Made by a program: the position numbers and the translations under genes
Shown: positions 1 through 64,000 of the stretch, one piece after another
How the letters are laid out: the number at the start of each line of letters is the position of its first letter
Numbering within the stretch: position 1 is the stretch's first letter
NCBI GenBank assembly: GCA_013289705.1
Contig: JABCZM010000002.1
Coordinates: 14,848 to 78,847, forward strand
DNA from: Candidatus Saccharimonadota bacterium
Lineage (GTDB): Bacteria; Patescibacteriota; Saccharimonadia; Saccharimonadales; UBA4665
Length of the DNA: 64,000 nucleotides
Direction of reading: 5' to 3'
Notes under the pieces: generated by a model
Database searches by the model: none
Told to the model about the DNA's origin: nothing
The model's input: the letters and a program-made list of their open reading frames with translations, nothing else

Positions 1-8
1 ATACTCCT

Positions 9-341
9 CTAGCGGTTGTCGCCAGCGCCTTTTTGGACGCCGCGCTTTTGGCGGTCTGCTAGTTTAGTTAGGTTCTTTTGCATGATATCGTCGAACGATA
101 AGCCCAAGCTGTCGGCCAGAATTGCGATGTACCAAACAACGTCACCAAGTTCTTTGCCAAGCTCTGTAATATCTTCGTCGGTTATGACGCCATCGCGGTA
201 AGCAACGATTTTTTTCCATTTTTCGATGACTTCGCCGGCCTCACCAGCAACGCCCATGGCCCAAATGGTTTTGTCCATCAGCGGATCTGGGTTACTGATG
301 GCGGTTTTGAGTGCCTGCTTTTGGTATTCGTCGAATGTCAT
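9..341 (-). CDS. MazG-like nucleoside-triphosphate pyrophosphohydrolase (small single-domain form)
   Basis: 110-aa ORF. Acidic helix motifs GVAGEAGEVIEKWKK and ELGDVVWYIAILA are typical of the MazG/NTP-PPase fold. Confidence 0.7.
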   Translation of the reverse strand: MTFDEYQKQALKTAISNPDPLMDKTIWAMGVAGEAGEVIEKWKKIVAYRDGVITDEDITELGKELGDVVWYIAILADSLGLSFDDIMQKNLTKLADRQKRGVQKGAGDNR

Positions 342-357
342 GCAATTCCCCCAATTA

Positions 358-912
358 TTATTGTTCGCTTATTTTTACAGCACCCTGGCGAATAACCTCA
401 ATTGCGTCGTCAACAATGCGGATAATGGTTGATGGTTTATTGCCCGATAAATCACCGCCATCAACATAAAAATCTACTCGACCGTCAAAGTACTGTTTGG
501 CTTTGGCTACCGTATGCGCAGGTTGTTTACCAGGGTGATTGGCACTGCTTGTTTGCAGTGGCCCCGTTTTTAGCAGCAATTCCTGCAATAGCGGATCGCT
601 GGGAATGCGAAACGCCTGGCGGCCAGTGCCTTGATTGAGATAGCTGACGCCATGTGGAATTTCGATACTAATTGCACCCGGCCAAAACTGCTCAACGGCT
701 TTAAGATAGCGCCTCTTTATGCCCAAATCCACCAACTGATCGATGTTAGCCGCAATAATCGTGCCCGGCTTGGATTCGCGCTGTTTCAGAGCGTACAGTC
801 GCTGCACCGCCCGCTCATCGGCAGCCCTGGCAACAATCCCGTAGACTGTATCGGTTGGGATCACACCTACGGCACGGGCAATTTGCAGTTTTTTTGCAGC
901 TTCTTCAAACAT
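358..912 (-). CDS. tsaC: L-threonylcarbamoyladenylate synthase, YrdC/TsaC/YwlC family
   Basis: 184 aa. N-terminal PTDTVYGIVA motif, KQRESKPGTIIAA and TSSANHPG motifs of the YrdC domain. Confidence 0.8.
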   Translation of the reverse strand: MFEEAAKKLQIARAVGVIPTDTVYGIVARAADERAVQRLYALKQRESKPGTIIAANIDQLVDLGIKRRYLKAVEQFWPGAISIEIPHGVSYLNQGTGRQAFRIPSDPLLQELLLKTGPLQTSSANHPGKQPAHTVAKAKQYFDGRVDFYVDGGDLSGNKPSTIIRIVDDAIEVIRQGAVKISEQ

Positions 913-948
913 GCACTTATTGTACAGTACTTAATTTATGCAGAGAGA

Positions 949-1377
949 TTATTTGGTCTGCATGTATGCAAAGACTGCTAGCGCAGCCAGACCAAGCACG
1001 ATAACAACAGTTGCAATAATAGCCACCGTCACGCCATTGCCTGGTTGGCTCTGGTTTTTCGCCAGCTGAGGCTTTGCGTCTTTGACGTTTTCTCGGTTGA
1101 TTTCTTCTTGGATCAATTTACCAGGAGAATTAGCGGCTGGTTTGGCTTGAGCTGGACGATCGACCGTCGACACTTCTTCTGGTTTCATGGCAGATTTTGG
1201 TTCGTTTGCAGGGTCAGCCAGTGGCTCCATGTCGGCACGTGGCGCCACCACGTCCATGACTGGTGCAACAAGCGGCGCAGCGAGGTTGGATACAGGTATA
1301 GTCGAAGTCGAAGTTGCAGTCGTTGGTTCTTCCATAATGCTTAAGATTATTCTAGCACAGCCAACGGATGGCAGCAC
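949..1377 (-). CDS. Pro/Ala-rich protein with a single C-terminal transmembrane helix, function unknown
   Basis: Low-complexity P/A/E-rich N-terminal part and hydrophobic VTVAIIATVVIVLGLAALAVFAY tail. The start codon is uncertain (internal M at 1335 is possible). Confidence 0.4.
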   Translation of the reverse strand: MLPSVGCARIILSIMEEPTTATSTSTIPVSNLAAPLVAPVMDVVAPRADMEPLADPANEPKSAMKPEEVSTVDRPAQAKPAANSPGKLIQEEINRENVKDAKPQLAKNQSQPGNGVTVAIIATVVIVLGLAALAVFAYMQTK

Positions 1378-1389
1378 TGCAAGTTGAGT

Positions 1390-2220
1390 TTAGCGTAGCC
1401 GATACATACCGCCTACTTGCACGATCATTTGCTCTTTTAGGAGATCATCAAGTACAGACTGGAGCCGCTCGTCTGCGATTTCATTGATGAGTTTTGATTC
1501 GGACAAAGATTGCTGGCTCAGCAGACGGATCACCTTGCCACGTATCTGCCGGCGTGAGCCAATAAACGACGACTGCTTCACATAGCTTTTGCTTAACTTG
1601 TTAAGGTTTCCATTGGCCTGTTTTAGGTACGTCCCGTAGTCCATGAGACTCCAAAACCAAATACGCGGATTCTGCATGTCTAGCGTTTGCGAAACGAGTT
1701 GTAAAATTTCGGTGTCTGGAATGTCTGTTTTGTCTTGGAAAAAATGATGAATATAGACCGTCCTGATGTTGGTTTCAATAAAAACAGCTGGCAGATTAAA
1801 CGCGTAGGCCGTAATTGCGGCTGCAGTGTTTTTGCCTACACCTGGTAACGTAACAAGTTTAGTAATCTCGCTTGGCAGATGGCCGCCATGTTCGGACACT
1901 ATAGCCTGCGCCGTCTGCCACAAAAATTTGGCGCGACGGTTGTAGCCAAGCCCACTCCACATAACCAAGACCTCACCCAGCGATGCGTTTGCAAGTGATT
2001 CGATCGATGGAAACGTTTTTAGGAATTCATGGTACTTTGGAATCACTCGGAGCACTTGCGTTTGTTGCAACATCAACTCACTGACGAGAATTTTGTAGGT
2101 GTCAAAGTGGCCATCCGGTTCAGGAATGCGCCAGGGTAAATCATGGCGGCCATATTCCTGATAATAGACCATAACCGTTTCTTGAAACCTTTTTATGTCA
2201 GCCAGTTTCAAGCCAGGCAC
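1390..2220 (-). CDS. mutY: MutY-like adenine DNA glycosylase (HhH-GPD), cysteine-free
   Basis: LPWR...YKILVSELMLQQTQV (catalytic Glu context), GLGYNRRAKFL, LPGVGKNTAAAI hairpin-helix-hairpin, SLMDYG (catalytic Asp context). The translation contains no Cys at all and there is no NUDIX-like C-terminal domain. Confidence 0.75.
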   Translation of the reverse strand: MPGLKLADIKRFQETVMVYYQEYGRHDLPWRIPEPDGHFDTYKILVSELMLQQTQVLRVIPKYHEFLKTFPSIESLANASLGEVLVMWSGLGYNRRAKFLWQTAQAIVSEHGGHLPSEITKLVTLPGVGKNTAAAITAYAFNLPAVFIETNIRTVYIHHFFQDKTDIPDTEILQLVSQTLDMQNPRIWFWSLMDYGTYLKQANGNLNKLSKSYVKQSSFIGSRRQIRGKVIRLLSQQSLSESKLINEIADERLQSVLDDLLKEQMIVQVGGMYRLR

Positions 2221-2269
2221 CCTCGAATTGCATTATTATGAAGCATGCTACTAGTATACTAAGTATATA

Positions 2270-3100
2270 ATGATTACTTCTATCGTACGGGATGTAAAAC
2301 GCTTTGCTGTGCTTATCCCAGGTATTGTTATCGCTTACTTTTCGGTACGTGATATTTTTCCACTGGTCGACAAACGCCTACCCCTTAGTCTGGCCGTCCT
2401 TGTAACATACGTACTGGGCGCATACGTACTCATACCAGCACTGATCCGTGTTATACGAATCGCCTTACCAGCGCGTCACCTGCAGGCGTACTGCGTTACT
2501 CCTGACGGCTTTGCATCAGACCCTGTTAACGTTGGTATTGTTGGCGAAAAAGACGCATTGATTCGTGCCATGCAAGCAGCAGGTTGGCACGTGGCCGACA
2601 AACACTCCGCAAAAAATGTTGTCCATGAAATTGCCAGCACATTGTTCAACCATGCCTACGTCAACGCACCGATGAGTAGCCTCTATTTGTTTGGGCGACA
2701 ACAAGACATTGGCTTCGAAATCCCCGTTGAGGGTGAACGCGGACATCGACACCATGTACGATTCTGGGCAACTACATATCAGCCCGGTGCCAAGTTTAAC
2801 TTCGGCACGTTTGAATGGCATAAGCAACCAGCACGAGCCACCAGCAAGCACACACTGTGGGTTGGCGCCGCATCTCAGGATGTTGGCTTTGCGCTTATAA
2901 AGCACAACGCCCAGATGACACATATGATTCACCCAGACACCAACGCCGAGCGACAACTGATTATTGATGGTCTGCGAGCAGCAAAACTCGTGGCCAGTAC
3001 TAAATCAATTCAGCTTAGAAAACCCTATCGACTGGTTAATCGTGCCTGGCGCGGCCAACTCCACAGCGACGGCAGGCTGTATATCGTGAAATTAAAATAG
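2270..3100 (+). CDS. membrane protein with LssY-like C-terminal domain
   Basis: Two N-terminal TM helices, then DPVNVGIVGEKDALIRAMQAAGWHVAD, which resembles the LssY_C family signature. This call is from memory of the family only. Confidence 0.45.
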   Translation: MITSIVRDVKRFAVLIPGIVIAYFSVRDIFPLVDKRLPLSLAVLVTYVLGAYVLIPALIRVIRIALPARHLQAYCVTPDGFASDPVNVGIVGEKDALIRAMQAAGWHVADKHSAKNVVHEIASTLFNHAYVNAPMSSLYLFGRQQDIGFEIPVEGERGHRHHVRFWATTYQPGAKFNFGTFEWHKQPARATSKHTLWVGAASQDVGFALIKHNAQMTHMIHPDTNAERQLIIDGLRAAKLVASTKSIQLRKPYRLVNRAWRGQLHSDGRLYIVKLK

Positions 3101-3110
3101 CAACCAGTAC

Positions 3111-4802
3111 TTATTGATAATTCCAGAGCGCTACGCCGTTGGCGTCTGTAACGTCGACTATTTTTTTGGTTTCACCAGAATTAACAGTTGCACCGTAGTC
3201 AGCAGTCTCGGTAGACGAGTCTACACGATATACAAGCATCGTATTGCTCAACCAACGAATTGGGTAGCTTAGGCCGTCTTGGGTTGCCAAGACTGTTTCT
3301 TTTTGTGATGACTTATCATAAAGCACTAGTGTGTCCTTGCCGGCTCGGCTATCAACGTAGACGCTCTGCTTGCCATCTGGACTATCAATATACAATCGGC
3401 CCATGCCGTTATAGGTATCACTACTGAGTGCTGGTTTGCCGGTACCAAGCTTGCCAAGCTTGTATGTGTAGCGATTGGTAGGGCCAACCAGTAGCAGATC
3501 ACCATAGTCGATACGAAATACACTGAGCACTTCACTAGTCAGTAAAACTTGTCTGCCTGCACCGTCGGGGTTAATTTTTATGAACTGCCCGGTACTGCCG
3601 CCAACGGCATAGTAGATTGCACCGCTTGCACTAAACACGTCGTTAAGATAATTTGCATGATCGAGCACAATGCTTTGCTTGGTTTTGTAGTTGTATGATA
3701 TGAGCCGGTAACGGGACGAATCCGTTGTAGAGGTGCTTGACTTGATGGTAGCGTAGACCAAACGATCCCCAAACCAGTCGATGATTTTAAACTGGCTAGC
3801 GTAATCAACAACAGTTGTCGCACCGGTCTTTACCGTTATAAGTGTGAGCGTTTGCAGCGAAGCACCACTGGAATCTTTCTGGCTATCGCGCACCGAAACA
3901 AGCGCTGCTGCATCACCGGAACCATTTGGCACAAGTGTTAGCTGGTTCGTTTCATAACCCGTGCCGGGCAGTAGTAATTGCGAATTTTGACCATCGGCGT
4001 CGGCTTTGTAGACGTTATAGATGCCCGCTTGCTTGGAAACATACAGCTCTTGGGCACTTACAGCTGGCTGCGTTAGGGCTGGATTTGCCTCGGCTGCAAC
4101 CGTTTTTGTCGGTGGCACCGTCTTATGTGACAAATGATCACGGACAAAATTAACACCTTTTGTACGAAGCGTTGGTTGGACAACCGGTATCGCAAGCAGC
4201 ACGATAATCACCAAACCCATAAAAAGCCGGCGACTTGTAATAAGAGAACGAACTGGCTTGGCGTCCGATGCTTCGGTAATAGCCAGATCTTCGACGCCAG
4301 CAGACTCGTCAGCCACTCCAGCCAAGTTATCACCAGAGAGTGGCAATTTTTTGACTGGTGTAAGCGGCTCGGCACGTTTGAATGGCATAGGGCCATCGGG
4401 TGGACGATATCGTGGTGCTGCTTTGGGTACTTCTGGCGCCGTCTTTCTAACGGGTACTGTTGTGCTTTTTTCGGACGTTGCAACAATCGGCTCTGGATGT
4501 TCGATTGGTGGCGGAGGCGTCGCTTCCGGTTCTGCATCTGCTTGCTGCTCAGTAATCTTGATACTAACTTTTTTGGCATTCTTTTTAGGTAATGGCGGGG
4601 CAGATTTGGGTTTTTCGACTAGCTCTATCGCTTCAGCAACAGGTGCATCTTCGGCCTTTGGTTTGACAACAACTTGCTGCGACTCATCCGGCTGATTCAC
4701 ATCAAGCATTTTATCGATCCTAACCTCGATTTTATGCTCTTCTTCGGGCGTTAAGGACTCATCGGCAGCATCACCCAACACCGTAATTTTTTTACTCGCC
4801 AT
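3111..4802 (-). CDS. single-pass membrane-anchored surface protein with TolB-like beta-propeller ectodomain
   Basis: 563 aa. K/E/P-rich cytoplasmic N-terminus, TM helix LFMGLVIIVLLAIPVV, then repeated propeller-like blades of the type 'GIYNVYKADADGQNSQLLLPGTG'. Confidence 0.5.
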   Translation of the reverse strand: MASKKITVLGDAADESLTPEEEHKIEVRIDKMLDVNQPDESQQVVVKPKAEDAPVAEAIELVEKPKSAPPLPKKNAKKVSIKITEQQADAEPEATPPPPIEHPEPIVATSEKSTTVPVRKTAPEVPKAAPRYRPPDGPMPFKRAEPLTPVKKLPLSGDNLAGVADESAGVEDLAITEASDAKPVRSLITSRRLFMGLVIIVLLAIPVVQPTLRTKGVNFVRDHLSHKTVPPTKTVAAEANPALTQPAVSAQELYVSKQAGIYNVYKADADGQNSQLLLPGTGYETNQLTLVPNGSGDAAALVSVRDSQKDSSGASLQTLTLITVKTGATTVVDYASQFKIIDWFGDRLVYATIKSSTSTTDSSRYRLISYNYKTKQSIVLDHANYLNDVFSASGAIYYAVGGSTGQFIKINPDGAGRQVLLTSEVLSVFRIDYGDLLLVGPTNRYTYKLGKLGTGKPALSSDTYNGMGRLYIDSPDGKQSVYVDSRAGKDTLVLYDKSSQKETVLATQDGLSYPIRWLSNTMLVYRVDSSTETADYGATVNSGETKKIVDVTDANGVALWNYQ

Positions 4803-4877
4803 ACTTCTTATCCTTAATCAAATCATACCAGAAAAAGAGGTTATAGCCCAGAAATGCACGGCCGCCAACTTCGTTGA

Positions 4878-6728
4878 CTAGTTGCCGCCGTAGCCGCCGC
4901 CATATCCGCGGTACGTCAGCTGCGGTTTATAGTAATCAGTAACCTTAATAGCTTTTCCGCTGCCATCCGCCGGCATAATAAACAACTCACTCCCATTCTT
5001 AGAAACTAAGACGTAATTATCGGTGTACCAGCCGTACGGTGTGTCATCACTCAGTGAAGCAATTTGCTTTTGATTATTGGCGTCAGCGTCCCCAATAAAG
5101 AGTGCATTTTTGTTATCACGAACATCACTCCAGAAGGTTTGCTTGTCGGAAGGCGAAACTAGGAAGGTCGGATACAGTTTGTTGAACGTATCAGCAGTGA
5201 CGGTTGTTTGTTGTGTCAATTTTGCATCTTGGTATTCATAGTAGGTATTTGGCGCATCGCTGGTTGCACCTGGCACGCTCACGTACACAGCGTGCGGTTC
5301 GTATGGAGCCAGCGCGACACTATAGTATTGACTGCCAGCCGGAATTGGAAAATCTTGGATGGATTTTTTATTGCTGCCATCTGGCTGAACACTCATCAGG
5401 CTAGCACTTTTGCCGTCCAAATGGTTTGGAAACTGGCCGGAATACCAGTTTTTTACATAGACAAGCTCATTGTCTAATATGTACACGCTGCTAAAACTGG
5501 TCGAGCCATAGTCAGACGCGCTAGTCCCCTCGCCTTGTGTTTGATCAATGTTAAAGAGCTTACCGCTTGGGGCGTCGTAGCTTTTAAGCACCAGGCCGCC
5601 CGACTGCCAGCTGTTGATGTCGCTGTGCGAAACCTCGTAGACGAACGTGTCGTTACTCCAGCCAACCAGAGTGAAGCTAGCCGTAGCGCTACCACTGTCG
5701 ATATTTGTAACAGTATCGTCACTGGTATTAATCAGGTAGATGCCCGGCTGGCCGTTATCCCGTTTTGCGAGCAGTGCCAGATACTTCCAGTCACGTGAAG
5801 CCAGAAGTGACGTACTTGCCGGGTCTTCGTTACCCGTACCGGCAAGCACCGTTTGACGATTTGTGCCGTCTAGATTGGTCTTGATAACATCAATCTTGCC
5901 GCTTAAATTAGACAGGAAGTACAGCTTGCCAACAGGGGTTAATGTAAACTTGTTATCTGTCACCACCTGATCGGTAACCGTAATTGTTGCAGAGGCCGCA
6001 TTATAGCCAGCAAGCTGCAAGTTCGCTTTCTGAGTGGTGGCGGTGGTTGGCAATACAATAATTGCCTTGCCGTCTTTGTCGGTCTTGGTATCTGTACCCA
6101 ATACGGCGATGGCCACGTTTGGTAAGCCTTTGCCTGTTATCTTATCGGCAATCGTTACGGGAACTTGTCGGCCGGTTGCTACCAGATGAATTTGCAGTAG
6201 GTTGTTTGAACCTATCAACGAGACCATAACTTTGCTCGTGGTTGCCTTGTAGTATTTTTTCGAGACGGCAAGTTTTTGCGGGCCAACTGGCACTCGAAGT
6301 GTGGCCGTTCCAGCCGCATTAGTGATCGCGGTTTTGTCGGCGAGCACCAGGGTGACACCACTGATTGGCTTGCTGGTGGTTTTGTCGACAACATTGATAC
6401 TAAAACTCTGTTTCAAAAATAATCCGAGCACCTTATATCGGCTAGCCGGCACACCCAACACCACTGCAATAATAACTAAAAGTGTCAGTGGCAATGTCCA
6501 TTTTTTCTTTCTCCAGTAGCCCCGAAAGACATTTTTGATATGGCCAAACTTTTCCTTGTTAGCCTCTTCTGCAACCTTGGCGTTTTCTTCCCAGGCTTTT
6601 GTATCGACTTTACTTTTAGCTTCAGACGGCTCGGTGCTTTCTTGTGCACTTTCTTGCTCGGCTTTTACCACCTCCGGCTCTGCATCGGTTAGTTTTTTAT
6701 CTTCTTCGGCGTCTTTGGTGTCTGCCAT
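4878..6728 (-). CDS. single-pass membrane-anchored surface protein with CarboxypepD_reg-like domains and TolB-like beta-propeller
   Basis: 616 aa. Acidic N-terminus and TM helix LPLTLLVIIAVVLGV. Two Ig-like segments (VVDKTTSKPISGVTLVLADKTAITNAAGTATL; IADKITGKGLPNVAIAVLGTDTKTDKDGKAII). Propeller-like blades follow (KTNLDGTNRQTVL, GIYLINTSDD). Same architecture as the neighbouring 3111-4802 gene. Confidence 0.5.
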   Translation of the reverse strand: MADTKDAEEDKKLTDAEPEVVKAEQESAQESTEPSEAKSKVDTKAWEENAKVAEEANKEKFGHIKNVFRGYWRKKKWTLPLTLLVIIAVVLGVPASRYKVLGLFLKQSFSINVVDKTTSKPISGVTLVLADKTAITNAAGTATLRVPVGPQKLAVSKKYYKATTSKVMVSLIGSNNLLQIHLVATGRQVPVTIADKITGKGLPNVAIAVLGTDTKTDKDGKAIIVLPTTATTQKANLQLAGYNAASATITVTDQVVTDNKFTLTPVGKLYFLSNLSGKIDVIKTNLDGTNRQTVLAGTGNEDPASTSLLASRDWKYLALLAKRDNGQPGIYLINTSDDTVTNIDSGSATASFTLVGWSNDTFVYEVSHSDINSWQSGGLVLKSYDAPSGKLFNIDQTQGEGTSASDYGSTSFSSVYILDNELVYVKNWYSGQFPNHLDGKSASLMSVQPDGSNKKSIQDFPIPAGSQYYSVALAPYEPHAVYVSVPGATSDAPNTYYEYQDAKLTQQTTVTADTFNKLYPTFLVSPSDKQTFWSDVRDNKNALFIGDADANNQKQIASLSDDTPYGWYTDNYVLVSKNGSELFIMPADGSGKAIKVTDYYKPQLTYRGYGGGYGGN

Positions 6729-6829
6729 GGTGTAAGATTACCTATCCCCGTCTCTTAATATAAGCTTAAGAGAATTGTAACAAAAATAATCTCAGAAAAA
6801 TACACCTGAACTGATGAACTGGGGCCGCG

Positions 6830-6835
6830 TATAAT
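6830..6835 (+). promoter_or_regulatory. candidate -10 box (TATAAT) 7 nt upstream of the ATG, suggesting a leaderless mRNA
   Basis: TATAAT at 6830-6835 and ATG at 6843, with no Shine-Dalgarno sequence in between. Confidence 0.3.
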
Positions 6836-6842
6836 CTAGAGC

Positions 6843-7481
6843 ATGAGTTTGATTGCCAGCCCAAAAGAATTAGAAAAAGCCGCTCGTCACCTGGCCGAAG
6901 TTGATGGCATCTTGGCACCTATAATTGCTGAACGTGGGTTGTGTACCATTGCTCCAAACAAGAATTACTACCAGGAATTGGTAGATAGTATCATTAGCCA
7001 ACAACTCAGCGTGCATGCAGCGCGAGCAATCGAAGGCAGATTTCGTAACTTCTTTGGCGGTCACTTCCCGACTGCCAAAGAAATACTAACTACTAACGTT
7101 GAAACGTTGCGTGGGCTGGGGTTTTCCAGAGCAAAAGGTGCCTATGTGCTAGATCTGGCACAGCATATTGTCGACGGCAAAGTGAAATTTGACCATCTGG
7201 ATGCGCTTTCCAACGAGGCAATTATCAAGGAACTGGTAGCCGTCAAAGGCATCGGCGAATGGACCGTGCACATGTTTCTGATGTTCTGCATGGGGCGATT
7301 GGACGTCCTGCCAGTTGGTGATTTGGGCATCCGCAACGGCGTCCGCAAGCTCTACAACTTCAAAGACGTACCCACGCCGCAGCAAGTTACCGAAATTGCT
7401 CAAAAATATAATTGGCAGCCTTATGAAAGTGTGGCCAGCTGGTATATTTGGCAGTCGCTCGACAACACGCCAGCGCTCTAA
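6843..7481 (+). CDS. DNA-3-methyladenine glycosylase II family (AlkA-like, HhH-GPD)
   Basis: 212 aa. IISQQLSVHAARAI, VKGIGEWTVHMFLMF, VLPVGDLGIRNG (catalytic Asp context). Confidence 0.8.
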   Translation: MSLIASPKELEKAARHLAEVDGILAPIIAERGLCTIAPNKNYYQELVDSIISQQLSVHAARAIEGRFRNFFGGHFPTAKEILTTNVETLRGLGFSRAKGAYVLDLAQHIVDGKVKFDHLDALSNEAIIKELVAVKGIGEWTVHMFLMFCMGRLDVLPVGDLGIRNGVRKLYNFKDVPTPQQVTEIAQKYNWQPYESVASWYIWQSLDNTPAL

Positions 7482-7487
7482 GATAAA

Positions 7488-8285
7488 TTAGTCGATAACC
7501 AACGACTTCAGCATTGTCAAAAGTGGCGTGGAAAGACTCGTATCAGACCAGCTTGAAACCGGAATACTTATGGCAGTCCCGGCGGTTGTGCAGGTAGACT
7601 CGCTACATTTCAGAAAGCTCACATTTACTAACGGATCGGCCTTAACAACGTCACTTTGTGGTATGTATTGCCCTGCCTGATAGCCGTTATCGCCAGCAAG
7701 GTACAGTGCGTCTATACTTGTTGTGTCTCCCTTATAATTAACAAAACTAACGTAAGTTTCAGCCCGCTGATTGGGTGTTGGCTGCTTATAGCTAATCTTC
7801 TGCGACGCGATTGCAGCAACAGCAGTGTTAGCAGCGAACTGGGCGATGGTGGTTTGAGCCGCCTGAATTGTAAACACAATTTGGCCCGTCACAACTTGCT
7901 CAGTTGCATCTTTGAGCTGTAGCGGCGGCGATACAACCGTCAGCTTATCGGCATTATCAGTTAACTTCCAATCTTTGGGATAGTCAAAACCCAGGCTGTA
8001 ATTAGTTGAATCGTAATGCTTGATAGCTGCGCTAATCTTGGTTACAGAACTGGGCTGCAAATTAGCTGGTTTTTCTTGAGCAGGAACAGGCTTTTTGGAG
8101 CCACTATGGGCAACAAGCATAAACACGCCGACCAAAATCGCCGCGAGCACAATCACGGCAAGCACCAGCTTCAACAAGCCACCGACAATACGCTTTGGAT
8201 TAACGGGAGGTAAGTAATTCCCCTTATCCGCTATATTGATCGGGGCCGAAGTAGTATCGTGCTGATTGCCAGGCAAATCATCCAT
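7488..8285 (-). CDS. single-pass membrane-anchored exported protein, function unknown
   Basis: 265 aa. N-terminal TM helix LLKLVLAVIVLAAILVGVFMLV followed by a soluble domain. No recognisable motif. Confidence 0.45.
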   Translation of the reverse strand: MDDLPGNQHDTTSAPINIADKGNYLPPVNPKRIVGGLLKLVLAVIVLAAILVGVFMLVAHSGSKKPVPAQEKPANLQPSSVTKISAAIKHYDSTNYSLGFDYPKDWKLTDNADKLTVVSPPLQLKDATEQVVTGQIVFTIQAAQTTIAQFAANTAVAAIASQKISYKQPTPNQRAETYVSFVNYKGDTTSIDALYLAGDNGYQAGQYIPQSDVVKADPLVNVSFLKCSESTCTTAGTAISIPVSSWSDTSLSTPLLTMLKSLVID

Positions 8286-8414
8286 ACCTCAAGTATACGC
8301 CGGTCTATTATTGTTGCACCTGAACAATCCGAAAATCCCTCATGTCAGCAAAATCACCACAAGTCCATCCGTCTTCAACGACCAGCTCGTCCCCAACATC
8401 GCGGATGTTATCCG

Positions 8415-9365
8415 CTAAGCAAGCATCTTTTTTATAATGGTGGCGACTTCTTGTGCGCATCCCCAAGACATCGTGTAACCCGCACCACCGTGACCATAAT
8501 TATGAACAATACTCTTTCCCTCAACCGTCTCGAACTCAAGGCGAACTTCGTCCCTTGTTGGCCGTAAGCCAACCTTAACTTTAAGCTGTTCAACCTCGCT
8601 AAACACCGGCGAAAGTCGTTTTGCTTTTCGTAATATTTCTTCTGTATCGTTCAGGTCAGGATCCAGACTCCAATTGTTAGCTTGGGCAGTTCCTCCGAGA
8701 ATAATGTCATCGTACCGAGGAATTATATAGGTTAGGCCATTATGTGCTTCGTCATCAGCAACAGCGTTTTTAAAGTCTCTCTTTTTGATGCTAATAACCT
8801 GGCCTCGTGTAGGATAAAGTCGGTTATCGTTACACAATTCACGCGCGCCCAATCCTGTACAATTTACAATTACGCGAAATGTTTCTGGTACTTCTTTGAA
8901 ACTTCCGATTTCCCGTTGTTCTATCCGAATACTACGCTCTGCTAATTGGAATTGTAACCATGGTAGATACCTAGACGTATCCATTAGAACAAGGTCTGCA
9001 TAGTATCCGTCCACATATCCATCTGGTAATTCAGTCTTATCAACACGCCCGAACGTCTCGACAGCCGGGCGCCACCATGGATCATCTTTTGGCTCATCAA
9101 AGTATTCAGTGAGCCTAACTGGCCGGACTCCGCTATCTAGATCTGATTTAACTGTATTTTCAAGGTACTCGCGGGTATATTTGCTCCAAACCAATACCTT
9201 GTCCCGAGGATTACATAGATAGGGCTCCCAAATGGCGGCCGCGGCAGCTGAATTCGTTTGCAGCGGTAGTTCTTTAGCCCAGATAGAGATATCATGCCCT
9301 TCACGCGCCAATACGAGGGCAGTTGTTAAACCTGATACTCCTGCGCCAATGACTAAAATTTTCAT
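8415..9365 (-). CDS. D-amino-acid oxidase-like FAD-dependent oxidoreductase
   Basis: MKILVIGAGVSGLTTAL dinucleotide-binding motif, SAAAAAIWEPY, and C-terminal VHNYGHGGAGYTMSWGCA, which is typical of DAAO. Confidence 0.7.
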   Translation of the reverse strand: MKILVIGAGVSGLTTALVLAREGHDISIWAKELPLQTNSAAAAAIWEPYLCNPRDKVLVWSKYTREYLENTVKSDLDSGVRPVRLTEYFDEPKDDPWWRPAVETFGRVDKTELPDGYVDGYYADLVLMDTSRYLPWLQFQLAERSIRIEQREIGSFKEVPETFRVIVNCTGLGARELCNDNRLYPTRGQVISIKKRDFKNAVADDEAHNGLTYIIPRYDDIILGGTAQANNWSLDPDLNDTEEILRKAKRLSPVFSEVEQLKVKVGLRPTRDEVRLEFETVEGKSIVHNYGHGGAGYTMSWGCAQEVATIIKKMLA

Positions 9366-9374
9366 TTTAACAAT

Positions 9375-10350
9375 TTAACTGTCGACAAAATTGCAAAGCT
9401 CTTGCCAGATCGCGTCAGCAATATCAATTTCATTATTATCTACAGCTTTTTGTGCTAATTCGTCACCACGTTCGCCGGGTAACATTACTTTTTGACCATC
9501 CAGAGGCTTTGCCGCCGTAACTGTTTGTACTAGTTCATCAGCCCCCTTAAGAAACGCTTCTTTCCCGACCAGTAGTCCTGGATCGATTGCTAGCACAAAT
9601 GTCCCTGCGCCTTTTTCTTTGTTCAAGCCTATGTATGCAGCGTCTGTAAATGGCCCTCCAAGCAACTGCACCAGCAGTGATAAACCAAAGCCTTTATGGG
9701 CGGCAAAAGTACTAACCGAGCCATCGAGTGCTTTGGCAGCATCAGTTGTAGGATTACCATCGACATCAAAAGCTACACCTTCTGGTAATGGCTCACCTTT
9801 AAGCTTATATTCCATGACGCCAAAAAAGGCCATTGCCGCCGTAGCAGTATCAAAAACTACTGACCGTCCGCTCGTTGGAAAGGCATAGCTAAGAGGGTTC
9901 GTGCCAAGTTTTGCTTCTGCCGAACCGGTTGGAGCGACAAATGGGGGGGGTACCGACACAAACAAGAGCAATATAACCATTATCTGCAATCTGTCTCGCA
10001 AAATAACCAATCGCTCCAGATGAACTAAAAGTATGGTTCGACCCTACAATACCGACACCATGTTCAGCGGCCAAATCACAAGCAAGTTTAGCAGCCCTAC
10101 TAGTGGCAACCATCGCATGACCACCCGATACCAGCGCACCACACTTGCTTTGTTTAATTAGTTTATACTCTTCAACATCTTGAGCTTTTGGCACACCGCC
10201 TGTGGCAATTTTTGTAATTCCTTGGTTGTTGCCCCGAAGTTGGGCATACAGCAGGACTTCGGAAATAGTTTCGCCATCCGGGCCCTCATAACCAAGTTTT
10301 TGAACCCCGTCCAAAACCTTTGCGTGTAAATCAGTTACCTTAACCTTCAT
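9375..10350 (-). pseudogene. Ldh_2 family (malate/L-lactate/ureidoglycolate-type) dehydrogenase, frameshifted at a poly-C(8) tract (coding strand)
   Basis: ORF 9889-10350 is the N-terminal part (ends ...IALVCVGTPP) and ORF 9375-10010 is the C-terminal part (...PPPFVAPTGSAEAKLGTNPLSYAFP...AHKGFGLSL). The two overlap at G8 (9943-9950, plus strand). Removing one base gives a continuous VCVGTPPFVAPTGSAEAKLGTNP. Confidence 0.75.
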
Positions 10351-10419
10351 GGTTGCCTCCTTCTTCTACAGCAATTGTAGCAGAAGTACCGTTACGGTAC
10401 AGGCCCCGGGTAGAAGAGC

Positions 10420-10425
10420 TATAAT
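10420..10425 (+). promoter_or_regulatory. candidate -10 box (TATAAT) 6 nt upstream of the ATG (leaderless arrangement)
   Basis: TATAAT at 10420-10425 and ATG at 10432, with no Shine-Dalgarno sequence. Confidence 0.3.
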
Positions 10426-10431
10426 AAAAGC

Positions 10432-10998
10432 ATGAATAGCGTTGTTAGAGCAGTGGCTTGGAGCCAATTGTTTTTGTATGGTGGGCTTTTGTTGTGTGTG
10501 CTACTGAAGCCAGCGGGTCTCGCGGCCAATGATGGTATTAGCTACTTTGGTATTTTTCGGGTAACCTTTGTGCCCTACGCGATCGGGTTGTTGGGTTCGG
10601 CGTATTTTTGCCGGCAGACGGCGAATAACTTGCGCGGCAGCAATTTAGGACCAGTCCGGTTGGTCATGTCTGCAGTAGCAACACTAACGGTAATTATCGT
10701 CCTTACACCCTATGCCGCCGGCAGGTGGGTAGACGACACTCATACTACGTGCGGGTCAATTCTGTTCATACTACAGTTGCTCCTGAGCGGTTGGCTGATC
10801 GTGCGATTGCGCTACATTTGGTGGAGTATCGCACTCAGCCTAGCCGAACTTGCCGGCGGTATTTTATCGGCAATCTATCTTGGCCCACTGCATGGCTTCC
10901 TGTTTCAATCCCAAGTACTGTTCCAGCTGGCCTTTGGGACTTTACTTGTGCTAAGTTTGCGCGCGTTGCCCGTGCCGGCTAGCCAACATGTTTCATAA
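10432..10998 (+). CDS. polytopic membrane protein, function unknown
   Basis: 188 aa with about 6 hydrophobic helices. The 3' end overlaps the convergent doc gene by 20 nt. Confidence 0.45.
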   Translation: MNSVVRAVAWSQLFLYGGLLLCVLLKPAGLAANDGISYFGIFRVTFVPYAIGLLGSAYFCRQTANNLRGSNLGPVRLVMSAVATLTVIIVLTPYAAGRWVDDTHTTCGSILFILQLLLSGWLIVRLRYIWWSIALSLAELAGGILSAIYLGPLHGFLFQSQVLFQLAFGTLLVLSLRALPVPASQHVS

Positions 10999-11359
10999 GC
11001 CAAGCGGCAATAGTCGGGATATCCAGGTGATCGACGGCCACTTGCACGGCAAAGTCTTCTAGATCCTTGGGGGTTGCGGTAAGTTTATCGCCATTACGAA
11101 CTAGAAAAATAGCACACACTGTAACTGCGGTACGTTTGTTACCATCACTAAATGGGTGATCACCAATAATGTTTCGTAAGTAGACTGCTGCCTTTTCAAA
11201 AACATCTGGATATTGTTCTTGGCCAAACACCTCTTGGGCCGGCGCTTCAACCACCGATTTTAAACGATTCTCGTCACGAACACCGTGTGAGCCACCAAAG
11301 TCCGTAATAATCTGAAAGTGAAGGCGCAGAATCTCGCCAACAGCGATATATCGAGTCAT
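10979..11359 (-). CDS. doc: Fic/Doc family toxin (death-on-curing)
   Basis: 126 aa. The Doc signature HPFSDGNKRTA is present, and the start overlaps the stop of the upstream antitoxin. Confidence 0.85.
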   Translation of the reverse strand: MTRYIAVGEILRLHFQIITDFGGSHGVRDENRLKSVVEAPAQEVFGQEQYPDVFEKAAVYLRNIIGDHPFSDGNKRTAVTVCAIFLVRNGDKLTATPKDLEDFAVQVAVDHLDIPTIAAWLMKHVG

Positions 11360-11565
11360 TATCTGTCGGCTAGATTTTTAAGGGTTTCGCCATATTGCTC
11401 TACGAATGCATCGTATTCTTGCATGAGTTTCGCGTGTTTTTTATTTTTGATGGGTTCGATAGTGTACTTTACTTCATCACCCACTTCCAAACCAAGCTCA
11501 CGAAGCTCACCTTTAGGGATCGTGATACCGGCACTAGAACCAATTCGAATGATTTTCTGTGTCAT
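11359..11565 (-). CDS. AbrB/MazE/SpoVT-type antitoxin (Phd-function partner of Doc)
   Basis: 68 aa. KIIRIGSSAGITIPKGELRELGLEVGDEV swapped-hairpin motif. Overlaps doc by 1 nt. Confidence 0.75.
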   Translation of the reverse strand: MTQKIIRIGSSAGITIPKGELRELGLEVGDEVKYTIEPIKNKKHAKLMQEYDAFVEQYGETLKNLADR

Positions 11566-11614
11566 GATTAGATTATAACAAAATTATAATATTCACACAA
11601 GGATTTTCTTAGTA

Positions 11615-12040
11615 CTAGACGCCCATTGCCCCGATAATCAGTGCCATAACCAAGACTGTTACTAATTCGTGACCAGCGTTTAAAAGTGTTAGTTTCTTAC
11701 GGCGAAACTCAAACAAATCGTGTACTAGCAGGCGGGCTGCAGTGAAGCCAAGCCAAAGCCAGAAGGCCGTTTGGACTGTGTCGCTCAAAAAACTATTACC
11801 GTAAAACTTGTGAGCAATGAATGACACGTGCGCTAATACAAACGCCGTGAGTAGTGACGCAACAAATGTGAGGCCATAGGTTACACCCGCCTGGCTTCCA
11901 CCCATCTTTTTATCCATTTTTACCCCTGTTAATTTCATCCAGGACCTACCAAACACTGCGGGCATATACCAGATAGATCCAACCACCATACTAGAAACTG
12001 CAGCTAGAAATACTGCCAGATAATTGACGTCAACGTTCAT
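11615..12040 (-). CDS. DUF1761 family membrane protein
   Basis: Start chosen at MNVDVNYLAVFLAAVSSMVVGSIWY (ATG at 12040, preceded by a TAAGGAG RBS) rather than the longer ORF. Four TM helices. Confidence 0.55.
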   Translation of the reverse strand: MNVDVNYLAVFLAAVSSMVVGSIWYMPAVFGRSWMKLTGVKMDKKMGGSQAGVTYGLTFVASLLTAFVLAHVSFIAHKFYGNSFLSDTVQTAFWLWLGFTAARLLVHDLFEFRRKKLTLLNAGHELVTVLVMALIIGAMGV

Positions 12041-12120
12041 CGTAGAACACTCCTTATTTATAGTTTGGATTATGCGCGCGTTATAGGCCAAAAACAATCA
12101 TGCCTCAATAATTTGTATTT

Positions 12121-12636
12121 GTGATAAAGTATGACCTACATATGGTAGAAACAGCACCTGGAAAAAGAGTAGCCAAAAAAACACCCCAGAGAAACGTGGT
12201 CGTATTTTCGTCATATACTGGCGAACCGTTTCATCAGCTACAACAGTCTGATAAAGACGAGATTATTGCCAATGTTAGCCGATCTAGCCGTAACCAGAGG
12301 GCAGTCTCCCTGGGGTTATTTGGAGCAAGCGCTGCAATAACAGTACTTGGACTACTTGGCGAACCCGCATCGCAACAGTCTACCTATTTTGCATGTGGTG
12401 GTGCCCTCTTTGCTGCTAGCACGGGTAGTCTATTAGTGCTACGACTGAAGGCAGACAACGCTGAATACGCCCAGGGAGCAATCCGTGCGCAAGAACAGTC
12501 AATCCAGCCGTATACGATATGTCAGACCCAGGTTGACGGCGAAGCCCCTGGTCCATTAAGTCCAACCGACATCTGGGTCAGTCGGGATGTACCTCTATTT
12601 CAGTCGAGCAATGTACCTGTTGCAGCCACCGATTGA
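12121..12636 (+). CDS. hypothetical protein with two central TM helices
   Basis: 171-aa ORF with a GTG start. No recognisable motif. Confidence 0.3.
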   Translation: MIKYDLHMVETAPGKRVAKKTPQRNVVVFSSYTGEPFHQLQQSDKDEIIANVSRSSRNQRAVSLGLFGASAAITVLGLLGEPASQQSTYFACGGALFAASTGSLLVLRLKADNAEYAQGAIRAQEQSIQPYTICQTQVDGEAPGPLSPTDIWVSRDVPLFQSSNVPVAATD

Positions 12637-12694
12637 GAGAGCCCTCTGCTAGCTCGCGCTTCTGCTAGTGCTATGCGGCGGTTACTATCGCTAG

Positions 12695-13999
12695 CTAAGG
12701 TGCAAGCCGGTTAATGTCCCTAGGAAATAGGATGGCTTCCTTAACGTTGGCAAGACCAATGGTTTTTTCGGTCAAGCGATCAATACCAAAGCCGAAGCCA
12801 CCGTGGGCTGGCAAGCCGTGCTTGAAAGCACTGACATAAGCTGCAAAACCGGAAGCTTCGGGGTCAACGCCAGCAGCTTTCATTTGTGCAATAAGCACAT
12901 CCGGGCGATGTTCGCGCTGCGGGACAGTAGAAATTTCGATGCCGCGGAACAATAAGTCAGCTGAACGAGCGGTGCCGTTTTCGCCCTTCATGTGGTAAAA
13001 CTTCATTTTACTTTCCGGAAGCCCTGTTGCAAAGACAGCTTCACAGCCATCGTGCTTTTTGGCATAGGCACAGATCCATTTTTCTTCTTCGGGGGTGAGA
13101 TCGATCTCTTTACTAGTGTCTTTGCCCGTTTCTTTCGTGAACATTTCGTGGATTGTGGCCATGGTGTAGTGCGGAAATTCTGGTTTTAAGACTAGTTCCG
13201 GTGCCTGCAAACTCTTCAGATCGTCGCCGTGTTCGGCATACACCCGAGTCAGTGTGTTATATACCAAATCTTGTAAGAAGTTCATAATGTCTTCGTGTCC
13301 ATCAATGAATCCCATTTCAACATCCAGCATCGTCACTTCCGATACGTGACGCGTAGTAGCAGATAATTCTGCCCGAAAAGCAGGAGCGATTTCGAACACG
13401 CGCTCAAACACCCCAACCATCATCTGTTTATACAGTTGCGGGCTCTGGGCTAAGGTGGCTTCTTTGCCAAAATAATCGAGCTTAAAGACTTCGGCGCCAC
13501 CTTCAGCCGCACCAGCAACAAGCTTCGGTGTGTTAATTTCGACAAATTCATTTTTGTACAAAAATTCGCGGATATAGCGCAGTAACTCACTCCGAATCTT
13601 GAAGATTTTTCCTTCTTGTAAGTTCCGCAGACCAATTGGCCGATAATCGAACAACGTGTCGAGATTTTCGGGTTTATGGCTAATAGGCTTATCGATTTCA
13701 ATCGGTGATTCGGCCTCTACTGGCATCAAAACTTCCAAAGCTGCATCGTGCAACTCAGCGCCACCAGGAGCACGTGGTTCGGCAACGACTGTCCCAGTAA
13801 CGGATAGTACTGTGCCCAATTGGAGACCGCGTAATTTTTCAACTTCATCTTTGTCTTTGACAACCAACTGCACCAAGCCACCACGGTCACGAATGTTTAA
13901 AAATGTTAGGCCGCCCAGCAGGCGCTTTTTGTGCAACCAGCCTTTCACGACGACTTTTTCACCGATGTGTTTTGTTAGTTCTGAACTTAATGTCCGCAT
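12695..13999 (-). CDS. aspS: aspartate--tRNA ligase, archaeal/type-2 (probably non-discriminating)
   Basis: 434 aa. N-terminal OB fold (VVVKGWLHKKRLLGGLTFLNIRDRGG), the LAQSPQLYKQ motif typical of AspRS, class II motif 3 GFGFGIDRL, and a C-terminal FPRDINRLAP. Confidence 0.85.
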   Translation of the reverse strand: MRTLSSELTKHIGEKVVVKGWLHKKRLLGGLTFLNIRDRGGLVQLVVKDKDEVEKLRGLQLGTVLSVTGTVVAEPRAPGGAELHDAALEVLMPVEAESPIEIDKPISHKPENLDTLFDYRPIGLRNLQEGKIFKIRSELLRYIREFLYKNEFVEINTPKLVAGAAEGGAEVFKLDYFGKEATLAQSPQLYKQMMVGVFERVFEIAPAFRAELSATTRHVSEVTMLDVEMGFIDGHEDIMNFLQDLVYNTLTRVYAEHGDDLKSLQAPELVLKPEFPHYTMATIHEMFTKETGKDTSKEIDLTPEEEKWICAYAKKHDGCEAVFATGLPESKMKFYHMKGENGTARSADLLFRGIEISTVPQREHRPDVLIAQMKAAGVDPEASGFAAYVSAFKHGLPAHGGFGFGIDRLTEKTIGLANVKEAILFPRDINRLAP

Positions 14000-14151
14000 A
14001 TAAAATTCCTCTGCTAAAGATTAATGATTCGGCAATAATTGGCCGCAAATTGGCCTGGAAATGGGTCGCTGCAACAGCTCTAGCCAGCCTGCTAGTAGCT
14101 GCAGACCCCGGAATTTATATTTGACCGAACCGTTTTGACACTCATTTGAGA

Positions 14152-15228
14152 TTATTCTACCACTTCTGGGGCCTCAGGGGTAGGTGTGGCTGGCTCTACT
14201 GGCTCAGTTTTTTCCTTTTTGTGCGCAAGGTGATCTTTTTTGGCGGCTGCGGCGGCAACCGCTCGCAAATCATCATAATTATCAAACTCATCAACAATTA
14301 GCTCACCGACAATCTGTTCAATGACATCTTCTATGGTAATAATTCCTACCAGCTCTTCGAAGCTATTAACCACCAAAAATAGGTGTTGCTTGGTTTTGAT
14401 GAACGCTTGGAGTGTTTGGTAAAGTGTAAAATCTTCGTGCACATAACTCAGGCGTGGCTTCATAAGATCACGTACTTTGCCGGTTTTTTTGGTGTTTATC
14501 AGATCGTGTAAATATAAAATACCGACGATATTGTCACGCTTGCCTTCGAATACTGGGAAGCGACTGTGGCCACTTTTGTGCAATTCTTCCATCAGGATTG
14601 GTCCGATCGATTCCTCGACATTTACAAACACCACCACACGCTTGGGAATGAGAGCGTCAACTACCAGCTTGTCGCCAAAGGTCAGGGCATGCGTTAATAG
14701 ATTGATTTCGCCAGCCGGAATACGATTATCGGCCTGCTGTTTTTGATTCTCTAACAGTTCGGCTAGGTCGGATTTTTGGTATAAACCAGTGTGAAACGTC
14801 ACAGGCCGGTGTTTATGTACAAAGCTCGTGAACCGCGTAATCCAGGGGTGCAACTGCTCTAATAACCAAGCAAATACCGGTGCCGATCGACGGGCCGACC
14901 AAATACCAGCCTTCGTAAGGTGACCAGTAGGAATCCACACAAACCCGACCCAAATAATCAGCGCCACGAATATAACCGCCAACCACGCCGGCAAGCTGTG
15001 TGAAAACAACACCACGCTGGCGGCGAACGCCACACCAATCACAAACCACAGCAAAACCTGGAGACTAACACCGTAGGAAACAGGTTTATAGAGTAAGCTC
15101 GCCACGCTATCGCCACGCCTGGCCAATCTTTTTAACTCCTTAACTGGTACGTGCTGGTAGGTTTTGAGTAGCGCCAGGAAAACCAGTGCCAGTGCGGCAC
15201 AGACAATGCCAAAGATAAATGAAATCAT
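14152..15228 (-). CDS. CNNM/DUF21 transmembrane domain protein with CBS pair (hemolysin/CorC-related family)
   Basis: 358 aa. N-terminal TM block, then CBS-pair motifs (HSRFPVFEGKRDNIVGILYLHDL; LFLVVNSFEELVGIITIEDVIE). No CorC_HlyC domain; the tail is acidic. Confidence 0.75.
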   Translation of the reverse strand: MISFIFGIVCAALALVFLALLKTYQHVPVKELKRLARRGDSVASLLYKPVSYGVSLQVLLWFVIGVAFAASVVLFSHSLPAWLAVIFVALIIWVGFVWIPTGHLTKAGIWSARRSAPVFAWLLEQLHPWITRFTSFVHKHRPVTFHTGLYQKSDLAELLENQKQQADNRIPAGEINLLTHALTFGDKLVVDALIPKRVVVFVNVEESIGPILMEELHKSGHSRFPVFEGKRDNIVGILYLHDLINTKKTGKVRDLMKPRLSYVHEDFTLYQTLQAFIKTKQHLFLVVNSFEELVGIITIEDVIEQIVGELIVDEFDNYDDLRAVAAAAAKKDHLAHKKEKTEPVEPATPTPEAPEVVE

Positions 15229-15339
15229 GCACTCATCTTACGGCCATATGGCTATTTTTAAAAGCGCGGCGACAGAGAACTATGTCTTCAGCTTGCAATG
15301 GTATACTACTATCCATAGAAGAGGAGAGATTTAAATACT

Positions 15340-16005
15340 ATGAGTAAGCAGTTTTGGGCCGTCATTTTGGTCATCGTTGTCGCCTTAGGCGGCGTGTTCT
15401 TTGCAACCAGTCATAATAATACAGATTCGGGTAGCACCAGTAGCCAGCCAACAAATCACGTTGAAGGCTCCACAAGTACTGGTGTCAAGCTTGTTGAGTA
15501 CGGTGATTACGAATGCCCGTATTGTGGTCAGTTTTACCCAATTGTTAAGCAGGTTGTCGCAACCAACAGCGACAAGATTCAATTCCAGTTCCGCAACTTG
15601 CCACTCAGCCAGATACACAAAAACGCCTTTGCTGGTGCGCGTGCTGCCGAAGCAGCAGGACTCCAGGGCAAGTTCTGGGAAATGCATGATGCACTGTATG
15701 ACAACCAGGATCCAAACGGCGCCCAGGGCTGGGTTGCCAGTAACGATCCACTGGGTGAATACTTTGACGGATTCGCTACAAAACTTGGCCTGAACAAAGC
15801 ACAGTTTGATACCGATTTTGCCAGCAGCAAAGTTAATAATCTGATCAATGCCGACCTAGACGCTTTCAAGAAGACCGGCGTAGACGAAGCAACCCCAACC
15901 TTCTTCCTGGACGGCAAACACATTACTCCAGGCTACAGTGCGGCCGACTTCCAGAAGTTGATTGATGCCGAAATCAAGGCCAAAGCAAAAACCACTACGC
16001 CATAA
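15340..16005 (+). CDS. membrane-anchored DsbA-like thiol:disulfide oxidoreductase
   Basis: N-terminal TM helix, CPYC active site (YGDYECPYCGQF), thioredoxin-fold remainder. GAGGAG RBS. Confidence 0.8.
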   Translation: MSKQFWAVILVIVVALGGVFFATSHNNTDSGSTSSQPTNHVEGSTSTGVKLVEYGDYECPYCGQFYPIVKQVVATNSDKIQFQFRNLPLSQIHKNAFAGARAAEAAGLQGKFWEMHDALYDNQDPNGAQGWVASNDPLGEYFDGFATKLGLNKAQFDTDFASSKVNNLINADLDAFKKTGVDEATPTFFLDGKHITPGYSAADFQKLIDAEIKAKAKTTTP

Positions 16006-16016
16006 ATTCTGCGAAC

Positions 16017-16054
16017 GAACCAAAAGAGCCGCCAAAACCGACGGCTCTTTTGGT
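16017..16054. terminator. bidirectional hairpin between convergent dsbA-like and MFS genes
   Basis: Perfect 14-bp stem AACCAAAAGAGCCG / CGGCTCTTTTGGTT with a 10-nt loop (16031-16040). The T/A runs lie partly inside the stem. Confidence 0.55.
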
Positions 16055-16071
16055 TGCAATAGAATACAAAA

Positions 16072-17529
16072 CTAGTGCATAGCAACGGCTTTTTCAGCCT
16101 CCACACCTTGGGTGATTTTTGGTTGCTTCAGCAAAAGCGTTGCGATGATGGATGCACCAAGCATGAAGCCAGTTCCAACAAGAAAGGCCACGTGGAAACC
16201 ATGGACTTCGGCAGTCAGTGATGCCAGCCTGGTTGGTGCAGCGTGCAGGTTTGTGATGTATCGCGCGGCGGCCGATGTCGACAAGCCAGTTAATATCGCT
16301 AGGCCAATGGCCCCACCAATCTGCTGCGAGGTATTGAGCAGCCCCGATGCAAGACCGGATTGCTTACCAGGTACACCGCTCGTTGCGGCGATGGTAATTG
16401 AAATAAACGTTGCACCCATGCCAAGACCCATCAAAATGAAACCCGGCAGAATGTCATGGATAAAGTTACCCCCAACCCGCACATGCGACAAGTAGAACAA
16501 CGCGCCCGCAGTGAATAAGGGCGCCACCATTAAGATTGGTTTAAAGCCAATTTTCTTAACCAGCCTAGGCACATTCGTTGCTGCAATGGCGATCATAACC
16601 GGCAAAACCAAGAAGCTTAACCCAGTTTTTACTGGTGAATAGCCGAGTACGGTTTGTGTATACAGCGATACGAAAAAGAACGTCGAAAACAGGCCCGCTA
16701 CGATTGGCATCATGGTCAGGTTAGCTGCAGTAACGTTGCGAATTCGGAAAATTTTAAACGGTACTAGCGGGTGTTCGACGCGTAGCTCGTTCCAGATAAA
16801 AAAGCCCATGAGCAGGATGCTTGCACCGAGATACGTTAGTGTACTGTGCGACGTCCAGCCATGACTTGGTGCCTCTACCAAGGCGTAGACCAACAACATG
16901 AGTGACGAAGTAATTGAAATAGCGCCGGGAAGGTCGAGTTCGTTGTGTGTTTCTTCGGATTCGTGTGCGGGCACCATGCGCCAGGTGGCAGCAACAACAG
17001 CAACGGCCACAGGCACATTTATAAAGAAGTTCCAGCGCCAGCCAAGGTATTGGGTAATAATACCGCCGAGCAATACGCCAGCGGCTGCACCACCAGATGC
17101 CACTGCACCCCAAACTGCTAGGGCGGTGTTGCGTTCGTGACCCTCTTTGTATGTGACCAGAACTATCGAAAGTGCCGCTGGCGACATCATCGCAGCTGCC
17201 AAACCTTGCGCAGCACGCAAACCTATGAGAATACCGCCCGTTGGAGCAAGCCCGTCAATCAGCGAAGCGATACCGAATATTGCGGTACCAATCATAAATA
17301 ACTTGCGACGTCCAAACAGATCGGCCGCGCGGCCACCAAGCAGCAAAAAGCCACCGAATGCCAGGGTGTATGCCGTGACAATCCATTGCAAGCTTGATTG
17401 CTGCATATGAAATGCTTTTTGAATAGCAGGCAATGCCACGTTTACAATTGATACGTCTAGCACAACCATAAACTGGGCCAGCGCCAGAACGATAAGTATG
17501 AGCCAATGACTCCGGACCTTCTCTGCCAT
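16072..17529 (-). CDS. MFS transporter, DHA2 (EmrB/QacA-like, 14-TMS) drug:H+ antiporter family
   Basis: 485 aa. LDVSIVNVALPAI, GGRAADLFGRRKLF (motif A-like), about 14 helices. Divergent from a MarR gene. Confidence 0.85.
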   Translation of the reverse strand: MAEKVRSHWLILIVLALAQFMVVLDVSIVNVALPAIQKAFHMQQSSLQWIVTAYTLAFGGFLLLGGRAADLFGRRKLFMIGTAIFGIASLIDGLAPTGGILIGLRAAQGLAAAMMSPAALSIVLVTYKEGHERNTALAVWGAVASGGAAAGVLLGGIITQYLGWRWNFFINVPVAVAVVAATWRMVPAHESEETHNELDLPGAISITSSLMLLVYALVEAPSHGWTSHSTLTYLGASILLMGFFIWNELRVEHPLVPFKIFRIRNVTAANLTMMPIVAGLFSTFFFVSLYTQTVLGYSPVKTGLSFLVLPVMIAIAATNVPRLVKKIGFKPILMVAPLFTAGALFYLSHVRVGGNFIHDILPGFILMGLGMGATFISITIAATSGVPGKQSGLASGLLNTSQQIGGAIGLAILTGLSTSAAARYITNLHAAPTRLASLTAEVHGFHVAFLVGTGFMLGASIIATLLLKQPKITQGVEAEKAVAMH

Positions 17530-17600
17530 ACTGTTCTCCTTGAATTCTTAGTAAATTTCGAGTATTATTTGAGTTACCAGATTATTGTAAAGCTCAATGA

Positions 17601-17613
17601 TTGACAATGTCAA
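17601..17613. promoter_or_regulatory. palindrome TTGACAaTGTCAA in the MFS/MarR divergent intergenic region (candidate MarR operator / -35)
   Basis: Perfect 6-bp arms around one central base, 19 nt upstream of the marR-family ATG. Confidence 0.4.
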
Positions 17614-17631
17614 ATATTAATTCAGAGAACC

Positions 17632-18060
17632 ATGACCAAGCAGCCACTATCCGAACAATTCTATTTTGCACTCGTTGCATTCTTACTGCAAGCCAAGCAG
17701 CAAGTTGTGGCAATTAGTGGCGAGCTTGGTCTCACCAGTGTGCAAGCACTCACCCTTCTAATGGTCGATAGCATTACAGCACCTTCCATGAGTAGTCTTT
17801 GTAAGTTATATGACTGTGATGCCAGCAACATAACCGGCATTATTGACGGCCTCGAGCAAAAAGGCCTGGTATCGCGCCAGCCGCACCCAACCGATCGCCG
17901 CATAAAAATAATTCGCCTAGAACCAGCCGGCAAACAAATACAGACCAACATCATCCGTCACCTGGTCAAAAACAGCGACCACCTATTTGACGGCCTTAAC
18001 CAAACCGAACTAGCTCAGTTCGCCAACTTAGTCCAAAAACTCCAAATCCCCAAAAAATAA
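17632..18060 (+). CDS. MarR family transcriptional regulator
   Basis: 142 aa. Winged-helix core LTSVQALTLLMV...ITGIIDGLEQKGLVSRQPHPTDRRIKIIRLEPAG. Confidence 0.85.
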   Translation: MTKQPLSEQFYFALVAFLLQAKQQVVAISGELGLTSVQALTLLMVDSITAPSMSSLCKLYDCDASNITGIIDGLEQKGLVSRQPHPTDRRIKIIRLEPAGKQIQTNIIRHLVKNSDHLFDGLNQTELAQFANLVQKLQIPKK

Positions 18061-18370
18061 CTTAGTAGTGCAAAAATTCTTGCCACTTGGGACGTCGAAC
18101 CTGTACTTCAACTCGAGTACCTTTCGAGTTCATAACTTTAATTTTTACTGACATAATAACCCCTATACCAAAGACGGTAGCATATTCAAATACTATCCTC
18201 AGTGGCTTTTTTATTTTTTAACTGTTTTTGTTCTCTCTTCGGGCGGCTCTCGCACTCCGCAGATTCAAGATAAGTGCAGTGTAACGGATACGGTTATGCT
18301 TTGTCAAGAAGAATTGTTGTCTCCGATTTTTCATTACATATTGTAAAAAGTAATGATTTTTGATATAGTA

Positions 18371-18631
18371 ATGAATATGAATAAGCTCATCACTATCACA
18401 AGCAAGGGCCAGACGACGTTACCAATCATCATGCGCCGCAAGCTTGGTATTGATTCGGCTGGTGGAGTACTGCAGATTAATTTTGATGAGCGCAAGGGTG
18501 AGCTAGTCATTACAAAACCGGCCAGCATCACCGACCTGAGTGAACGAATAAGCAGTTTTATCAAGCCGGGCACAAAACCAGTACTTTCAGTTGATGACTA
18601 CTACAAGACCAATCGGGAAATGAAAACTTAG
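18371..18631 (+). CDS. vapB: AbrB/SpoVT-type antitoxin (VapB-like)
   Basis: MNMNKLITITSKGQTTLPIIMRRKLGI motif. The stop abuts the ATG of the PIN gene. The start could be 18353, 18371 or 18377. Confidence 0.7.
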   Translation: MNMNKLITITSKGQTTLPIIMRRKLGIDSAGGVLQINFDERKGELVITKPASITDLSERISSFIKPGTKPVLSVDDYYKTNREMKT

Positions 18632-19051
18632 ATGGCCATTTCTTCTGGGTCACTCGATGCGAATGTGCTCCTGCGACTACTATTGAACGATGTGGCCGAT
18701 CAACACCTAGAGGCGATGAGGCTACTTCAGAATGCTTCCGGGCAATTTGCCGTCGCAGATACTGCCATTATTGAGGTAGTGTTTGTGCTAGAGAGGAACT
18801 ACAAGCTTACAAGATTACAGATATACGAAGCGGTGCAAGGGCTCATTGCGCTCGCACAAATAAACTGCAATCGAAATTTATTTGAAAAGGTTCTGCCTAT
18901 TTTCACGGAGCATGCCGGACTGTCATTTGAAGATTGTTGTCTGGCTACCTATGCCGAACTTGAAGATGCAAATCCCTTATGGACTTTCGACAAGAAGCTT
19001 GCGAATCAAACTTCAAACACCCAGCTTGTGAGTGCCGACTTACTTCGGTAG
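18632..19051 (+). CDS. vapC: PIN-domain toxin (VapC-like)
   Basis: 139 aa. N-terminal LDANVLLRLLLND (first acidic residue), an internal E and C-terminal D residues. Directly follows the antitoxin. Confidence 0.75.
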   Translation: MAISSGSLDANVLLRLLLNDVADQHLEAMRLLQNASGQFAVADTAIIEVVFVLERNYKLTRLQIYEAVQGLIALAQINCNRNLFEKVLPIFTEHAGLSFEDCCLATYAELEDANPLWTFDKKLANQTSNTQLVSADLLR

Positions 19052-19636
19052 CGAAACATAAAGCCAGTGGTGATTACTGTATTGGGCAACGCTTTTTAAC
19101 AAACCCTTGGTTGATTGCCTGGTTTGCAATGCCTCGCGAACAGAGGTGGATGACACATCGGGCGCGTAACTATTAATAAGTGTCACGAGCGGTGCCTGCG
19201 GCCAGCTGGCAACCGTTTGCTTGATATCCTCAACTGCTTGGCCGTCTCGCCGGCCAATTACCAGCTCAGCCATCGCAAACAAGCGCTCAATGTGCGGCCA
19301 GGTACTCATGTGTAGTACCGCATCGGAACCAACCAAAAATACCAGCTGACTATCTGGGAACATTATTTCTAAATTTGGTAAGGTACGCTGCATGGAAAAA
19401 CTGACATCGTCCAATTCTAGGACTTCAAAATTTGGATATGGGCGAACTGCGCGCTGCAACATGGCAACCCGATGGCCAAAGTGTTCAACCGTCTTCTTGT
19501 GACGTGGCCGCCGTTCCGGCAAGAAATACAGCCTATCGAGTTTTGCTGCCTGCACCGCTTGCAAGGCAAAAGCAATGTGGCCAGCGTGCACGGGGTTGAA
19601 CGTGCCGCTATAGATACCAATACGTTCTTTGGTCAC
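19040..19636 (-). CDS. nadD: nicotinate-nucleotide adenylyltransferase
   Basis: GIYSGTFNPVHAGHIAFA (HxGH nucleotidyltransferase motif) and SSTSVREAL. A GTG start at 19636 with a GGAG 8 nt upstream is preferred; the maximal ORF extends to 19669. Confidence 0.8.
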   Translation of the reverse strand: MTKERIGIYSGTFNPVHAGHIAFALQAVQAAKLDRLYFLPERRPRHKKTVEHFGHRVAMLQRAVRPYPNFEVLELDDVSFSMQRTLPNLEIMFPDSQLVFLVGSDAVLHMSTWPHIERLFAMAELVIGRRDGQAVEDIKQTVASWPQAPLVTLINSYAPDVSSTSVREALQTRQSTKGLLKSVAQYSNHHWLYVSLPK

Positions 19637-19717
19637 TCGGCTAGCTCCATCGTGGCACCTTTGCAACATTTGGCGGTATCAAATTGTTCAGTGTTTTGGT
19701 CTTGAGCCATGCAGGTA

Positions 19718-21280
19718 TTATAGACCAGCTCCCACCAGAGCCAATTTACCCGCAGGACGAGAGGCCTCCGCAGTGATTTGGCCAGATTCTTGTTGTTCTT
19801 GTTCAAATGATTCAATACCAGCTTCTTCGAAGACTTGGTTAGCCTGTTTGGAAATTTTGGTTTCAAGAGCCGCCGCTTTAGCTTCTGCCTGGGCTTTCCT
19901 TTTGGCCGCAAGCGCTTTCCGACCGCCATTGCCCTTAGAAAATACGCTGCCATTTATGACCATCGCCTTGCAATCCCAGCAAGCCAGAACTTTGGCACAC
20001 GGATCTGCAAAAACTCTAGCCGTACAGTGTGGGCATTTCATCCACTTTTCGCTTGATGCCTCCTCGTCTGGCTTGCTATTCGGATTATTGTTATCTTCTG
20101 GATTACCATTTTTATTAAGCGGGCAGCTACCAGAAACAGCCGTTTTTTGGGCAGCGTGCAAAGATTCTTCCGCTCGCTTGGTCTCACCGCGCTCTAGGAA
20201 AAAGCGTGCTTCTTCGACGTGCAGTGCCGCCGTCGGTCCGAACACTAACGCATTAACTTCTTTGTTCGTGGTAGCGTATTTGACACAGAACCGCTCAGAC
20301 AGATAATCAAGCCGCAAGATTGCCTCCAGAGGTGTTTCAAAAGCATGGGCTTCTTTAAGAAGTTGGGCTCTGATTTGCAACACCATGCTGTGCTGATTTT
20401 TTTCGCGTTGCCTACAAAATTCTCGGTGTTCCAAGTAGTCCTGTCGTGGCTTCGCTTCGCCGTAAAAGGTTCCGCCAGCCTCATCGTCGTACAGCTTTAC
20501 AAGATCTACCAAACCGTTCGGCAAAGCTTCTTTTGGTATCAGGAGAACTTTACCTTGAATTTCATTCCCATCATCGGTATCGAGCGGCGCACCGAACGTT
20601 TCAGCAAGTTTTTTGATCGTTTTTATATCATGACGAGGACTTGTTGGCGTCGCCTTACCGGCCACAAGAGCAGTTTCGAGCGCAATATCGTCACCGTCTG
20701 CCGCGAACAACTGGATTGAACATGTCTCAGTATCGGTATAGAAGTTGTAGTCTTTTTTGTCGGCCTGCGACATGGTGGTGGAAGTCGTGGAGTGCACGAC
20801 GGCATAGTGGGTTTTTAGTATGCCCTCTGCATGCAGTTTCTGGATAATAGCAACATTCTTGTGGTCTTGTTTTGTGCGGCCTTCCATTTCTCCATTTAAC
20901 GTCGTGTATTTTAGTGCGTTCAACGACATATCGGACAGTTTTTTACCATTTTGCTCGAATACGCTGTTGTTGGCCTGCAATTTCACCTTCGTATATAAGC
21001 CAGCTTTGCTTAGTCGCTCGCCGATGTCTTTACTAATATTCATATCCACCACTGCTATATCTTTCGGCTCGCCAAGCAAGGCAGCCCGTTGTATGGTGCT
21101 CATGAGGGTTGAGTCATTGACTTGCTCACGAGTGTCAATTGCACCAGCCTCACCACGAATGGCAATACCACCCAATGCCTGTATGGACTCTCTTCGGGCC
21201 GCCAATTCCAGCTCTGGGTATGCAGTCTCCACTAGGAGCCACTGTGGAATGATTTGGTGGTGTTGTTCGGGGCTGGTCAT
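19718..21280 (-). CDS. 520-aa protein of unknown function with C-terminal zinc-ribbon and Lys/Ala/Glu-rich tail
   Basis: Long ORF with normal codon appearance. CPHC...(13 aa)...CWDC four-Cys ribbon at about aa 415-440, preceded by an N/P/D-rich linker. I recognise no family for the ~400-aa N-terminal region. Confidence 0.6.
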   Translation of the reverse strand: MTSPEQHHQIIPQWLLVETAYPELELAARRESIQALGGIAIRGEAGAIDTREQVNDSTLMSTIQRAALLGEPKDIAVVDMNISKDIGERLSKAGLYTKVKLQANNSVFEQNGKKLSDMSLNALKYTTLNGEMEGRTKQDHKNVAIIQKLHAEGILKTHYAVVHSTTSTTMSQADKKDYNFYTDTETCSIQLFAADGDDIALETALVAGKATPTSPRHDIKTIKKLAETFGAPLDTDDGNEIQGKVLLIPKEALPNGLVDLVKLYDDEAGGTFYGEAKPRQDYLEHREFCRQREKNQHSMVLQIRAQLLKEAHAFETPLEAILRLDYLSERFCVKYATTNKEVNALVFGPTAALHVEEARFFLERGETKRAEESLHAAQKTAVSGSCPLNKNGNPEDNNNPNSKPDEEASSEKWMKCPHCTARVFADPCAKVLACWDCKAMVINGSVFSKGNGGRKALAAKRKAQAEAKAAALETKISKQANQVFEEAGIESFEQEQQESGQITAEASRPAGKLALVGAGL

Positions 21281-21414
21281 AGTTTTATAGGCTTTGTATG
21301 GTGCTCAGTTACTTCTTCTACCAAGCAATACACACCAAACGTGCCGACGACATACAACAAATCACCGAGCAGTGATGCAATTTTTATGTTTGTGAAGTGA
21401 GTTGGACGACTCAT
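21277..21414 (-). CDS. small (45-aa) single-TM protein, possibly translationally coupled to the 520-aa gene
   Basis: MSRPTHFTNIKIASLLGDLLYVVGTFGVYCLV. The stop overlaps the downstream ATG (ATGA). The maximal ORF runs to 21519. Confidence 0.35.
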   Translation of the reverse strand: MSRPTHFTNIKIASLLGDLLYVVGTFGVYCLVEEVTEHHTKPIKL

Positions 21415-21649
21415 ATGTAACCCTTCTTGATGGAGAGCAAGGGGTGTTTCTCGGTAAGCCCGGTGAAACTGACGACTTGCTCGGCCATCGTAGTTAAGAA
21501 GCTGTATCTGACTTATCACTCTTTATGAAAAGAATGCTTTACAGTTGCGGCACAGTTCCCGATTCGCACGGGATTCCAGCTTTGATTGTTAAGTTCTAGT
21601 AGTGTAGCACCAGTCCATTACGCTAGATATAGTAGTTTTTGCAATGAAA

Positions 21650-22321
21650 TTACTTGAGTCTGAAACTTTTTATTGCGTTGGTGAACAGGCTGTAATCGGG
21701 GCTTGCACTATTGTCGGTGTAGACAAAAAAGAAGTGATGAGGGCCACTTGTACCAGTCAGGGTAGCGTTGTTTAGCCCATCTGGTGACGTCGTACCAACC
21801 ACATCACGTTCGTAGTTGCCGGTATCGCACAAGAAATCAATTCCCTGCCACTTTGCCAGCACGCCACCGTGGCCCTGGGTATTCGACATGCCCGTAAAGG
21901 TCGTACAGTTGTCCGATACACTACCAAGTACGTTGATAGTGTTTTGGTGAGCCTGAATATGTAGCGCTCGATTCACCGCAAACGTGCCAACATTTGTGTC
22001 GATGTATATTTCGAGCCAACGATTTTTATTGTCACCAACCGAACCCTGCCAGCCCAGCGTTGGTGCCGGTACATCGTTGTGAACAATCGGCTTCCAGTCT
22101 ATTGGTAATTTTATAGAAAACAGTTTTTCGTCAAAGGTAGTGAGTTTGGTGGTATCGTAGCTAATTTTTGTGACAACAACTGCAGGCGTATTGCCAATAT
22201 GATTATCGGACTTCAAAAAATGGCCTAACGCGAACAGACCTGCCAAAATAACAATAACAATACCACCCAACCAAGCATAAAACTTGCGGTGACTGTGTTC
22301 GGGTTCGCCTGACCGGTACAT
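21650..22321 (-). CDS. single-pass membrane-anchored exported protein, function unknown
   Basis: Start placed at MYRSGEPEHSHRKFYAWLGGIVIVILAGLFALGHF (22321). The longer ORF would overlap the upstream LexA-like gene by 70 nt. Confidence 0.5.
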   Translation of the reverse strand: MYRSGEPEHSHRKFYAWLGGIVIVILAGLFALGHFLKSDNHIGNTPAVVVTKISYDTTKLTTFDEKLFSIKLPIDWKPIVHNDVPAPTLGWQGSVGDNKNRWLEIYIDTNVGTFAVNRALHIQAHQNTINVLGSVSDNCTTFTGMSNTQGHGGVLAKWQGIDFLCDTGNYERDVVGTTSPDGLNNATLTGTSGPHHFFFVYTDNSASPDYSLFTNAIKSFRLK

Positions 22322-22346
22322 TTTGTGTTTTCTATTGATGATCGAA

Positions 22347-22835
22347 TTATAACGCAGCTTGTCCGGATTGTCGTTTTTTAAGTGCCGACAGGCGTGGCAT
22401 AAAGCTTTGGGCGGCACCTTCCAGCCCTAGTACTCGCAGCGCACCAACCAGTACGTATAATTGATCGACATTGGATTCTAACAGCTCAGCACCGCTGTTT
22501 TCGACTTGTCCAAAGGCGTGTTCAATTTTCTCGACTAACCACTTCTCTTCACCGGCAGCAATGATGTTGCTGGTAATTTTTGTTGCTTCTGAAGGCTGTA
22601 CAACCTCTAGTGAGCGAGCCGAGTGATCACGCTTTGCCAAATGCCCACGCTTAATCAGGTTATTGACATGCAACGCCACCGTCGCCACCGACGTATAGTT
22701 AAGCCCGTTCATAATTTCACGATAGCTTGGGCTGTAGCCATGCTCACCAATGAATGTTTCGATGTAGGCCAAAAGTTCACGCTGTTTTTTGGTTGGTCGA
22801 ACGCTTGTAGAATCAACCATTTGTTTTCCGTTCAT
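22347..22835 (-). CDS. LexA-type winged-helix DNA-binding protein lacking the S24 peptidase domain
   Basis: KKQRELLAYIETFIGEHGYSPSYREIMNGLNYTSVATVALHVNNLIKRGHL matches the LexA N-terminal domain. The ~85-aa C-terminal part has no GDSM/Ser-Lys dyad motifs. Confidence 0.65.
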   Translation of the reverse strand: MNGKQMVDSTSVRPTKKQRELLAYIETFIGEHGYSPSYREIMNGLNYTSVATVALHVNNLIKRGHLAKRDHSARSLEVVQPSEATKITSNIIAAGEEKWLVEKIEHAFGQVENSGAELLESNVDQLYVLVGALRVLGLEGAAQSFMPRLSALKKRQSGQAAL

Positions 22836-22908
22836 AAACTTAACTATGCCACAGACTTTAGATTATAAAAACTGCCGGCGTGACCAACAAGCACTTATAT
22901 CAACCATA

Positions 22909-23328
22909 CTATGTTTTGGCTTTACCACTGGTTTCTGGAAATACCCAATATTTGTACCAGAGAAAGCTCCAGAACGTGAAGAATACGCCGGAGATAAAGA
23001 AGCCGATGTATGGGGTGATACCGATAGCATAAAGACCACCAATCAGGAAGTAATCGAGCACCAGGCCAATGCTTTCAATTGAGATATAGCGAGCGGCGTG
23101 CTGCATCTCGCCCAACGAAATATGGTCACCAAACGCCCAAAAGCGCTGAAAGAAGTAATTGATGGTCCAGCCGATGGTGTCCGATAGCAATTTTGCCGGA
23201 AACCATTTCCAATGCAAACCCGAATAACAGATAGCAAACACGCCGTACGACACCCAAAAATACAACGACCCACCAACCAAATATTTCATAAATCGGGCCG
23301 AATCAGCCTTGGTTATTTTATACTTCAT
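22909..23328 (-). CDS. GtrA family membrane protein (polyprenyl-phosphate-sugar translocation family)
   Basis: 139 aa with 4 TM helices. FMKYLVGGSLYFWVSYGVF and FQRFWAF motifs. Confidence 0.75.
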   Translation of the reverse strand: MKYKITKADSARFMKYLVGGSLYFWVSYGVFAICYSGLHWKWFPAKLLSDTIGWTINYFFQRFWAFGDHISLGEMQHAARYISIESIGLVLDYFLIGGLYAIGITPYIGFFISGVFFTFWSFLWYKYWVFPETSGKAKT

Positions 23329-24628
23329 GCGTTTTCACTTTCGGCGTGGCGACAGCTATGCCCGCCAGCCCCCACCACAAATAGGCCAACGTGTCATCTG
23401 CCCAAGCGTGTGACAACAAATTTACCAACGTCAGACCAGCTAGAGCAGCAAATAAGCCAAGCGCCAGTGAATCTTGCTTGCGAACCCAAAGTTCTTTTGC
23501 CACCAACCCATTAATACTCACAAATAATACCAAGCCCAGCCAGCCAACTTCCTGGCCAATTTGCACAAAATAATTTTCGGCAATCCGGACCTTACCGTTG
23601 TTATACACAGATGCTGGTCCAGCAGTTCCTGGCCCGCGACCAAGTGGTTCGTGCATCACATCGTGCAAGCCGTCTTTCAACGCAGACTCGTGACCTTGAT
23701 TGCTGCTTTTGGCAATCGTCGACTTGTCATCGGTATGGAACAGGCTGTCCTGAATCGCTGTATTGTGCCGCAGCAGCACGAGCGAACCACTCATGATAAT
23801 TACCGCTCCAATGGCGATACTCGACACAACTCGACGATTCCGTGCCGTTTTTAATCCAACCCACGCCAAAATTCCTATACTTACAATAAGACCCAGCCAA
23901 GCGCTCCGCGAAAATGTCAAAAATAGCACTAATCCACCGGTGACCGCAAGCACAGCGTACTGAACTATTCTGTGTTTTTGCCACCGAGCGAAAACCAAGC
24001 TTAGCACCAGCACTAAGTAAGCACCTAGTGGATTTGCACCACGTAGCGTCGACATAATGCGGAGGTGATGGATATTGTTGTTGATTGTCTCGTACGGAAA
24101 GATCGTCCCCGTGTTGTAGCCAGCATGCTTGAGCACATCGTAAGGCAACACAAAATATTGCAACAACCCGAACAATACAACGAGCGCGGCTGGCCACACC
24201 AACAAGCGCGGCCAGTAGATTTTTAGCTTTGGTGCACCAGTTGCAACAACCCACGCTGCCAAAAAGAACAGCAGAAACCTTGCGTTCACAATCCAGCCGT
24301 ACATGAGCGCTTTGGCGGTCACATCGTGCAACGCATACGAAATAATTCCCCATAGCAACTGCACAAACAGATACAGCACAATGACTCGAACAAGTTTCGA
24401 AGTGTACAACTGCCGACGCACCTTCGCATCCTGGGTTAGCACGTAGACCGCACCGATACCCAACGGTACGAGTAAAATTTCCTTCCAGAGCCGCAAAAGT
24501 GTGTAATGCCCAACCAAACTTGCCAACCAAACCGTCAGGAACGCATGAAACGGCACAAGTAGCAATATCGTCGCAACGATTGCCGCCAGAGCTGATGCCA
24601 ATATAGTAGTAGAGTTGCTACGCTTCAT
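23318..24628 (-). CDS. O-antigen ligase/polymerase-like (Wzy_C) polytopic membrane protein
   Basis: 436 aa with about 11 TM helices. FSRSAWLGLIVSIG motif and a periplasmic-type loop with H...HN residues. Confidence 0.7.
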   Translation of the reverse strand: MKRSNSTTILASALAAIVATILLLVPFHAFLTVWLASLVGHYTLLRLWKEILLVPLGIGAVYVLTQDAKVRRQLYTSKLVRVIVLYLFVQLLWGIISYALHDVTAKALMYGWIVNARFLLFFLAAWVVATGAPKLKIYWPRLLVWPAALVVLFGLLQYFVLPYDVLKHAGYNTGTIFPYETINNNIHHLRIMSTLRGANPLGAYLVLVLSLVFARWQKHRIVQYAVLAVTGGLVLFLTFSRSAWLGLIVSIGILAWVGLKTARNRRVVSSIAIGAVIIMSGSLVLLRHNTAIQDSLFHTDDKSTIAKSSNQGHESALKDGLHDVMHEPLGRGPGTAGPASVYNNGKVRIAENYFVQIGQEVGWLGLVLFVSINGLVAKELWVRKQDSLALGLFAALAGLTLVNLLSHAWADDTLAYLWWGLAGIAVATPKVKTHEV

Positions 24629-24676
24629 AAGTGTTACAATTTAGTATATAGGATAGACCCTTACGTATATTTAATT

Positions 24677-26125
24677 ATGAAGAATAACGCCTCACTTTTA
24701 TACAACGCCTGCCTGGTCATTGGAGATTTTCTAGCGCTGGTTGCCGCGTTCGTGGGCGCCTACGTCTTACGCGTTAGCTTAAGCAATGCGCCTATCGAAC
24801 ATCCAATTCATGCCATCACGTACATCGGTATTTTTGCCACTCTGTTGCCATTCTGGATTTTAATTTTTGGACTACTAGGACTGTACAACAGCAGTATTTA
24901 TGAACGACGCTTTAGCGAACTTGGACGCTTGCTTACAGGCTCATTTGTGGGTATGTTATTCGTGATTTTCTGGAACTTTTTGTCTGTTAATCCGATCTTT
25001 CCGGCAAAATTGATTCCTATTTATGGTTTTGGACTTGGTTTTGTGTTTTTAGTACTATTTCGGAACCTTGCCCGATTAATTCGCACAGAATTATTTGGAT
25101 TTAACATTGGGCTCACGAAGGTTGTGCTGGTTGGTAATACCGCTATTACCCACGAACTTGTTAACTCATTAGCCGACAGTCGACGTTCGGGCTACAAAGT
25201 AATTGGCGTCATTGGTGGCAAGCGCCAGATCGGTGATCGTCCAATACTTGCCTACGCTAATTTTGCGGAGTTTTTGCGGAGCGTACCAACGGATCTGCAT
25301 GGCATCATCCAAACCGAACTCTACGTCGACGAAGCACGCAATGCCGAAATCCTAACGTACGCCCAAGAACATCACATAAACTACCGCTTTGTACCAGGCA
25401 ATAGTGAATTATTCGTGGGCAACATTGACGTCGAACTGTTCCGCTCTAGTGTACCGGTTATTAACGTCCATCATACTGCTTTATTCGGCTGGGGCCGTGT
25501 GGTCAAACGCTTAACGGATATTTTCTTGGGCGGCTTGCTGCTTGTGCTGAGTTCGCCGTTCTGGGTACTGATTGCCATAGCCGTCAAACTAAACGATCCC
25601 AAAGGCCCTGTATTTTACCGCGCAAAACGGCTGACTCGCTTTGGCAACAGCATCAAAATCATGAAATTCCGAACCATGAAACAAACTTACAACAACATGA
25701 CCCCAGAAGAAGGCTTCGCCAAAATGGGGCAGCCGGAGCTGATCAAACCATACCGCCAGAACGGCGATCAACTACCCGATGATCCGCGTGTTAGCAGCAT
25801 TGGCCGCTTTTTGCGAGCAACCAGTTTAGACGAACTACCTCAGTTATTTAATGTCGTGCACGGCGAAATCAGCTTGGTTGGGCCACGCGCACTCGACATC
25901 TTCGAAATCGAACAATACTCCAAGAAAAATCTGATTCTGAGCGTCAAGTCCGGCCTAACCGGACTAGCAATTGTATCTGGCCGCAGCGGCATTAGCTTTG
26001 ACGAACGACGCAAGCTTGACTTGTACTACGTGCAAAACTGGAACTTTTGGTTAGACATCGTCATCTTGGCAAAAACCATCCGCGTTGTGCTGGAGCGTCT
26101 GACGCGACGGGGCGCACGCTACTGA
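24677..26125 (+). CDS. polyprenyl-phosphate glycosyl-1-phosphate transferase (WbaP/CpsE-type initiating sugar transferase)
   Basis: 482 aa. N-terminal TM block, central Rossmann-like segment, and a C-terminal Bac_transf domain (KRLTDIFLGGLLLV..., PKGPVFYRAKR, SLDELPQLFNVVHGEISLVGPR). Confidence 0.9.
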   Translation: MKNNASLLYNACLVIGDFLALVAAFVGAYVLRVSLSNAPIEHPIHAITYIGIFATLLPFWILIFGLLGLYNSSIYERRFSELGRLLTGSFVGMLFVIFWNFLSVNPIFPAKLIPIYGFGLGFVFLVLFRNLARLIRTELFGFNIGLTKVVLVGNTAITHELVNSLADSRRSGYKVIGVIGGKRQIGDRPILAYANFAEFLRSVPTDLHGIIQTELYVDEARNAEILTYAQEHHINYRFVPGNSELFVGNIDVELFRSSVPVINVHHTALFGWGRVVKRLTDIFLGGLLLVLSSPFWVLIAIAVKLNDPKGPVFYRAKRLTRFGNSIKIMKFRTMKQTYNNMTPEEGFAKMGQPELIKPYRQNGDQLPDDPRVSSIGRFLRATSLDELPQLFNVVHGEISLVGPRALDIFEIEQYSKKNLILSVKSGLTGLAIVSGRSGISFDERRKLDLYYVQNWNFWLDIVILAKTIRVVLERLTRRGARY

Positions 26126-27234
26126 TGGCCCGGCCGCTATCATCGCTTAGGGTGGCAATTGTCCACGACTGGCTAATTGGCGGTGGCGCAGAGCGTGTGG
26201 TACTAGAACTGCATCATATGTTCCCAGAGGCACCCATTTATACGTCATACACCACTGATATTTGGCGAGCCCGCATGGACGACAAAGTCATTACCGGTTT
26301 CTTGCAGCACTGGCCCTTTCCAAAAATTCGTAAATATGTACCGTTCTTGCGAGCTTGGTGGTTTAGCCATCTCGATTTGAGCAACTATGATTTAGTAATT
26401 TCTTCTAGTGGCGCCGAAGCAAAAGGCATCAAAACAGACCCAAACACACTACACATCAACTACTGTCATTCACCTACCCACTATTATTGGGTTCGCTACA
26501 ACGAATACTTGAAAAATCCTGGTTTTGGAAAGTTAGATTGGCTGGCACGATTTGGCTTAAAAATGCTGGTTGGACCAATGCGAACATGGGATTTGAAAGC
26601 GGCTGGACGCCCAGATGTAATGATTGCAAATTCAACCCAAACACAGGCAATGATCAAAAAATATTACAAACGTGATGCGGTCGTGGTACATCCGCCGGTT
26701 GACGTTGCGCGATTCAAGCGCCCTAAAACAGAGGTGTTGCGTCATGGCTTTGTGATTGCTGGCCGCCAGACGCCGTATAAACGGATTGATTTGGCCATCG
26801 AAGCCTGCAACGATCTTAAAGTACCCTTGGTCGTGATTGGCAACGGACCAGAGCATCGGCGACTCGAAAAACTGGCTGGGCGCAGCGTCACCTTTCTGAG
26901 CAACGTGTCAGACGAAGAAATGGCCGGGCATTTTCAATCGGCCGAGGCATTTCTATTCCCCGGTTTGGATGATTTTGGTATTTCACCGCTGGAATCTATG
27001 GCAGCTGGTACCCCTGTTATTGCGTACAAAGCTGGCGGCGCACTCGATTACGTCATTCCTGGGAAAACTGGCGAGTTTTTTGACAAGCAAACAACAAAAT
27101 CACTGATATCCGTTCTGGAAAGTTTCCGCTCTAGCCATTACAATGTAGCGAACCTGGAAGCAAAGGCAGCCGAATTCACGCCAGGGATATTTATCCATAA
27201 TATGCAAGAAATCATTAAAAAATCTTTACAATAA
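26125..27234 (+). CDS. glycosyltransferase family 4 (GT-B)
   Basis: Start at MARPLSSLRVAIVHDWL (ATG overlaps the upstream TGA as TGATG). C-terminal E-x7-E region (FLFPGLDDFGISPLESMAAGTPVIA). Confidence 0.85.
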   Translation: MARPLSSLRVAIVHDWLIGGGAERVVLELHHMFPEAPIYTSYTTDIWRARMDDKVITGFLQHWPFPKIRKYVPFLRAWWFSHLDLSNYDLVISSSGAEAKGIKTDPNTLHINYCHSPTHYYWVRYNEYLKNPGFGKLDWLARFGLKMLVGPMRTWDLKAAGRPDVMIANSTQTQAMIKKYYKRDAVVVHPPVDVARFKRPKTEVLRHGFVIAGRQTPYKRIDLAIEACNDLKVPLVVIGNGPEHRRLEKLAGRSVTFLSNVSDEEMAGHFQSAEAFLFPGLDDFGISPLESMAAGTPVIAYKAGGALDYVIPGKTGEFFDKQTTKSLISVLESFRSSHYNVANLEAKAAEFTPGIFIHNMQEIIKKSLQ

Positions 27235-27259
27235 ACCAGAAAGTAGTATATTTAAGATC

Positions 27260-29098
27260 ATGTGCGGTATTGTAGGCTACATTGGCGAACAACCTAAAGC
27301 GCTCAACGTCGTACTCGACGGCCTGAGTGCGCTTGAATATCGTGGCTACGATTCAGCGGGCGTGGCATATTTGGACAACAAAAAGCAACTGCTGCTCGAC
27401 AAGCAAGTTGGACGCGTCCAGGGGCTGATCGATAGCTTAGGCGGCGCTGATTTGCCGCCAACCACCACGGCCATTGGCCACACTCGCTGGGCAACCCACG
27501 GTATCCCAACCATTCCAAACGCTCACCCACAAAGCAACACCGATAAAACCATCATGGTGGTCCATAACGGCATTATCGAAAACTATAGCGAACTACGCGA
27601 TCATCTGGAAAAGCAAGGTTACAAATTTGTGTCCGAAACCGACACAGAAGTAATCCCCCACCTGATTGATTTTTATACCCGCACTACAACATCGTTTGTC
27701 GAGGCGTTCGAACAGGCCTTGCACCAGCTGCGCGGAGCATACGGCATCGTGGTAGCTACGTCAGCCGAGCCAGACACACTGTACGCTGCCCGACTCTCAA
27801 GCCCACTGGTGTTTGGCGTCGCCGAAGATGCCTTAATTGTAGCATCGGACCCGTCCGCCATCATGGAACACACCAAGAAAGTAATCTATTTGAACGACTA
27901 CGAGTTTGTTTGTCTGCATAGCGATGGCAGTTACGATATCAAGGATTTTGAGCATGACACCGTGGTGGAACGCGAAGTCGAGACATTGGAATACGATGCA
28001 GCACAGGCATCACTGGGTGACTACCCACACTTTATGCTCAAAGAGATCTTTGAAATCCCCGCAACGCTACGTTCGGCCACATTGGGACGCATTAAATTAG
28101 AGAGCAACACCGTAAAATTAGGTGGCCTAGAATCTGTCGCCGAACAGCTAAAGTATATTGATCGGATTGTGATTGTGGCCTGCGGCACGGCATCATATGC
28201 TGGCATGTACGGCGAATATTTGATAGAGGAACTAGCGGGAATTCCGGTGGAAGTTCAGCAAGCCAGTGAATTTAAATACCGCAACGAACCGTTTTCCCGC
28301 AGCACCGCGCTGATTGCCGTTTCCCAGTCCGGCGAAACCGCAGACACCATTGCCGCTTTGAAAAAAGTTGAAAGTTACGGTGTACTGCGTTTAGGTGTTA
28401 TTAATGCCGTGGGCAGCACCATGACCCGCATGACCGATGCTGGCGTCTATTGCCACGCCGGACCAGAACAAGCAGTTGCCAGTACCAAGGCGTTCTTTGC
28501 ACAGGCAACCGTGCTGATGCTGATTGGCCTGTACCTAAGCAATGGCCGCTCAGAAATCTACAAGCCACTTCTAGAAGAACTAGAAGCCCTGCCAAACAAA
28601 GCCAAACAAGTACTCGACCAAGCAGACAAGATTAAAGCACTGGCCGAAAAATACAAAGACAATCGAGACTTTATTTACATCGGTCGTGGCTATGCCTACC
28701 CCTGCGCACTGGAAGGCGCCATTAAGCTCAAAGAAATCACCTATATCCACGCCGAAGGCTACCCAGCTGGCGAAATGAAACACGGGCCACTGGCCCTGAT
28801 CGACGAAAACTTTCCGACCTTTGTGATTGCCACTGATTCTAAAGTGCTAGAAAAAACCTACGGCAGCATTCAGGAAATTCGTGCTCGCAAAGGCCCAGTG
28901 ATTGCCATCGCTACCGAGGGAAACACCGAAATCGCCAAACTTGCCGACGACGTCATTTATGTTCCTAAATCAATGGAGCAAACATCACCATTGCTCGCAG
29001 AAATCGTCATGCAACTCTTTTCATACTATGTTGCCGTAGCCAAAGACCTCAACGTCGACCGCCCTCGCAACCTTGCAAAATCAGTCACCGTCGAATAA
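27260..29098 (+). CDS. glmS: glutamine--fructose-6-phosphate aminotransferase (isomerising)
   Basis: MCGIVGY N-terminal nucleophile, two SIS domains, and a C-terminal ...LAKSVTVE. 612 aa. Confidence 0.97.
   Translation: MCGIVGYIGEQPKALNVVLDGLSALEYRGYDSAGVAYLDNKKQLLLDKQVGRVQGLIDSLGGADLPPTTTAIGHTRWATHGIPTIPNAHPQSNTDKTIMVVHNGIIENYSELRDHLEKQGYKFVSETDTEVIPHLIDFYTRTTTSFVEAFEQALHQLRGAYGIVVATSAEPDTLYAARLSSPLVFGVAEDALIVASDPSAIMEHTKKVIYLNDYEFVCLHSDGSYDIKDFEHDTVVEREVETLEYDAAQASLGDYPHFMLKEIFEIPATLRSATLGRIKLESNTVKLGGLESVAEQLKYIDRIVIVACGTASYAGMYGEYLIEELAGIPVEVQQASEFKYRNEPFSRSTALIAVSQSGETADTIAALKKVESYGVLRLGVINAVGSTMTRMTDAGVYCHAGPEQAVASTKAFFAQATVLMLIGLYLSNGRSEIYKPLLEELEALPNKAKQVLDQADKIKALAEKYKDNRDFIYIGRGYAYPCALEGAIKLKEITYIHAEGYPAGEMKHGPLALIDENFPTFVIATDSKVLEKTYGSIQEIRARKGPVIAIATEGNTEIAKLADDVIYVPKSMEQTSPLLAEIVMQLFSYYVAVAKDLNVDRPRNLAKSVTVE
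28997..29098 (+). repeat. direct repeat copy 1 (last 33 codons + stop of glmS)
   Basis: 102 nt, identical to 29805-29906 except at 2 positions. Confidence 0.9.
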
Positions 29099-29106
29099 CG
29101 TGACGA

Positions 29107-29136
29107 TTGACAATTAACACTGTTTTAGTGTACACT
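29107..29136 (+). promoter_or_regulatory. sigma70-like promoter TTGACA-N18-TACACT with ACACT/AGTGT inverted repeat
   Basis: TTGACA at 29107-29112 and TACACT at 29131-29136. The ATG at 29146 follows the -10 box by 9 nt, leaving a very short or no leader. Confidence 0.45.
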
Positions 29137-29145
29137 GGGCACACT

Positions 29146-29367
29146 ATGAAGAACATTACCCTCTCCGCCCCTGAAGCACTCATTGAGCAGGCTCGAAAAA
29201 AAGCAATTGCTAAGGGCACAACACTCAATAATGAGTTCCGTCTATGGCTGGAAGCGCAGACAGCGAACGGAGAAGAACGAGCAGCTCAATATAGGCAAGT
29301 CATGAAACGACTTTCGCACGTTAATGCTGGTCGTAAATTCACTCGTGAAGAAATGAACCAGCATTAA
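29146..29367 (+). CDS. small antitoxin (RHH/VapB-like) of the PIN module
   Basis: 73 aa starting MKNITLSAPEALIEQARKKAIAKGTTLNNEF. Sits 4 nt upstream of the PIN gene. Confidence 0.6.
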   Translation: MKNITLSAPEALIEQARKKAIAKGTTLNNEFRLWLEAQTANGEERAAQYRQVMKRLSHVNAGRKFTREEMNQH

Positions 29368-29371
29368 AAGC

Positions 29372-29906
<535 letters not shown>

Positions 29907-29941
29907 TCTTTAGCAACGAAAAGTATGATACTTTAATTCAT

Positions 29942-30160
29942 TCACAGCGGCTGGCCTACGCTTCGCTCAAAAGCAGCAATAATGTCCGTACTGGGATCAA
30001 TAAGATCTTCTGTTTTATAGGCATTAGCTTTTTTCTTGTGTGCCCAGACACCTATTTGAATGGGCTTTTTAACAGGGGCCGGAGCAATTACCGCTTGCGC
30101 CCTTCTGATGAGTTTGATGAGATTCGTCTTCGCTTCGTAGACGGGAATGACTTTACGCAT
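29942..30160 (-). CDS. orphan Phd/YefM-like antitoxin
   Basis: 72 aa. MRKVIPVYEAKTNLIKLIRRAQA resembles the Phd/YefM N-terminus. No toxin ORF lies downstream, where only the glmS relic is found. Confidence 0.5.
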   Translation of the reverse strand: MRKVIPVYEAKTNLIKLIRRAQAVIAPAPVKKPIQIGVWAHKKKANAYKTEDLIDPSTDIIAAFERSVGQPL

Positions 30161-30167
30161 ATGCTAG

Positions 30168-31247
30168 CTAGAGGTATTCAGTTTCGTTACGATCTTCAAG
30201 CGTCTTTTGGATGTCTTTGATCTTTTCGATTTGATCTTTGGGGATAATCAACAGCGCGTCTTCAGTGTCAACAATTACTAAGTTTTTAACGCCAGCAACC
30301 GCTATAAGCTTGTCTTTGTGGTCGGTTTTGATAAGCGAGCCTTTGGTGTCAACAGTGATAATATTGCCGTTTTCGTAGTTGCCAACCCCGTCTTCAAAAA
30401 AATCGTACACCGAGCCCCATGTGCCGACATCGGTCCATTTGTAAGGCAACAAGATAACCATCGCATCACCATTGTTCATGACATGATTGGTCACATCTTC
30501 AGTTGGACCTTTGTCCATGGTAGCGTAAATGGCTTCGATGGCTTCATTTTCGCCCGGTTTGTCCATGGCGTCTTTTATCTTCATTAATGCTTCGTACCAA
30601 TCGGGACGATACTTTTTGTAGGCTTCAAGCATGAGTTCTGGATACCAACAGAGGTGATTACAGTGTACTACAACGTGAAAATTTTCGACTAGCCGTTTGG
30701 CTTCACGAGCCGTTGCAGGACGAAACAGGAACTTATCTATCTTGTAGGCCTCACCACTACCGATAACTTCGACGTCGAGTTTTAGATAATCGACACCCAT
30801 AACTGGTTCGGTTGCTTTAATGCCACCGGTCACTGGCTGTTTATGTTTAGTGACAAGCTTCTCGGCCTGGCGAATCATCTCTAGGAAACCTTCTTCTGGG
30901 TCGCGGATGCAATCGGCCTGGACGATAAAAAATGGTTCATCAGGGTGATTCAAACTCAAACGAACAAAGGCTAAACCTTCGGCTGGGCCACGATCTTTGG
31001 CAACATCTGGTTCGACAATGTAGTTTTTGAGCGGAATTTGTGGTGACTGCTCGGATACGTATTTGATAAATTTACGCTTAGTTGAGATATAAATGTCTTC
31101 GGCGGTGAATTCTTTGAGCAACGTTTTGATTGTTTGCTCGTACGACGACACATCGCCGATAATCGGCTGGAATTGCTTGGGCTTGTCCTGGCGACTGTAG
31201 GGCCACATTTTAGTGCCTTGTCCGCCAGCGGTCACGATAATTTTCAT
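30168..31247 (-). CDS. sugar-phosphate nucleotidyltransferase (mannose-1-phosphate guanylyltransferase-like, no cupin domain)
   Basis: MKIIVTAGGQGTKMWPYSR (GxGTRxxP-like motif), 359 aa. Confidence 0.65.
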   Translation of the reverse strand: MKIIVTAGGQGTKMWPYSRQDKPKQFQPIIGDVSSYEQTIKTLLKEFTAEDIYISTKRKFIKYVSEQSPQIPLKNYIVEPDVAKDRGPAEGLAFVRLSLNHPDEPFFIVQADCIRDPEEGFLEMIRQAEKLVTKHKQPVTGGIKATEPVMGVDYLKLDVEVIGSGEAYKIDKFLFRPATAREAKRLVENFHVVVHCNHLCWYPELMLEAYKKYRPDWYEALMKIKDAMDKPGENEAIEAIYATMDKGPTEDVTNHVMNNGDAMVILLPYKWTDVGTWGSVYDFFEDGVGNYENGNIITVDTKGSLIKTDHKDKLIAVAGVKNLVIVDTEDALLIIPKDQIEKIKDIQKTLEDRNETEYL

Positions 31248-31322
31248 TCCTTATATGATACCAAACTAGAGCCGATAGCAAGAATCAAGTACAATGAAAG
31301 GACAATAAACTAGGGGGCCCTT

Positions 31323-33786
<2,464 letters not shown>

Positions 33787-34016
33787 TTTGCTAATTCCTT
33801 CTTTGTCCTAAAACCATGAGCCCTCGCCTTATAAGGCACTTTTTCGCTTACCAACTCGCGGTAATCGGATAATTGCGAGATTAGACCCTTATACCATGTA
33901 ACCTAAGTTCAGACGATAGCCAACCGCACCATGTCGAAGTTTCGTATCAAAAGCACGTTGTGGCTTGGCAAGCTGAAAATTACAAATCGTCGAAGGATTT
34001 ATAACAATAAACCAGC

Positions 34017-34631
34017 CTATTGGATTTGCTGTATGGTCGTTAGCGCATCGCCAACGGCTTGTCTCTGCTGAGTTGCATCACAGCCACCTGCTGAGCCTCC
34101 GCTATAGCCGATGTAGAAACCACCAAACTGCTTCACAAGCTTACCGCCGGCGTTATCGGAAGTTGGGTTTGTTGGGTATGTGCCGTCCACCTTGAATAAT
34201 ATCCCAAGTGGCGAGCTTGCAGGTGTACAGCTTGTGTTATCAGCAAGCAAGGAAGATGTGGACATATTCGCCTGTGTTGTTGCCAACGGCTTACCAGAAT
34301 CATCGTGAAGAGCCGCGCTCGTACCGGTATACGTAAAGACTTTGTAGGTTAAGTCTTTTATAGAATCGGGTACAGTTATCTCAACACCTAACTCAGATAG
34401 CTTGATTAGATTAGCGTTTGCAACAGGTGTGGCAGTTGATAAAGTTGCTGTCTTGGCCGGAGATGTCGTCGCTGGCTTTGTGGTCGTAGTAGCTGCAACT
34501 GGAGTAACGACAGTCTTACTGTGATTCTTATAAACCAAATAGCCCACAGCGCCGATCAACGCCACAATTACTAGAACTAGTATAATTTCAACAACACCAA
34601 AACCTGACTCGTTATTCCGTAGTTTGCCCAT
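34017..34631 (-). CDS. type IV pilin-like protein (prepilin-type N-terminal signal)
   Basis: MGKLRNNESG|FGVVEIILVLVIVALIG has Gly at -1, Glu at +5 and a hydrophobic helix. A Thr/Pro/Ala-rich linker and globular C-terminal domain follow. The start could be 34631 or 34637. Confidence 0.55.
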   Translation of the reverse strand: MGKLRNNESGFGVVEIILVLVIVALIGAVGYLVYKNHSKTVVTPVAATTTTKPATTSPAKTATLSTATPVANANLIKLSELGVEITVPDSIKDLTYKVFTYTGTSAALHDDSGKPLATTQANMSTSSLLADNTSCTPASSPLGILFKVDGTYPTNPTSDNAGGKLVKQFGGFYIGYSGGSAGGCDATQQRQAVGDALTTIQQIQ

Positions 34632-34780
34632 CTGCATAATCCTCGTATTAACTATTGCCTTGATTCTAAGCCAAGAGGAACAAATGCACAATACACTTAA
34701 GATGAATGCCGGATTCGTATAAAGTCGCCTGAAATGCTTAATTTTCGCCTTTTGGTGAGGATTTTTGTATACTAGCAGGG

Positions 34781-35350
34781 ATGAGTTTTGATCCAGTAGA
34801 TTATTCGAATTTGGGTGTCAAAGAAACTGTTATTCCTGGTTTTTACGAGATAGATTTGGTTATTCATGGCGATAGTCGTGGCTGGTTTAAAGAAAATTAT
34901 CAAAAGGAAAAATTAGAGGCGCTTGGCTTGCCGGCATTTGAGATTGTGCAGAATAACTTTTCTTTTAATGCCCAAAAAGGCGTAACGCGTGGTTTGCATG
35001 CCGAGCCATGGGAAAAGTTTATATCGGTGGCGAACGGCAGCGTGTTTTGTGCCTGGGTTGACCTGCGCAAGGGCGATTCGTTTGGCCAGACATTCTCGCT
35101 GGAACTCAATCCTGGCAAAGCGGTATTTGTACCTCGTGGCGTTGCTAACGGTTATCAAACGCTTGAAGACAATGTTACCTACACCTACCTGGTGAACGCA
35201 CACTGGTCAGCAGAACTTAAGTACGCGGCTGTCAATTTGTTTGACCCGGAGCTTGGCATCAATTGGCCATTTGGCAAAGATCAAGCAATTGTTTCGGACA
35301 AAGATTTGCAGAATCCCTTGCTCAAAGATGTAACACCAATGGAGTTTTAA
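34781..35350 (+). CDS. rfbC: dTDP-4-dehydrorhamnose 3,5-epimerase
   Basis: 189 aa. GDSRGWFKENY, GVTRGLHAEP and VFVPRGVANGYQTL motifs. Confidence 0.92.
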   Translation: MSFDPVDYSNLGVKETVIPGFYEIDLVIHGDSRGWFKENYQKEKLEALGLPAFEIVQNNFSFNAQKGVTRGLHAEPWEKFISVANGSVFCAWVDLRKGDSFGQTFSLELNPGKAVFVPRGVANGYQTLEDNVTYTYLVNAHWSAELKYAAVNLFDPELGINWPFGKDQAIVSDKDLQNPLLKDVTPMEF

Positions 35351-36217
35351 ATGGATGAATCACGCATACTGATTCTTGGTGCGTACGGCCAGCTCGGCAA
35401 GGCACTGCAAGCGAAATATCCACAAGCAAAAGCAGTGAACCATGACGCTTTTGATATGACCGACTGGGACATGATTGAAAAGTATGATTGGTCGGGGGTT
35501 GATGTTATTTTGAACGCAGCCGTGTTTGCAAATGTCGATGGTTCGGAAACACCAGAAGGTCGAGAAGCCGCCTGGAAAGTCAACGCCACTGGCCCCGGAT
35601 ACCTCAGTAAGATTGCCGGTGCACATAATATAGTCTTAGTACACATCTCGTCTGACTACGTATTCGATGGTACAAAAAACCCACATACGGAAGAAGAAGC
35701 ATTTACACCCTTAGGCGTATACGGACAAGCAAAAGCGGCTGGCGACATCGCCGTTAGTACAGCCCCAAAGCACTATATTGCTCGTACCTCCTGGTTGATT
35801 GGCGACGGCCCGAACTTTCTTCGTACGATGATGGGTTTGGCCGACAAAAACATCTCACCGACAGTTGTGGCAGATCAAATTGGCCGGCTTACTTTTACAC
35901 CCACCCTGGTAGCGGCAATCGACCATTTGCTAGTAAGCAAAGCAGCCTACGGCACCTATAACGTCAGCAACGATGGTGCTCCAGCTAGCTGGGCCGATGT
36001 TACGCGCACTATCTTCAAAGAACTTGGTCGTGACGATTTAACGGTAACCGATACGACGACCGACGAATATTTTGCCAGCAAAACCGGTATTGCACCACGG
36101 CCGCTTAAAAGCGCTTTTGACCTTACGAAGCTACGAAACGCTGGTTTTGTAGCATCCGAATGGCCCTCTGCATTACACGATTACATTCAAGACGAACTAG
36201 CCAAAGTAAAGGAGTAG
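35351..36217 (+). CDS. rfbD: dTDP-4-dehydrorhamnose reductase
   Basis: [21 protein letters not shown] and YGQAKAAGD (YxxxK). The start abuts the rfbC stop. Confidence 0.9.
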
Positions 36218-36221
36218 CACT

Positions 36222-37079
36222 ATGAAAGGTATTATTTTAGCGGGCGGTTCTGGAACACGACTGTACCCAATCACCAAAGGTATCTCAAAACAGCTGATGC
36301 CGATCTATGACAAGCCGATGGTTTATTATCCGCTCAGCACGCTCATGATGGCGGGCATTCGTGAAATTCTAATTATTACTACGCCTGACGATCAGGCAGC
36401 CTTTCAGCGCCTGCTTGGTGACGGATCGAGCCTTGGTTGCGAGTTTAGTTATGCCGCCCAGCCATCGCCAGACGGTTTGGCGCAAGCATTTATAATCGGT
36501 GAAGAATTTATTGGTGATGATAAAGTCGCATTGGTGCTCGGCGACAACGTCTTCTATGGCCATGGCTTTGGTAGTAGCCTTAAAGAGTGCGTCGACCCAG
36601 ATGGCGGCATTGTCTTTGCGTACCAGGTATCTGACCCTGAACGCTACGGCGTCGTGGAGTTCAACGACAAACGTGAGGCTATTTCTATCGAAGAAAAGCC
36701 AGCTCAGCCAAAGAGTAACTTTGCAGTTGTGGGTCTTTATTTTTACGATAACGACGTGATAGAGATTGCTAAAAATATTAAGCCAAGCGACCGTGGCGAG
36801 CTAGAAATAACCGCTGTGAACGACGAATATCTCAAACGTGGTAAGCTCAAGGTCCAAACCATGGGCCGTGGGTCTGCCTGGCTCGACACTGGTACATTTG
36901 AGTCCATGAACAGCGCCTCACAGTTCGTGGAAGTTATCGAAAAACGTACTGGCTTCAAAATCGGCTGCATAGAAGAGGTTGCCTGGGAAGAAGGTTTCAT
37001 AAACAGTGACCAACTGACAGCCCTAGCCGAACCTCTCAAGAAATCCGGCTACGGCGAATACTTACTCGATCTACCTTGA
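36222..37079 (+). CDS. rfbA: glucose-1-phosphate thymidylyltransferase
   Basis: [42 protein letters not shown] and [19 protein letters not shown]. Confidence 0.95.
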
Positions 37080-37361
37080 AACTGTGATTGAATTACCTGT
37101 TAGTGTTGCTTTTACTGGGTAGGTATACGCGGGGACATCACCAATAACTGGATCGCAGGCGTCGTCAATGCCGTCATTATCAATGTCATGGCCACTGAGC
37201 GGAATAGTGAGACATTGGTCTTGAGCGTTCAAGATGCCATCACCATCCTAATCGTTGGTTATGGCTGCTATATAAACGACCCTATAGCTATCAATTGTTT
37301 GCTCGGCCATGTCTTTTCTAAGGAAATGCATCGTGTCATAGCCAGTTAACCAGTCCGTCAT
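37071..37361 (-). pseudogene. fragment of a thrombospondin-type-3 (Ca-binding DxDxDG) repeat surface protein, with an in-frame TAG
   Basis: The minus-strand frame reads MTDWLTGYDTMHFLRKDMAEQTIDSYRVVYIAAITND*DGDGILNAQDQCLTIPLSGHDIDNDGIDDACDPVIGD...SR*. The stop is at 37248-37250. There is no signal peptide or domain context. Confidence 0.35.
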
Positions 37362-37644
37362 CGTAACTCACTGGATAGTTCACATCGACCAAGTAACACG
37401 TCTTATTAACACCAAAGGTGACAACGCACCAAGGTCAGACGAGTCATTTGATTCATCGGTGATAGTTGGCCGCGTGCAATATCGTCTAGCAAAACTAGGC
37501 TACGCGCTGAATTTCTTGCGAAGCCCAGCAGGATTAATGGTTGCCATTTACCTACTAGCCATTATAATTGTCGTACTTGAGCTTCGACGACTAAATGCCT
37601 CTTACGAACAACCTACCTACCGACTAATGAACCACCTGCGCTAA
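37342..37644 (+). pseudogene. 5'-truncated SipW-type (S26B) signal peptidase I fragment
   Basis: The frame open from 37342 reads PVNQSVIVTHWIVHIDQVTRLINTKGDNAPRSDESFDSSVIVGRVQYRLAKLGYALNFLRSPAGLMVAIYLLAIIIVV. This matches the C-terminal two-thirds of SipW (VTHRI...TKGDNN...D...G.L.F...P.G + TM). The catalytic-Ser N-terminal part is absent. Confidence 0.55.
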
Positions 37645-37703
37645 GTAATCTAAATGCGCCACTATCCACGACCACGGATTGTAGTTATAATTGACAATAC
37701 TAT

Positions 37704-38153
37704 ATGCAAGAATTATTACTGTCGCTTATTCGACATCCTTTCAAGACTATTAACGGGCGAAAAGAGCTCCGCTATCTTGTAGCCGGTACAGCAAGTGAAG
37801 CCATAGAATATTTTAGCTTCCTTATCTTATTTGCGCTCGTGAATCAACTATACTTATCTAATTCTATTAGCTTTATATTAGGCGTCATTAGTGGTTTTAT
37901 CTTCCATAAAAATTGGTCATTTAGAGGCGAACACCAGTTTAAAACTAGGGACCAGTTTTTAGGATACGTTGGTTTGGCCGCAGTAAATTTTGTACTTATT
38001 AATTTGCTTGTTGGCTACCTTGTTGATGGGCTAAAAATTGCACCGGCAATTGCAAAGCTTGTAGCAATAGCAATAACCGTTATTTGGACTTTTGGGCTTT
38101 CAAATTTTGTGATATTTCGGCATCGAAAGCACGATGACGCACAGAAGCATTAA
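37704..38153 (+). CDS. GtrA family membrane protein (second copy)
   Basis: 149 aa with 4 TM helices. RYLVAGTASEAIEYFSFLIL and FHKNWSF motifs. Confidence 0.75.
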   Translation: MQELLLSLIRHPFKTINGRKELRYLVAGTASEAIEYFSFLILFALVNQLYLSNSISFILGVISGFIFHKNWSFRGEHQFKTRDQFLGYVGLAAVNFVLINLLVGYLVDGLKIAPAIAKLVAIAITVIWTFGLSNFVIFRHRKHDDAQKH

Positions 38154-38983
38154 TCCCCGTATATTTCTTGGGCAAAGCGAACGGCTTTTTCAACCCTGGC
38201 AACATTTTCGCCAATTTCTCCAGGGCGCATCTCAATTGATACATAATTTTGATAATTAATGTCGCGAAGTGTTTTTGCCGCCTCACGATGACGAACGTCC
38301 GCCCTGTCCTCAACTTGCTCGAGAAAAGGCGAGCTAATATGGAAATGTTGCAAGACACCTGAAGCATCGGTTATTGATTTGACAATGTCGTCACCAGCCA
38401 AAGTCATGCCGGCTATATCAAGGTGAAGGCCGAACCCCGGATTACTCACTAGGTTCACGAAATCAATTCCCTGCTGAGCATTTGTCACAAAATCACACGC
38501 ATATTCAGTTGGATTTGGCTCAATGCAGAATTTCACATTTTCCTCTTGGGCTCGTTTACCCAGAGTAGCAAAGAAAGCCTTAGCTACTTCATTGGCCTCG
38601 TGTTGTAGCATTTCGCTACGTTGGCGATTCTTTGGAGAGCCAAAGACCATGATCCCTGCGCCCATTTTGCCAGCTAAACCGATAAAACGCTTTAGATATT
38701 CGAGAGTTTTTGCTCTATTTTCCTCGTCCTCGAATATTTTGAGATCAGGACGCGAAAATAACATAGACTGGAAAGCAATTATTTCAATACCATAAGATTG
38801 CCAAAAATTCCTATACTCATCGGCTTCAGCTTGCGAAGCATTCGTAGGATTCTCCCATCGCTTGGTTGGTGCAAGTTCTACATATTTCATGCCTAGTTCA
38901 CGCAGCTTTTCAGCGACCGCCGCTTCTTCGTCATTTGTCCATGCGATGCTCGATACGGCCAGTTTCATTATGCTAACCCTCAC
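38150..38983 (-). CDS. xylose-isomerase-like TIM-barrel protein (sugar-phosphate isomerase/epimerase family)
   Basis: 277 aa. MKLAVSSIAW..., CIEPNP and LHLDIAGM metal-ligand-like motifs of the AP_endonuc_2 fold. Confidence 0.65.
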   Translation of the reverse strand: MRVSIMKLAVSSIAWTNDEEAAVAEKLRELGMKYVELAPTKRWENPTNASQAEADEYRNFWQSYGIEIIAFQSMLFSRPDLKIFEDEENRAKTLEYLKRFIGLAGKMGAGIMVFGSPKNRQRSEMLQHEANEVAKAFFATLGKRAQEENVKFCIEPNPTEYACDFVTNAQQGIDFVNLVSNPGFGLHLDIAGMTLAGDDIVKSITDASGVLQHFHISSPFLEQVEDRADVRHREAAKTLRDINYQNYVSIEMRPGEIGENVARVEKAVRFAQEIYGD

Positions 38984-39001
38984 AATATTTAGATTTATAC
39001 T

Positions 39002-39811
39002 TTAGAGTATATACGCTTGGCGGACAATATCTAATTCGGGAAGCACCTTTTGTAGATCACCAGGGTAACGCATTTCAAGAGATATAAATCCCAAATAACC
39101 CGACTGCTTAAGCGCCTGCGCCATTTCAGCATGCGGTACCAAGTTATCCTGGCTTAGTGGCGCAAGATCAGGGGCGCTAGCATCAAAAGATCGTATGCCC
39201 ACCTGCCGCATGGCATACGGCAAGTCCTGAACCCCCTCCTGTGCGCCAATTATTGCAGCGCTATCTAGATGTAGACCAAAACCGGAGTGATCTACATATT
39301 TAACCAGCTCGACACCCTCGCGAGTGGTCTTGATAAAATCATTGCCGTAGCCAGAGAGTGGTTCGACGCACAATACGGTTCCTTCTTCACTAGCCGTTTG
39401 CGCGACAGCAGTAAAAACCTCTTTAGCATTCTGCAGCCTTAGCCCCGAACTCAAACTATTCCCTTGTCGCAAAGCCGGTGAACCGAAAATCATAGATTCG
39501 GCCCCAAGTCTTCCAGCCAGCTCAGCCTGTCGCTTTAAGTGCTCGGTAAGATTACGCCGTTGATCAGATTCTCCGAAGAGTGCGACATCCTGGCGTCCAA
39601 AAGCCAGTGACTGAAGCCCAAAAACAGCCAAGCCCACATCCTCTAGTCGTTTTCTATAATCCGACACTATAGCGACATCAGTCAAAGGAGCGTCATCCCA
39701 GACCATTGTCGGTGCCAGTACCAAGCCCTCAACTCCATTAGCCGAAAGGGCAGAAAGCATACTGTACGGAACTTCCGCTGGCAATGCGATGCCGGAAATG
39801 GCGAGTTTCAT
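39002..39811 (-). CDS. xylose-isomerase-like TIM-barrel protein (second, divergent copy)
   Basis: 269 aa. CVEPLS, GLHLDSAA and ISLEMR motifs. Paralogous architecture to 38150-38983. Confidence 0.65.
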   Translation of the reverse strand: MKLAISGIALPAEVPYSMLSALSANGVEGLVLAPTMVWDDAPLTDVAIVSDYRKRLEDVGLAVFGLQSLAFGRQDVALFGESDQRRNLTEHLKRQAELAGRLGAESMIFGSPALRQGNSLSSGLRLQNAKEVFTAVAQTASEEGTVLCVEPLSGYGNDFIKTTREGVELVKYVDHSGFGLHLDSAAIIGAQEGVQDLPYAMRQVGIRSFDASAPDLAPLSQDNLVPHAEMAQALKQSGYLGFISLEMRYPGDLQKVLPELDIVRQAYIL

Positions 39812-39814
39812 AGC

Positions 39815-40588
39815 TTAACCGAACACCGTCGCATATTTTGCAATAAATTGTTTAATATCATCAAGCTCTTCATCCTTCGTCATAATATAGTGCTCCGGAC
39901 CATGGAAAGTGCTGGCATATTTTGTGTGCATGTCCCAACGTGTCGGTAACACATCTGCTGGTTCATTAGTAAAAGTCTTGTCAAAACAATACTTCGCCAA
40001 TTCCTCGGTGCTCACAGGCGGAGTCGCAAGGTTCACTAGAGGCAACCCGTTATTAATTGCGACTTCGATATCATGCCATAGATTAGCGAGATTATAGTAC
40101 TGGTACACCCCGTCTTTGTGTATCCGATCTAGATTATTGTTATTGAGCAGGTCATAGATAACATTCTTCTTGAGCCCCGTGCCAAAGAGACCGGGCAACC
40201 GCAAAATGGTCGTATCGAAGTTGTCGTGGCAGTATTGCTCTAGGAAATAGCGATTCGCACCGTATGGCAGCAGATCCTCAGCTTCGATAGGCGTATCTTC
40301 GTCTACACCGACAGCAGTCTTATAGACACCGACTGTTGAAATAAGCACCAGCTTATGAACCCGTACTTTCGAGATATGACCAACGTATTCCTTGATCTCA
40401 GCCAGGTCTTTTTCACCTTCCTGGTTGATGCGCCACATCTCGGCTCGGTTTGCGGCACTTACAACCAAGTCGTATTCTCTGCCCTCTATCTCATCAATGT
40501 TTGAAGAGTTGTAAAGATCATCGAACACATGCCGTGCAGCAATATTCGAACCGACAAAACCGGTATAACCTATAAGAGCAGTCTTCAT
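39815..40588 (-). CDS. NAD(P)-dependent epimerase/dehydratase-like (atypical SDR)
   Basis: MKTALIGYTGFVGSNI glycine-rich loop and LISTVGVY. 257 aa. Confidence 0.65.
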   Translation of the reverse strand: MKTALIGYTGFVGSNIAARHVFDDLYNSSNIDEIEGREYDLVVSAANRAEMWRINQEGEKDLAEIKEYVGHISKVRVHKLVLISTVGVYKTAVGVDEDTPIEAEDLLPYGANRYFLEQYCHDNFDTTILRLPGLFGTGLKKNVIYDLLNNNNLDRIHKDGVYQYYNLANLWHDIEVAINNGLPLVNLATPPVSTEELAKYCFDKTFTNEPADVLPTRWDMHTKYASTFHGPEHYIMTKDEELDDIKQFIAKYATVFG

Positions 40589-40599
40589 GTAGCTTCTCC

Positions 40600-41523
40600 T
40601 TAATATCCAATTCTACACTGGCCAGGCCGTGGATGATAGCCCAAAGGCGAAAATTCAGCTTCCATTTGCACTAAATGATCCTCAAAGACCTCATTAGAAG
40701 CGTCAGCATCAAATGGTGCAATAGTATTAAGGACAAAATCGGCAATACGCCGAGATTCCGGCCTTACGTCTGAGCGACCAAGCAGATAATCAAGTTGCAG
40801 CTTGAATTGATCGTAACGCTTACGGTCGAAAACCGGACTACCTGTTTCCTGCGCAACCATAGCTTGAGGATAACGCAAGTCAAAAGAGACGCCACCAATA
40901 GGTAGACCAGCTTCTCGTGCTGCGAGCGGTGTGTGGTACATATATATCCAGTTGTTCATGTTAGCTTCGTTCGCAGGATATCGTGCAAGATGTTCGGCAC
41001 CCGCCACGGTGAACCCACGTGGTCCGCAAAGGGCATCAGCCGGAAAAGCGTGAGTCTGTTCGAGTACCCAGCCCGCCAAACGTTCTGTACGTCGCTGGAC
41101 AGGGGGCATAGTACTCTCTGCGAGGGCAGTCCGGCCAACAACGAGTACGTCGTACGTCGTAAGCCCCTGGATAATTTCGGACGCGAAGTCTGATATATGC
41201 GTCTTTTCAGGTTCATGGGTAACCATATTCTCTGCGGCACCGGCTACTGCGTAGGCAATGCCTTGCTTGCGTTGAGTAGCAATGCCATTAACATCAGAGG
41301 GCAGAACAATTGCACCGCGGCGGCGATGTGCCGCTGCTACCCAGTCACCCATGCCACCATCTTCTGGTGAACCATCGACAACAACCAATGGCCGTCCGCT
41401 ATCGCGCCATCGCTCAGCATTATCGAGCGATAACTCAAACCGAACATCGCTAGGGTCGGTATAGAAAGTAGCTGTCGCACCGACCAAATCTACGCCAGCA
41501 AATTCGCTTGAATATTGTGTCAT
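40600..41523 (-). CDS. hypothetical protein, possibly a GT-A-fold glycosyltransferase-like enzyme
   Basis: 307 aa. LVVVDGSPEDGG (resembles a DxD-containing nucleotide-sugar loop) and CGPRGFTVAG. Noticeably more GC-rich than its neighbours. The family is not recognised. Confidence 0.3.
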   Translation of the reverse strand: MTQYSSEFAGVDLVGATATFYTDPSDVRFELSLDNAERWRDSGRPLVVVDGSPEDGGMGDWVAAAHRRRGAIVLPSDVNGIATQRKQGIAYAVAGAAENMVTHEPEKTHISDFASEIIQGLTTYDVLVVGRTALAESTMPPVQRRTERLAGWVLEQTHAFPADALCGPRGFTVAGAEHLARYPANEANMNNWIYMYHTPLAAREAGLPIGGVSFDLRYPQAMVAQETGSPVFDRKRYDQFKLQLDYLLGRSDVRPESRRIADFVLNTIAPFDADASNEVFEDHLVQMEAEFSPLGYHPRPGQCRIGY

Positions 41524-41563
41524 TTAAGATAAGATCATAGCATAAAACTTCAAGTAAGTCAAA

Positions 41564-42382
41564 CTATCGGCGATACTTACGTCGAGTGGCTTTGAGTAAG
41601 ATGCCCATGACATGGGCATTACCCTTTATAGGACTAATCTTTGTGGGCGTTTTGCCTTTTTTGGGATATTCACGGGTTACCGGGGTTTCAATAAGTTTAA
41701 ACCTTTTGGCGCGCGCGCTTTCAACGGCCAAATGATAATGAAGTTCATAGGTCTTGAAAACATCACGGAACACCGATATGTCCTTATCTAAAAGCAGCTT
41801 TTTGCTGTAAGCTCGAAAACCATTGGTGGTGTCTGTATGGCGATGTCTTGCGGCAATGCTTAAAAGTGGAGCGTGTAGAACACGGACAGCTATCAGCCTT
41901 TCTAGAGGCGTATTAACTGCCCTACCACCCTTAATGAAACGAGAGCCCTGGATATGATCGTAGCCTTCATCCAGCAGTTTTACAAAATCCGGGATTGCCG
42001 AGATATCATCCTTCCCATTCCCGTCCACCACAATTACACCATCATAGCCCTGGTTCATGGCATAGGCGAAAGCCATACGCATTTGTGCACTAAGTTTCCC
42101 TGGTCCCGTCTTGGTTAACAGCGCTCGCACGCCAACAGTTTTCAGAAAATCAGATTCGAGTGAACCGTCCGTGCTACCACCGTCGGCGACCAAAATGTCT
42201 ACGGCCGACACATACCGCTTCATCTTTGTGAGCTGTTTTTGAACCTTCTGGCCTTCATTGATAACAAACACGCATACTGCGTATCGATTCTTTTTGATAA
42301 AGAACTCTTCAAGCTTAAAATCGGGAAATTCCCACGAGGGATTATTTTTTTTAATTAACTCTGCTGGATTCATATCCAACAC
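41564..42382 (-). CDS. glycosyltransferase family 2 (soluble GT-A)
   Basis: VCVFVINEG..., VADGGSTDGS, VVDGNGKD (DxD-like) and GFRAYSKKLL. Confidence 0.75.
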   Translation of the reverse strand: MLDMNPAELIKKNNPSWEFPDFKLEEFFIKKNRYAVCVFVINEGQKVQKQLTKMKRYVSAVDILVADGGSTDGSLESDFLKTVGVRALLTKTGPGKLSAQMRMAFAYAMNQGYDGVIVVDGNGKDDISAIPDFVKLLDEGYDHIQGSRFIKGGRAVNTPLERLIAVRVLHAPLLSIAARHRHTDTTNGFRAYSKKLLLDKDISVFRDVFKTYELHYHLAVESARAKRFKLIETPVTREYPKKGKTPTKISPIKGNAHVMGILLKATRRKYRR

Positions 42383-42383
42383 C

Positions 42384-43361
42384 TTACTTAGTTACGTTTC
42401 TACGAGTTTCATCAGCAATACTAACGGTACTGCTAAGCTCTTGCTTAATATGATACGGTGATTCGTCGCGAGTCTCCTCTAATATCTGACCGATATACTC
42501 AGCCAACATAGCCACAATAAGAAACAGAAAGAAAAACATTATTGATGACTGCATTGAAAGTGTTGTCCAGCCCCTGGCGATATCATCCTGGGAAATGTTA
42601 ACCAGCACTACGTAAGCCGCGTACAGTAAGTTTGTGGCACTTGCGAAGATGCCAAAATAGGTAAGAGCACGAAGCGGGTGACTTGAATAGCTAGACACAA
42701 GATTGATGGCGCGGAGTGCCAGAGCATTTTTTGATGTGCTGTAAAGCTCCTTACCCTTGGGTAACTTGTAGTAGAAATTTTCCGCCTCAAAACCAATCTG
42801 CTTTGCCAGGTAGCGTATATGTTTTGAATAGCGCCCGCTACGGGTTAAGGCATTCACAGCCGTACGATTCATGCCAATAAAGTAAGTTGCGCCATGCGGA
42901 ATATCAATTTTCAAAAACTTGCGATTGTACCAATAAAACATGCGAGCGCCTACATCTTCTAGCTTATTCTGACGGCGCAAGTTTGTGGCTACCCCAAATA
43001 TGATGTCCGACTTAGACCGCAAGCGCTCAATCATAGCTGGTATGTTTTCGGCAGGATCTTCGTTATACAGCACACAAATGTAGTCGCCTATGGCCGCTTC
43101 AACTCCGGCAAAAACAGCCGTGTCGCTTTCGCCGATTTTCGACAAACGCATAACACGAATACAAGCAATCTCCTTCAAGCTAGTCGCTACTGCCTCGACG
43201 TCTTTCGGTAACAGACCATTATCAATCAACAAAACCTCGTAATTGGCGTAGTTTTTCTTCAGTAAGCTTGTTAGTTTTTGCAACTTTGAAACGACATTAT
43301 CAACTTTTTCATCAGCAACAAAAACAATTGTCACAAATGCATCTAGTATTTTACTTTCCAT
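42384..43361 (-). CDS. GT2 polyprenyl-phosphate glycosyltransferase-like (GtrB/DPM1-like, two C-terminal TM helices)
   Basis: VTIVFVADEK..., LLIDNG, a GT-A core, then the TM helices LTYFGIFASATNLLYAAYVVLV and IMFFFLFLIVAMLAEYIGQI. Confidence 0.65.
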   Translation of the reverse strand: MESKILDAFVTIVFVADEKVDNVVSKLQKLTSLLKKNYANYEVLLIDNGLLPKDVEAVATSLKEIACIRVMRLSKIGESDTAVFAGVEAAIGDYICVLYNEDPAENIPAMIERLRSKSDIIFGVATNLRRQNKLEDVGARMFYWYNRKFLKIDIPHGATYFIGMNRTAVNALTRSGRYSKHIRYLAKQIGFEAENFYYKLPKGKELYSTSKNALALRAINLVSSYSSHPLRALTYFGIFASATNLLYAAYVVLVNISQDDIARGWTTLSMQSSIMFFFLFLIVAMLAEYIGQILEETRDESPYHIKQELSSTVSIADETRRNVTK

Positions 43362-44460
43362 AGGTAATCTTTAGCTCCCTGAAAACATCGTAAATATTGT
43401 CTATCTTACCACCCATTATACAGATATAATTGGCGACGCCTCCGTAATGATCTTTGTATAAGATGGGCCTGCTGTCGTCCGCCTCGCTCTGTGGCAGGAC
43501 GGTCTTCACCTCCCAGAGTGATTCACCACTATACGTGACATGTTTCGCAGCAGGCATGTAGCGCTTCACATCAGCTATCATCTGAGGAAAGTGGCTCACT
43601 CGCTCAATATCGTTTAAATATTGATGACTATCCCTGACATGGTCGGGCGTGTCGTGCCACTCACTGTGTGGTGTATAGCGAACATGTGATAAGCTGAACT
43701 TGTTTTTATCCGGAAAAGGCATGAGCGAGAAAAAAGGACCACACATAATAGTAAAGGCTGCTGTCGAGAATTCTTTTGGGACATCAACCAGGCACATTTC
43801 TGTTAGCTCGTGCTTGAGTGGTATTGAAGGCAGACCCGATCTATTGTTCACATTATTAATCGACGAATATGTCGTATTAAGGACGTGAGTCCCCAGGTAG
43901 CTATTCTTGTCCGTCTGAACAGTGATTCCACCCTCACCTTGCCAAATCGAATCTACGCTCTCCCCAACATTAATATCAACTCTCAATTCGGAGAGTTTTC
44001 TGAGTAGCAAGTCCTTCAAAATCTTAGTATTAAACGCATATTCCTCGACTTCGAACACTTGTTCTATGAGTCTTCTGTCAAAAAAGTCCATGCCTATTTT
44101 CGAGGGTTCAATCTTGGCGCCGATTCTCTCATAAAATCTCAGAAATTGATTTGCCGAAACCTTAGAAAAGCTTGTGGCAATTGCGTAATACTTCGTAAAA
44201 TCTCGCACTATGGCCTGTTCATACTCTTGCGAAAATATCGGCAGATTGACTCGTGAACGGAGAGCGGTTAATACGCTGCGCGGATAGTGGTAGCCATTGT
44301 GGACACGCGCCTGATTGTTATACGAAGCCCGTTGCATGACATCCGGCTCTTTTTCAATAACCAGTACGCTAGACTGCCCCAAATCTTCTTTCAGAAATTG
44401 AGCAAGCCTTAGCCCGTAAAACCCCCCACCTATGATTATTGTGTCGTATCGTCTACTCAT
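43351..44460 (-). CDS. FAD-dependent oxidoreductase (GR2/DAO-like dinucleotide fold), specificity unknown
   Basis: YDTIIIGGGFYGLRLAQFL ... VLVIEKE. 369 aa. Overlaps the downstream GT2 gene by 11 nt. Confidence 0.65.
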   Translation of the reverse strand: MSRRYDTIIIGGGFYGLRLAQFLKEDLGQSSVLVIEKEPDVMQRASYNNQARVHNGYHYPRSVLTALRSRVNLPIFSQEYEQAIVRDFTKYYAIATSFSKVSANQFLRFYERIGAKIEPSKIGMDFFDRRLIEQVFEVEEYAFNTKILKDLLLRKLSELRVDINVGESVDSIWQGEGGITVQTDKNSYLGTHVLNTTYSSINNVNNRSGLPSIPLKHELTEMCLVDVPKEFSTAAFTIMCGPFFSLMPFPDKNKFSLSHVRYTPHSEWHDTPDHVRDSHQYLNDIERVSHFPQMIADVKRYMPAAKHVTYSGESLWEVKTVLPQSEADDSRPILYKDHYGGVANYICIMGGKIDNIYDVFRELKITYGK

Positions 44461-44506
44461 TAGCTTCTAGATTATTATTAGTTGAGTTCTCACTTCCGAC
44501 ACTGCC

Positions 44507-44542
44507 TGTTTGTGCTGCTTTATCAAATAGACAGCACAAACA
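44507..44542. promoter_or_regulatory. perfect 11-bp inverted repeat TGTTTGTGCTG-N14-CAGCACAAACA in a divergent promoter region
   Basis: Arms at 44507-44517 and 44532-44542, between divergently transcribed genes 43351-44460(-) and 44626-46461(+). Confidence 0.4.
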
Positions 44543-44625
44543 CTTATTTCATCTTTAAATGATAACGCAAGTAACCGTCGAGACAATTAGCAAGCTTAAT
44601 ACTCTATATAGTATACTTTATACAA

Positions 44626-46461
44626 ATGCCCAAACCTACGTCTTTAAGATACTTTGAAAATGGTTTTGTAAAATTTAGCCTACTCTTTGTTTCCCTGACT
44701 TTTGCGTTCATAACATCGAAGTTGCTTGAAGTCATTATACGGCCGTCAAATCCAGCAGACATTCAAAACTTATATGCGGCAGCCGGCAAGTTTAATCCGG
44801 CGGAAAATTTTATAAGAATCTTGTGGATAGCAGTTTTTTCGATCGTGTTTTACAAATGCCTTAGCCTGTTACTGGCCAAGAAACCTTTGGTTTTTAGGGT
44901 TATTTTTATCTTTCTGGCTGTTTTTAGTATTCTTTCAATTGAAATAGTACCGAGAATTCAGGCATACAAGGGCAATCTCGACACCTTCCATAATGGTGAG
45001 CAGCTGTCTCCTGCTAACGACTTCAATGCCGGCAAAGGACTCTACAGCGGCATGTTTGTGCTTCATGGAGCAGGCGAAGATGTACTAGTCCCGTCATTAG
45101 CACTTCATGCAGCACACAAGGGAGCGAATCCCAACGGTATTAGTACTTATTATTTTCTTACGTCCATACTCGAACTCATTTCAGCGGCACTTTTTATCTC
45201 TCTACTAGCAATATTATTTGAAAATACAGCCCTTTTTATAGCCACGACTTTATGGTTCGTACTCGGCATGTATTCAAGCTTTGACTATGCACGGGACATA
45301 TTTACATGGCTTATATTTGGTTTAATATTCTACGTCGTTGTTCGGCGCAACAATAAGCATAAGACGGCAGCGTACATCGGCGTAGGCGGCTTAAGTTCTG
45401 CCGCCATATTCTATGCGATTGACAGGGGTCTAATCGCCACATTTTTAGCAATCCTTCTCACACTTACTACTCTTTTTGTAAAAACTGCTGACAATGGAAA
45501 ATTATCGCTTACCTTACCTAAAAAAATGGAAAATTATAAAAATGCCGCATTCATCATTGGGAGTATGCTAGTGGTACAACTGATCGGCTTACTAATACTA
45601 GGCTTCGGGCAATACAAAGATTTCCTTATTACTTATTTCGTGGATATACCCAAGTACGAAGGGTTACTTTTCGATTACCCACTGCGTACTTTCAATACTG
45701 CAAACTTTACACTTTGGATACCAATCATACTTATACCCTTTGCAACATTAATGCTTAATGCACTCGTGAGAAGCGGTAAAAAAATCAACTTTGGGCCATC
45801 AGAAGTTTTTGCATTCTTGTTATTGGCCACGGGGATATTATTTCTACAAGGTGGTTACGGAAGATACGACGCAGGCCATGTCGCATACTCAACTCCGGTT
45901 CTTTTTGTCGCAGTGTTTTATATTTCGTGGCTATATACTAAGAAATTTTATGCAGACAAAGAGAAGTTGTGGCTGCCGGTGGTTGCAATCGGGCTTTTAT
46001 TTATACCCATATCGACAATCGACGTCAGCAGACTTAGCGCCCTGGTGAATGTTAGCCCCGGGCAAGTAAAACAGGTCGTGACACTTCCGAGCATACCAGA
46101 TCGAGAATGGATTCCATCATACGTTCAACAGGTGACGAATTTTATTACCAACAACACCTCCAAATCTGATCCTATTTTCGTTTTTACACAGCAGCCCATA
46201 TATTACTATCTAACTGACAGACGTAACCCAACAAGATTTTACATACCATGGTTTGCCGACCCAAAGCCTCTCGAAACCGAACTATTAGCATCGCTCAAGA
46301 AGGATAATCCCAAATACATACTGTACTCTGGTGGTACCGGGTGGGATGATGTTGATGGATCTACTATGCAACAGCGAACACCTACCGTAGACGCTTGGAT
46401 TAGAGCAAACTACCCCGTACAGCATCTGGTTGGCGCGGCTATTATACTATCCAAGAACTAA
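44626..46461 (+). CDS. large polytopic membrane protein with C-terminal soluble domain (candidate GT-C-type glycosyltransferase)
   Basis: 611 aa with about 12-14 TM helices and a ~150-aa extracytoplasmic C-terminal domain. AT-rich. No specific motif recognised. Confidence 0.4.
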   Translation: MPKPTSLRYFENGFVKFSLLFVSLTFAFITSKLLEVIIRPSNPADIQNLYAAAGKFNPAENFIRILWIAVFSIVFYKCLSLLLAKKPLVFRVIFIFLAVFSILSIEIVPRIQAYKGNLDTFHNGEQLSPANDFNAGKGLYSGMFVLHGAGEDVLVPSLALHAAHKGANPNGISTYYFLTSILELISAALFISLLAILFENTALFIATTLWFVLGMYSSFDYARDIFTWLIFGLIFYVVVRRNNKHKTAAYIGVGGLSSAAIFYAIDRGLIATFLAILLTLTTLFVKTADNGKLSLTLPKKMENYKNAAFIIGSMLVVQLIGLLILGFGQYKDFLITYFVDIPKYEGLLFDYPLRTFNTANFTLWIPIILIPFATLMLNALVRSGKKINFGPSEVFAFLLLATGILFLQGGYGRYDAGHVAYSTPVLFVAVFYISWLYTKKFYADKEKLWLPVVAIGLLFIPISTIDVSRLSALVNVSPGQVKQVVTLPSIPDREWIPSYVQQVTNFITNNTSKSDPIFVFTQQPIYYYLTDRRNPTRFYIPWFADPKPLETELLASLKKDNPKYILYSGGTGWDDVDGSTMQQRTPTVDAWIRANYPVQHLVGAAIILSKN

Positions 46462-46474
46462 CTGTTAACGACAA

Positions 46475-46503
46475 TTGACACTCCGCTGTATTGGCTATAT
46501 AAT
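46475..46503 (+). promoter_or_regulatory. sigma70-like promoter TTGACA-N17-TATAAT
   Basis: TTGACA at 46475-46480 and TATAAT at 46498-46503, 30 nt upstream of the 46533 ATG. Confidence 0.45.
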
Positions 46504-46532
46504 TCGCTTTAGTGAAGGCCTAAAATAAAGAC

Positions 46533-47135
46533 ATGACAACTCAGAAAGCAGTCAGAGGCAAGACTTCAAGGAAGCGGCCATTGTTCGCCGTCTCTTTAGT
46601 AGCGGTTATTGCTCTAGTTGGTTTATTATTCGTGTCGGAGTTAACCAATGTGACTCACCTTTTTCACTCCGAGGCACCTACTAAACAAGTTACAGCGAGT
46701 CAAGATACTAAAGGAGAACTGCCAAAAAGTAATACGAGTACTGCCAAAAACAGTCCTACTCAAACACCGAACACACAGATCAATACTGGCCAGCCCAGTG
46801 ATAATAAAAGCACATCTGGTGGCAACACCGACACGAATCTAATAGAGCCGTCGGGCACTTTTGTAAGCGCACATAACGTTCCGACATCAGTTTCCCTGGC
46901 ATCAGTTTGCAATACCACGCCAGGTGCAACTTGTAAGATAGATTTCACTAAAGACGGGGTGATAAAAGAACTTCCCTCAGAAACGACGGATGGGGGTGGC
47001 TCAGCATACTGGAATAGCTGGACTCCAGCTAGCCTAGGTCTAACATCGGGTAATTGGCAAATCACAGCCATAGCACAACTCGGTACCCAGACTAAAACCA
47101 GCGTAGACGCCTTACCGCTAAAGGTTTCGGAATGA
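46533..47135 (+). CDS. single-pass membrane-anchored exported protein, function unknown
   Basis: N-terminal K/R-rich segment plus TM helix LFAVSLVAVIALVGLLFV, an S/T/N/P-rich linker and a small beta-rich domain. The stop overlaps the next ATG (ATGA). Confidence 0.5.
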   Translation: MTTQKAVRGKTSRKRPLFAVSLVAVIALVGLLFVSELTNVTHLFHSEAPTKQVTASQDTKGELPKSNTSTAKNSPTQTPNTQINTGQPSDNKSTSGGNTDTNLIEPSGTFVSAHNVPTSVSLASVCNTTPGATCKIDFTKDGVIKELPSETTDGGGSAYWNSWTPASLGLTSGNWQITAIAQLGTQTKTSVDALPLKVSE

Positions 47136-48898
47136 AAAGGAATCGCTTTTTCAGCGTCGCTTTCTGCTTGATCTTGGGCTTAGCCATGGGCTTGTCCTTG
47201 GCTAAGCCGGTAAGTGCAGACTCATTCAATCAGAACAATATTATAGATGATACCGTTTTTGACAATACCGGTGTAATGAATGTTACTCAGATTGATGGAT
47301 TCTTAAATTCATTTCCAAATAGCTGCATCAGCTCAAATAGTGGCTTTGGTGCAGTCGATCCAACCGGCTACAACCCAACCAGTGGATATACGTATGGTAG
47401 CTATGTAACAGCGGGCCAAGTTATTTATGATGCCGCCCAGGCCTACGGCTTAAACCCGCAAGTTCTCCTTGCTACCCTACAAAAAGAGCAAGGTATCGTA
47501 GTCGGGGCTACGAATTTCTGCAGCAATGGCGACCAAAATAAATACACTGCCGCGGTCGGTTACGGCTGTCCGGATAGTGGCGCTACTTATAGCTACAGCA
47601 ACTTAAACCTGTACGAACGTAATGGCGTAACCGTTTCGAGTACGGGCTCAACTTGCGTAAACAGTCCCTTGAAAGCTGGTTTCTCGCAACAAGTAATTAG
47701 GGCTGCATGGTTGCTCAAATTCGGCGAACAGCGCTCACAAGGCAACACTGGCTGGGCAGTTATTAAAGGTAGCTGGAACAACTCCGACGATCCGCAGACT
47801 TGCTATGGTGGCCCAATGACCCAGGGGACGTACCAGCGTTGCCCGAGTGGTGGTTTGGCCTATTACGATGGCTATACGACGATAGATGGAACGGCCGTAC
47901 ATATGGACACGGGGGCTACAGCGGCACTATATTGGTACACCCCCCACTTCCATGGCAACCAAAGCTTTTTCAGTCTATTCTACGCCTGGTTCGGTCCTAC
48001 ACACGCGTACTTTGGTAATATACCATCTTCAAGCTCAACGTATGCAAGAAGTGCTTGTGATATTCCAGGCTTCGATAGCTCAATGATTGGTCGGCTTTAT
48101 AATCCCGACACACAAGATTTCTTATATACTACAAGTCGTATCGAGGCCTGTTCTGCAGTGAGCTATGGATATATTTGGGATGACGTTGTGATGCAAAACG
48201 CAACCGGCCAAGATGCCATACCAGTCTATCGAATCGCAAATTATAATCGTCATATCTTTACAACAAGCGCTTCAGTCCGTGATAGTGCCATAGCTAGTCA
48301 AGGGTACCATGATGAGGGTGTACCGTTCTATGTTTATTCCACTGCCGGTACCGGCAGAACGGCAGTCTACGGACTACAGTCTGGCCCCACCTTCTTCTTT
48401 ACTAGTGCCGGTAAAGAAGCGGAAAGCTACGTCAACACTTACGGCTATTCATCCTATGGAGTAATCTTCTATACCCCGGCTTTAGATACCGGTGACTTTC
48501 CGGTGAATAGACTTGTCCGCAATAATCAAAGAATATATACGCCAAACCTTGTAGAAGTTGCGAATGCTATGCAGTACGGCTTTCAGAAAGAAGGAACTGT
48601 CTCGGTCGACGATACCATGCCAAACGTGGGCAATATGCCCGTATATCGCCTAAAAACACCCGCCGGAATATATGTATATACCACAAGTCGTTTAGATAGA
48701 GATATAGACGTTATCTACTACAACTGTGTTGCGGAGGGGATGCCGTTCTATAGTCTGGCGTACTCAAACACCCCCGTATATGCCGCCACAAATCCGCATA
48801 ACGGCTTCTGGATCTATGCAAGCAATCCTCAAGAATACAATGACGCTACCAGTTACTATTCATATCTTGGTGACGGGACTGGTTGGTATGGCTACTAG
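47132..48898 (+). CDS. secreted protein: N-terminal LLATLQKEQ-type (putative cell-wall-active) domain plus six DUF5648-like ~40-aa repeats
   Basis: Signal peptide MKRNRFFSVAFCLILGLAMGLSLAKPVSA. AAQAYGLNPQVLLATLQKEQGIV. Repeats of the type [V/L]YR[L/I]xNxxxxxxxYTTS....GYxxEGVxFY (RLYNPDTQDFLYTTS; VYRIANYNRHIFTTS; VYRLKTPAGIYVYTTS, and others). Confidence 0.6.
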   Translation: MKRNRFFSVAFCLILGLAMGLSLAKPVSADSFNQNNIIDDTVFDNTGVMNVTQIDGFLNSFPNSCISSNSGFGAVDPTGYNPTSGYTYGSYVTAGQVIYDAAQAYGLNPQVLLATLQKEQGIVVGATNFCSNGDQNKYTAAVGYGCPDSGATYSYSNLNLYERNGVTVSSTGSTCVNSPLKAGFSQQVIRAAWLLKFGEQRSQGNTGWAVIKGSWNNSDDPQTCYGGPMTQGTYQRCPSGGLAYYDGYTTIDGTAVHMDTGATAALYWYTPHFHGNQSFFSLFYAWFGPTHAYFGNIPSSSSTYARSACDIPGFDSSMIGRLYNPDTQDFLYTTSRIEACSAVSYGYIWDDVVMQNATGQDAIPVYRIANYNRHIFTTSASVRDSAIASQGYHDEGVPFYVYSTAGTGRTAVYGLQSGPTFFFTSAGKEAESYVNTYGYSSYGVIFYTPALDTGDFPVNRLVRNNQRIYTPNLVEVANAMQYGFQKEGTVSVDDTMPNVGNMPVYRLKTPAGIYVYTTSRLDRDIDVIYYNCVAEGMPFYSLAYSNTPVYAATNPHNGFWIYASNPQEYNDATSYYSYLGDGTGWYGY

Positions 48899-48907
48899 CC
48901 TACTAAA

Positions 48908-51352
48908 TTACGGCGCGTACTGATACTTCTCATCAAACAAGCCCAGTGGCACTTGTTCAAGACCGGTGGCAGATACAAGGTAAAGATTCTTCTCTTGTAA
49001 CCTACAGACTACACCGAACATTCGTTCCAGGGCATGGGCAGTGGTGCCGTCAATCTGGCCGTGTTCTGATTGAAAGTCATCGGGCATAAGGTATAGGTCA
49101 AGTATTGGCGTAAAGGTATCCAGCCGCGCCCAGAACATTGTTCCACCAAAATATGGATAAGCGGCTGGATTATCAACAACTTTTCGAGCAATTTCTGATG
49201 TGAAGGCACGGTCTAGTAAACTCTGAAGGATGTATTCATTCCCGCCCATGTGTCTTTTCAGCGAAACTAGATGATTTTGCGGGCCAATGATACCTGCTTC
49301 ATCACTCTTTAGAACTTCAAGTACTTTGGCGACCGCATCTCCATCTGGCAACAAAGCATCCAAAACATCCGTAAACCAATTAAACCCATCGACACGATGT
49401 TTAGATTTTTTACTATGAAGCTTCAACACATACTCATAACCTGCCATTCTGAGCCTTTGCGCTACAAATAAGAAAGGTAGCACGTCACGACCGCGATTAG
49501 GCAACACAAAAGAGGTAGTTTTGACGTCTTTTCGTCCGGGAATAGAAAGCTTAAAATCCTTATCGCGTTCATTAAGTGTCACAAATAAATCGAAGGGCTC
49601 CTTAATCAACTTAAGCCTTGCTTGTATGGTTGGCCAGAGATCTGTGTAATAAAGATGGACGACGACGGCAAGTTTTTTGTCGACATTTCTGGTAATACCA
49701 TAGGCCGGGAAGCTTTTCAGATTTTTGATATTGTGGCTAGCTTGTGCTAAAACTTCGGCAGTTCTATTTAATACTGCGTGCCCCAAATGCATCGACGGCT
49801 CCATGATCGCACCTTCAGCCCATTCATTCCAGGCATTAACAAATACCAGCGGTGCCTTTTTTTTACTCGTCTCCTGCTCAATAAGGCCTCTTAGCCACTC
49901 TGCATATAGATCAGGGCTAGAATTTTGATAGACAAATCCCTTGCCTTTTTTCCTGGCGTCATTATCCCACGACGGCGTAACACAAGGATAGGTGGGGAAT
50001 TTATACGAGTCCCTGAGCTTTTCATTAAGGGCGATTGATCTGTAATCGGCCACCACACCACTAAAGTTAACGTCTAATCGCTTCTGGCTTATATCAACAT
50101 ATGGAAACCGGTTATCTTTAAAAAGCTCATTCTTGAAGAACGCACTTAGCGGTGCAAAATCGAGCGCAGCATCAAATCCGTACTCACGAGGGTCTTGATC
50201 ATCAAAACTCAGGAAAGAAACTAGCTGTAGTTCCTTATTGTGTTTTTTGCGGAAGTATTCTCTCCACGTCTTAGCGTATTTTTCCGGGTCTTTCAATTCC
50301 GAAGCCCTGTATACCATGAGAACCGGCTTATTGTCTTCGGTTATATAACGTGGATCCAGCAATATGTGCTCGACGTCTTTAATAAAGCTGAGCGGGTCGC
50401 TATCAAGGTATTCCTGGGCAATTATTACATCATTGTCTCGGCCATCCCATCGTTTTGTCCAGTTTTCATTTGCCCAACAAATAGTGAAGTTAAAGTCCCA
50501 CTCCTTATGTTTTAGCACGGTGTTTAGCGGGGTTTCCATTATTTTATGACCGCTAAACCAATAGTAATAAAAACAGAATCCATAGATTCCATATTTTTTT
50601 GCTAATTCAATTTGTTCCAGGATTTTTGATTCAATCCGTAAATCATAGAAGCCCAGATCTTTTGGGAGAATTGGTTGTTGATGACCAACAAAGCGCGCCT
50701 GTCCAGTTGTTACATTGGTCCATTCCGTAAATCCTTTGCCCCAAGCCTTTTCATTCTCTTCGATAGGGTGAAATTGAGGCAGGTATATGGCAACCGTTCG
50801 AGGGTCTTTTTTATCACGCTCAAAATAACCCGATTGTACTTCTTCGTAATAAATCTTCTGTCTATTATCGAGTAGATTGACATGTTCTGGGTAATTGTTT
50901 GAAAGGTCTTTGTTGTATATTGACGCTGGGAGCTTTTCTAGACCAAATCGCACTGTGGTGCTGTATAGTTCCTTGTACCCCTTTCCTTCGTTCAACTCAA
51001 CAGTTATGTCGCCGTCTTCAAACTCAAACTCGGCCTTAAAGCCTGAGTGGAGTGTGTCCTTCCGCGCAAGATTTGGGTATGTTTTTGCGACATCCGATCT
51101 CTTTAAGCCGAGCGTCACAGGATATATGTCGGCATTGTTTCGAACCCGCATCTCAAAACTTATATTTTTCTTTGGAATGATCCACCCCTCGACAGACAGA
51201 GTCCGTTCCCCAAGTAATGTATCTCGTGGGCTATCAACGCTGAACATATAGTTCTTGGAGGCGCCAAAGTAGGCCCTGGCTGCGTGACGCGCCCGACGGC
51301 CTAGCCATAAGGCACGTTTGGCATGTTGCACTGGATCAAAAGCTTTTTTCAT
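48908..51352 (-). CDS. fusion protein: WbsX-like (GH99-like) glycosyltransferase domain plus rhamnan-synthesis RgpF-like domain
   Basis: 814 aa. AIYLPQFHPIEENEKAWGKGFTEWTNV (WbsX signature). The C-terminal half has LAVVVHLYYTDLWPTIQARLKLIKEPFDLFVTL and GGTMFWAR (RgpF-like). Confidence 0.7.
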   Translation of the reverse strand: MKKAFDPVQHAKRALWLGRRARHAARAYFGASKNYMFSVDSPRDTLLGERTLSVEGWIIPKKNISFEMRVRNNADIYPVTLGLKRSDVAKTYPNLARKDTLHSGFKAEFEFEDGDITVELNEGKGYKELYSTTVRFGLEKLPASIYNKDLSNNYPEHVNLLDNRQKIYYEEVQSGYFERDKKDPRTVAIYLPQFHPIEENEKAWGKGFTEWTNVTTGQARFVGHQQPILPKDLGFYDLRIESKILEQIELAKKYGIYGFCFYYYWFSGHKIMETPLNTVLKHKEWDFNFTICWANENWTKRWDGRDNDVIIAQEYLDSDPLSFIKDVEHILLDPRYITEDNKPVLMVYRASELKDPEKYAKTWREYFRKKHNKELQLVSFLSFDDQDPREYGFDAALDFAPLSAFFKNELFKDNRFPYVDISQKRLDVNFSGVVADYRSIALNEKLRDSYKFPTYPCVTPSWDNDARKKGKGFVYQNSSPDLYAEWLRGLIEQETSKKKAPLVFVNAWNEWAEGAIMEPSMHLGHAVLNRTAEVLAQASHNIKNLKSFPAYGITRNVDKKLAVVVHLYYTDLWPTIQARLKLIKEPFDLFVTLNERDKDFKLSIPGRKDVKTTSFVLPNRGRDVLPFLFVAQRLRMAGYEYVLKLHSKKSKHRVDGFNWFTDVLDALLPDGDAVAKVLEVLKSDEAGIIGPQNHLVSLKRHMGGNEYILQSLLDRAFTSEIARKVVDNPAAYPYFGGTMFWARLDTFTPILDLYLMPDDFQSEHGQIDGTTAHALERMFGVVCRLQEKNLYLVSATGLEQVPLGLFDEKYQYAP

Positions 51353-53104
51353 TTAAGCCTTGACCTCCATCCTCTGATTATCATGATTAAAATTAGGATT
51401 CAGGTATGGATCTTCAGCAACTTGCCGTTCTTTGATTGAGTCAATTTGGAGCAGTATACCGTCATAAGTGATTTGGACATATGGCGTGTATATATGCCTA
51501 TATTCGTGGTCATTCAGTGATTTGCTTAGGGCATACACATTACTGAGCTTCCCTCCTTTATCAATCGAAGCTATTAGGGCATTTTTGCTGATTGCATACG
51601 CGACTGCATTGAGCGCACTAACATTACGGCGACTTTTGGCATATAGACCTCGTGAGTAATGTGGGTCATCGAAGGGCATTCCTTGGAGCATATCAGCGTA
51701 ACCATTTTCCCCGAAGCCGATGCCGATGCCTGCACTCAAAATTGTCTGCCGGCTTGGATCGAGTATAACTGGACCAACGAGACCAACTCCAGGCAGCTGG
51801 CTGTCACCAATTATAGTTTTTGCCCAGTTCGTACTCACAATTTCACTATGGCCATCTATAAAGAAAAAGTAGTTACTGTTTGCTTGTGCAACAGCAGCCC
51901 TCCATTCATCCAGCGTACTTGCAGTATGCAGTATCCGTAGAGTCTTATCCGCACAGACGCTTTGAAGCTCCTCTTGCACGGTCCCGTCCACTGGCGAGGC
52001 CGTAGTCAGGAAAACCTCAAGTCCGACTCCTGGCTCATTTTTTATGGCGGACCTGAGTAATTTCTTGGTACTGGCCATGTCGTGGTGTCGTACAAAAACG
52101 GCCAATGTTTCAACGGGCGCGACATCGTATTTAATAGTTCTATGTTGGGTGATTATTCCCTTTTCGATTACGCCAGATCGACCGGTACGACTCAAGTGGT
52201 CGCGTAAAAGTTTGAGCTGAGCCTCATACACATACGGCTTGGCATCAGTATTCGCCGCCGTAGATGCCTCATGTATCCTCCAACTATATAGTATTTTTGG
52301 TATATGAAAAACTTGCGACGTTTTTTCAGTAATACGTACAAATAAATCCCAGTCCTGTGCGCCTTCGCAACCCTTGTGAAAGCCACCGATCTCTCTAACG
52401 AGTGACGTGCGTAGACAAGTAAAGTGCGTAATATAATTACAACTTTCTAGAAATTCTGGACTCCAGTCAGGCTTAAGGAATGGGTAGGAATGCACCGTGC
52501 CACTCGAATCGATCTTATCCTCATCGGTGTAGATTAGGTCCACTTCAGGATTAGCATTTATGACCGAAACCATTTCGTACAACGCATTTGGCCAAAGAAC
52601 ATCATCATGGTCAAGCAAGCCAATAAACTCGCCAGTTGCTAGACTGATCGCACTGTTTGAGGCCTCGCTGATGTGGCCGTTCTTTTTTCGTACAATAAGC
52701 TTTATGCGTGGGTCTTTCTTGGCATATTCTTTGAGGGTTTTGACGACCTGGCCGTTTGGCGAGGCATCATCGGCCGCACAGAGTTCCCAGTTATCATAGG
52801 ACTGCAGCAAGACACTGTCTAGGCACTCACGAAGATATTCGTCAGGCGTATTGTACGTTGGCAATATCAAACTTATTAAGGGTCTATTTTTGAATGTTCC
52901 AGAATTTTTAATTTGAGTCATATGTTCGGCAATGGAAGGATAATAATTATAAAAGTGATACGTTTCGCGATGCGCACTTGTCATGCCCGGAAACAGAACC
53001 GCTTTAGCATGGATAGCCAATTTTCTAAGAATTGGCACGCGTATTATAACTTTCTTTGCTCCTACGACAGATTTTCTTGCCGTTGACTTAAGCACTTGAC
53101 TCAT
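51353..53104 (-). CDS. two-domain glycosyltransferase, N-terminal GT2
   Basis: ISLILPTYNTPDEYLRECLDSVLLQSY, AADDASP, LLDHDD (DxD), and a second Rossmann-like domain (YFFFIDGHSEIV). Confidence 0.8.
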   Translation of the reverse strand: MSQVLKSTARKSVVGAKKVIIRVPILRKLAIHAKAVLFPGMTSAHRETYHFYNYYPSIAEHMTQIKNSGTFKNRPLISLILPTYNTPDEYLRECLDSVLLQSYDNWELCAADDASPNGQVVKTLKEYAKKDPRIKLIVRKKNGHISEASNSAISLATGEFIGLLDHDDVLWPNALYEMVSVINANPEVDLIYTDEDKIDSSGTVHSYPFLKPDWSPEFLESCNYITHFTCLRTSLVREIGGFHKGCEGAQDWDLFVRITEKTSQVFHIPKILYSWRIHEASTAANTDAKPYVYEAQLKLLRDHLSRTGRSGVIEKGIITQHRTIKYDVAPVETLAVFVRHHDMASTKKLLRSAIKNEPGVGLEVFLTTASPVDGTVQEELQSVCADKTLRILHTASTLDEWRAAVAQANSNYFFFIDGHSEIVSTNWAKTIIGDSQLPGVGLVGPVILDPSRQTILSAGIGIGFGENGYADMLQGMPFDDPHYSRGLYAKSRRNVSALNAVAYAISKNALIASIDKGGKLSNVYALSKSLNDHEYRHIYTPYVQITYDGILLQIDSIKERQVAEDPYLNPNFNHDNQRMEVKA

Positions 53105-53141
53105 TATCGCCTAACCTCGTTTTGTCTTGTGATGCACGGCA

Positions 53142-54116
53142 TTACTTCTTCGTCCTTTTAAGGCTATTCCTTGCTTGTGATAATCTTTGTGCTAGTTTAT
53201 AACTTTTTGAATTTTTGATCCTACTAAGATCGCTCTCTAGGTCCTCATTTCGCTTAGTTGTTGTGGCCTGAAATTCACGAAGTTCATATTTAAGTTTATT
53301 AGTATCATCGAGTAGCTTTACTAGCTCGTCTATTCTAGACTGCCTGTTGTCCAGTTCTTTATTAAGGTTTCTAATGTAGTCAGCCTTATATTGCTCAGGC
53401 TTTTTTATTGGCTTCGGTATAGGTTTTGCCTTTGAGCCTTTGCTAGTCGGACTTAGAACTAATTTATATTGAAATGCCCTGGCCGTAGGATCTGCCACCA
53501 TTTTCCAGAAAATCTCATTCGCAACAAGTCCATATTTTTCAAGAAGGCTTTGGATAATTTCCTTTGGATAATCACTCTCCGAAGAGTCGATGCGAATAAT
53601 GTCATATCCTGCGGTGGTTACTATGCTTGTCAACGAGTTTAGCGTGAAATACTTGAGGTGGGTATTGTCTAAGATTCCCATATTTTCGTACTCAAAACCA
53701 CCGCCAAGAAGCTCAAGCCGTACACTAATATGCGCTACATTTGGGGTAGAAATAAATATTTTGCCATCTTTCTTCAATAGCTTCAAACTTTTTTTAAGTA
53801 CTTCACCTGGATCCTTCAGATGCTCTATAACATCTCCAAAAAATATTACATCATATGTCCGCTCGTACACTTCAGTCGGCCAATCACCATCAAGATCAAA
53901 TGAATAAACCCCATCTAGAACTTTTCTAGCCGCATATTTATCCTCGCTTATTTCAACGCCATATACCGTACATTTTTTATGTTCTTTTATATAGCTTCCG
54001 TAGTATCCTGTGCTACACCCAAAATCCAGAACCTTTGACCCCTCGGGGATATCATCATAGAACCAGCCTATTGCACCGATGATACTTTCTGGAATGTTTT
54101 CGGAGTATTTAGACAT
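53142..54116 (-). CDS. class I SAM-dependent methyltransferase with C-terminal coiled-coil
   Basis: VLDFGCSTGYYG (motif I) and VIFFGDVIEHLKDP. The last ~90 aa are heptad-like and K/E/L-rich (NKELDNRQSRIDELVKLLDDTNKLKYELREF...). Confidence 0.8.
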   Translation of the reverse strand: MSKYSENIPESIIGAIGWFYDDIPEGSKVLDFGCSTGYYGSYIKEHKKCTVYGVEISEDKYAARKVLDGVYSFDLDGDWPTEVYERTYDVIFFGDVIEHLKDPGEVLKKSLKLLKKDGKIFISTPNVAHISVRLELLGGGFEYENMGILDNTHLKYFTLNSLTSIVTTAGYDIIRIDSSESDYPKEIIQSLLEKYGLVANEIFWKMVADPTARAFQYKLVLSPTSKGSKAKPIPKPIKKPEQYKADYIRNLNKELDNRQSRIDELVKLLDDTNKLKYELREFQATTTKRNEDLESDLSRIKNSKSYKLAQRLSQARNSLKRTKK

Positions 54117-55311
54117 TAGCTACTTCCCACTTATAGTCCATGAGCACTACACCCTGATCTTCGGTCTCTTGCTTGACATTGAACGTGGCTAGCTTGGGTA
54201 GATAGCGCAGAACCTTCGTCGCGGCGTTATTCATTATCGCAATCGTCACGAAATAGGTTCCTGGTGCCAAAGTCTGACTCAAACTCAAGCTTATATTGGT
54301 GGATCGAGCCTTGATGGCCGTAATGTTAGAGATTTTGGTGTTAGTTCCGAAGCAATATGCACCAGCACCATTAAATATTTGCAAGCCGATGTGAAAACTC
54401 TCTTCTGTTGAGTGGTTTTTCACAGAAAATCCGACAGTGACATTTTCGCGCATACTAAAACTTTTGGACGAACCGTTTGGTGATTTTAACTTAACGTTTT
54501 TAACCGTGAACATACTACTATCTTTTCTTGGTTCACCCTTAGGGTCTTTGCTCTGAACCTGCTTTTCAAAATTCTGTTCCAGATATTTATCCGCTATATC
54601 ACCTGGCTTTCCATTTAGCTGGATGACACCTTTTTCGATTAAGATTGCCCTTTGGCAGAATCTCTGCACGGCTGACATATCGTGAGTAACGAGCACGACT
54701 GTCCGGCCTTCTTTCTTAAGATTTTCGAACATGTCGTAACATTTTTGCTGAAAAGAGGCATCGCCCACTGCTAGCACCTCATCAAAAAGCAAGATATCAC
54801 TATCGGCGCGAATCGCAATAGAGAAGGCTAGCCTAACTTGCATCCCAGAAGAGTAGTTTTTTAGCTTTTGATCCATGAATCGCTCAATTTCTGCAAAGTC
54901 CACAATATCTTCATACATAGCCATCATCTCTTTGCGATTGAAGCCCAGAAGTGCACCATTGAGAAACACATTTTCGCGACCCGTAAGCTCCGGATTAAAG
55001 CCAACGCCCAATTCTATAAAAGGCGTCAGCTTTCCATTAACGTGAATACTGCCTTTGCTGGGCATGTAGGTTCCAGCAAGCATTTTTAACAGCGTGCTTT
55101 TGCCACTTCCGTTCCGGCCAACTATTCCAAAAAACTCACCCTTCTTAACTTCAAAAGAGATGCCTTTGAGCGCTTGCTGCGTTTCGTATGATCGTTTACC
55201 GCCATGAACCAAGTTAATAAGTGCACCTTTTATGGAGGCTTGTTTTTCGTGCGGTAATTTAAACGTTTTACTGACGTTGTCTACTTTTATTGCTACATCG
55301 TGAATCGCCAT
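54109..55311 (-). CDS. wzt: polysaccharide ABC exporter ATP-binding protein with C-terminal glycan-binding-type domain (Wzt/TagH-like)
   Basis: Walker A GRNGSGKST, signature YSSGMQVRL, Walker B ILLFDE, plus a ~150-aa beta-rich C-terminal extension (Wzt_C-like). Confidence 0.85.
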   Translation of the reverse strand: MAIHDVAIKVDNVSKTFKLPHEKQASIKGALINLVHGGKRSYETQQALKGISFEVKKGEFFGIVGRNGSGKSTLLKMLAGTYMPSKGSIHVNGKLTPFIELGVGFNPELTGRENVFLNGALLGFNRKEMMAMYEDIVDFAEIERFMDQKLKNYSSGMQVRLAFSIAIRADSDILLFDEVLAVGDASFQQKCYDMFENLKKEGRTVVLVTHDMSAVQRFCQRAILIEKGVIQLNGKPGDIADKYLEQNFEKQVQSKDPKGEPRKDSSMFTVKNVKLKSPNGSSKSFSMRENVTVGFSVKNHSTEESFHIGLQIFNGAGAYCFGTNTKISNITAIKARSTNISLSLSQTLAPGTYFVTIAIMNNAATKVLRYLPKLATFNVKQETEDQGVVLMDYKWEVANV

Positions 55312-55313
55312 AT

Positions 55314-56123
55314 CTATATATTCTCCGCAAAGCTATCCGCTTGGCTCTTAAAGTAAGCCATGCCGCCAATCAAAACCAATATTACAACGCCAAAAGGAAT
55401 CAATGCATACCAGCCGCCGCCGAATATGCGTGATGTGGTAATTACTAATTTGTCGTGAGTAATCAATGAATAACGAGCGTCCTGTATTGACTGCGCCATT
55501 GGGTTTAGGAGCAATATTTTTTGGTAGGTCACGTCGTGGATAATTGATAGCGAATACAGTATTGGCGTGAGGTAAAAGCCCGCCTGCAAAGCCACTTCCC
55601 ATATGTAGCTAATATCCCGAAATTTCACGAATGCGGCTGACAAAAAGAGAGAAATACCAAGCGCAAACACATATACCTCGATAAGTATGAGCGGCAGCAA
55701 GAACGTAGTGTTAAGTAGGTCAACACGGTTAACGAGCATAAAAATTGCGACGACAATAAGATTCAGGCCAAGATTAATGACAGCTGACAGGCTACTACTA
55801 AACACAATTATCCAACGGGGGATACTAATTTTACGGATTAGGTCACCTCGGCCAACAATCGAACCTAGGCTTTGAACGGTCATTTCATAAAAGAAGTTCC
55901 ATATAACAATACCCAGCAGAAGGTAAACTGGGAAGTGTGGTATTCCACCGCCAGATTTTAAGACTTTTACGAATACAACATACAGGATAACAAATAAAAG
56001 TAGTGGGCGGAGGAGTGACCACGCATAACCTAGCGCAGAACCTTGGTAGCGCAACTTGAAGTCTGTGCGGACTAACTCGCTCAGCAGCGCCCGGTTTTGT
56101 TTTGAGAAGATACGATTGAACAT
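55314..56123 (-). CDS. wzm: ABC-2 type polysaccharide exporter permease (Wzm/TagG-like)
   Basis: 269 aa with 6 TM helices. The N-terminus LVRTDFKLRYQGSALGYAWSLLRPLL is typical of ABC2_membrane. Confidence 0.85.
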   Translation of the reverse strand: MFNRIFSKQNRALLSELVRTDFKLRYQGSALGYAWSLLRPLLLFVILYVVFVKVLKSGGGIPHFPVYLLLGIVIWNFFYEMTVQSLGSIVGRGDLIRKISIPRWIIVFSSSLSAVINLGLNLIVVAIFMLVNRVDLLNTTFLLPLILIEVYVFALGISLFLSAAFVKFRDISYIWEVALQAGFYLTPILYSLSIIHDVTYQKILLLNPMAQSIQDARYSLITHDKLVITTSRIFGGGWYALIPFGVVILVLIGGMAYFKSQADSFAENI

Positions 56124-56191
56124 TGGTTGTAGAGTATTATAGATGAAGATTGGCCTGAAGTCGACAAAACTCCTATATAATATTGGTTAGT

Positions 56192-57658
56192 ATGCAGCAG
56201 ACAAGTTTACCCATATTTATTGAAGAAGAGGCCGAAACAAACAGTGTTGAGTTCAAAACCTCCGCTGATGGTAAGCTGCCGAAAGATATCTGGCACACCG
56301 TATCAGCCTTTGCCAATAGTAGTGGCGGCAAGATTATTTTTGGGATTACGCCTGAGGGCACGCGAGTAAACCTCTCGAAAACCAGCGTCGACAGCCTCCA
56401 ACAAGACATCGTCTCGCTCTGTAGCCAAGGCTTTAGTAGCACAATTACGCCCGACATTCAGTACAGCGAGGGCGTACTGGTGGTTTTTATACCCCCATCT
56501 CCAGCACAGCTTCGACCAGTTTACATGAAAAGCAAGGGTGCTGGCAGCGGCACATACGTACGCGAAGGCTCTTCAAACCGCATTGCCAATGATGAAATGA
56601 TCCGTCGTTTTAGCGTTGCTGCTCGAGGTGGAGCCGAAACACTAGATTTCGAAGAAATTAGCTTTGCGGATTGCCTAGCAATGGAGCTCGTTAACGAGTA
56701 TATAGACCTTATAAACCAAAAGAAGACGAACATGTACCAAAACTTTACTGCTGAAGAGGTTTTGATAAAATTACGAGCCATCACAAAAACACTACACCCG
56801 ACGTTGTTCGGTCTATTAGCATTCGGGAAGGCTGCAACGCCACAAGAGATAATCTCTCCCACGGTGAGCATTACCACCACTCAATACCCCGGACTTACCA
56901 AGGTTAATGAGGAAGACTTCTCTGAAACATACGTCGACAATCGCGAGTTTTACGGCAACGCCAAGCGTCAATTCGAGGATGCTTTTACCTTCATGAAATC
57001 AAAACTGCCCGTGCGCGGTACGATAGATAGTAACGGCAAGCGGCGAGATTATTTCGTCATACCCGAGGTTGCACTGCGTGAGGCCCTAGCCAATGCTTTA
57101 GCGCACAGAGATTATTCGACCTATTCGTCATCAATTCAGATTGACATTTTTTCGGATCGTATTGAGATTATTAATCCTGGGGTAAGCTTGGTGCCCATAG
57201 AGCAACTGGATCACGCTCCATCTGCCACCCGAAATCCACTCCTTATGAACTACCTAAAGGACTACGGTATTACCGATCAAAAAGCTCGAGGCATACGAAC
57301 CATCAAGGTCTCTCTGAAAGCAGCCGGGCTGCTTGCCCCAACATTTGAAAATGTCGGCCAATCTTTCAAAGCAACACTTTTTGCATCGGCCTTTATCTCT
57401 CCAGAGGATAAAGCTTGGCTACAAAAATTCACTTCGTTTGAGCTCAATGAACGACAACTCAATGCACTGACACATGCAAAAAATAACCCCGAAGGCATAA
57501 ATAATGGCGAATATCGTGACTACAACAGCATGAACAACGTTCGCGACGACAAAAAGGCAAATAAAGAGCTCCGTCAACTTGTGGAAAAAGGTATCTTGAT
57601 CATATCTGGCGAGAATAAGGCGAGGCGGTATGTACTGCATTCAGACTATGCTCAATAA
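56192..57658 (+). CDS. AlbA_2 (Schlafen-like, divergent AAA) + HATPase_c_4 + C-terminal wHTH protein
   Basis: ETNSVEFKTS...WHTVSAFANSSGGKIIFGI (AlbA_2). REALANALAHRDYS...IDIFSDRIEIINPG (HATPase_c_4). C-terminal LNERQLNAL...RYVL (wHTH-like). ATG at 56192 preferred over TTG at 56183. Confidence 0.7.
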   Translation: MQQTSLPIFIEEEAETNSVEFKTSADGKLPKDIWHTVSAFANSSGGKIIFGITPEGTRVNLSKTSVDSLQQDIVSLCSQGFSSTITPDIQYSEGVLVVFIPPSPAQLRPVYMKSKGAGSGTYVREGSSNRIANDEMIRRFSVAARGGAETLDFEEISFADCLAMELVNEYIDLINQKKTNMYQNFTAEEVLIKLRAITKTLHPTLFGLLAFGKAATPQEIISPTVSITTTQYPGLTKVNEEDFSETYVDNREFYGNAKRQFEDAFTFMKSKLPVRGTIDSNGKRRDYFVIPEVALREALANALAHRDYSTYSSSIQIDIFSDRIEIINPGVSLVPIEQLDHAPSATRNPLLMNYLKDYGITDQKARGIRTIKVSLKAAGLLAPTFENVGQSFKATLFASAFISPEDKAWLQKFTSFELNERQLNALTHAKNNPEGINNGEYRDYNSMNNVRDDKKANKELRQLVEKGILIISGENKARRYVLHSDYAQ

Positions 57659-57758
57659 GTTTATCGCCCCGATATCGCCCGTTTATCGCCCCGATATCGC
57701 CCCATCCGCACCCCTGTTGGCCGTATTTTATCGCCCGTTTATCGCCCCGATATCGCCC
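57659..57758 (+). repeat. iteron-like array: 22-bp unit GTTTATCGCCCCGATATCGCCC (x3) = seven TATCGCCC 8-mers phased at 11 bp
   Basis: 8-mers start at 57662, 57673, 57684, 57695 and at 57729, 57740, 57751. A longer 33-nt repeat occurs at 57673-57705 and 57729-57761. Confidence 0.9.
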
Positions 57759-57787
57759 CATTTATTACAAACCGCCGAGGAGATTGC

Positions 57788-58822
57788 ATGACCAAAAAGA
57801 CTGCTGCAAAGGTATCGGTAGTAATCCCGAACTGGAACGGCATTGATTCTATCGGTGCCTGTTTGGATTCGCTGCTTGCCCAAACTTACAAGCCACGCAT
57901 TATTGTCGTCGAAAACGGCTCAAAAGACGGCTCACTTAAATTCATACAGCAAAACTATCCATCCGTAGAACTCGTAATACACAAAAGAAATAAAGGGTTT
58001 GCAGGTGGCGTTAATGCCGGCATCCGCAGAGCAATGCGGCATCATGGTGACGAATTTGTGGCTCTGCTTAACAACGATGCCGTGGCGGACGCACACTGGC
58101 TCGAACACTTGCTAGACGATATACAAGCCAATACCGACACCGGTATCGTAACCTGCAAACTAATGGATCAGCACAAAAAACACCTCGACAGCACCGGTGA
58201 TCAATATACCATTTGGGGCCTACCTTTTCCGCGAGGCCGAGGCGAACCAGTGAGCGACAAATACGATGACCACGTGCAAGTCTTTGGGGCCAGCGGCGGC
58301 GCCAGCCTGTACCGCGTCAGTATGCTGGAGCAGATTGGGTTATTTGACGAGGATTTCTTTGCCTACTATGAAGATGTTGATCTTAGTTTTCGGGCACAAT
58401 TGGCTGGCTGGAAGGTGCGCTATGTGCCGGAGGCGATTGCCTACCACCAAATCGGGGCTACCAGCGGTAAAATTAAAGGATTTACGACTCGCCAGACAGT
58501 CAAAAATCTACCGTGGCTACTGTTAAAGAATGCCCCGTTCAGCATTCTGGTGCGTGTTTTGCCGCGATTCATGTTCGCTTACCTGTCGTTTATTATTATG
58601 GCAGCCGCTCGCGATCAAGGCTACGCCGCACTCATGGGCTATTTTCAGATGGTGTTCTTGCTGCCAAAAAAGGTACTGCAACGATTGCAAATTCAGCATC
58701 ACCGCAAAGTAAAATCTTCCTACATATGGAACATCATGACGCACGAACTACCGCCAAACGCGCGCAGGCTACGACTACTGTTCCACCCCATTAAAAGTTT
58801 GGCAAAAGATAGAGACCATTAA
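57788..58822 (+). CDS. glycosyltransferase family 2 (rhamnosyltransferase-like)
   Basis: VSVVIPNWNGIDSIGACLDSLLAQTY, NNDAVAD, GASGGASLYRV and YYEDVDLSFRAQLAGW. Confidence 0.85.
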   Translation: MTKKTAAKVSVVIPNWNGIDSIGACLDSLLAQTYKPRIIVVENGSKDGSLKFIQQNYPSVELVIHKRNKGFAGGVNAGIRRAMRHHGDEFVALLNNDAVADAHWLEHLLDDIQANTDTGIVTCKLMDQHKKHLDSTGDQYTIWGLPFPRGRGEPVSDKYDDHVQVFGASGGASLYRVSMLEQIGLFDEDFFAYYEDVDLSFRAQLAGWKVRYVPEAIAYHQIGATSGKIKGFTTRQTVKNLPWLLLKNAPFSILVRVLPRFMFAYLSFIIMAAARDQGYAALMGYFQMVFLLPKKVLQRLQIQHHRKVKSSYIWNIMTHELPPNARRLRLLFHPIKSLAKDRDH

Positions 58823-58878
58823 AACAGTTGACCCTCATAAACCCGTACGGTACTATTGCCTCGTAAGCCAAACCAGCA

Positions 58879-59289
58879 GTGCTGGACGCACAAAGGGACT
58901 GTATGCAATTTCAGGCTCACGGTGGCATCAATATCTTGGGAGTAGTCGGTACAGTCTATCACTGGGTAGATGTATTGAGTGGGCCCGTGCTGGGATTGGC
59001 GATTGTTATCTGGGCTATCCGAAAATATCTGGCATTTCGCTGGCACCGCACGCAACCAACCATCTTGTTTGAACTGACACCTCCTGCCTCAAGCAAACGG
59101 ACACCGCACGCCACCGAACAGTTCCTTATGAGTCTGCATTCACTGGGCAGGCATCTTACGTTTAGCCAGCGATTGCTCGGCAGAACAGCGGTCTTTTCGT
59201 TGGAACTACCAGCATCGCGTCGCAAGGGTATTCGCTACGCCGTACGAGTTAGGGTTACGAGACGTGTTGAGAACACTATTTTTCGTTGA
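58879..59289 (+). pseudogene. N-terminal fragment of a membrane-anchored ATPase-type gene (resembles the N-terminus of CPR DUF87/T4SS-coupling-like proteins)
   Basis: TM helix LSGPVLGLAIVIWAI, then ILFELTPP...TEQFLMSLHSLG...FSLELPASRRKGIRYAVRV. The ORF ends after about 125 aa, just before a TA cassette promoter. The ATPase body is absent. Confidence 0.35.
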
Positions 59290-59297
59290 ACGTTTTA

Positions 59298-59326
59298 TTG
59301 ACAAACGTATTACGTTTTGCTATTTT
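59298..59326 (+). promoter_or_regulatory. TA module A promoter TTGACA-N17-TATTTT with embedded perfect palindrome AAACGTAtTACGTTT
   Basis: -35 at 59298-59303, palindrome at 59303-59317, -10 at 59321-59326, ATG at 59333 (6 nt after the -10 box, leaderless-type). Confidence 0.5.
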
Positions 59327-59332
59327 AAGGAC

Positions 59333-59578
59333 ATGAGTAATGTTATTTCTAGCAAATACCAGGTTGTCATACCTAAGGCCATACGAAAACAGTTGGGCAT
59401 CAAACCTGGTCAAAGAGTACGTGTCGAAGCGGGTAAAAATGGTGATATCGTTCTAAAACAAGAGCCTGAGCAAAAAAGCTACCGAAGCCTCATTGGTACG
59501 CTTGAAGCCCAGGCCGAAGACCCTGTCGTGCGGATCCGGCGTCTGCGCGACAACTGGAGACGCGGTGATATACATTGA
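59333..59578 (+). CDS. vapB: AbrB/SpoVT-type antitoxin, paralog A
   Basis: MSNVISSKYQVVIPKAIRKQLGIKPGQRVRV. 81 aa. Overlaps the PIN gene. Confidence 0.75.
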   Translation: MSNVISSKYQVVIPKAIRKQLGIKPGQRVRVEAGKNGDIVLKQEPEQKSYRSLIGTLEAQAEDPVVRIRRLRDNWRRGDIH

Positions 59579-59957
59579 TGCCAACATCCTCATATACTTG
59601 CTGGAAGATCATGGCGAAAAAAGCTTGTTTGTAGCCGATACGTTAGATGAGTTCCGAGCAAAACAACAGCCGTTTCTTACCTCGGTAATAACCATCACCG
59701 AGTTTTTGGCCGGTACCCGCACACTGAACAGAGACACGCTCGGTACTATTTCTGGTCTTGGGTTTCAAATTGTCGACGAAACAATTGCCGAAAGCGCAGC
59801 CAGACTCCAAAGAGATAAAAACCTTAAAATCGGCGACGCAGTACACCTAGCAACCGCCATCCAGAACAATGCAGCTGTTTTCTTTACGAATGATAGGCAG
59901 CTTGCAAAGGCAGCTTCGCAGTATTTAGAAGTTAAAACACTGTCGATGGTCGTATGA
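59565..59957 (+). CDS. vapC: PIN-domain toxin, paralog A
   Basis: GTG start giving (M)IYIDANILIYLLED..., ITEFL and GDAVHLATAIQNNAAVFFTNDRQL. The stop overlaps the next ATG (ATGA). Confidence 0.75.
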   Translation: MIYIDANILIYLLEDHGEKSLFVADTLDEFRAKQQPFLTSVITITEFLAGTRTLNRDTLGTISGLGFQIVDETIAESAARLQRDKNLKIGDAVHLATAIQNNAAVFFTNDRQLAKAASQYLEVKTLSMVV

Positions 59958-61051
59958 GCAAGATCGTCATCTGTTCACGCGAATGGAGCGGCAGCACCGG
60001 CCGGTATGCACGAGCCCTGGTCGAGCATTTGCAGGATATCGACACAAAAAATCAGTACATCATACTGCTCAAACCAGAAGACGCTGCCAGCTGGCAGCCA
60101 AAAAACCCGCGATTCTCGGTGCTAGCCTGCCCTCACAAAGAATTTAGCTTCGATGAACAATTTGGGCTCAAAAAACAACTTGAGATTTTACGGCCGGACC
60201 TCGTGCATTTCACGATGGTGCAGCAGCCCGCTTGGTACGGTGGCAAAGTTGTGACCACCATGCAAGACCTCACAACCATCCGTTTTCGCAATCTTTCTAA
60301 AAACCCAATTGTATTCGCTATCAAACAACAGGTCTATCGATGGCTCAATAAAAAGGTGGCAAAAAAATCAGTTGCCATTATTACACCTTCGCAATTCGTC
60401 CGTCTCGACGTGGCAAGCTTTACGCGCATCAATCCCGACAAGATAACCGTTACCCACGAAGGTGCCGATAGAATTACCAACAACCCGGAACCTGTGAAAG
60501 GCCTAGAAAAAGCACAATTCATCATGTATCTTGGCCGACCCATGACTCACAAAAACTTACCACGACTAATTGAAGCATTCAAAAAATTACAGATAGACCG
60601 GCCCGAACTTCGACTCGTGCTTGCAGGCAAAAAAGATGATAATTACCAGAAAATTGAGCGGGTTGTAGCAGCCCAGGGCACTAAAAATGTAGCCTTCACC
60701 GACTACGTAAGCGAAGGCCAGCTTCGTTGGCTCTACGAACACTGTGCAGCCTACGTCTTTCCTTCGCTGAGCGAAGGTTTCGGCCTACCAGGTCTAGAAG
60801 CTATGGCGCATGGCGCCCCAGTGATTAGCAGTAACGCTACTTGTTTACCTGAAATATACGGTGATGCAGTGTACTACTTTGACCCCGTAAACATCGACGA
60901 CATGGCAAAAAAAATCGGTGAGGTGCTTGATAGTGAACGCTTGCGTCAAGAACTGATTGCCGCCGGAAACCTGCAAGTCGATAAGTACTCGTGGCGGCGC
61001 ATGGCCAAGCAAACATTGGCCGTCTACGAACAAGCACTCAAACACACATAA
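59954..61051 (+). CDS. glycosyltransferase family 4 (GT-B)
   Basis: 365 aa. C-terminal YVFPSLSEGFGLPGLEAMAHGAPVISS (E-x7-E). Confidence 0.85.
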   Translation: MSKIVICSREWSGSTGRYARALVEHLQDIDTKNQYIILLKPEDAASWQPKNPRFSVLACPHKEFSFDEQFGLKKQLEILRPDLVHFTMVQQPAWYGGKVVTTMQDLTTIRFRNLSKNPIVFAIKQQVYRWLNKKVAKKSVAIITPSQFVRLDVASFTRINPDKITVTHEGADRITNNPEPVKGLEKAQFIMYLGRPMTHKNLPRLIEAFKKLQIDRPELRLVLAGKKDDNYQKIERVVAAQGTKNVAFTDYVSEGQLRWLYEHCAAYVFPSLSEGFGLPGLEAMAHGAPVISSNATCLPEIYGDAVYYFDPVNIDDMAKKIGEVLDSERLRQELIAAGNLQVDKYSWRRMAKQTLAVYEQALKHT

Positions 61052-62175
61052 TGAGCACTCCAGGTAACGGCAAACAACTACTCAATAGCCTGACATCGCT
61101 CCGGTTTTTTGCCGCCCTACTGGTGTTTCTGTGGCACACGCATTTGTGGGGCAACCATCTCGACAGATACCAGCTTGGCTACGCGGGCGTGTCATTCTTT
61201 TATATGCTGTCTGGTTTCGTGCTGACCTACGCCTATTACAAACGAATTACCATAGGCAAATTTACAGCCATTAAGTCCTACTATATTGCTCGGATTGCCA
61301 AGATTTATCCCGTTCATCTACTGACTTTTGCACTAGCAATACCGCTAGCTTTCTACGTCGTGCATGCCAGTGGCGTTGCAGAATTTCTAAAGCAAGCCGT
61401 TGCCAATGTTTTCCTCGTCCAAAGCTTTTCGCCACATATTCCCTACTATTTTGCCTTCAATGCCGTTTCGTGGAGCATTTCGGATGAGCTGTTTTTCTAT
61501 TTACTTATGCCCGTGTTTATATTCATCGCGTTCCGCCTGCGCAACAAGCTGTCTATTGGAAAACTTGTACTGAGCATGCTTGTTATCTGGATTGCAATGG
61601 TCGCCCTACTAACAGGAAAAGTTGCCGTGCTTGATCAGTGGGCCTATTATGTCTTGCCGTTGATTCGCTTGCCCGACTTTGTCCTAGGCATCTTGCTGTG
61701 TCTTGTATACTGGAAAAGCCAATCGACGAAACTCAATTCTATAAGGACTACGTGATTTAGTCTCGCCGAGATCAGCGCACTCACATTGTTGGTAACGGGG
61801 TTCATCGGCGACGCTCACTTGCCTCAGGCACTGCACTTTGACGTCGGCTTTTTGCCGTTTTGGACCATACTTATCTTCGTATTTGCACATGAGCGTGGCA
61901 TTATCTCGAAGCTATTAGGCCGCCGGCCGTTCGTGTTTCTGGGTGAAATTAGCTTTTCGTTCTACATGCTACACCAGCTTGTTATTCGGTACATCTGGCA
62001 CTACGGGATCAAGCCAGTTGCACCAATCGCGTTCACCATAACACTTGTGGGCAGCGCAGCGCTATTCCTTTTGTACGAGGAAAACATGCGCAAACTAGTC
62101 CGCAACAAGCTCGAAGCTAAGCTCGTTTGGCCAAGAAAAAACAAAGACACAGTGCTAGCAGAAGAGGCATTTTAG
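61051..62175 (+). pseudogene. acyltransferase family 3 (OafA/YrhL-like O-acyltransferase) interrupted by one in-frame TGA
   Basis: LTSLRFFAALLVFLWH start motif and about 10 TM helices. ORFs 61051-61755 and 61786-62175 are in the same frame, separated only by TGA at 61753-61755 (…IRTT*FSLAEISALTLLV…). Combined length of 374 codons fits the family. Confidence 0.7.
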
Positions 62176-62178
62176 AAT
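62161..62178 (+). repeat. direct repeat copy 1 (acyltransferase last codons + stop: GAAGAGGCATTTTAGAAT)
   Basis: Matches 62928-62945 at 17 of 18 positions. Weaker similarity continues for about 14 more nt. Confidence 0.6.
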
Positions 62179-62227
62179 TACGAACCAATTCGTTTTACTC
62201 TCACTAAATTGCCTGTTGTTTTACGAA

Positions 62228-62256
62228 TTGACAAAGGTTTTACGTTTTGATATAGT
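62228..62256 (+). promoter_or_regulatory. TA module B promoter TTGACA-N17-TATAGT with TTTTACG repeats
   Basis: -35 at 62228-62233 and -10 at 62251-62256. TTTTACG at 62219 and 62238. ATG at 62264. Confidence 0.5.
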
Positions 62257-62263
62257 TGAACTT

Positions 62264-62506
62264 ATGAAAAACAACTCCTTGGCACTGTCCAGTAAGTACC
62301 AAATCGTCATCCCGAAAGCTGCTCGACAGAAAATGGGTCTTGATAAAGCTATCGGCCAGCGCCTGCGTGTGAAGAGTGTCACTGAAAACGAGATTGTTTT
62401 TAGCAAAGAACCTTCTATTGACGACTTCTTGGGCGCGTTTGGTGACACCTTCCCTAAAAATACCGCCGCTAAGATCCGTAAAATGCGTGATGAGGAATGG
62501 GACTAA
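62264..62506 (+). CDS. vapB: AbrB/SpoVT-type antitoxin, paralog B
   Basis: MKNNSLALSSKYQIVIPKAARQKMGL...IRKMRDEEWD. Confidence 0.75.
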   Translation: MKNNSLALSSKYQIVIPKAARQKMGLDKAIGQRLRVKSVTENEIVFSKEPSIDDFLGAFGDTFPKNTAAKIRKMRDEEWD

Positions 62507-62509
62507 ACA

Positions 62510-62929
62510 ATGCTCATCGCACTGGACAGCAACATACTCATCGCCGCCCTGTCGCCACACGAAGAGCACTCCATATGGGCACAGCAACTTATAAAAGATA
62601 TTGCCAGCAACCGCTATCAAGCCGTGGTTTCGTCGATAGCTTACGGGGAAATCTTGAGTTTCAGCACACAACAAGTAGCAAGAGCCCTCGATCTAGGCTC
62701 GTTTCTTAGACAGATTAAAAATTGCGCGACTATAGCGGCAGATGACACGATCTGCTTGGCGGCTGGCGAGCTAAGAAGGACGTACGGCGGCAAGCTCAAG
62801 CTGCCCGATGCACTGCATCTTACCACAGCCCTCAACCAAAAGGCAGATTTATTCATCACGAACGATTTTAAGTTAGCGAAAGTTGCAGAGAGTATCGTAG
62901 CAACCAAGACTTTGGGTGAGTGGGTATGA
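62510..62929 (+). CDS. vapC: PIN-domain toxin, paralog B
   Basis: MLIALDSNILIAAL, YGEIL and PDALHLTTALNQKADLFITNDFKL. Confidence 0.8.
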   Translation: MLIALDSNILIAALSPHEEHSIWAQQLIKDIASNRYQAVVSSIAYGEILSFSTQQVARALDLGSFLRQIKNCATIAADDTICLAAGELRRTYGGKLKLPDALHLTTALNQKADLFITNDFKLAKVAESIVATKTLGEWV

Positions 62930-62945
62930 AGAGGCATCTTAGAAT
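62928..62945 (+). repeat. direct repeat copy 2 (GAAGAGGCATCTTAGAAT)
   Basis: Overlaps the vapC-B stop codon. Would read EEAS* versus EEAF* in copy 1. Confidence 0.6.
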
Positions 62946-63083
62946 CGCCAGCCGATTCGCCGGTGAGGCCATATAAGCACTCAACAACAATCGTTTGCGC
63001 CAAGAACTGACTACGGAGCCGGAAATGTTAGCTGCGCATAAACAGATAGTAGAATAGTAAGAAGTATTCTTTTTAACCTACCA

Positions 63084-63113
63084 TTAACAAACGTCTTACT
63101 TTTTTGCTAACAT
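63084..63113 (+). promoter_or_regulatory. TA module C promoter TTAACA-N18-TAACAT (degenerate version of the A/B promoter)
   Basis: ATTAACAAACGTCTTACTTTTTTGCTAACAT aligns with ATTGACAAACGTATTACGTTTTGCTATTTT of module A. ATG at 63121. Confidence 0.4.
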
Positions 63114-63120
63114 TTTACAC

Positions 63121-63366
63121 ATGGACATAACTGTTTCAACAAAGTACCAGATAGTAATACCGAAAGCTGTGAGAAAGCAGCTTGGCATCAAACCTGGTCA
63201 AAAACTCCGTATCGATAGCGTCGTTGGTAAACAAGTCACCCTATCAGCACCTCTGACAACAGAAGAATATCTAGATAAATATGCCGACTCACTCAAGGGC
63301 ACCGTCTGGCAAAAGTCAGGAATGGATGCAACCGAATGGATCCGCAAAATGCGTGACGAGGACTAG
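63121..63366 (+). CDS. vapB: AbrB/SpoVT-type antitoxin, paralog C
   Basis: MDITVSTKYQIVIPKAVRKQLGIKPGQKLRI...IRKMRDED. Shares a 19-nt identical run (63184-63202) with paralog A (59396-59414). Confidence 0.75.
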   Translation: MDITVSTKYQIVIPKAVRKQLGIKPGQKLRIDSVVGKQVTLSAPLTTEEYLDKYADSLKGTVWQKSGMDATEWIRKMRDED

Positions 63367-63375
63367 AGCTAAATC

Positions 63376-63566
63376 GTGATCGGACTTGATAGCAAACTAC
63401 TTTTACCCGCTGACAACGCTATTGCCCACCGTGCTGGCGTGCTTCGATTCAAACACGGTATTAAAACACCGACGCTATTCGCTTAGCTACAGCAGAACTT
63501 GCTGGGGCAGTCACATTTATTACAAAGACCTTAGGCTGGTTAGGCTCAAACTTGCTTCTGGCCTAA
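63376..63566 (+). pseudogene. decayed PIN toxin, paralog C (internal deletion plus frameshift)
   Basis: GTG-VIGLDSKLLLP... (PIN N-terminus) runs into TAG at 63484. The PIN C-terminus DAIRLATAELAGAVTFITK is readable in another frame (63471-63566). Total length is about 190 nt versus about 400 nt for intact paralogs. Confidence 0.65.
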
Positions 63567-63596
63567 AAATACTACCCTTGGTGGGTTAACCTCAGC

Positions 63597-64000
63597 CTAT
63601 TCGGCGAGCTTCAATACAATATGTCGGTCGCGGCCATCGCCGGCCGATTCACTCGTCAGGCCATATTCGGCGGCAAGCTGGTGCACAATGCGGCGATCAG
63701 CAGCGTTCATTGGTCGAAGTTCCATTGGTTCGCCACTGTCTTTGACATGCTTAACCCAATCTTCGGCGGTATGGCTAAGACGCTCGGCGCGCTGCTTTTT
63801 GTAGTCGGCAACATCGACGTTCACGCGGGTATACTGGTAATTGCTATTTTTGAGGGCAGTACTTACCAAATACTGCAGGGAGTGCATGGTTTCGGCGTGC
63901 TGACCAATCAAAAATCCGTTTAAATGTGTCGAAGGAACACTAAGCTGAATAACTTCTTCGTCACTGCTGGCGTGAATGTCGATGTTGGCCCCAAAAAACG
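63597..64000 (-). CDS. jag: Jag/KhpB-type RNA-binding protein (KH + R3H), 5' end beyond the window
   Basis: C-terminal R3H motif MNAADRRIVHQLAAEYGLTSESAGDGRDRHIVL. The KH-like LIGQHAETMHSLQYLV lies upstream. The frame stays open to position 64000. Confidence 0.75.
   Translation of the reverse strand, partial: FFGANIDIHASSDEEVIQLSVPSTHLNGFLIGQHAETMHSLQYLVSTALKNSNYQYTRVNVDVADYKKQRAERLSHTAEDWVKHVKDSGEPMELRPMNAADRRIVHQLAAEYGLTSESAGDGRDRHIVLKLAE

Follow-up and report, generated by a model that had tools for sequence, protein, structure and literature searches.

The nine open reading frames at 37704-46461 of the window (the 64,000-nucleotide stretch of Candidatus Saccharimonadota DNA analysed here) place sugar oxidoreductases and isomerases beside glycosyltransferases and membrane proteins, which raises the question of what sugar chemistry they perform and where its product is delivered. 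The cluster is a conserved, uncharacterised kit, probably for turning a common sugar into a rare one and placing this on a cell-wall polysaccharide outside the membrane; no description of it was found in the literature searched. The earlier note gave the coordinates of the nine frames correctly, and its fold calls agree with Pfam/NCBIfam, AlphaFold and Foldseek.

The cluster and its surroundings

32701-33786, plus strand: rmlB (Pfam match)
34017-34691, strand opposite to the rml genes: pilin-like gene
34781-35350, plus strand: rmlC (Pfam match)
35351-36217, plus strand: rmlD (Pfam match)
36222-37079, plus strand: rmlA (Pfam match)
37704-38153, plus strand: GtrA-family membrane protein, 149 aa, 3-4 TM segments (PF04138, E = 2e-17)
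38150-38983, minus strand: TIM1, xylose-isomerase-like TIM barrel (PF01261, 9e-28)
39002-39811, minus strand: TIM2, xylose-isomerase-like TIM barrel (PF01261, 1e-20)
39815-40588, minus strand: SDR-like protein, 257 aa (weak PF01370 match, 1.6e-6)
40600-41523, minus strand: GTA3, soluble GT-A-fold protein, 307 aa (AlphaFold model, Foldseek)
41564-42382, minus strand: GT2s, soluble GT2, 272 aa (PF00535; NCBIfam AglJ 1e-14)
42384-43361, minus strand: GT2tm, GtrB homolog with two C-terminal TM-like segments (hairpin)
43351-44460, minus strand: FAD enzyme, DAO-superfamily flavoprotein, 369 aa (PF01266, 4e-13, residues 6-311)
44461-44625: AT-rich divergent intergenic region, 165 bp (GC 0.33), separating the minus-strand operon of seven genes from the GT-C gene
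44626-46461, plus strand: GT-C-fold polytopic protein, 611 aa (AlphaFold model, Foldseek)
48908-51352, minus strand: WbsX+RgpF fusion (Pfam match)
51353-53104, minus strand: GT2 of the polymer-assembly region (Pfam match)
53142-54116, minus strand: methyltransferase (Pfam match)
54109-55311, minus strand: Wzt ABC ATPase with Wzt_C (Pfam match)
55314-56123, minus strand: Wzm permease (Pfam match)

By the Pfam matches around it, the cluster belongs to a Saccharibacterium locus for a rhamnan-type cell-wall polysaccharide, marked by rmlABCD, Wzm/Wzt and RgpF. The rml genes, which also adjoin the module in loci L001, L005, L007, L010, and L017, presumably supply dTDP-L-rhamnose for the acceptor polymer, and the minus-strand genes at 48908-56123 are, to judge from their sequence matches, those for rhamnan-type polymer assembly and export. 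Judged from this neighbourhood alone, the probable target glycan here is the wall polysaccharide with rhamnose whose genes surround the cluster; the lack of polysaccharide genes beside the module in L024 counts against an acceptor assigned in this way. The intergenic region at 44461-44625 is presumed to be a promoter region shared by the operon and the GT-C gene, and it holds a weak -35/-10 match on the minus strand (44586-44559), with promoter-like sites no more frequent in it than in shuffled sequence.

A recurring oxidase, epimerase and reductase module

The genes for the FAD enzyme, GT2tm, GT2s, the SDR-like protein and a TIM barrel, together with a polytopic protein, are found in order at no fewer than 15 loci of Saccharibacteria, and the same five recur in metagenome contigs of 65% GC (L022) and 30% GC. 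The module forms an isolated six-gene island amid housekeeping genes in L024, lies within an O-antigen-type cluster of Azospirillum in L027 (the Azospirillum module is plasmid-borne), accompanies GtrA on a Cereibacter plasmid in L028, and with an SMR transporter is essentially the sole cargo of the 10.8-kb Psychrobacter plasmid pA22P4. The core trio of FAD enzyme, SDR-like protein and TIM barrel is also found on Proteobacteria plasmids and in giant viruses, one of which carries a full-length FAD ortholog. Since the gene set recurs in order, in distant lineages too, and shows four kinds of gene fusion, the arrangement is not due to chance. The earlier note had staked its reading on conservation as a unit, which is seen in Saccharibacteria and distant lineages; it had proposed a co-occurrence analysis across CPR and Actinobacteria, and the distribution found extends far beyond these groups.

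Natural fusions join the FAD (DAO) domain to the SDR-like protein (P0277, P0292), the SDR-like protein to a TIM barrel (P0258, P0325, and giant-virus loci), the SDR-like protein to a Gfo/Idh/MocA sugar dehydrogenase, which replaces the FAD enzyme in one lineage (P0266), and GT2tm to GT2s on the Psychrobacter plasmid (L026), while GT2s is fused to a ∼10-TM domain in L028. On this sequence evidence, the FAD enzyme, SDR-like and TIM proteins appear to work together, and they are read as oxidase, epimerase and reductase because both the fusions and the exchange of the FAD enzyme for Gfo/Idh/MocA fit these roles.

The FAD enzyme is predicted to be a dehydrogenase that turns a sugar hydroxyl into a keto group. 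It has invariant motifs, and its N-terminal motif is LhgO/GlpD-like (GGGFYG...ASYxNQARVHNGYHYPRS); the NCBIfam LhgO and glycerol-3-P oxidase models match at the N-terminus only, and no close solved structure was found. TIM1 and TIM2 are paralogs of ∼30% identity, in keeping with the description of two divergent xylose-isomerase-like barrels. TIM1, which is found in every module copy, has an invariant E155, D189, H215, and E251 in the alignment, the counterparts of the Glu-Asp-His-Glu tetrad in ketose 3-epimerases, and its family profile matches TM0416 (1.7e-16), psicose/tagatose 3-epimerases and IolI, as well as the 3-keto-glucoside 4-epimerase YcjR (3e-7), which is read here through the roles described for YcjQRS (PMC11543891). 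TIM1 is thus predicted to be a metal-dependent epimerase of a keto-sugar intermediate. Placement of the barrels in inositol or ketose catabolism, the outcome that would have spoken for an unrelated pathway, was not obtained, with NCBIfam scores of at most 74 bits against cut-offs of ∼300. TIM2 is optional (roughly half of the loci in Saccharibacteria have it) and keeps the E, D, and E of the tetrad with the metal-binding His215 changed to Asp. The SDR-like protein has YxxxR rather than YxxxK, and its GxxGxxG, S84, Y109, and R113 are kept in 142-143 of 143 cluster representatives (489 family representatives at E ≤ 1e-30); by its sequence it forms a subfamily of its own among the short-chain dehydrogenases/reductases, marked by a Ser-Tyr-Arg triad, and it is predicted to act as a keto-sugar reductase.

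Glycosyltransferases and lineage-specific accessories

GT2tm had been taken for a polyprenyl-phosphate-type GT2, and its profile does align over the full length with GtrB 5eke (E = 7e-35, residues 11-311) and with ArnC (3e-22). It retains D47, D102, and R183, but D94-x-D96, Q98, D157, and R197 of GtrB, whose roles are known (PMC12698845), are replaced by variable residues or by an invariant Tyr160; equivalents of the DxD, Q98, D157, and R197 are missing in every lineage examined, the DxD even in the homolog from the 65%-GC contig. GT2tm is therefore a GtrB homolog with TM segments but probably not a catalytic synthase, and its predicted role is to assist GT2s and the FAD enzyme at the membrane or in lipid binding, without catalysis of its own. 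The loss of the DxD makes GT2s probably the catalytic subunit, and its sequence likely marks it as a polyprenyl-phosphate glycosyltransferase. GT2s resembles AglJ and dolichyl-phosphate-mannose synthase (DPMS), its profile aligning with the P. furiosus DPMS 5mlz (1e-7); it keeps ADGGS, QGSRF, TDxxNGFR, and RxYPxxGKTPTK, and no other component is as well conserved (66-74% identity among Saccharibacteria, 47-54% to Proteobacteria). Its metal motif is atypical (D120-G-N122-x-K124-D125), and since D-G-N-x-K replaces DxD...Q, neither its donor nor even that it is active can be taken as certain.

The earlier assignment of the 149-aa protein to the GtrA family stands, its PF04138 match scoring above the gathering score. 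Its gene is convergent with that of TIM1 (4-nt overlap), and the protein is a candidate flippase for a polyprenyl-P-sugar. GtrA genes adjoin the module in L001, L005, L010, L011, L017, L021, and L028, and an SMR transporter replaces GtrA in L026; the Nanosynbacter loci, L022, and L024 yielded no GtrA, which counts against the proposed delivery scheme. GTA3 has, as previously stated, no recognisable family (no match in Pfam, NCBIfam or PDB sequences), and the GT-A-like call is borne out by its AlphaFold model (pLDDT 92.8), for which Foldseek returned ArnC, GtrB, mannosyl-3-phosphoglycerate synthase, and PcManGT (TM 0.4-0.55, 10-15% identity). E104-P-E106 stands at the expected DxD position, and GTA3 is possibly a cytoplasmic glycosyltransferase for elongation of the lipid-linked sugar. 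The gene was called GC-rich; it lies above the window, but only mildly so (0.512 vs. 0.466). At least 350 GTA3 homologs exist, all labelled "hypothetical" and, where a source is named, all from Saccharibacteria; GTA3 is absent from L021, L022, L024, and L026-L028, and by this distribution it appears to be a Saccharibacteria-specific accessory.

The 611-aa protein comprises ∼10 TM-like segments and, starting near residue 490, a soluble C-terminal domain; it has no match in Pfam or PDB sequences, and has only 12 homologs. The GT-C-like character ascribed to it holds in its AlphaFold model (pLDDT 83.4), a model-based call with TM-scores of ∼0.45, for which the top Foldseek matches are all GT-C (DPY19, 4.6e-6; AftA, PglB, ArnT, ALG9, Pmt4, and AftB), and the loop behind one TM helix, D119-x-F-H-x-G-E125, is invariant. 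It is predicted from the model to act outside the membrane, transferring the sugar from polyprenyl-P onto the wall polysaccharide. In other loci DUF2142, PMT_2 or orphan polytopic proteins replace it, and an exchangeable GT-C partner agrees with known systems (PMC9574508). The three-component logic suggested for the cluster is accordingly present at the level of folds (GtrA, a GtrB homolog, and a GT-C fold); GtrA, GTA3, and this 611-aa GT-C protein do belong to the cluster here, but as lineage-specific accessories, not core parts.

Stage of tailoring and proposed route

Whether the sugar is tailored on the lipid, as in the DprE1/DprE2 comparison made earlier, is the point on which the evidence divides. 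The FAD and GT2tm genes overlap by 11 nt in the window (43351-43361), as had been noticed, and are adjacent with overlaps of 1-23 nt in L003, L005, L022, L024, L026, L027, and L028 as well; adjacency is always seen and overlap is usual, and it holds while the other genes of these loci are reordered, which favours a lipid-linked stage. So do the loss of NDP-sugar and metal residues from GT2tm with its juxtamembrane and TM region kept, and the lack of a nucleotidyltransferase in the minimal islands; precedents for on-lipid tailoring are DprE1/E2 and ORF13 (PMC11127046). Against it, giant-virus contigs carry the trio among Leloir glycosyltransferases, with no GT2s, GT2tm, GtrA or GT-C nearby; because a polyprenyl-phosphate glycosyltransferase is absent there, the trio needs no lipid-linked substrate, at least in giant viruses. 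More distant SDR-like relatives also have RmlB-like dehydratases and a DegT aminotransferase as neighbours, a setting of NDP-sugar chemistry. The sugar could plausibly be tailored while linked to the lipid, but owing to the viral trio and these relatives DprE1/E2-style tailoring is not established.

The system is most likely a multi-component addition of a sugar side chain outside the membrane with a built-in rare-sugar module. An architecture of rare-sugar trio plus delivery by polyprenyl-P, flippase and GT-C can be put forward with good confidence; the full statement, with tailoring at the lipid-linked stage, is tentative and leans slightly towards the doubtful. Beyond the observed folds, motifs, conservation, fusions and distribution, we infer all of the chemistry, as well as which sugar and which acceptor take part, as follows. 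GT2s, anchored by GT2tm, would load polyprenyl phosphate with a common hexose taken from a housekeeping NDP-sugar, and at the cytoplasmic face the FAD enzyme, perhaps recruited by GT2tm, whose gene its own always abuts, would turn a single ring hydroxyl of this lipid-linked sugar into a ketone. TIM1, with TIM2 if present, would epimerise the carbon(s) beside the ketone through a metal-stabilised enediolate, as suggested by the conserved active-site residues, and the Ser-Tyr-Arg SDR-like enzyme would reduce the ketone, so that the lipid now carries a rare epimer of the hexose, to which GTA3 of Saccharibacteria might, speculatively, add a further sugar. The donor would then be flipped across the membrane by GtrA, or elsewhere by the SMR protein, and the 611-aa protein, with its modelled GT-C fold, would transfer the sugar to the external polymer.

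Genes of the cassette and of the surrounding locus

The nine open reading frames (ORFs) that an earlier note had outlined between 37704 and 46461 of the window were each found where it had placed them, and are as follows.

37704–38153, plus strand: gtrA, encoding a GtrA-family protein
38150–38983, minus strand: xylose-isomerase-like TIM barrel (TIM1)
39002–39811, minus strand: second xylose-isomerase-like TIM barrel (TIM2)
39815–40588, minus strand: SDR-like protein
40600–41523, minus strand: 307-aa protein (GTA3)
41564–42382, minus strand: soluble GT2 (GT2s)
42384–43361, minus strand: GT2 bearing transmembrane (TM) segments (GT2tm)
43351–44460, minus strand: DAO-type flavoprotein (FAD protein)
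44626–46461, plus strand: 611-aa polytopic protein

Seven of these genes run head to tail on the minus strand (38150–44460), with gaps of at most 40 nt or overlaps, including an 11-nt overlap of the flavoprotein gene with the GT2tm gene; gtrA converges on this run with a 4-nt overlap, and the gene for the 611-aa protein is divergently transcribed at the other flank. Pfam and NCBIfam searches recognised GtrA, the two xylose-isomerase-like TIM barrels, a weak SDR, the two GT2 proteins and the DAO-type flavoprotein, and gave no family for the 307-aa and 611-aa proteins. The description of the 307-aa gene as GC-rich holds only in a mild form (0.51 vs. 0.47 for the window). The 149-aa GtrA protein belongs to the GtrA family by its sequence (PF04138, 63.9 bits, cut-off 26.1), has three strongly hydrophobic segments in a simple scan and is a predicted flippase. 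Rfam searches of the region from 33.5 to 48 kb returned zero matches, and promoter and terminator scans gave sites no better than those in shuffled sequence.

Upstream of the cassette lie genes for an initiating phosphotransferase, a GT4, GlmS, ManC and PMM together with rmlB/C/D/A, and downstream lie those for a secreted DUF5648 protein, a fusion of WbsX and RgpF, a GT2, a methyltransferase, the Wzt/Wzm ABC exporter and more glycosyltransferases (GTs). This layout is that of rhamnose-rich wall polysaccharide loci, whose products receive side chains outside the membrane from three- or four-component systems (PMC9574508). Where homologs of the window proteins are named, they are from Candidatus Saccharibacteria. 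The WbsX and RgpF fusion (814 aa; 48908–51352, minus strand) combines a WbsX-type glycosyltransferase domain with a C-terminal RgpF (rhamnan synthesis) region and is likely the rhamnan-elongating enzyme of this locus. Positions 46533–48898 encode a 200-aa Ser/Thr-rich membrane-anchored protein without a family and, with a 4-nt overlap, a secreted protein of 588 aa that has three repeats of DUF5648; a comparable pair (191 aa and a 567-aa DUF5648 protein) also flanks the module in another Saccharibacteria locus (L001), and the pair may therefore be a wall-polysaccharide-associated surface protein. The 624-bp gap between rmlA and gtrA (37080–37703) has no ORF of at least 80 aa and no Rfam match, contains a good −35/−10 match (37541–37568, plus strand) and might be regulatory or the remains of a degraded gene. 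Between rmlB and rmlC, on the opposite strand, a 224-aa protein (34017–34691, minus strand) has only a weak N-terminal match to Flp1-like pilins.

Enzymes of the cassette

By its sequence, GT2tm is unambiguously a GtrB homolog over its entire length, TM hairpin included: its profile matches the GtrB structures 5eke/5ekp (E = 7e-35, residues 11–311) and ArnC (3e-22), and it has two TM-like segments, with a GT-A domain, juxtamembrane helices and a C-terminal TM hairpin. In GtrB, D94-x-D96 and Q98 bind the Mg2+-UDP-sugar, D157 is the candidate base and R197 binds phosphate (PMC12698845). GT2tm lacks the GtrB DxD, Q98 and R197 in 10 of 10 Saccharibacteria sequences, in which these positions are variable (YNE, DQT, NPA, SLH and others); the D157 position is an invariant Tyr, and a 65%-GC homolog has IEP at the DxD position. 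GT2s aligns to archaeal DPMS and retains most of the acceptor and nucleotide motifs (ADGGS, QGSRF, TDxxNGFR and R..GKTPTK are conserved), with an invariant D-G-N-x-K replacing DxD...Q, and scores 54.5 bits against NCBIfam AglJ (cut-off 325). The two proteins are joined on the Psychrobacter plasmid pA22P4 (NZ_MN657058.1, locus L026), where a single uninterrupted 592-aa ORF (5410–7188) contains GT2tm (residues 3–316, E = 2e-41) and GT2s (residues 327–590, E = 8e-83); this fusion was read from the ORF, the public gene table giving only a C-terminal 262-aa GT2 (6403–7188) and leaving 5410–6403 unannotated. Similarly, an 839-aa "GT2 family protein" of Cereibacter sphaeroides plasmid p.A (CP031752.1, 12459–14978, locus L028) has a GT2s-type domain (48% identity to that of the window) and a C-terminal domain with ∼10 TM segments. 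It is concluded that GT2s is the putative catalytic subunit and GT2tm its putative membrane partner, which reverses the earlier note's choice of the TM-bearing GT2 as synthase. The FAD gene abuts that of GT2tm in all bacterial lineages examined, usually with a 1–23-nt overlap, and the order of the other genes varies.

The FAD protein, the SDR-like protein and the TIM barrel form a trio whose members are paired in natural fusions, namely DAO with SDR-like (proteins P0277 and P0292) and SDR-like with TIM (P0258 and P0325), and in P0266 a Gfo/Idh/MocA dehydrogenase is fused to the SDR-like protein in the flavoprotein's stead. Both TIM barrels match Pfam PF01261 (TIM1 9e-28, TIM2 1e-20). Residues E155, D189, H215 and E251 of TIM1 are invariant and constitute the Glu-Asp-His-Glu metal and catalytic tetrad of ketose 3-epimerases, the His being replaced by Asp in TIM2. 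The closest characterised relatives of the two proteins are ketose 3-epimerases, IolI and YcjR, the last of which is named an epimerase of 3-keto-glycosides in a secondary account (PMC11543891). Equivalence to IolO, D-psicose 3-epimerase, fructoselysine 3-epimerase or L-ribulose-5-P 3-epimerase was rejected, the best NCBIfam score being 73.8 bits against a cut-off of 300. The SDR-like protein (257 aa; partial Pfam match at residues 43–144, 1.6e-6) conserves GxxGxxG, Ser84 and Tyr109 across its subfamily and has Arg113 for the canonical Lys in 143 of 143 representatives, an Arg that sets it outside the YxxxK pattern of extended SDRs. The flavoprotein qualifies for the DAO superfamily (PF01266, 50.1 bits, cut-off 27.9, residues 6–311) and has an invariant GGGFYG; its N-terminal motif is LhgO/GlpD-like, and solved structures offer no close relative. 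Profile searches with the FAD and SDR-like families returned only weak, N-terminal or partial matches. A UDP-galactopyranose mutase was rejected for the FAD protein, as only residues 1–45 align to such structures (E ∼0.1) and PF03275 is absent, and so was DprE1, which has the wrong fold, the cassette protein being DAO-type without a FAD_binding_4 match. The fusions, the TIM tetrad and relatives, the SDR-like motifs and the flavoprotein motif combined point to a trio that oxidises a sugar hydroxyl, epimerises beside the resulting ketone and then reduces it.

The folds that the earlier note had guessed for the two proteins without families were borne out by structural models. No useful match came from single-sequence PDB searches with the FAD, 307-aa and 611-aa proteins. 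At least 350 proteins named "hypothetical" make up the family of GTA3, whose AlphaFold model (pLDDT 92.8) has a GT-A fold closest to ArnC/GtrB and to mannosyl-(phospho)glycerate synthases (10–15% identity), with an invariant E104-P-E106 at the expected place of the DxD. The 611-aa protein has only 12 detectable homologs, all without a match in a Pfam scan, and in its AlphaFold model (pLDDT 83.4) it is predicted to have a GT-C membrane fold, as the top Foldseek matches are exclusively GT-C enzymes with TM-scores of ∼0.4–0.45, including DPY19 (4.6e-6), AftA, PglB, ArnT, ALG9, Pmt4 and AftB. Its most conserved stretch is a loop following a TM helix (residues 115–156) with invariant D119, H122, E125 and D152.

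Distribution in Saccharibacteria, other bacteria and viruses

The earlier note had named, as grounds for refuting its reading, conservation of the gene set as a unit in no other genome, which is not the case. Loci collected from the neighbourhoods of GTA3 homologs and from a scan of species-representative genomes show the module in at least 15 Saccharibacteria loci, cultured oral Nanosynbacter and HMT-488 strains among them, and it also occurs beyond this lineage. The Saccharibacteria order is FAD-GT2tm-GT2s-[polytopic membrane gene(s)]-SDR-like-(TIM2)-TIM1-GTA3, or a permutation, adjoining gtrA and rml genes; GT2s (66–74% identity) and the SDR-like protein (60–71%) are the best conserved members, and about half of the loci have TIM2. 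In other Saccharibacteria loci, DUF2142 or orphan polytopic proteins without detectable sequence similarity take the place of the 611-aa protein, and hhalign and BLASTP comparisons of its family with the polytopic partners of other loci (DUF2142, PMT_2, orphans) found no relationship. In a Saccharibacteria MAG (JAUMZA010000002.1, ∼9911–10892, locus L018), the GTA3 homolog consists of two overlapping ORFs, apparently through a frameshift, with no other module genes within 10 kb, and appears to be an orphaned copy in decay.

An exhaustive search with the SDR-like protein gave 489 cluster representatives at E ≤ 1e-30, and loci outside Saccharibacteria were drawn from sampled contexts of these representatives and from a plasmid database. 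The core five genes occur on a 65%-GC contig with a PMT_2 GT-C (L022), in a six-gene island amid GroEL, AhpC and LysR genes (L024), in an Azospirillum O-antigen-type cluster (L027) and, with GtrA, on the Cereibacter sphaeroides plasmid (L028). The 10.8-kb plasmid pA22P4 of Psychrobacter sp. ANT_P22 carries as its cargo the module plus genes for an SMR transporter and a polytopic protein of 479 aa, the remainder consisting only of replication and mobilisation genes; the cassette occupies 2336–8624 of L026. GT2s retains 47–54% identity across phyla. RefSeq names of the module proteins outside Saccharibacteria are all generic, and full-text literature searches found no description of this gene combination.

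SDR-like relatives were also found at 16 loci on viral contigs (IMG/VR, several labelled GVMAG; L030–L045), in six of which FAD, SDR-like and TIM are three separate genes and in five of which the FAD gene lies beside an SDR-like-TIM fusion of ∼520 aa; examples of the trio are L036 (6328–8921) and L038 (6959–9486). Some IMG/VR contigs may be misassigned, L036 being convincingly viral, and on one contig, clearly that of a giant virus, the neighbouring genes encode an Erv1/poxvirus-E10-like protein, XRN and Lon. The trio lies amid GT2, GT11, GT17 and DUF5672 proteins and methyltransferases on a 372-kb low-GC contig, and amid Leloir glycosyltransferases and methyltransferases in L038. The flavoprotein of the viral contigs matches its family over the full length (E = 3e-23), and none of the viral GT2 proteins resembles GT2s. 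Since viral contigs carry the trio without GT2s-like proteins, the trio is an evolutionary unit with no strict need for polyprenyl-phosphate machinery. Its viral occurrence points to an unrecognised viral rare-sugar pathway, and a review of giant-virus glycans does not mention such enzymes. Beside more distant SDR-like relatives (33–38% identity) lie RmlB-like 4,6-dehydratases and a DegT aminotransferase but no FAD or TIM genes.

Relation to known systems and the stage of the proposed sugar remodelling

The cassette can be classed with the Gtr/Csd/Gac systems of extracytoplasmic glycosylation, with auxiliary remodelling of the donor, a feature also of the DPA pathway and the Citrobacter pentofuranose system. 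From all of these it is set apart by its remodelling families (DAO flavoprotein, TIM-barrel epimerase and Ser-Tyr-Arg SDR), its split or degenerate GtrB arrangement, its very wide, mobile distribution and its entry via an NDP-sugar and a GT2; the last is favoured because none of the window ORFs scanned encodes a UbiA-family protein, and entry through UbiA/PRPP was rejected on the same ground. Like GtrA/GtrB/GtrC (Shigella and Salmonella phages) and CsdA/CflA/CsdB (Lactococcus lactis), it combines a GtrB-family GT-A, a GtrA-family protein and a polytopic GT-C-fold protein; it adjoins a rhamnan-type polysaccharide locus as Csd does, and the sequence of its GT-C partner is not conserved between lineages, as in both systems (PMC9574508). 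The module is also mobile on the small Psychrobacter plasmid, as gtr cassettes are on phages. The cassette departs from these systems in that the DxD, otherwise universally conserved, is missing from its GtrB homolog, a second GT2, soluble and DPMS-like, is needed and can be fused to that homolog, three redox and epimerase enzymes are hard-wired into it, and some lineages dispense with GtrA or have an SMR protein in its place.

GT2s and GT2tm, as catalytic GT-A and membrane partner, may jointly form a C55-P-sugar as in GacI/GacJ/GacK/GacL, which add the GlcNAc side chain of group A streptococcal rhamnan, and the target is probably likewise a rhamnan exported by an ABC transporter (PMC9574508). 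In the WpsA/B-based derivatives of Gac, WpsC-F elongate a lipid-linked monosaccharide in the cytoplasm before flipping (PMC9574508), which suggests by analogy, as speculation, that GTA3 might elongate the lipid-linked sugar at that stage. The Gac partner GacJ is a small activator with three TM segments, whereas the cassette partner is a full-length degenerate GtrB paralog; the cassette contains no Wzx flippase, and Gac and Wps have no FAD, TIM or SDR enzymes.

In Mycobacterium, the flavoenzyme DprE1 oxidises a hydroxyl of the lipid-linked sugar and the reductase DprE2 completes the epimerisation (DPR to DPA), followed by a small flippase (GtrA-like Rv3789) and GT-C enzymes (Aft/Emb), a scheme that the cassette resembles if its substrate is also lipid-linked, as is proposed here (PMC11127046). 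The structural matches of the 611-aa protein include AftA of this pathway. DprE1 is a VAO/FAD_binding_4 protein and DprE2 a canonical SDR, whereas the cassette has a DAO-type flavoprotein and a Ser-Tyr-Arg reductase and adds a TIM-barrel epimerase; the DPA donor arises from a UbiA-type PRPP transferase, and that of the cassette would arise from an NDP-sugar through a GT2. Membership of the cassette in the DprE1/DprE2 epimerase pair was rejected on its lack of FAD_binding_4, its atypical SDR and the absence of a UbiA-family protein from the window ORFs scanned.

The Citrobacter youngae O1/O2 pentofuranose side-chain system comprises the polyprenyl-phosphoribose synthase ORF15, the MATE flippase ORF14, the GT136 GT-C ORF12 and the SDR epimerase ORF13, and its authors know of no other epimerases in such systems (PMC11127046). 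Shared with the cassette in its proposed form are the addition of side chains after polymerisation, an auxiliary cytoplasmic epimerase that diversifies the lipid-linked donor, and a GT-C with a C-terminal soluble domain (PMC11127046). In Citrobacter, epimerisation is performed by one canonical YxxxK SDR rather than by a three-enzyme set with FAD and TIM proteins, and the synthase is PRPP-dependent and the flippase of another family. E. coli YcjQ/YcjR/YcjS interconvert D-glucosides and D-gulosides via 3-keto-glycosides, pairing a dehydrogenase, a xylose-isomerase-like TIM epimerase and a second dehydrogenase or reductase on the intact glycoside, as summarised in PMC11543891 (citing Mabanglo et al., 2020). 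YcjR (6wn6) is detectably related to TIM1 and TIM2 (3e-7). YcjS belongs to the Gfo/Idh/MocA family, a domain of which is fused to the SDR-like protein in P0266. Unlike the cassette, the Ycj set is catabolic, soluble and linked to an ABC importer, is not known to include a flavoprotein, an SDR of the cassette type or glycosyltransferases, and is only distantly similar in sequence.

Functional statements about the cassette rest on sequence, models and context, from which the bacterial architecture is quite probably a rare-sugar trio, a two-part polyprenyl-phosphate GT, a GtrA or SMR flippase and a lineage-specific GT-C that would decorate an exported glycan. The preferred reading is that the sugar is remodelled at the lipid-linked stage in bacteria, because FAD and GT2tm are conservedly coupled, the DxD-less GtrB is retained with its lipid-facing parts, minimal islands lack nucleotide-sugar-forming genes, and DprE1/E2 and ORF13 offer precedents (PMC11127046). 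GT2tm, as a catalytically dead DxD-less GtrB paralog, would then be a membrane scaffold for a polyprenyl-phosphate-hexose made by its soluble partner GT2s, and would present it to the DAO-type flavin dehydrogenase, the TIM-barrel epimerase and the Ser-Tyr-Arg reductase. The trio would be a new and widespread oxidise-epimerise-reduce set common to bacteria of several phyla, plasmids and giant viruses, and its product would be a hexose epimer that the organism cannot obtain from its nucleotide-sugar pool. Taken jointly, a scaffold GT2tm and a trio making rare sugars directly on the lipid carrier, by a previously unrecognised route, are proposed tentatively.

Alternatively, the trio may act in the cytoplasm on a soluble nucleotide sugar and yield a rare NDP-sugar, which GT2s, anchored by GT2tm, would load onto polyprenyl phosphate for delivery by the flippase and GT-C, and which the Leloir enzymes of giant viruses would use directly. 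This is possible rather than probable. It would account for the trio occurring without GT2s or GT2tm across the 16 viral loci, genuine giant-virus contexts included, for the viral trio within a cluster of GT2, GT11 and GT17 enzymes and methyltransferases, and for the SDR-like relatives beside RmlB-like and DegT genes; the weak Pfam and PDB matches of the SDR-like protein are to the NDP-sugar enzymes RmlD, GalE and UDP-GlcA 4-epimerase, and the identity that GT2s keeps across phyla is as expected if it is tied to one unusual donor. However, we know of no precedent in NDP-sugar pathways for DAO-type flavoproteins or xylose-isomerase-like TIM barrels, and remodelling at this stage does not explain why bacteria everywhere keep a DxD-less GtrB paralog, why the gene of this paralog is always next to, and overlapping, the FAD gene, or why bacteria always use a GT-C and not a Leloir GT for this sugar.

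A further, improbable reading has the trio build a substituent other than a hexose, starting from a small phosphorylated metabolite (such as a tetrulose, tetritol, glycerate-type unit or polyol phosphate), for attachment to the lipid carrier or polymer by the GT-A proteins, by analogy with GlpD/EryB-type dehydrogenases working with EryC-type TIM racemases. The sole recognisable similarity of the FAD protein is to L-2-hydroxyglutarate and glycerol-3-phosphate oxidases, TIM1 weakly matches hydroxypyruvate and 2-oxo-tetronate isomerases, the structural neighbours of GTA3 include mannosyl-3-phosphoglycerate and mannosylglycerate synthases, and all three GT-A proteins have atypical metal motifs; these similarities are, however, limited to the dinucleotide-binding N-terminus or far below family cut-offs, TIM1 is closest among characterised proteins to hexose and ketose 3-epimerases, minimal islands lack a kinase, nucleotidyltransferase or phosphatase, and GTA3 is missing outside Saccharibacteria. 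That a Gfo/Idh/MocA sugar dehydrogenase can stand in for the FAD enzyme speaks both against this and against an action of the redox enzymes on the lipid carrier itself (such as polyprenol saturation or oxidation in a dolichol-type maturation), which is hardly credible. An FAD-dependent reductase or oxidase and an SDR do convert polyprenol to dolichol in other organisms, and the gene to which the FAD gene is coupled encodes a GtrB-like protein predicted to bind lipid, but the trio has an obligate TIM barrel of the metal-dependent sugar-epimerase type, with which the SDR-like protein is found fused, the FAD protein matches DAO rather than geranylgeranyl-reductase families, and giant viruses have the trio without lipid-carrier enzymes. 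Equally far-fetched is the view that the genes of the trio serve catabolism (of inositol, ketoses or 3-keto-glycosides) or are unrelated housekeeping genes that happen to lie beside GT genes: the TIM barrels share a superfamily with IolI/IolO, psicose epimerase, YcjR and DgpC, but NCBIfam scores of at most 74 bits against cut-offs of ∼300 show that they are not equivalogs, the loci lack transporters, kinases and regulators of sugar catabolism, the association with GT2s, GT2tm and polytopic GT-C-type proteins is kept in different phyla and on a minimal plasmid, and the viral trio lies among glycosyltransferases and methyltransferases.

Many bacteria vary their surface antigens through multi-component extracytoplasmic glycosylation, and to our knowledge the sugar is remodelled within such systems in very few cases, namely by DprE1/E2, a tuberculosis drug target, and by one Citrobacter SDR. 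The cassette would be a third, enzymatically different solution, spanning Saccharibacteria (cultured human oral strains included) and Proteobacteria, forming the sole cargo of a small mobilisable plasmid and having its trio in giant viruses. If confirmed, it would add a flavoprotein sugar dehydrogenase, a Ser-Tyr-Arg SDR and a pseudo-GtrB as new enzyme families, provide a portable glycoengineering module, and reveal a surface sugar of episymbiotic Saccharibacteria, the envelope chemistry of which is, as far as we know, essentially undescribed.

Elsewhere in the window, three ORFs match no Pfam family at E ≤ 1e-4 (3111–4802, 563 aa; 19718–21280, 520 aa; 21650–22417, 255 aa; all minus strand). 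A second, canonical DAO-family FAD oxidoreductase (8415–9365, minus strand, 316 aa, PF01266 4.6e-44) is unrelated to the divergent flavoprotein of the cassette and adjoins an Ldh_2-family (malate/L-lactate dehydrogenase) gene (9375–10350, minus strand), which appears split into two overlapping ORFs (9375–10010 and 9889–10350), the match of the first being limited to profile positions 131–332; this could reflect a frameshift, a pseudogene or a sequencing error. The polysaccharide locus is broken between wzm and further glycosyltransferase genes by a 491-aa protein with Schlafen AlbA_2 and HATPase_c_4 domains (56183–57658, plus strand).

Follow-up and report, generated by a model that had tools for sequence, protein, structure and literature searches.

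In the ParR–parC system of plasmid R1, two blocks of 11 bp direct repeats lie on one face of the DNA and flank a core. ParR, a small ribbon-helix-helix protein that acts with the actin-like ATPase ParM, is encoded adjacent to these repeats and binds them cooperatively. The parC site lies upstream and holds the promoter of the operon, and the complex also controls transcription. The winged helices of PhoB/OmpR-type proteins dock head-to-tail onto 11 bp direct repeats (the pho box), each of which consists of a core of about 7–8 bp and a free linker; these proteins are response regulators that serve genome-wide regulons at promoters. Iteron and partition systems have helically phased direct repeats that adjoin the gene of the binder, and their specificity is private and co-evolving. 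The control arrays incA of P1 and incC of F are located downstream of rep, and the sites of SopB (sopC) and of P1 ParB (parS) are likewise located downstream of the genes. The C proteins of restriction–modification systems, with their C-boxes, and the omega protein, with its heptads, are small dedicated promoter repressors with direct or inverted sites. In these systems a few repeated sites beside the regulator gene time or limit the expression of a dangerous neighbour.

The array described here was found in a 64 kb stretch of DNA, the whole of which was analysed and is referred to as the window. It lies between a prokaryotic Schlafen gene and a gene for a family-2 glycosyltransferase (GT2), and the features of the locus are as follows.

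56192–57658, plus strand: gene of a 488-amino-acid prokaryotic Schlafen protein with Slfn, GHKL-ATPase and winged-helix parts (Pfam, AF2, Foldseek, PADLOC)
56234–56257, plus strand: codons of the Schlafen RNase catalytic motif E15-x4-E20-x-K22 (alignments A1 and A3)
57080–57094, plus strand: GHKL N-box E297-x3-N301, the Mg/ATP-coordinating pair (alignments A1 and A3)
57389–57655, plus strand: C-terminal MarR/ArsR-like winged helix-turn-helix (domain model, Foldseek)
57539–57586, plus strand: predicted recognition helix, residues 450–465, within the winged-helix domain
57659–57702, plus strand: block 1, two tandem 22 bp units that make up four TATCGCCC boxes
57662, 57673, 57684 and 57695, plus strand: starts of the block 1 boxes, at 11 bp spacing
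57703–57728, plus strand: centre of 26 bp, a degenerate box-like stretch (ATCCGCACCCC) and then CTGTT at 57714–57718
57729–57761, plus strand: block 2, three TATCGCCC boxes (57729, 57740 and 57751), identical to 57673–57705
57777–58822, plus strand: ribosome-binding site (RBS) GAGGAG at 57777–57782 and the GT2 gene, with its ATG at 57788

The seven boxes that the first-pass annotation had described, phased at 11 bp in blocks of four and three that lie 34 bp apart, are all read directly from the DNA. The 22-mer GTTTATCGCCCCGATATCGCCC had been placed twice in tandem and once more at 57737. It is found at 57659, 57681 and 57737 and nowhere else in the window, even when three mismatches are allowed (expectation 0), and the two copies of the 33 nt super-repeat (57673–57705 and 57729–57761) are 100% identical, again as described. 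The block-to-block distance of 34 bp corresponds to three turns plus one, and the centre keeps both blocks in helical phase. The upstream gene ends with TAA at 57656–57658 and the first box begins 3 nt past this stop codon. The last box ends at 57758, and a gap of 15 nt separates the array from the GAGGAG RBS of the GT2 gene. This agrees with the earlier placement of the array between the two. Its flanking genes were also correctly named, with Pfam SLFN_AlbA_2 and HATPase_c_4 on one side and GT2 (57788–58822) on the other. The array itself is G+C-rich and its minus strand contains many G3–4 tracts. Four metagenome assemblies, made independently from the same organism, agree in all 129 nt of the intergenic region. 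The end of the second 22-mer is the exact break point of three short-read assemblies, as is expected of a repeat.

Tandem Repeats Finder returns period-11 and period-22 arrays at 57659–57761 and no array comparable to these in the rest of the 64 kb window. The TATCGCCC box occurs seven times in the window on either strand, each time within the array, against a shuffle expectation of 1.3. Both results agree with the earlier remark that nothing comparable is present elsewhere in the window. For the homologous loci, 153 boxes lie inside arrays, and 235 kb of sequence flanking these loci holds six outside, where 7.4 are expected from composition. The first-pass annotation had allowed for a dispersed, REP-like element; with the boxes essentially confined to arrays, both in the window and in the flanks, this reading is dropped. 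The search for box clusters in other genomes that it had proposed yields a single three-box locus in each of two Saccharibacteria representative genomes. Nine three-box matches in further genomes (Colimorpha, Phormidium, Chloroflexota, Paraburkholderia, Limnohabitans and others) are pure 11 bp tandem repeats and were treated as coincidental. No Schlafen homologue is found near these nine, and their neighbours are unrelated (T9SS cargo, YbeY, DnaB and PhoH).

The product of the upstream gene carries the architecture label 'Schlatpase-HTH' or 'HisKinase-HTH' pSlfn. Pfam places SLFN_AlbA_2 (PF04326) at residues 18–135 (E = 4.9e-16) and HATPase_c_4 (PF13749) at residues 316–399 (E = 1.3e-19). The AF2 model of the 488-residue protein has a pLDDT of 84, and its Foldseek matches are 3lmm over the full length, Schlafen N-domains and histidine-kinase CA domains. 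PADLOC gives only a partial match, in which its pAgo model covers residues 27–398, the Slfn+GHKL part of SLFN-pAgo, and an NCBIfam search of the protein returned no name. The C-terminal domain is modelled by AF2 with a pLDDT of 91.6 and resembles MarR-family proteins in Foldseek (TM 0.6–0.68), the MepR–DNA complex among them. Judged from sequence and models, the protein belongs to the Slfn+GHKL+HTH class of prokaryotic Schlafens, all three domains of which are recognized.

The Schlafen RNase catalytic motif, defined as E-x4-(E/D)-x-K (PMC13056530), is intact: neither alignment A1, with its 37 sequences, nor the cross-phylum alignment A3 shows any variation at Glu15, Glu20 or Lys22. Glu297 and Asn301 of the N-box are also invariant in A1 and A3, and by motif they probably correspond to Glu314 and Asn318 of RzAgo (bioRxiv 10.64898/2026.05.29.728809). 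The G2 box of the GHKL domain reads ARG in the clade of the window versus GSG in other phyla. As a consequence, ATP binding, and hence tetramerization, is uncertain here.

The linkage between gene and array was scored through 7-mers repeated at a lag of 9–12 nt, and a locus was counted when the 150 nt past its stop codon scored 3 or more. This cut-off is reached by 62 of 76 homologue loci, while at the same score the controls give 0 of 71 upstream regions and 0.6% of 2,916 background windows. Homologues from metagenomes were clustered at 90% identity into 46 lineages. Conservation in related genomes, proposed earlier as a check on the array, is seen in 39 of these 46 lineages, which pass the strict criterion of 10–11 bp phased boxes behind the stop codon, and elsewhere in 10 of 13 plasmid homologues. 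Most of the lineages that fail the strict criterion have imperfect arrays that are visible by eye. The distance from the stop codon to the first box is 0–23 nt in nearly all lineages. The boxes are spaced by 10–12 bp within a block, and the spacing between blocks clusters at whole helical turns (33–35, 44–46 and 56 bp). Four boxes per array are most common (15 of 39 lineages), followed by five (11 of 39), and in lineages other than that of the window the copy number varies between near-identical loci (four in L044 versus three in L047, and five in L035 versus seven in L073). Throughout the Saccharibacteria-type clade the boxes keep one orientation with respect to the gene. In distant homologues, inverted copies accompany the direct ones.

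The array-bearing plasmid homologues (about 490 amino acids) come from five other phyla: Bacillota, Chloroflexota, Pseudomonadota, Bacteroidota and Thermodesulfobacteriota. Their analogous arrays are located upstream or downstream of the gene, or on both sides, often as 2 + 2 boxes. No array is found at one plasmid homologue of similar length (L098, 509 amino acids) or at the homologues of 619–679 amino acids (L101, L102, L105 and L106). The non-CPR homologues are located in defence islands; the Saccharibacteria Schlafen gene looks vertically inherited and has a housekeeping neighbourhood. Gene and array are physically linked across lineages, and their pairing recurs over many bacterial phyla.

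Of the 21 two-block lineages, 10 carry the motif CTGT(T/C), where chance would give 5.5% (binomial 5e-8), and in nine of these ten it is positioned 11–12 or 21–22 nt past the last box of block 1. The lineages that share this centre differ in their boxes. Its role is not explained by the docking model given below.

The boxes vary by lineage, with TATCGCCC, TATCGACA, TATCTACC, ATCCGGACA and others, and a TATCGACC-type homologue represents another box type in the family. Each box combines a conserved (T/A)ATC-type core with about 4–5 lineage-specific bases; in the window it is TATCGCCC(C). Once the remainder of the protein is controlled for, box and recognition helix are correlated in a partial Mantel test (r = 0.23, p = 0.0004, n = 36), a modest signal among lineages that are kin and in which box distance also tracks overall protein distance. 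Mutual information with the box is concentrated at helix positions i, i+1, i+3, i+4, i+7 and i+8. The box-informative variable residues are 454, 455, 457, 458, 461 and 462, and the hydrophobic positions of the helix are invariant across lineages. In particular, all 17 lineages with Lys or Arg at the sixth helix position have G at position 5 of the box, and Thr at this helix position pairs with T in five of five. The helix 'DDKKAN' pairs with CCC-rich boxes. The box sequence covaries with residues that line one side of the predicted recognition helix; the signal is modest and partly phylogenetic.

The first-pass annotation had associated the array with both of its neighbours. The association with the AlbA_2 (Schlafen) gene stands, while that with the GT2 gene does not, as the downstream gene is variable and sometimes convergent. 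Depending on the lineage it is sucC, sucD, ychF, an epimerase gene or another gene, and it is convergent in five lineages. The GT2 neighbour is common to the closest lineages L014, L015 and L019, and in L026 and L027 a GT2 homologue lies upstream of the Schlafen gene and does not adjoin the array. Because the downstream gene differs between lineages, the array is tied to the Schlafen gene and not to GT2. A consensus scan of 57659–57787 finds no terminator and no consensus promoter, and inspection of related arrays by eye gives no consistent −10/−35. By-eye lookups across lineages likewise reveal no −10 at a fixed distance from CTGTT, no consistent −35-like TCGACA inside the boxes and no consistent resemblance to IHF, dif or pho-box sites. 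In this clade the array is located away from the promoter of the protein itself, and classical autorepression is therefore inapplicable. The convergent downstream gene in five lineages further means that gating of the downstream gene is not a universal role.

The array is most likely the private docking site of the Schlafen protein encoded just upstream. We consider it probable that it acts as a private double-stranded DNA docking array, and that the complex formed gates transcription and holds the nuclease near its gene. One winged helix would read one box. With boxes every 11 bp and blocks three turns apart, the protomers would all bind the same side of the helix in head-to-tail order, with block 1 holding four of them and block 2 three, and the conserved CTGTT centre would sit between the occupied blocks. 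The idea of a cooperative same-face array with the AlbA_2 winged-helix protein as its binder, put forward in the first-pass annotation, gains strong, if indirect, comparative support from linkage, helix–box covariation and exclusivity. By analogy, the usual four to five boxes per array would fit the ATP-driven tetramer of the homologous Slfn+GHKL module, for which ATP-driven tetramerization and filament-versus-tetramer control are described (bioRxiv 10.64898/2026.05.29.728809).

The array is located right behind the stop codon and 15 nt before the RBS of GT2 and there is no terminator, such that there is no barrier to read-through. The nucleoprotein complex would most likely gate transcription here, acting as a roadblock or an operator against read-through into GT2 and the genes that follow, and GT2 is the gene on which such gating would act. 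Binding may also tether a potentially toxic nuclease to the chromosome beside its site of synthesis. Linkage, box exclusivity, helix–box covariation and fold are established by computation; physical binding, its stoichiometry and every downstream effect are what we infer. That the array works as double-stranded DNA and not as RNA is supported by the inverted copies, the upstream arrays in other phyla, the helical period and the lack of RNA structure or an Rfam match.

A docked Schlafen protein may also serve another purpose. The array, in a role that is mainly not transcriptional, could be a DNA 'safety catch' or assembly platform that holds several copies of the Schlafen tRNase as an inactive oligomer on the DNA or templates its active tetramer. 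A disturbance of the chromosome or of the protein–DNA contact, such as phage infection, would then release or switch the nuclease. Through tight linkage, a toxin-like gene would always be accompanied by the DNA that restrains it. This linkage is kept across phyla while the position of the array relative to promoters is not, the boxes are confined to the vicinity of the gene, the catalytic motif of the Schlafen is intact and the non-CPR homologues are located in defence islands. The modal number of four boxes equals the published tetramer, and the homologous module is subject to filament-versus-tetramer control. Moreover, the DNA-binding domain is made last and the array starts past the stop codon, so that the protein could be captured in cis. 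The case is nevertheless inferential throughout, and a single array of 4–7 sites restrains few molecules only. The Saccharibacteria gene is seemingly vertical with housekeeping surroundings, and HisKinase-type pSlfns gave no phage defence in one published screen, which did not include the HTH type. We regard the safety catch as possible but unlikely. The same low likelihood is given to a reading in which the DNA itself restrains the nuclease, as a 'DNA antitoxin' or sensor platform: about four protomers would be kept inactive on their private boxes, in a chromosome-bound assembly directly behind their gene, and would be activated by loss of contact or by ATP-driven rearrangement. An RNA element, with the repeats acting in the Schlafen 3′ UTR or the GT2 leader and read by Slfn/AlbA or another factor, is clearly less probable still. 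The array is probably transcribed, as there is no terminator between the genes, box orientation is constant in the Saccharibacteria-type clade, and Schlafen domains bind and cleave RNA. The period, however, is that of the DNA helix with blocks whole turns apart, in other clades some copies are inverted and some arrays lie upstream, in non-transcribed or promoter DNA, and the covariation partner is the recognition helix of the winged helix. A structured RNA or Rfam family is rejected, with no Rfam match at E ≤ 1 and a fold z-score of +0.98, i.e. no RNA structure, for the array in the window.

That the array is an operator or promoter array of a different GT2 or polysaccharide regulator, its proximity to the Schlafen gene being incidental, seems very improbable. 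It does end 15 nt short of the GT2 RBS, and the GT2 neighbour is kept in the three closest lineages, but the array trails the Schlafen gene whatever gene follows (sucC, sucD, ychF, epimerase or a convergent gene), the GT2 of L026/L027 is upstream of the Schlafen gene and not a neighbour of the array, and the box covaries with the Schlafen helix. Least credible of all are iterons, partition sites, a REP-like repeat, a slippage or contingency locus, or a G-quadruplex/i-motif. The 22 bp tandem units, the 11 bp phasing and the copy-number differences within the pairs L044/L047 (4 versus 3) and L035/L073 (5 versus 7) would suit iterons or a mere repeat, and the G3–4 tracts on the minus strand of the window array a G-quadruplex or i-motif. 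The locus nevertheless sits on a 175 kb chromosomal contig without Rep or Par genes and with uniformly negative GC skew, and the plasmid-iteron and partition options of the first-pass annotation do not suit it. For replication iterons the neighbours (Schlafen, GT2 and wzm/wzt) and the G+C-rich array also do not fit; for a partition centromere (parC, parS or sopC) no genes for a ParA/ParM NTPase or a centromere-binding protein flank the array. In view of the flat negative skew across the window, an origin or terminus was rejected, and the window contains no tRNA as an integration landmark. One locus per genome and an array identical in four assemblies of this organism oppose a dispersed or phase-variable contingency repeat, and conserved boxes with free linkers argue for selection over neutral slippage. 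A G-quadruplex or i-motif would be specific to the clade of the window and is not conserved, most homologous arrays being without C/G tracts. Finally, TTATCTACA and TTATCGACA resemble the DnaA box TTATCCACA, but the DnaA-box reading was dropped, since the box changes together with the adjacent protein, to TATCGCCCC and ATCCGGACA.

The searchable literature on Schlafen/COG2865/PF04326/PF13749 proteins contains no description of such arrays. Two reports, bioRxiv 10.64898/2026.05.29.728809 and PMC13056530, describe the proteins only. The former has no term for repeat or operator, and in the Nat Microbiol pSlfn paper 'repeat' refers to repeated assays and searches only. Slfn+GHKL+HTH is among the commonest prokaryotic Schlafen architectures in published surveys: in one survey, Slfn+GHKL proteins with a C-terminal HTH make up 19.2% of 5,930 pSlfns, and in another an HTH is present in >90% of the structurally annotated 'Schlatpase' C-terminal tails. 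Every Slfn+GHKL+HTH gene seems to have an array of its own, made up of some four phased boxes that co-evolve with it. The array gives the Schlafen HTH a concrete candidate target, and it makes addressable what the HTH senses, whether occupancy controls the nuclease or transcription only, and the stoichiometry of binding. Helix residues set against box bases provide a natural recognition code for a winged-helix family. For the reduced genomes of Saccharibacteria, this is probably one of the few identifiable site-specific DNA–protein pairs. DNA restraint, if true, would be a general control principle of Slfn+GHKL+HTH proteins.

The locus resembles each of the known systems in part. With C proteins and omega it shares a few repeated sites that adjoin a regulator gene, but here the dangerous enzyme itself contains the DNA-binding domain, and what lies downstream in this clade are ordinary genes of metabolism or the envelope. 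Unlike in iteron/Rep and sop/par systems, there is no two-winged-helix initiator, AT-rich unwinding element, DnaA box, ParA or replicon, and the boxes measure 8–9 bp where iterons measure 17–22 bp. Within the protein family, the Schlatpase SLFN-pAgo (RzAgo) and the 'HisKinase-HTH' pSlfns have the same Slfn + PF13749 GHKL supradomain, with catalytic and N-box residues intact. RzAgo is regulated by guide RNA and target DNA via its Argonaute core and not by a fixed genomic site. The 11 bp-period direct repeats and the predicted winged-helix reader are reminiscent of PhoB/OmpR, whereas here a single array per genome lies at the 3′ end of the regulator's own gene and the fold is MarR/ArsR and not OmpR. 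In comparison with ParR–parC, the winged helix shares one polypeptide with a nuclease and a GHKL ATPase, and the array is downstream and chromosomal with no partner NTPase gene; what the two have in common is a pair of 11 bp blocks around a central core, beside the gene of the (here putative) binder.

The direct-repeat array at 57659–57761 lies between a gene whose product carries the Pfam domains SLFN_AlbA_2 and HATPase_c_4 (56192–57658) and a gene for a family-2 glycosyltransferase (GT2) with its ATG at 57788. The distance from the TAA of the former to the array start is 3 nt, and another 15 nt separate the array end from the GAGGAG of the latter. The array reads directly as follows.

57659–57702, block 1: the 22-mer GTTTATCGCCCCGATATCGCCC in two tandem copies
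57703–57728, 26-nt spacer, with a CTGTT centre at 57714–57718
after the spacer, to 57761, block 2: TATCGCCCGTTTATCGCCCCGATATCGCCCCAT

The box TATCGCCC starts at 57662, 57673, 57684 and 57695 and again at 57729, 57740 and 57751. These are the seven boxes at strict 11 bp spacing in two blocks described in the first-pass annotation, and no further copy is present on either strand of the 64-kb window (seven observed against a shuffle mean of 1.3). The 22-mer, which had been read as twice in tandem and once more, indeed has three copies in the window with up to three mismatches tolerated (0 expected), and the copies of the proposed 33-nt super-repeat are 100% identical. Tandem Repeats Finder, run over the whole window, reports repeats of period 11 and 22 at the array only, in line with the earlier remark that nothing comparable occurs elsewhere in it. 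Eight metagenome contigs, the longest of 175 kb, encode the exact protein in an unchanged gene order. Four of them agree in all 129 nt of the intergenic region, and the array thus does not behave as a contingency repeat.

In three Logan short-read assemblies (L004, L005 and L006) the contig ends exactly behind the second 22-mer. Protein-database entries for homologues often come from very short contigs (1.6–3.5 kb), and arrays of this kind may systematically interrupt short-read assembly. The ORF of 47–53 aa that gene callers place across the array (6439–6600 of L001, corresponding to window 57630–57791) is almost certainly a repeat-derived artefact.

Close homologues of the window protein number more than 300. 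A metagenome scan with the homologue alignment retrieved 80 loci (27–100% identity), nearly every one with a direct-repeat array of period 10–11 bp about 0–23 nt past the stop codon. A periodicity score of at least 3 is reached in 62/76 downstream windows, compared with 0/71 upstream windows and 0.6% of the 2,916 background windows taken from these loci. When the loci were clustered into lineages at 90% identity, a stricter criterion identified arrays in 39/46 lineages; in most of the remaining seven the arrays are visibly imperfect. The lineage boxes are TATCGCCC, AATCGCCCC, TACCCCCC, CTATCGACA, GTTATCGACG, TCTATCGACC, TTCTATCTACC, TTATCTACA, TTTACCTACA, TCTATCGGACA, ATCCGGACA, CTATAGACC and TCTAACGACA. 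Counting each lineage's own box, 153 copies fall inside arrays and six outside in 235 kb (7.4 expected by composition). Boxes are thus essentially confined to their own arrays, unlike a dispersed REP-like repeat.

The genes 3' of the arrays differ (GT2, sucC, sucD, ychF, an epimerase, an HD protein and mevalonate kinase), and in five lineages this gene is convergent. Synteny (wzm/wzt, GT2, sucCD) is partial among lineages, which at the level of gene order shows vertical inheritance with local rearrangement, and the array constantly accompanies the Schlafen gene. Judged from these loci, the array is a property of the Schlafen gene family and not of the GT2 junction. In the window, divergent wzm/wzt, a methyltransferase and more glycosyltransferases lie 5' of the Schlafen gene, with MazE/PIN pairs, a GT4 gene and an acyltransferase on the 3' side of the locus. 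The two MazE-like/PIN toxin–antitoxin pairs (59264–59957 and 62216–62929) are inside the polysaccharide gene cluster and suggest that this stretch of chromosome accepts accessory genes. The Acyl_transf_3 acyltransferase is split over two successive ORFs, 60991–61755 (234/254 aa) and 61786–62175 (129 aa); the split is kept in other assemblies and may represent a frameshifted pseudogene.

A search of 185,579 representative genomes for runs of three boxes spaced by 11 bp gave 11 loci. Two are Candidatus Saccharibacteria MAGs with the layout of the window (AlbA_2 homologue, boxes, GT2), one such locus per genome. Their AlbA_2 homologues are 61% and 83% identical to the window protein, and one also has two blocks flanking a spacer. 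The TATCGCCC boxes keep their 11-bp spacing with the linker CAC instead of CGA/GTT, from which it follows that the box is kept and the linker is free. The other nine loci (L007–L013, L016 and L017) are pure 11-bp tandem repeats with a TATCGCCC core from several phyla, three of which (L009, L010 and L017) run on into TATCG-like variants. With no Schlafen homologue nearby and unrelated neighbour genes, these were treated as coincidental; a common core in nine unrelated genomes is odd nonetheless.

In the arrays of more distant homologues (32–38% identity), two copies are direct and two inverted; at five such loci (L086, L089, L091, L094 and L096; proteins of ~540 aa) a DprA-like gene of ~220 aa follows. 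Plasmid homologues of the same length from other phyla carry analogous arrays, 5' of the gene in Chlorohelix (two paralogues), Lactobacillus iners, Staphylococcus epidermidis, Hymenobacter and Ensifer, and right behind the stop in Providencia, Desulfosarcina, Pseudosulfitobacter and Paracoccus, typically as two tandem pairs 65–90 bp apart. Ten of 13 have clear arrays, two weak ones and one none, and none was found in relatives of 619–679 aa with other C-termini. Arrays thus appear, from these sequences, to be general across at least six phyla. The S. epidermidis plasmid (L100, NZ_CP121525.1, 1900–2450) has at least five copies of a 62-bp tandem repeat 5' of the homologue, composed of AATC boxes every 11–12 bp. 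The L. iners plasmid (L103) has three 76-bp super-repeats with 2–3 TAATCGTG boxes each, and two boxes 3' of the gene. Five plasmid homologues outside the candidate phyla radiation (L104, L106, L109, L110 and L114) belong to defence islands, where they are flanked by hsdS and hsdR of type I restriction–modification systems or adjoin DUF1156, PLD-like or HEPN genes; at several of these loci the array is just 5' of a restriction or effector gene.

The occurrence in both orientations and on both gene sides, together with the helical period, points to double-stranded DNA as the target. The window array is not an RNA motif of a known class: it has no Rfam match, and RNA of this region folds into less structure than shuffled controls (z = +0.98).

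Box spacing within blocks is 10–12 bp and block-to-block spacing clusters at 33–35, 44–46 and 56 bp, in each case a whole number of helical turns, so that all boxes face one side of the DNA. The number of boxes peaks at four (15/39 lineages), followed by five (11/39), and the window array (4 + 3) is toward the high end. Several lineages have two-box super-units with alternating box variants, as in the window 22-bp unit. A CTGT(T/C) motif, usually (A/C)C(C/T)CTGTTA, occupies the centre of 10/21 two-block arrays (5.5% expected, binomial 5e-8), among them L015, L019, L022, L023, L025, L026, L033 and L074. In nine of the ten it starts 11–12 or 21–22 nt past the last block-1 box, and the boxes differ between lineages. 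The motif could be assigned to no promoter element, hairpin or known site; its fixed register suggests that a further, conserved partner or a DNA-shape element is involved.

The model of the window protein (pLDDT 84) has a Schlafen-like N-terminal domain, an ATPase that resembles histidine kinases and, at the C-terminus, a three-helix-plus-wing domain. Foldseek matches a full-length uncharacterised relative (3lmm), mammalian Schlafen nuclease domains and histidine kinase catalytic domains. Modelled separately, the C-terminal 89 residues (pLDDT 91.6) match MarR/ArsR winged helices, including the MepR–DNA complex.

Residues 450–465, predicted recognition helix: VRDDKKANKELRQLV

Asp452, Asp453, Ala456 and Leu460 are invariant core residues of this helix and the variable positions share one helical face. 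Helix DDKKAN pairs with (G/C/T)CCC boxes, DDIRAKK with TATCGACC, DD(IR/RK/RR)ATK with TATCTACC in two separate lineages, DDRRAN with T(A/T)(T/C)CTACA, DDKMANR with TATCGGACA and DDR(Q/K)ARR with ATCCGGACA. Lys or Arg at the sixth helix position goes with G at box position 5 in 17/17 cases. Mutual information with the box is highest at residues 454, 455, 457, 458, 461 and 462, and box and helix distances correlate when the rest of the protein is controlled for (partial Mantel r = 0.23, p = 0.0004, n = 36). This covariation, which is modest and includes phylogenetic effects, is the signature expected of direct readout. The Schlafen RNase catalytic motif E15-x4-E20-x-K22 is invariant across the family and the Glu297/Asn301 pair is retained in the window protein, of which residues 27–398 match the PADLOC pAgo model. 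The G2 box of the GHKL ATPase domain (57287–57295, residues 366–368) is ARG in the Saccharibacteria-type clade versus GSG in other phyla in the cross-phylum alignment A3, and ATP binding in this clade may therefore be altered.

Comparison of the loci shows a private, co-evolving, helically phased array of ~4–7 boxes tightly tied to a Schlafen gene with a predicted winged helix. Family linkage, helix–box covariation and the winged-helix fold support the AlbA_2 protein, the binder proposed at first pass, and the array is very probably its docking site. One winged helix would occupy each box, head-to-tail, so that the protomers, four plus three, would form a one-sided row. This complex would sit, in the window, between the stop codon of its own gene and the GT2 start, where no terminator or consensus promoter was found. 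Most likely, its immediate effect would be to gate transcription reading through into GT2, as a roadblock or an operator; keeping the nuclease on the chromosome would be a side effect or a second purpose. We infer the gating from this arrangement and consider docking and gating together the probable explanation.

The main rival, in which the array would chiefly be a platform that assembles or restrains the nuclease, seems unlikely to us. It accords better with arrays lying at varying positions with respect to promoters in different phyla, and with the peak count of four boxes, which equals the published tetramer. The convergent downstream genes of some lineages and the CTGTT centre warn that the gate and platform accounts are both incomplete. 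Of the roles first suggested for same-face repeats, cooperative binding is supported by the comparison of lineages, and the window array belongs neither to the replication iterons nor to the partition sites; GC skew is negative throughout the window, which holds no tRNA.

Among prokaryotic Schlafen (pSlfn) proteins, HisKinase-HTH is the second commonest architecture (19.2% of 5,930; PMC13056530). Phage defence was shown for other pSlfn architectures and not obtained from two HisKinase constructs; HisKinase-HTH was not assayed (PMC13056530). The combination of Schlafen with PF13749, termed the 'Schlatpase' supradomain, accounts for 58.6% of 103,533 prokaryotic Slfn proteins, most members being small, without a further domain or with a C-terminal HTH (10.64898/2026.05.29.728809). 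Neither PMC13056530 nor the preprint 10.64898/2026.05.29.728809 mentions DNA repeats or operators, and we found no description of such Schlafen-linked arrays in the searchable literature. The present arrays thus join a cognate, operator-like element to a protein class for which we found no DNA target described. Of the known systems closest in architecture, R1 parC/ParR likewise has its 11-bp repeats in two blocks that flank a core, regulators of the PhoB/OmpR type bind head-to-tail through winged helices on 11-bp repeats, and iteron and centromere arrays are similarly placed beside the gene of their binder.

What the first reader, a model, noticed from the sequence alone, without database searches (positions are those of the whole stretch)
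59290..63566. Three paralogous, apparently leaderless AbrB-PIN modules with a shared promoter/operator, one caught in toxin decay
Modules A (59333-59957), B (62264-62929) and C (63121-63566) encode antitoxins that share S-x-KYQ[IV]VIPKAxRKQ[LM]G...IR[KR][LM]RD. A and C also share a 19-nt identical run.

Their upstream regions align:
- A: ATTGACAAACGTATTACGTTTTGCTATTTT
- B: ATTGACAAAGGTTTTACGTTTTGATATAGT
- C: ATTAACAAACGTCTTACTTTTTTGCTAACAT

The -10 box ends 6-7 nt before each ATG and there is no Shine-Dalgarno sequence, so the mRNAs would be leaderless. Module A has a perfect AAACGTAtTACGTTT palindrome between -35 and -10, a textbook autoregulation operator.

Module C keeps an intact antitoxin, but its PIN gene is reduced to ~190 nt with an internal deletion and a frameshift. 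The family therefore shows both amplification and decay within 4.3 kb, interleaved with glycosyltransferase and acyltransferase genes. It could stabilise, or mark the recombination boundaries of, a variable glycan region.
Basis: partly seen in the sequence, partly recalled or inferred. Interest (0 to 1): 0.6.

Follow-up and report, generated by a model that had tools for sequence, protein, structure and literature searches.

The report
Three leaderless VapBC toxin-antitoxin cassettes
Three ordinary toxin-antitoxin gene pairs, one with a wrecked toxin, were inserted separately into a sugar-coat gene cluster of a tiny Saccharibacteria genome; they share a self-repressing promoter that probably makes mRNA starting right at the start codon.

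Summary
A (59333-59957) and B (62264-62929) are intact AbrB/MazE-fold antitoxin + PIN toxin pairs, i.e. VapBC type II toxin-antitoxin modules. C has an intact antitoxin (63121-63366). Its PIN remnant runs to 63589, not 63566, and has lost about 60-65 codons and carries two -1 frameshifts.

Each module has a TTGACA-17/18-TGnTAnnnT promoter ending 6-7 nt before the ATG, with no Shine-Dalgarno sequence. The conserved spacer holds a palindrome, CGT-N3-ACG. Homologous cassettes in other Saccharibacteria keep this box twice, about 21 bp apart, about 80-fold above chance, so it is very probably the VapB operator.

The leaderless geometry is genome-wide: distance 6 from the -10 box to the ATG is a sharp peak, and antitoxins and small repressors dominate that class. 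The same pattern recurs in 40 relatives. Homologues in other phyla mostly carry GGAGG leaders.

"Amplification" is not supported. A, B and C each have closer relatives in other genomes. Relatives show GT2-GT4-jag directly adjacent, so these are separate insertions.

Leaderless toxin-antitoxin operons are already established in M. tuberculosis. Verdict: new members of a known kind, modest interest.

The parts
59284..59292 (+). Module A distal operator box CGTTGAACG (CGT-N3-ACG), just upstream of the -35
   Evidence: Strict box at -49 from the ATG. The same position is occupied in L001, L003, L004, L006, L007, L008 and L015.
59298..59326 (+). Module A promoter: TTGACA (59298-59303), 17-nt spacer, TGc-TATTTT (-10 at 59321-59326). 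The spacer holds the palindrome AAACGTATTACGTTT (59303-59317), whose core CGTATTACG (59306-59314) is the proximal operator box.
   Evidence: 10/12 consensus match, TG present
59333..59578 (+). vapB-A, AbrB/MazE-fold antitoxin, 81 aa. The ATG lies 6 nt after the -10 box and there is no SD.
   Evidence: Pfam PF04014 E = 9.5e-14; TIGR01439 E = 4.3e-13
59565..59957 (+). vapC-A, PIN toxin, 130 aa. GTG start with GGAG 5 nt upstream; 14-nt overlap with vapB-A. Its TGA stop overlaps the ATG of the GT4 gene (ATGA).
   Evidence: Pfam PF01850 E = 1.5e-16; the D-E-D-D acidic residues are kept; sequence
62217..62225 (+). Module B distal box TGTTTTACG (one mismatch to CGT-N3-ACG)
   Evidence: direct repeat of TTTTACG 19 nt upstream of the proximal copy (box starts 62217 and 62236)
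62228..62256 (+). Module B promoter: TTGACA, 17-nt spacer, TGa-TATAGT. Proximal box GGTTTTACG at 62236-62244.
   Evidence: 11/12 match, best in the region, TG present
62264..62506 (+). vapB-B antitoxin, 80 aa. The ATG lies 7 nt after the -10 box.
   Evidence: Pfam PF04014 E = 7.6e-5; aligned to A and C
62510..62929 (+). vapC-B, PIN toxin, 139 aa. A GAGGA lies in the antitoxin's last codons.
   Evidence: Pfam PF01850 E = 2.4e-16; D-E-D-D kept
63084..63113 (+). Module C promoter, weakened: TTAACA, 18-nt spacer, TGc-TAACAT. The proximal box is degenerate (CGTCTTACT, 63092-63100) and no distal box is recognisable.
   Evidence: 9/12 match
63121..63366 (+). vapB-C, intact orphan antitoxin, 81 aa. 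The ATG lies 7 nt after the -10 box.
   Evidence: Pfam PF04014 E = 2.1e-10. Closest relatives are L004 (65%) and L015 (64%).
63376..63589 (+). vapC-C pseudogene. Segment 63376-63471 reads MIGLDSKLLL then PADNAIAHRAGVLRFKHGIKTP, with about 60-65 codons, including the catalytic Glu region, missing between the two. A -1 shift follows, then 63471-63527 (DAIRLATAELAGAVTFITK). A second -1 shift follows, then 63527-63589 (DLRLVRLKLASGLKILPLVG, stop).
   Evidence: Collinear tblastn matches of 13 PIN proteins in three frames; alignment

Best explanation
These are three separately inserted members of one VapBC type II toxin-antitoxin family (AbrB/MazE-fold VapB antitoxin plus PIN-domain VapC RNase) in a 1.24-Mb Saccharimonadales (Saccharibacteria/TM7) genome.

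Proposed mechanism:
- Each cassette carries its own sigma-70-type promoter: -35, a 17-18 nt spacer, and an extended -10.
- Inferred: transcription starts at or within about 1 nt of the antitoxin AUG, so VapB is translated from a leaderless mRNA. VapC is translated from a Shine-Dalgarno sequence (GGAG/GAGGA) embedded in the antitoxin's last codons.
- Inferred: VapB, alone or as the VapBC complex, represses the promoter by binding CGT-N3-ACG palindromes. One lies in the -35/-10 spacer and one just upstream of the -35, about two helical turns apart.

Modules A and B look functional. In C the toxin is dead (internal deletion plus two frameshifts). Its promoter and operator are weakened, but the antitoxin reading frame is intact, so C is an orphan antitoxin/repressor that may still act on the near-identical boxes of A and B.

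Shown here: domain identities, catalytic residues, promoter geometry, conservation of the box, the genome-wide leaderless class, the insertion relative to relatives, and the toxin decay. Inferred: transcription start site, DNA binding, toxicity and neutralisation.
For: Identity:
- Pfam/NCBIfam hits.
- The PIN acidic tetrad D-E-D-D is kept in A and B.

Operator:
- The box is unique to the three promoters in the window and genome.
- Sixteen Saccharibacteria promoters of this family hold 17 strict CGT-N3-ACG boxes, at -27/-28 and at -45 to -50 from the ATG. Expectation is 0.013 per 80 nt.
- Several promoters have the same TTGACAAACGTTTTACGTTTTG although their antitoxins are only 40-50% identical.
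- 14 of 61 homologous loci in other phyla also carry a strict box at -40 to -31.
- The promoter core is at least as conserved as the DNA-binding domain coding sequence: A/B 25 of 30 nt, against about 55% baseline.

Leaderless design:
- All 12 AbrB antitoxin genes of this genome have a -10 box ending about 6-9 nt (mostly 6-7) before the ATG.
- Genome-wide, the distance from strong promoters to the ATG of an ORF of 50 codons or more peaks sharply at 6 (26 cases, against a background of about 2.5).
- The 46 candidates are dominated by AbrB, Phd/YefM and RHH antitoxins and small repressors.
- The pattern TTGACA-N17-TANNNT-N6-ATG gives about 100 hits in 40 relatives against 3 in the reversed control.
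- In 14 of the 15 Saccharibacteria family loci outside this window a -10 box ends 6-8 nt before an ATG start; the exception, L043, has a GTG start behind an SD.
- An SD is present in 36 of 61 homologous loci of other phyla but in 1 of 14 Saccharibacteria loci.
- Precedent: 32 of 37 M. tuberculosis toxin-antitoxin pairs with a mapped start site are leaderless (PMC3898074).

Insertion:
- 13 relatives have GT4 and jag directly adjacent (and GT2 next to GT4 where seen), with no toxin-antitoxin module or acyltransferase.

Decay.
Against: - No transcript 5' ends, binding data or toxicity data exist for these loci.
- All three modules point the same way as the flanking glycan genes, and no terminator-like site separates them on the + strand. 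Read-through transcripts, on which the antitoxin AUG would be internal and SD-less, probably also exist.
- Part of the conserved box (TTGACA, the TG of the extended -10) is core promoter and not operator.
- B and C carry only near-matches to the strict palindrome.
- About 40% of long ORFs in this genome have SD-like sequences near a candidate start, so SD-led initiation is clearly in use too.
Confidence: 0.75

Rival explanations
1. The modules are not leaderless. They are mainly expressed on longer read-through transcripts from the upstream glycan genes (GT2 to orf58879 to A to GT4 to acyltransferase to B to C), or from start sites a few nucleotides further upstream. The antitoxin would then be translated by an SD-independent but leadered mechanism.
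For: - All genes are co-oriented and no + strand terminator-like site lies between them.
- The vapC-A stop overlaps the GT4 start (ATGA), implying co-transcription across the module boundary.
- No start-site data are available.
Against: - The top two sigma-70 matches in the region sit exactly 6-7 nt before the antitoxin ATGs.
- The sharp genome-wide peak at distance 6 and the clade-wide enrichment are hard to explain unless initiation occurs there.
- The Saccharibacteria homologues with this geometry start with ATG, whereas toxin genes often use GTG or TTG.
Confidence: 0.15
2. The conserved upstream block is only a strong core promoter (-35, A/T-rich spacer, extended -10) inherited with the cassette. 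It is not an antitoxin operator, and regulation, if any, lies elsewhere.
For: TTGACA and TGnTAnnnT account for about half of the conserved positions. No binding data exist.
Against: - A second CGT-N3-ACG copy sits outside the core promoter, upstream of the -35, in most family members.
- The same palindrome appears in homologous loci of other phyla in a different promoter register.
- Its frequency is about 80 times background.
- The AbrB N-terminal DNA-binding segment is the most conserved part of the protein.
Confidence: 0.1
3. The three modules arose by local tandem amplification of one ancestral cassette within this locus and then diverged and decayed.
For: They are clustered within 4.3 kb, in the same orientation, with the same promoter type. 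A and C share a 19-nt identical run.
Against: - Antitoxin identities among A, B and C are 36-41%, lower than to proteins of other genomes (46-65%).
- C groups with L013/L015 (support 96/95) apart from the A/B clade (96/94).
- B and C are each bracketed by their own, different, repeats.
- A is separated from B by two unrelated genes.
Confidence: 0.07

Closest known systems
VapBC type II toxin-antitoxin systems with an AbrB/SpoVT-fold VapB (e.g. Shigella/Salmonella VapBC, non-typeable Haemophilus VapBC-1, Rickettsia felis VapBC2 bound to its promoter DNA; named from my own knowledge)
   Same: A small AbrB-fold antitoxin gene lies upstream of, and overlaps or abuts, a PIN toxin gene with four conserved acidic residues. 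A palindromic operator sits inside the operon's own promoter. The C-terminal antitoxin tail is conserved ([IL]RKMRDE[ED]W).
   Different: - No close solved relative: best PDB hits are E = 5e-4 for the antitoxin and E = 0.018 for the PIN.
- The design is predicted to be leaderless.
- The CGT-N3-ACG operator is doubled.
- The host is a CPR bacterium.
- No functional data exist.
Leaderless toxin-antitoxin operons of Mycobacterium tuberculosis (Cortes et al. 2013, PMC3898074)
   Same: Toxin-antitoxin operons are strongly over-represented among leaderless transcripts. The -10 box sits immediately upstream of the start codon and there is no SD.
   Different: - In M. tuberculosis this is shown by start-site mapping (32 of 37 pairs). 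Here it is inferred from sequence geometry only.
- The phylum is different (Saccharibacteria).
- Here a full TTGACA -35 and an extended -10 are present.
E. coli MazE and the mazEF promoter 'alternating palindrome', and the AbrB N-domain swapped-hairpin DNA binders (PMC4803016, section on autoregulation)
   Same: The same DNA-binding fold family (Pfam PF04014, TIGR01439). Autorepression works through palindromes that overlap the promoter.
   Different: The toxin partner is PIN, not MazF. The operator sequence and the two-box spacing differ.
Orphan antitoxins / anti-addiction modules and decaying chromosomal toxin-antitoxin loci (general concept, from my own knowledge)
   Same: Module C keeps an intact antitoxin next to an inactivated toxin.
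   Different: Whether VapB-C still neutralises VapC-A or VapC-B, or represses their promoters, is unknown. Its own promoter and operator are already degraded.

Membership tests
VapBC (type II TA, PIN toxin) | Toxin is a PIN domain with the conserved acidic tetrad (D, E, D, D) | tested here: met
   A and B: Pfam PF01850 E = 1.5e-16 and 2.4e-16. D/E/D/D are present in the alignment with 11 homologues. C: not met, as it is a pseudogene lacking the Glu region.
VapBC (type II TA, PIN toxin) | Small antitoxin gene with an N-terminal DNA-binding domain immediately upstream, in one operon | tested here: met
   AbrB/MazE domain in all three antitoxins. Gene spacing: a 14-nt overlap in A, a 3-nt gap in B, a 9-nt gap in C.
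VapBC (type II TA, PIN toxin) | Toxin arrests growth (RNA cleavage) and the cognate antitoxin neutralises it | not testable with these tools
   Needs expression assays in a laboratory strain.
VapBC (type II TA, PIN toxin) | Autorepression by antitoxin or complex binding to an operator in the promoter | tested here: inconclusive
   Conserved CGT-N3-ACG boxes lie at fixed promoter positions, about 80 times background. There is no binding assay.
Leaderless bacterial mRNAs | The -10 hexamer ends about 6-8 nt before the start codon, so the start site coincides with the A of AUG | tested here: met
   6, 7 and 7 nt for A, B and C. Genome-wide peak at 6.
Leaderless bacterial mRNAs | No Shine-Dalgarno sequence; AUG start codon | tested here: met
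   There is no room for an SD in the 6-7 nt. All three start with ATG. An SD is found in 1 of 14 Saccharibacteria family loci against 36 of 61 in other phyla.
Leaderless bacterial mRNAs | Mapped 5' triphosphate end at the start codon | not testable with these tools
No start-site data for this organism were found in the literature.

The most novel reading that the evidence does not exclude
CPR/Saccharibacteria may carry a portable, self-contained 'leaderless promoter + CGT-N3-ACG operator + VapBC' cassette family.

Its members repeatedly land at the same gene junctions. The GT2|GT4 slot is occupied here and in another genus, and the 3' ends of the acyltransferase and jag genes are duplicated around B and C.

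Because the paralogues keep near-identical operators and C-terminal tails, they could form a cross-regulating network. In that network an orphan antitoxin such as VapB-C would act as a trans-repressor or anti-addiction factor for its neighbours.

More broadly, leaderless initiation would be the default expression mode of antitoxins and small autorepressors across Saccharimonadales. I found no paper describing that.
Probability: 0.2. Interest if true: 0.55.

Novelty: new member of a known kind. Interest (0 to 1): 0.3.

Why it matters
The locus gives a clean, testable example of how toxin-antitoxin cassettes are organised in ultra-small CPR bacteria.

- The promoter, operator and start codon are compacted into about 50 bp.
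- The antitoxin appears to be translated without a leader, while the toxin uses an SD inside the antitoxin gene. That arrangement could set the antitoxin:toxin ratio according to ribosome state.
- The same protein family in other phyla uses classical SD leaders. The comparison therefore shows a lineage-specific switch in how translation starts for one mobile gene family.
- It also documents that these cassettes insert at precise gene junctions of a conserved cell-surface glycan locus and then decay.

None of this changes current concepts. Leaderless toxin-antitoxin operons, AbrB-type VapB operators and orphan antitoxins are all established.

Tried and rejected
NG86 dS could not be computed for 7 of 9 pairs and exceeded 1.6 in the other two, so the result is uninformative.
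- Literature on leaderless transcription in Saccharibacteria/CPR: searches found nothing specific. A cited TM7x start-site dataset (PubMed 35975994) is not held.
- Solved-structure relatives: only weak hits. No structure prediction was run, because the Pfam and catalytic-residue evidence was sufficient.
- Exact 22-nt box across 300 genomes of the order: only 3 other genomes matched, and one of those was a chance hit. The precise box is therefore sporadic, as expected for a mobile cassette, and not a clade-wide regulon site.
- orf58879 (58879-59289): no Pfam or NCBIfam match; identity left open.
- Alternative longer antitoxin ORFs starting at upstream GTG/TTG: rejected, because all homologues start 4-8 codons before the KYQ motif.

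Full report
**What is there**

The window is contig C2:14848-78847 of a 1.24-Mb, 13-contig, 48% G+C genome that is about 97% complete. The closest relatives of its antitoxins are in Candidatus Saccharimonadales/Saccharibacteria MAGs, so the organism is a Saccharibacterium (TM7, CPR).

Between 59290 and 63600 the + strand carries the following, in order:
- vapB-A (59333-59578)
- vapC-A (GTG 59565-59957)
- a GT4 glycosyltransferase (59954-61051)
- an Acyl_transf_3 gene interrupted by one in-frame TGA (61051-62175)
- vapB-B (62264-62506)
- vapC-B (62510-62929)
- vapB-C (63121-63366)
- a PIN remnant (63376-63589)

The converging jag gene lies on the - strand (63597 onward).

**Check of the observation**

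The three antitoxins hit Pfam MazE_antitoxin and the NCBIfam AbrB domain. PIN A and PIN B hit Pfam PIN at about 1e-16. Both keep the four acidic residues of the PIN active site in an alignment with 11 homologues.

The shared N-terminal motif and the C-terminal IR[KR][LM]RD are invariant among the three. The 19-nt identical A/C run is real. The upstream box occurs only at the three promoters (3 hits against 0.01 expected; no other near-perfect hit in the genome). The A palindrome AAACGTAtTACGTTT is perfect.

The -10 hexamers end 6, 7 and 7 nt before the ATGs. The A and B promoters are the two best sigma-70 matches in 4.9 kb, and all three have the TG of an extended -10.

**The C remnant**

The remnant aligns to PIN proteins collinearly in three frames:
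- residues 1-10 (MIGLDSKLLL)
- a gap of about 60-65 codons that removes the catalytic Glu region
- PADNAIAHRAGVLRFKHGIKTP
- a -1 shift
- DAIRLATAELAGAVTFITK
- a second -1 shift
- DLRLVRLKLASGLKILPLVG, then the stop at 63589

**Operator**

I fetched homologous loci from 80 genomes and read their upstream regions. The Saccharibacteria members have the same layout. Several have the same sequence (L001, L002, L004/G265: TTGACAAACGTTTTACGTTTTG), although the antitoxins are only 40-50% identical to A, B or C.

The recurring element is the 9-bp palindrome CGT-N3-ACG. One copy lies in the -35/-10 spacer, at -27/-28 from the ATG. A second lies just upstream of the -35, at -45 to -50, usually 21-22 bp away.

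Sixteen promoters hold 17 strict copies plus several one-mismatch copies. Background frequency is 0.16 per kb, or 0.013 per 80 nt. Fourteen of 61 homologous loci from other phyla also have a strict copy, clustered at -40 to -31. Examples are CGTATTACG in Chloroflexota and Gammaproteobacteria loci.

In nucleotide terms the promoter core is at least as conserved among A, B and C as the DNA-binding-domain coding sequence. It is far above the roughly 55% baseline of the flanks, the C-terminal coding sequence and the PIN genes.

I infer that CGT-N3-ACG is the cognate operator of this VapB subfamily and travels with the cassette. Two sites about two helical turns apart fit binding by two AbrB-type dimers held in one VapBC complex. 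This inference rests on what is known for VapBC and FitAB complexes (my own knowledge) and was not tested.

Module B has near-matches only (TGTTTTACG and GGTTTTACG). Module C has a weakened -35 (TTAACA), a degenerate proximal box (CGTCTTACT) and no distal box.

**Leaderless design**

All 12 AbrB/MazE antitoxin genes in this genome have a -35/-10 pair ending about 6-9 nt (mostly 6-7) before an ATG.

Genome-wide, I took strong promoters (at least 5 of 6 matches to TTGACA, a 16-18 nt spacer, TAnnnT). The distance from these to the ATG of an ORF of 50 codons or more shows a sharp peak at 6 nt (26 cases) and a shoulder at 7-9 (8-9 each), over a background of about 2.5.

The 46 genes in the 5-8 nt class are dominated by small DNA-binding proteins:
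- 8 AbrB antitoxins
- Phd/YefM antitoxins
- RHH/FitA-like antitoxins
- Trp-repressor-like, XRE, ArsR and MarR regulators

Roughly 40% of long ORFs have an SD-like sequence near a candidate start. Leaderless genes are therefore a distinct minority class enriched in antitoxins, and not simply how the whole genome works.

The exact pattern TTGACA-N17-TANNNT-N6-ATG gives 12 hits here and about 100 in 40 relatives, against 3 for the reversed control. The class is therefore clade-wide.

Within the VapB family, Saccharibacteria loci have an SD in 1 of 14 cases, whereas other phyla have one in 36 of 61. Fourteen of the 15 Saccharibacteria family loci outside this window place a -10 box 6-8 nt before an ATG start (L043, GTG with an SD, is the exception), while the toxin genes often start with GTG or TTG.

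The toxin genes have SD-like sequences inside the antitoxin's last codons: GGAG 5 nt before the vapC-A GTG, and GAGGA in the conserved ...RDEE... codons of B and C.

This mirrors M. tuberculosis, where 32 of 37 toxin-antitoxin pairs with a mapped primary start site are leaderless (PMC3898074). I could not obtain transcript data.

**Origin of the three modules**

Thirteen relatives from the same genus, family and order have GT4 and the converging jag directly adjacent. Six of them also show GT2 directly upstream of GT4 within the fetched DNA. None has a toxin-antitoxin module, an acyltransferase or orf58879 in between. The modules are therefore insertions: orf58879 + A between GT2 and GT4, and the acyltransferase pseudogene + B + C between GT4 and jag.

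A, B and C are 36-41% identical to each other but 46-65% identical to antitoxins from other genomes. In a maximum-likelihood tree the CPR proteins form one clade (support 95/89). C groups with L013/L015 (96/95), apart from the clade holding A and B (96/94), and A and B are not sisters. This contradicts in-situ amplification.

One other genus (G265) has a family member in exactly the GT2|GT4 slot. Its antitoxin is closer to C (62%) than to A. The GT2 stop codon there lies inside the -35 hexamer, and the toxin's 3' end overlaps the GT4 start.

Here the vapC-A stop overlaps the GT4 ATG. B is bracketed by a 32-nt repeat of the acyltransferase 3' end (62161-62192 and 62928-62959). C is bracketed by a diverged copy of the jag 3' region (62944-62974 and 63636-63666; the relic reads ...YGLTGESAGD on the - strand).

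These scars suggest recombination at gene 3' ends. I found no evidence that they stabilise the glycan region.

**Verdict**

These are ordinary VapBC modules, two intact and one with a decayed toxin, with a well-supported but untested autoregulatory operator and leaderless architecture.

My confidence, by claim:
- VapBC identity: about 0.95
- Operator role of CGT-N3-ACG: about 0.75
- Leaderless transcription: about 0.75-0.8
- Independent insertion, not amplification: about 0.85

Novelty: new members of a known kind. The modestly new points are the CPR-specific leaderless format of a family that uses SD leaders elsewhere, and the family-wide CGT-N3-ACG operator.

Noticed in passing
window 61051-62175 (TGA at 61753-61755): The Acyl_transf_3 gene is split by a single in-frame TGA. 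Both halves hit PF01757 (profile positions 3-211 and 221-320). TGA is a genuine stop elsewhere in the locus, so this is a nonsense pseudogene or a sequencing error.
   Followed up: partly
window 62161-62192 / 62928-62959 and 62944-62974 / 63636-63666: Module B is bracketed by an 81%-identical 32-nt repeat of the acyltransferase 3' end. Module C is bracketed by an 84%-identical 31-nt repeat of the jag 3' region. The left copy extends into a relic of about 20 codons (- strand: AQTIVVECLYGLTGESAGD against jag RRIVHQLAAEYGLTSESAGD). These look like insertion or recombination scars at gene 3' ends.
   Followed up: partly
L100 (G265:C3:29000-36000) 3260-4013: Another genus carries a VapBC module of the same family in the same GT2|GT4 slot. 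The GT2 stop codon is the TGA inside the -35 TTGACA, and the distal operator box encodes the last GT2 residues. The toxin's 3' end overlaps the GTG start of GT4. This suggests a recurrent insertion hotspot or an old shared insertion.
   Followed up: partly
window 59954-59957: The vapC-A stop (TGA) overlaps the ATG of the conserved GT4 gene (ATGA). The backbone glycosyltransferase is therefore now positioned as if translationally coupled to the toxin gene.
   Followed up: no
whole genome G000: This 1.24-Mb genome has 18 PIN-domain hits and 12 AbrB/MazE hits, which is a high toxin-antitoxin load for its size. It also has the highest count (12) of the strict leaderless promoter pattern among the 41 genomes compared.
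   Followed up: partly
window 58879-59289: A 136-aa ORF with a predicted membrane segment has no Pfam or NCBIfam match and is absent from the syntenic site in relatives. It ends 43 nt before the vapB-A start codon. It may be a fragment brought in with, or truncated by, the insertion.
   Followed up: partly
L031, L042, L052 (Microgenomates homologues): In Curtissbacteria, Woesebacteria and Daviesbacteria homologues the second operator box (GTAATACGA / CGTATAACT) lies between the -10 and the ATG instead of upstream of the -35. The -10-to-ATG distance there is 9-10 nt.
   Followed up: no
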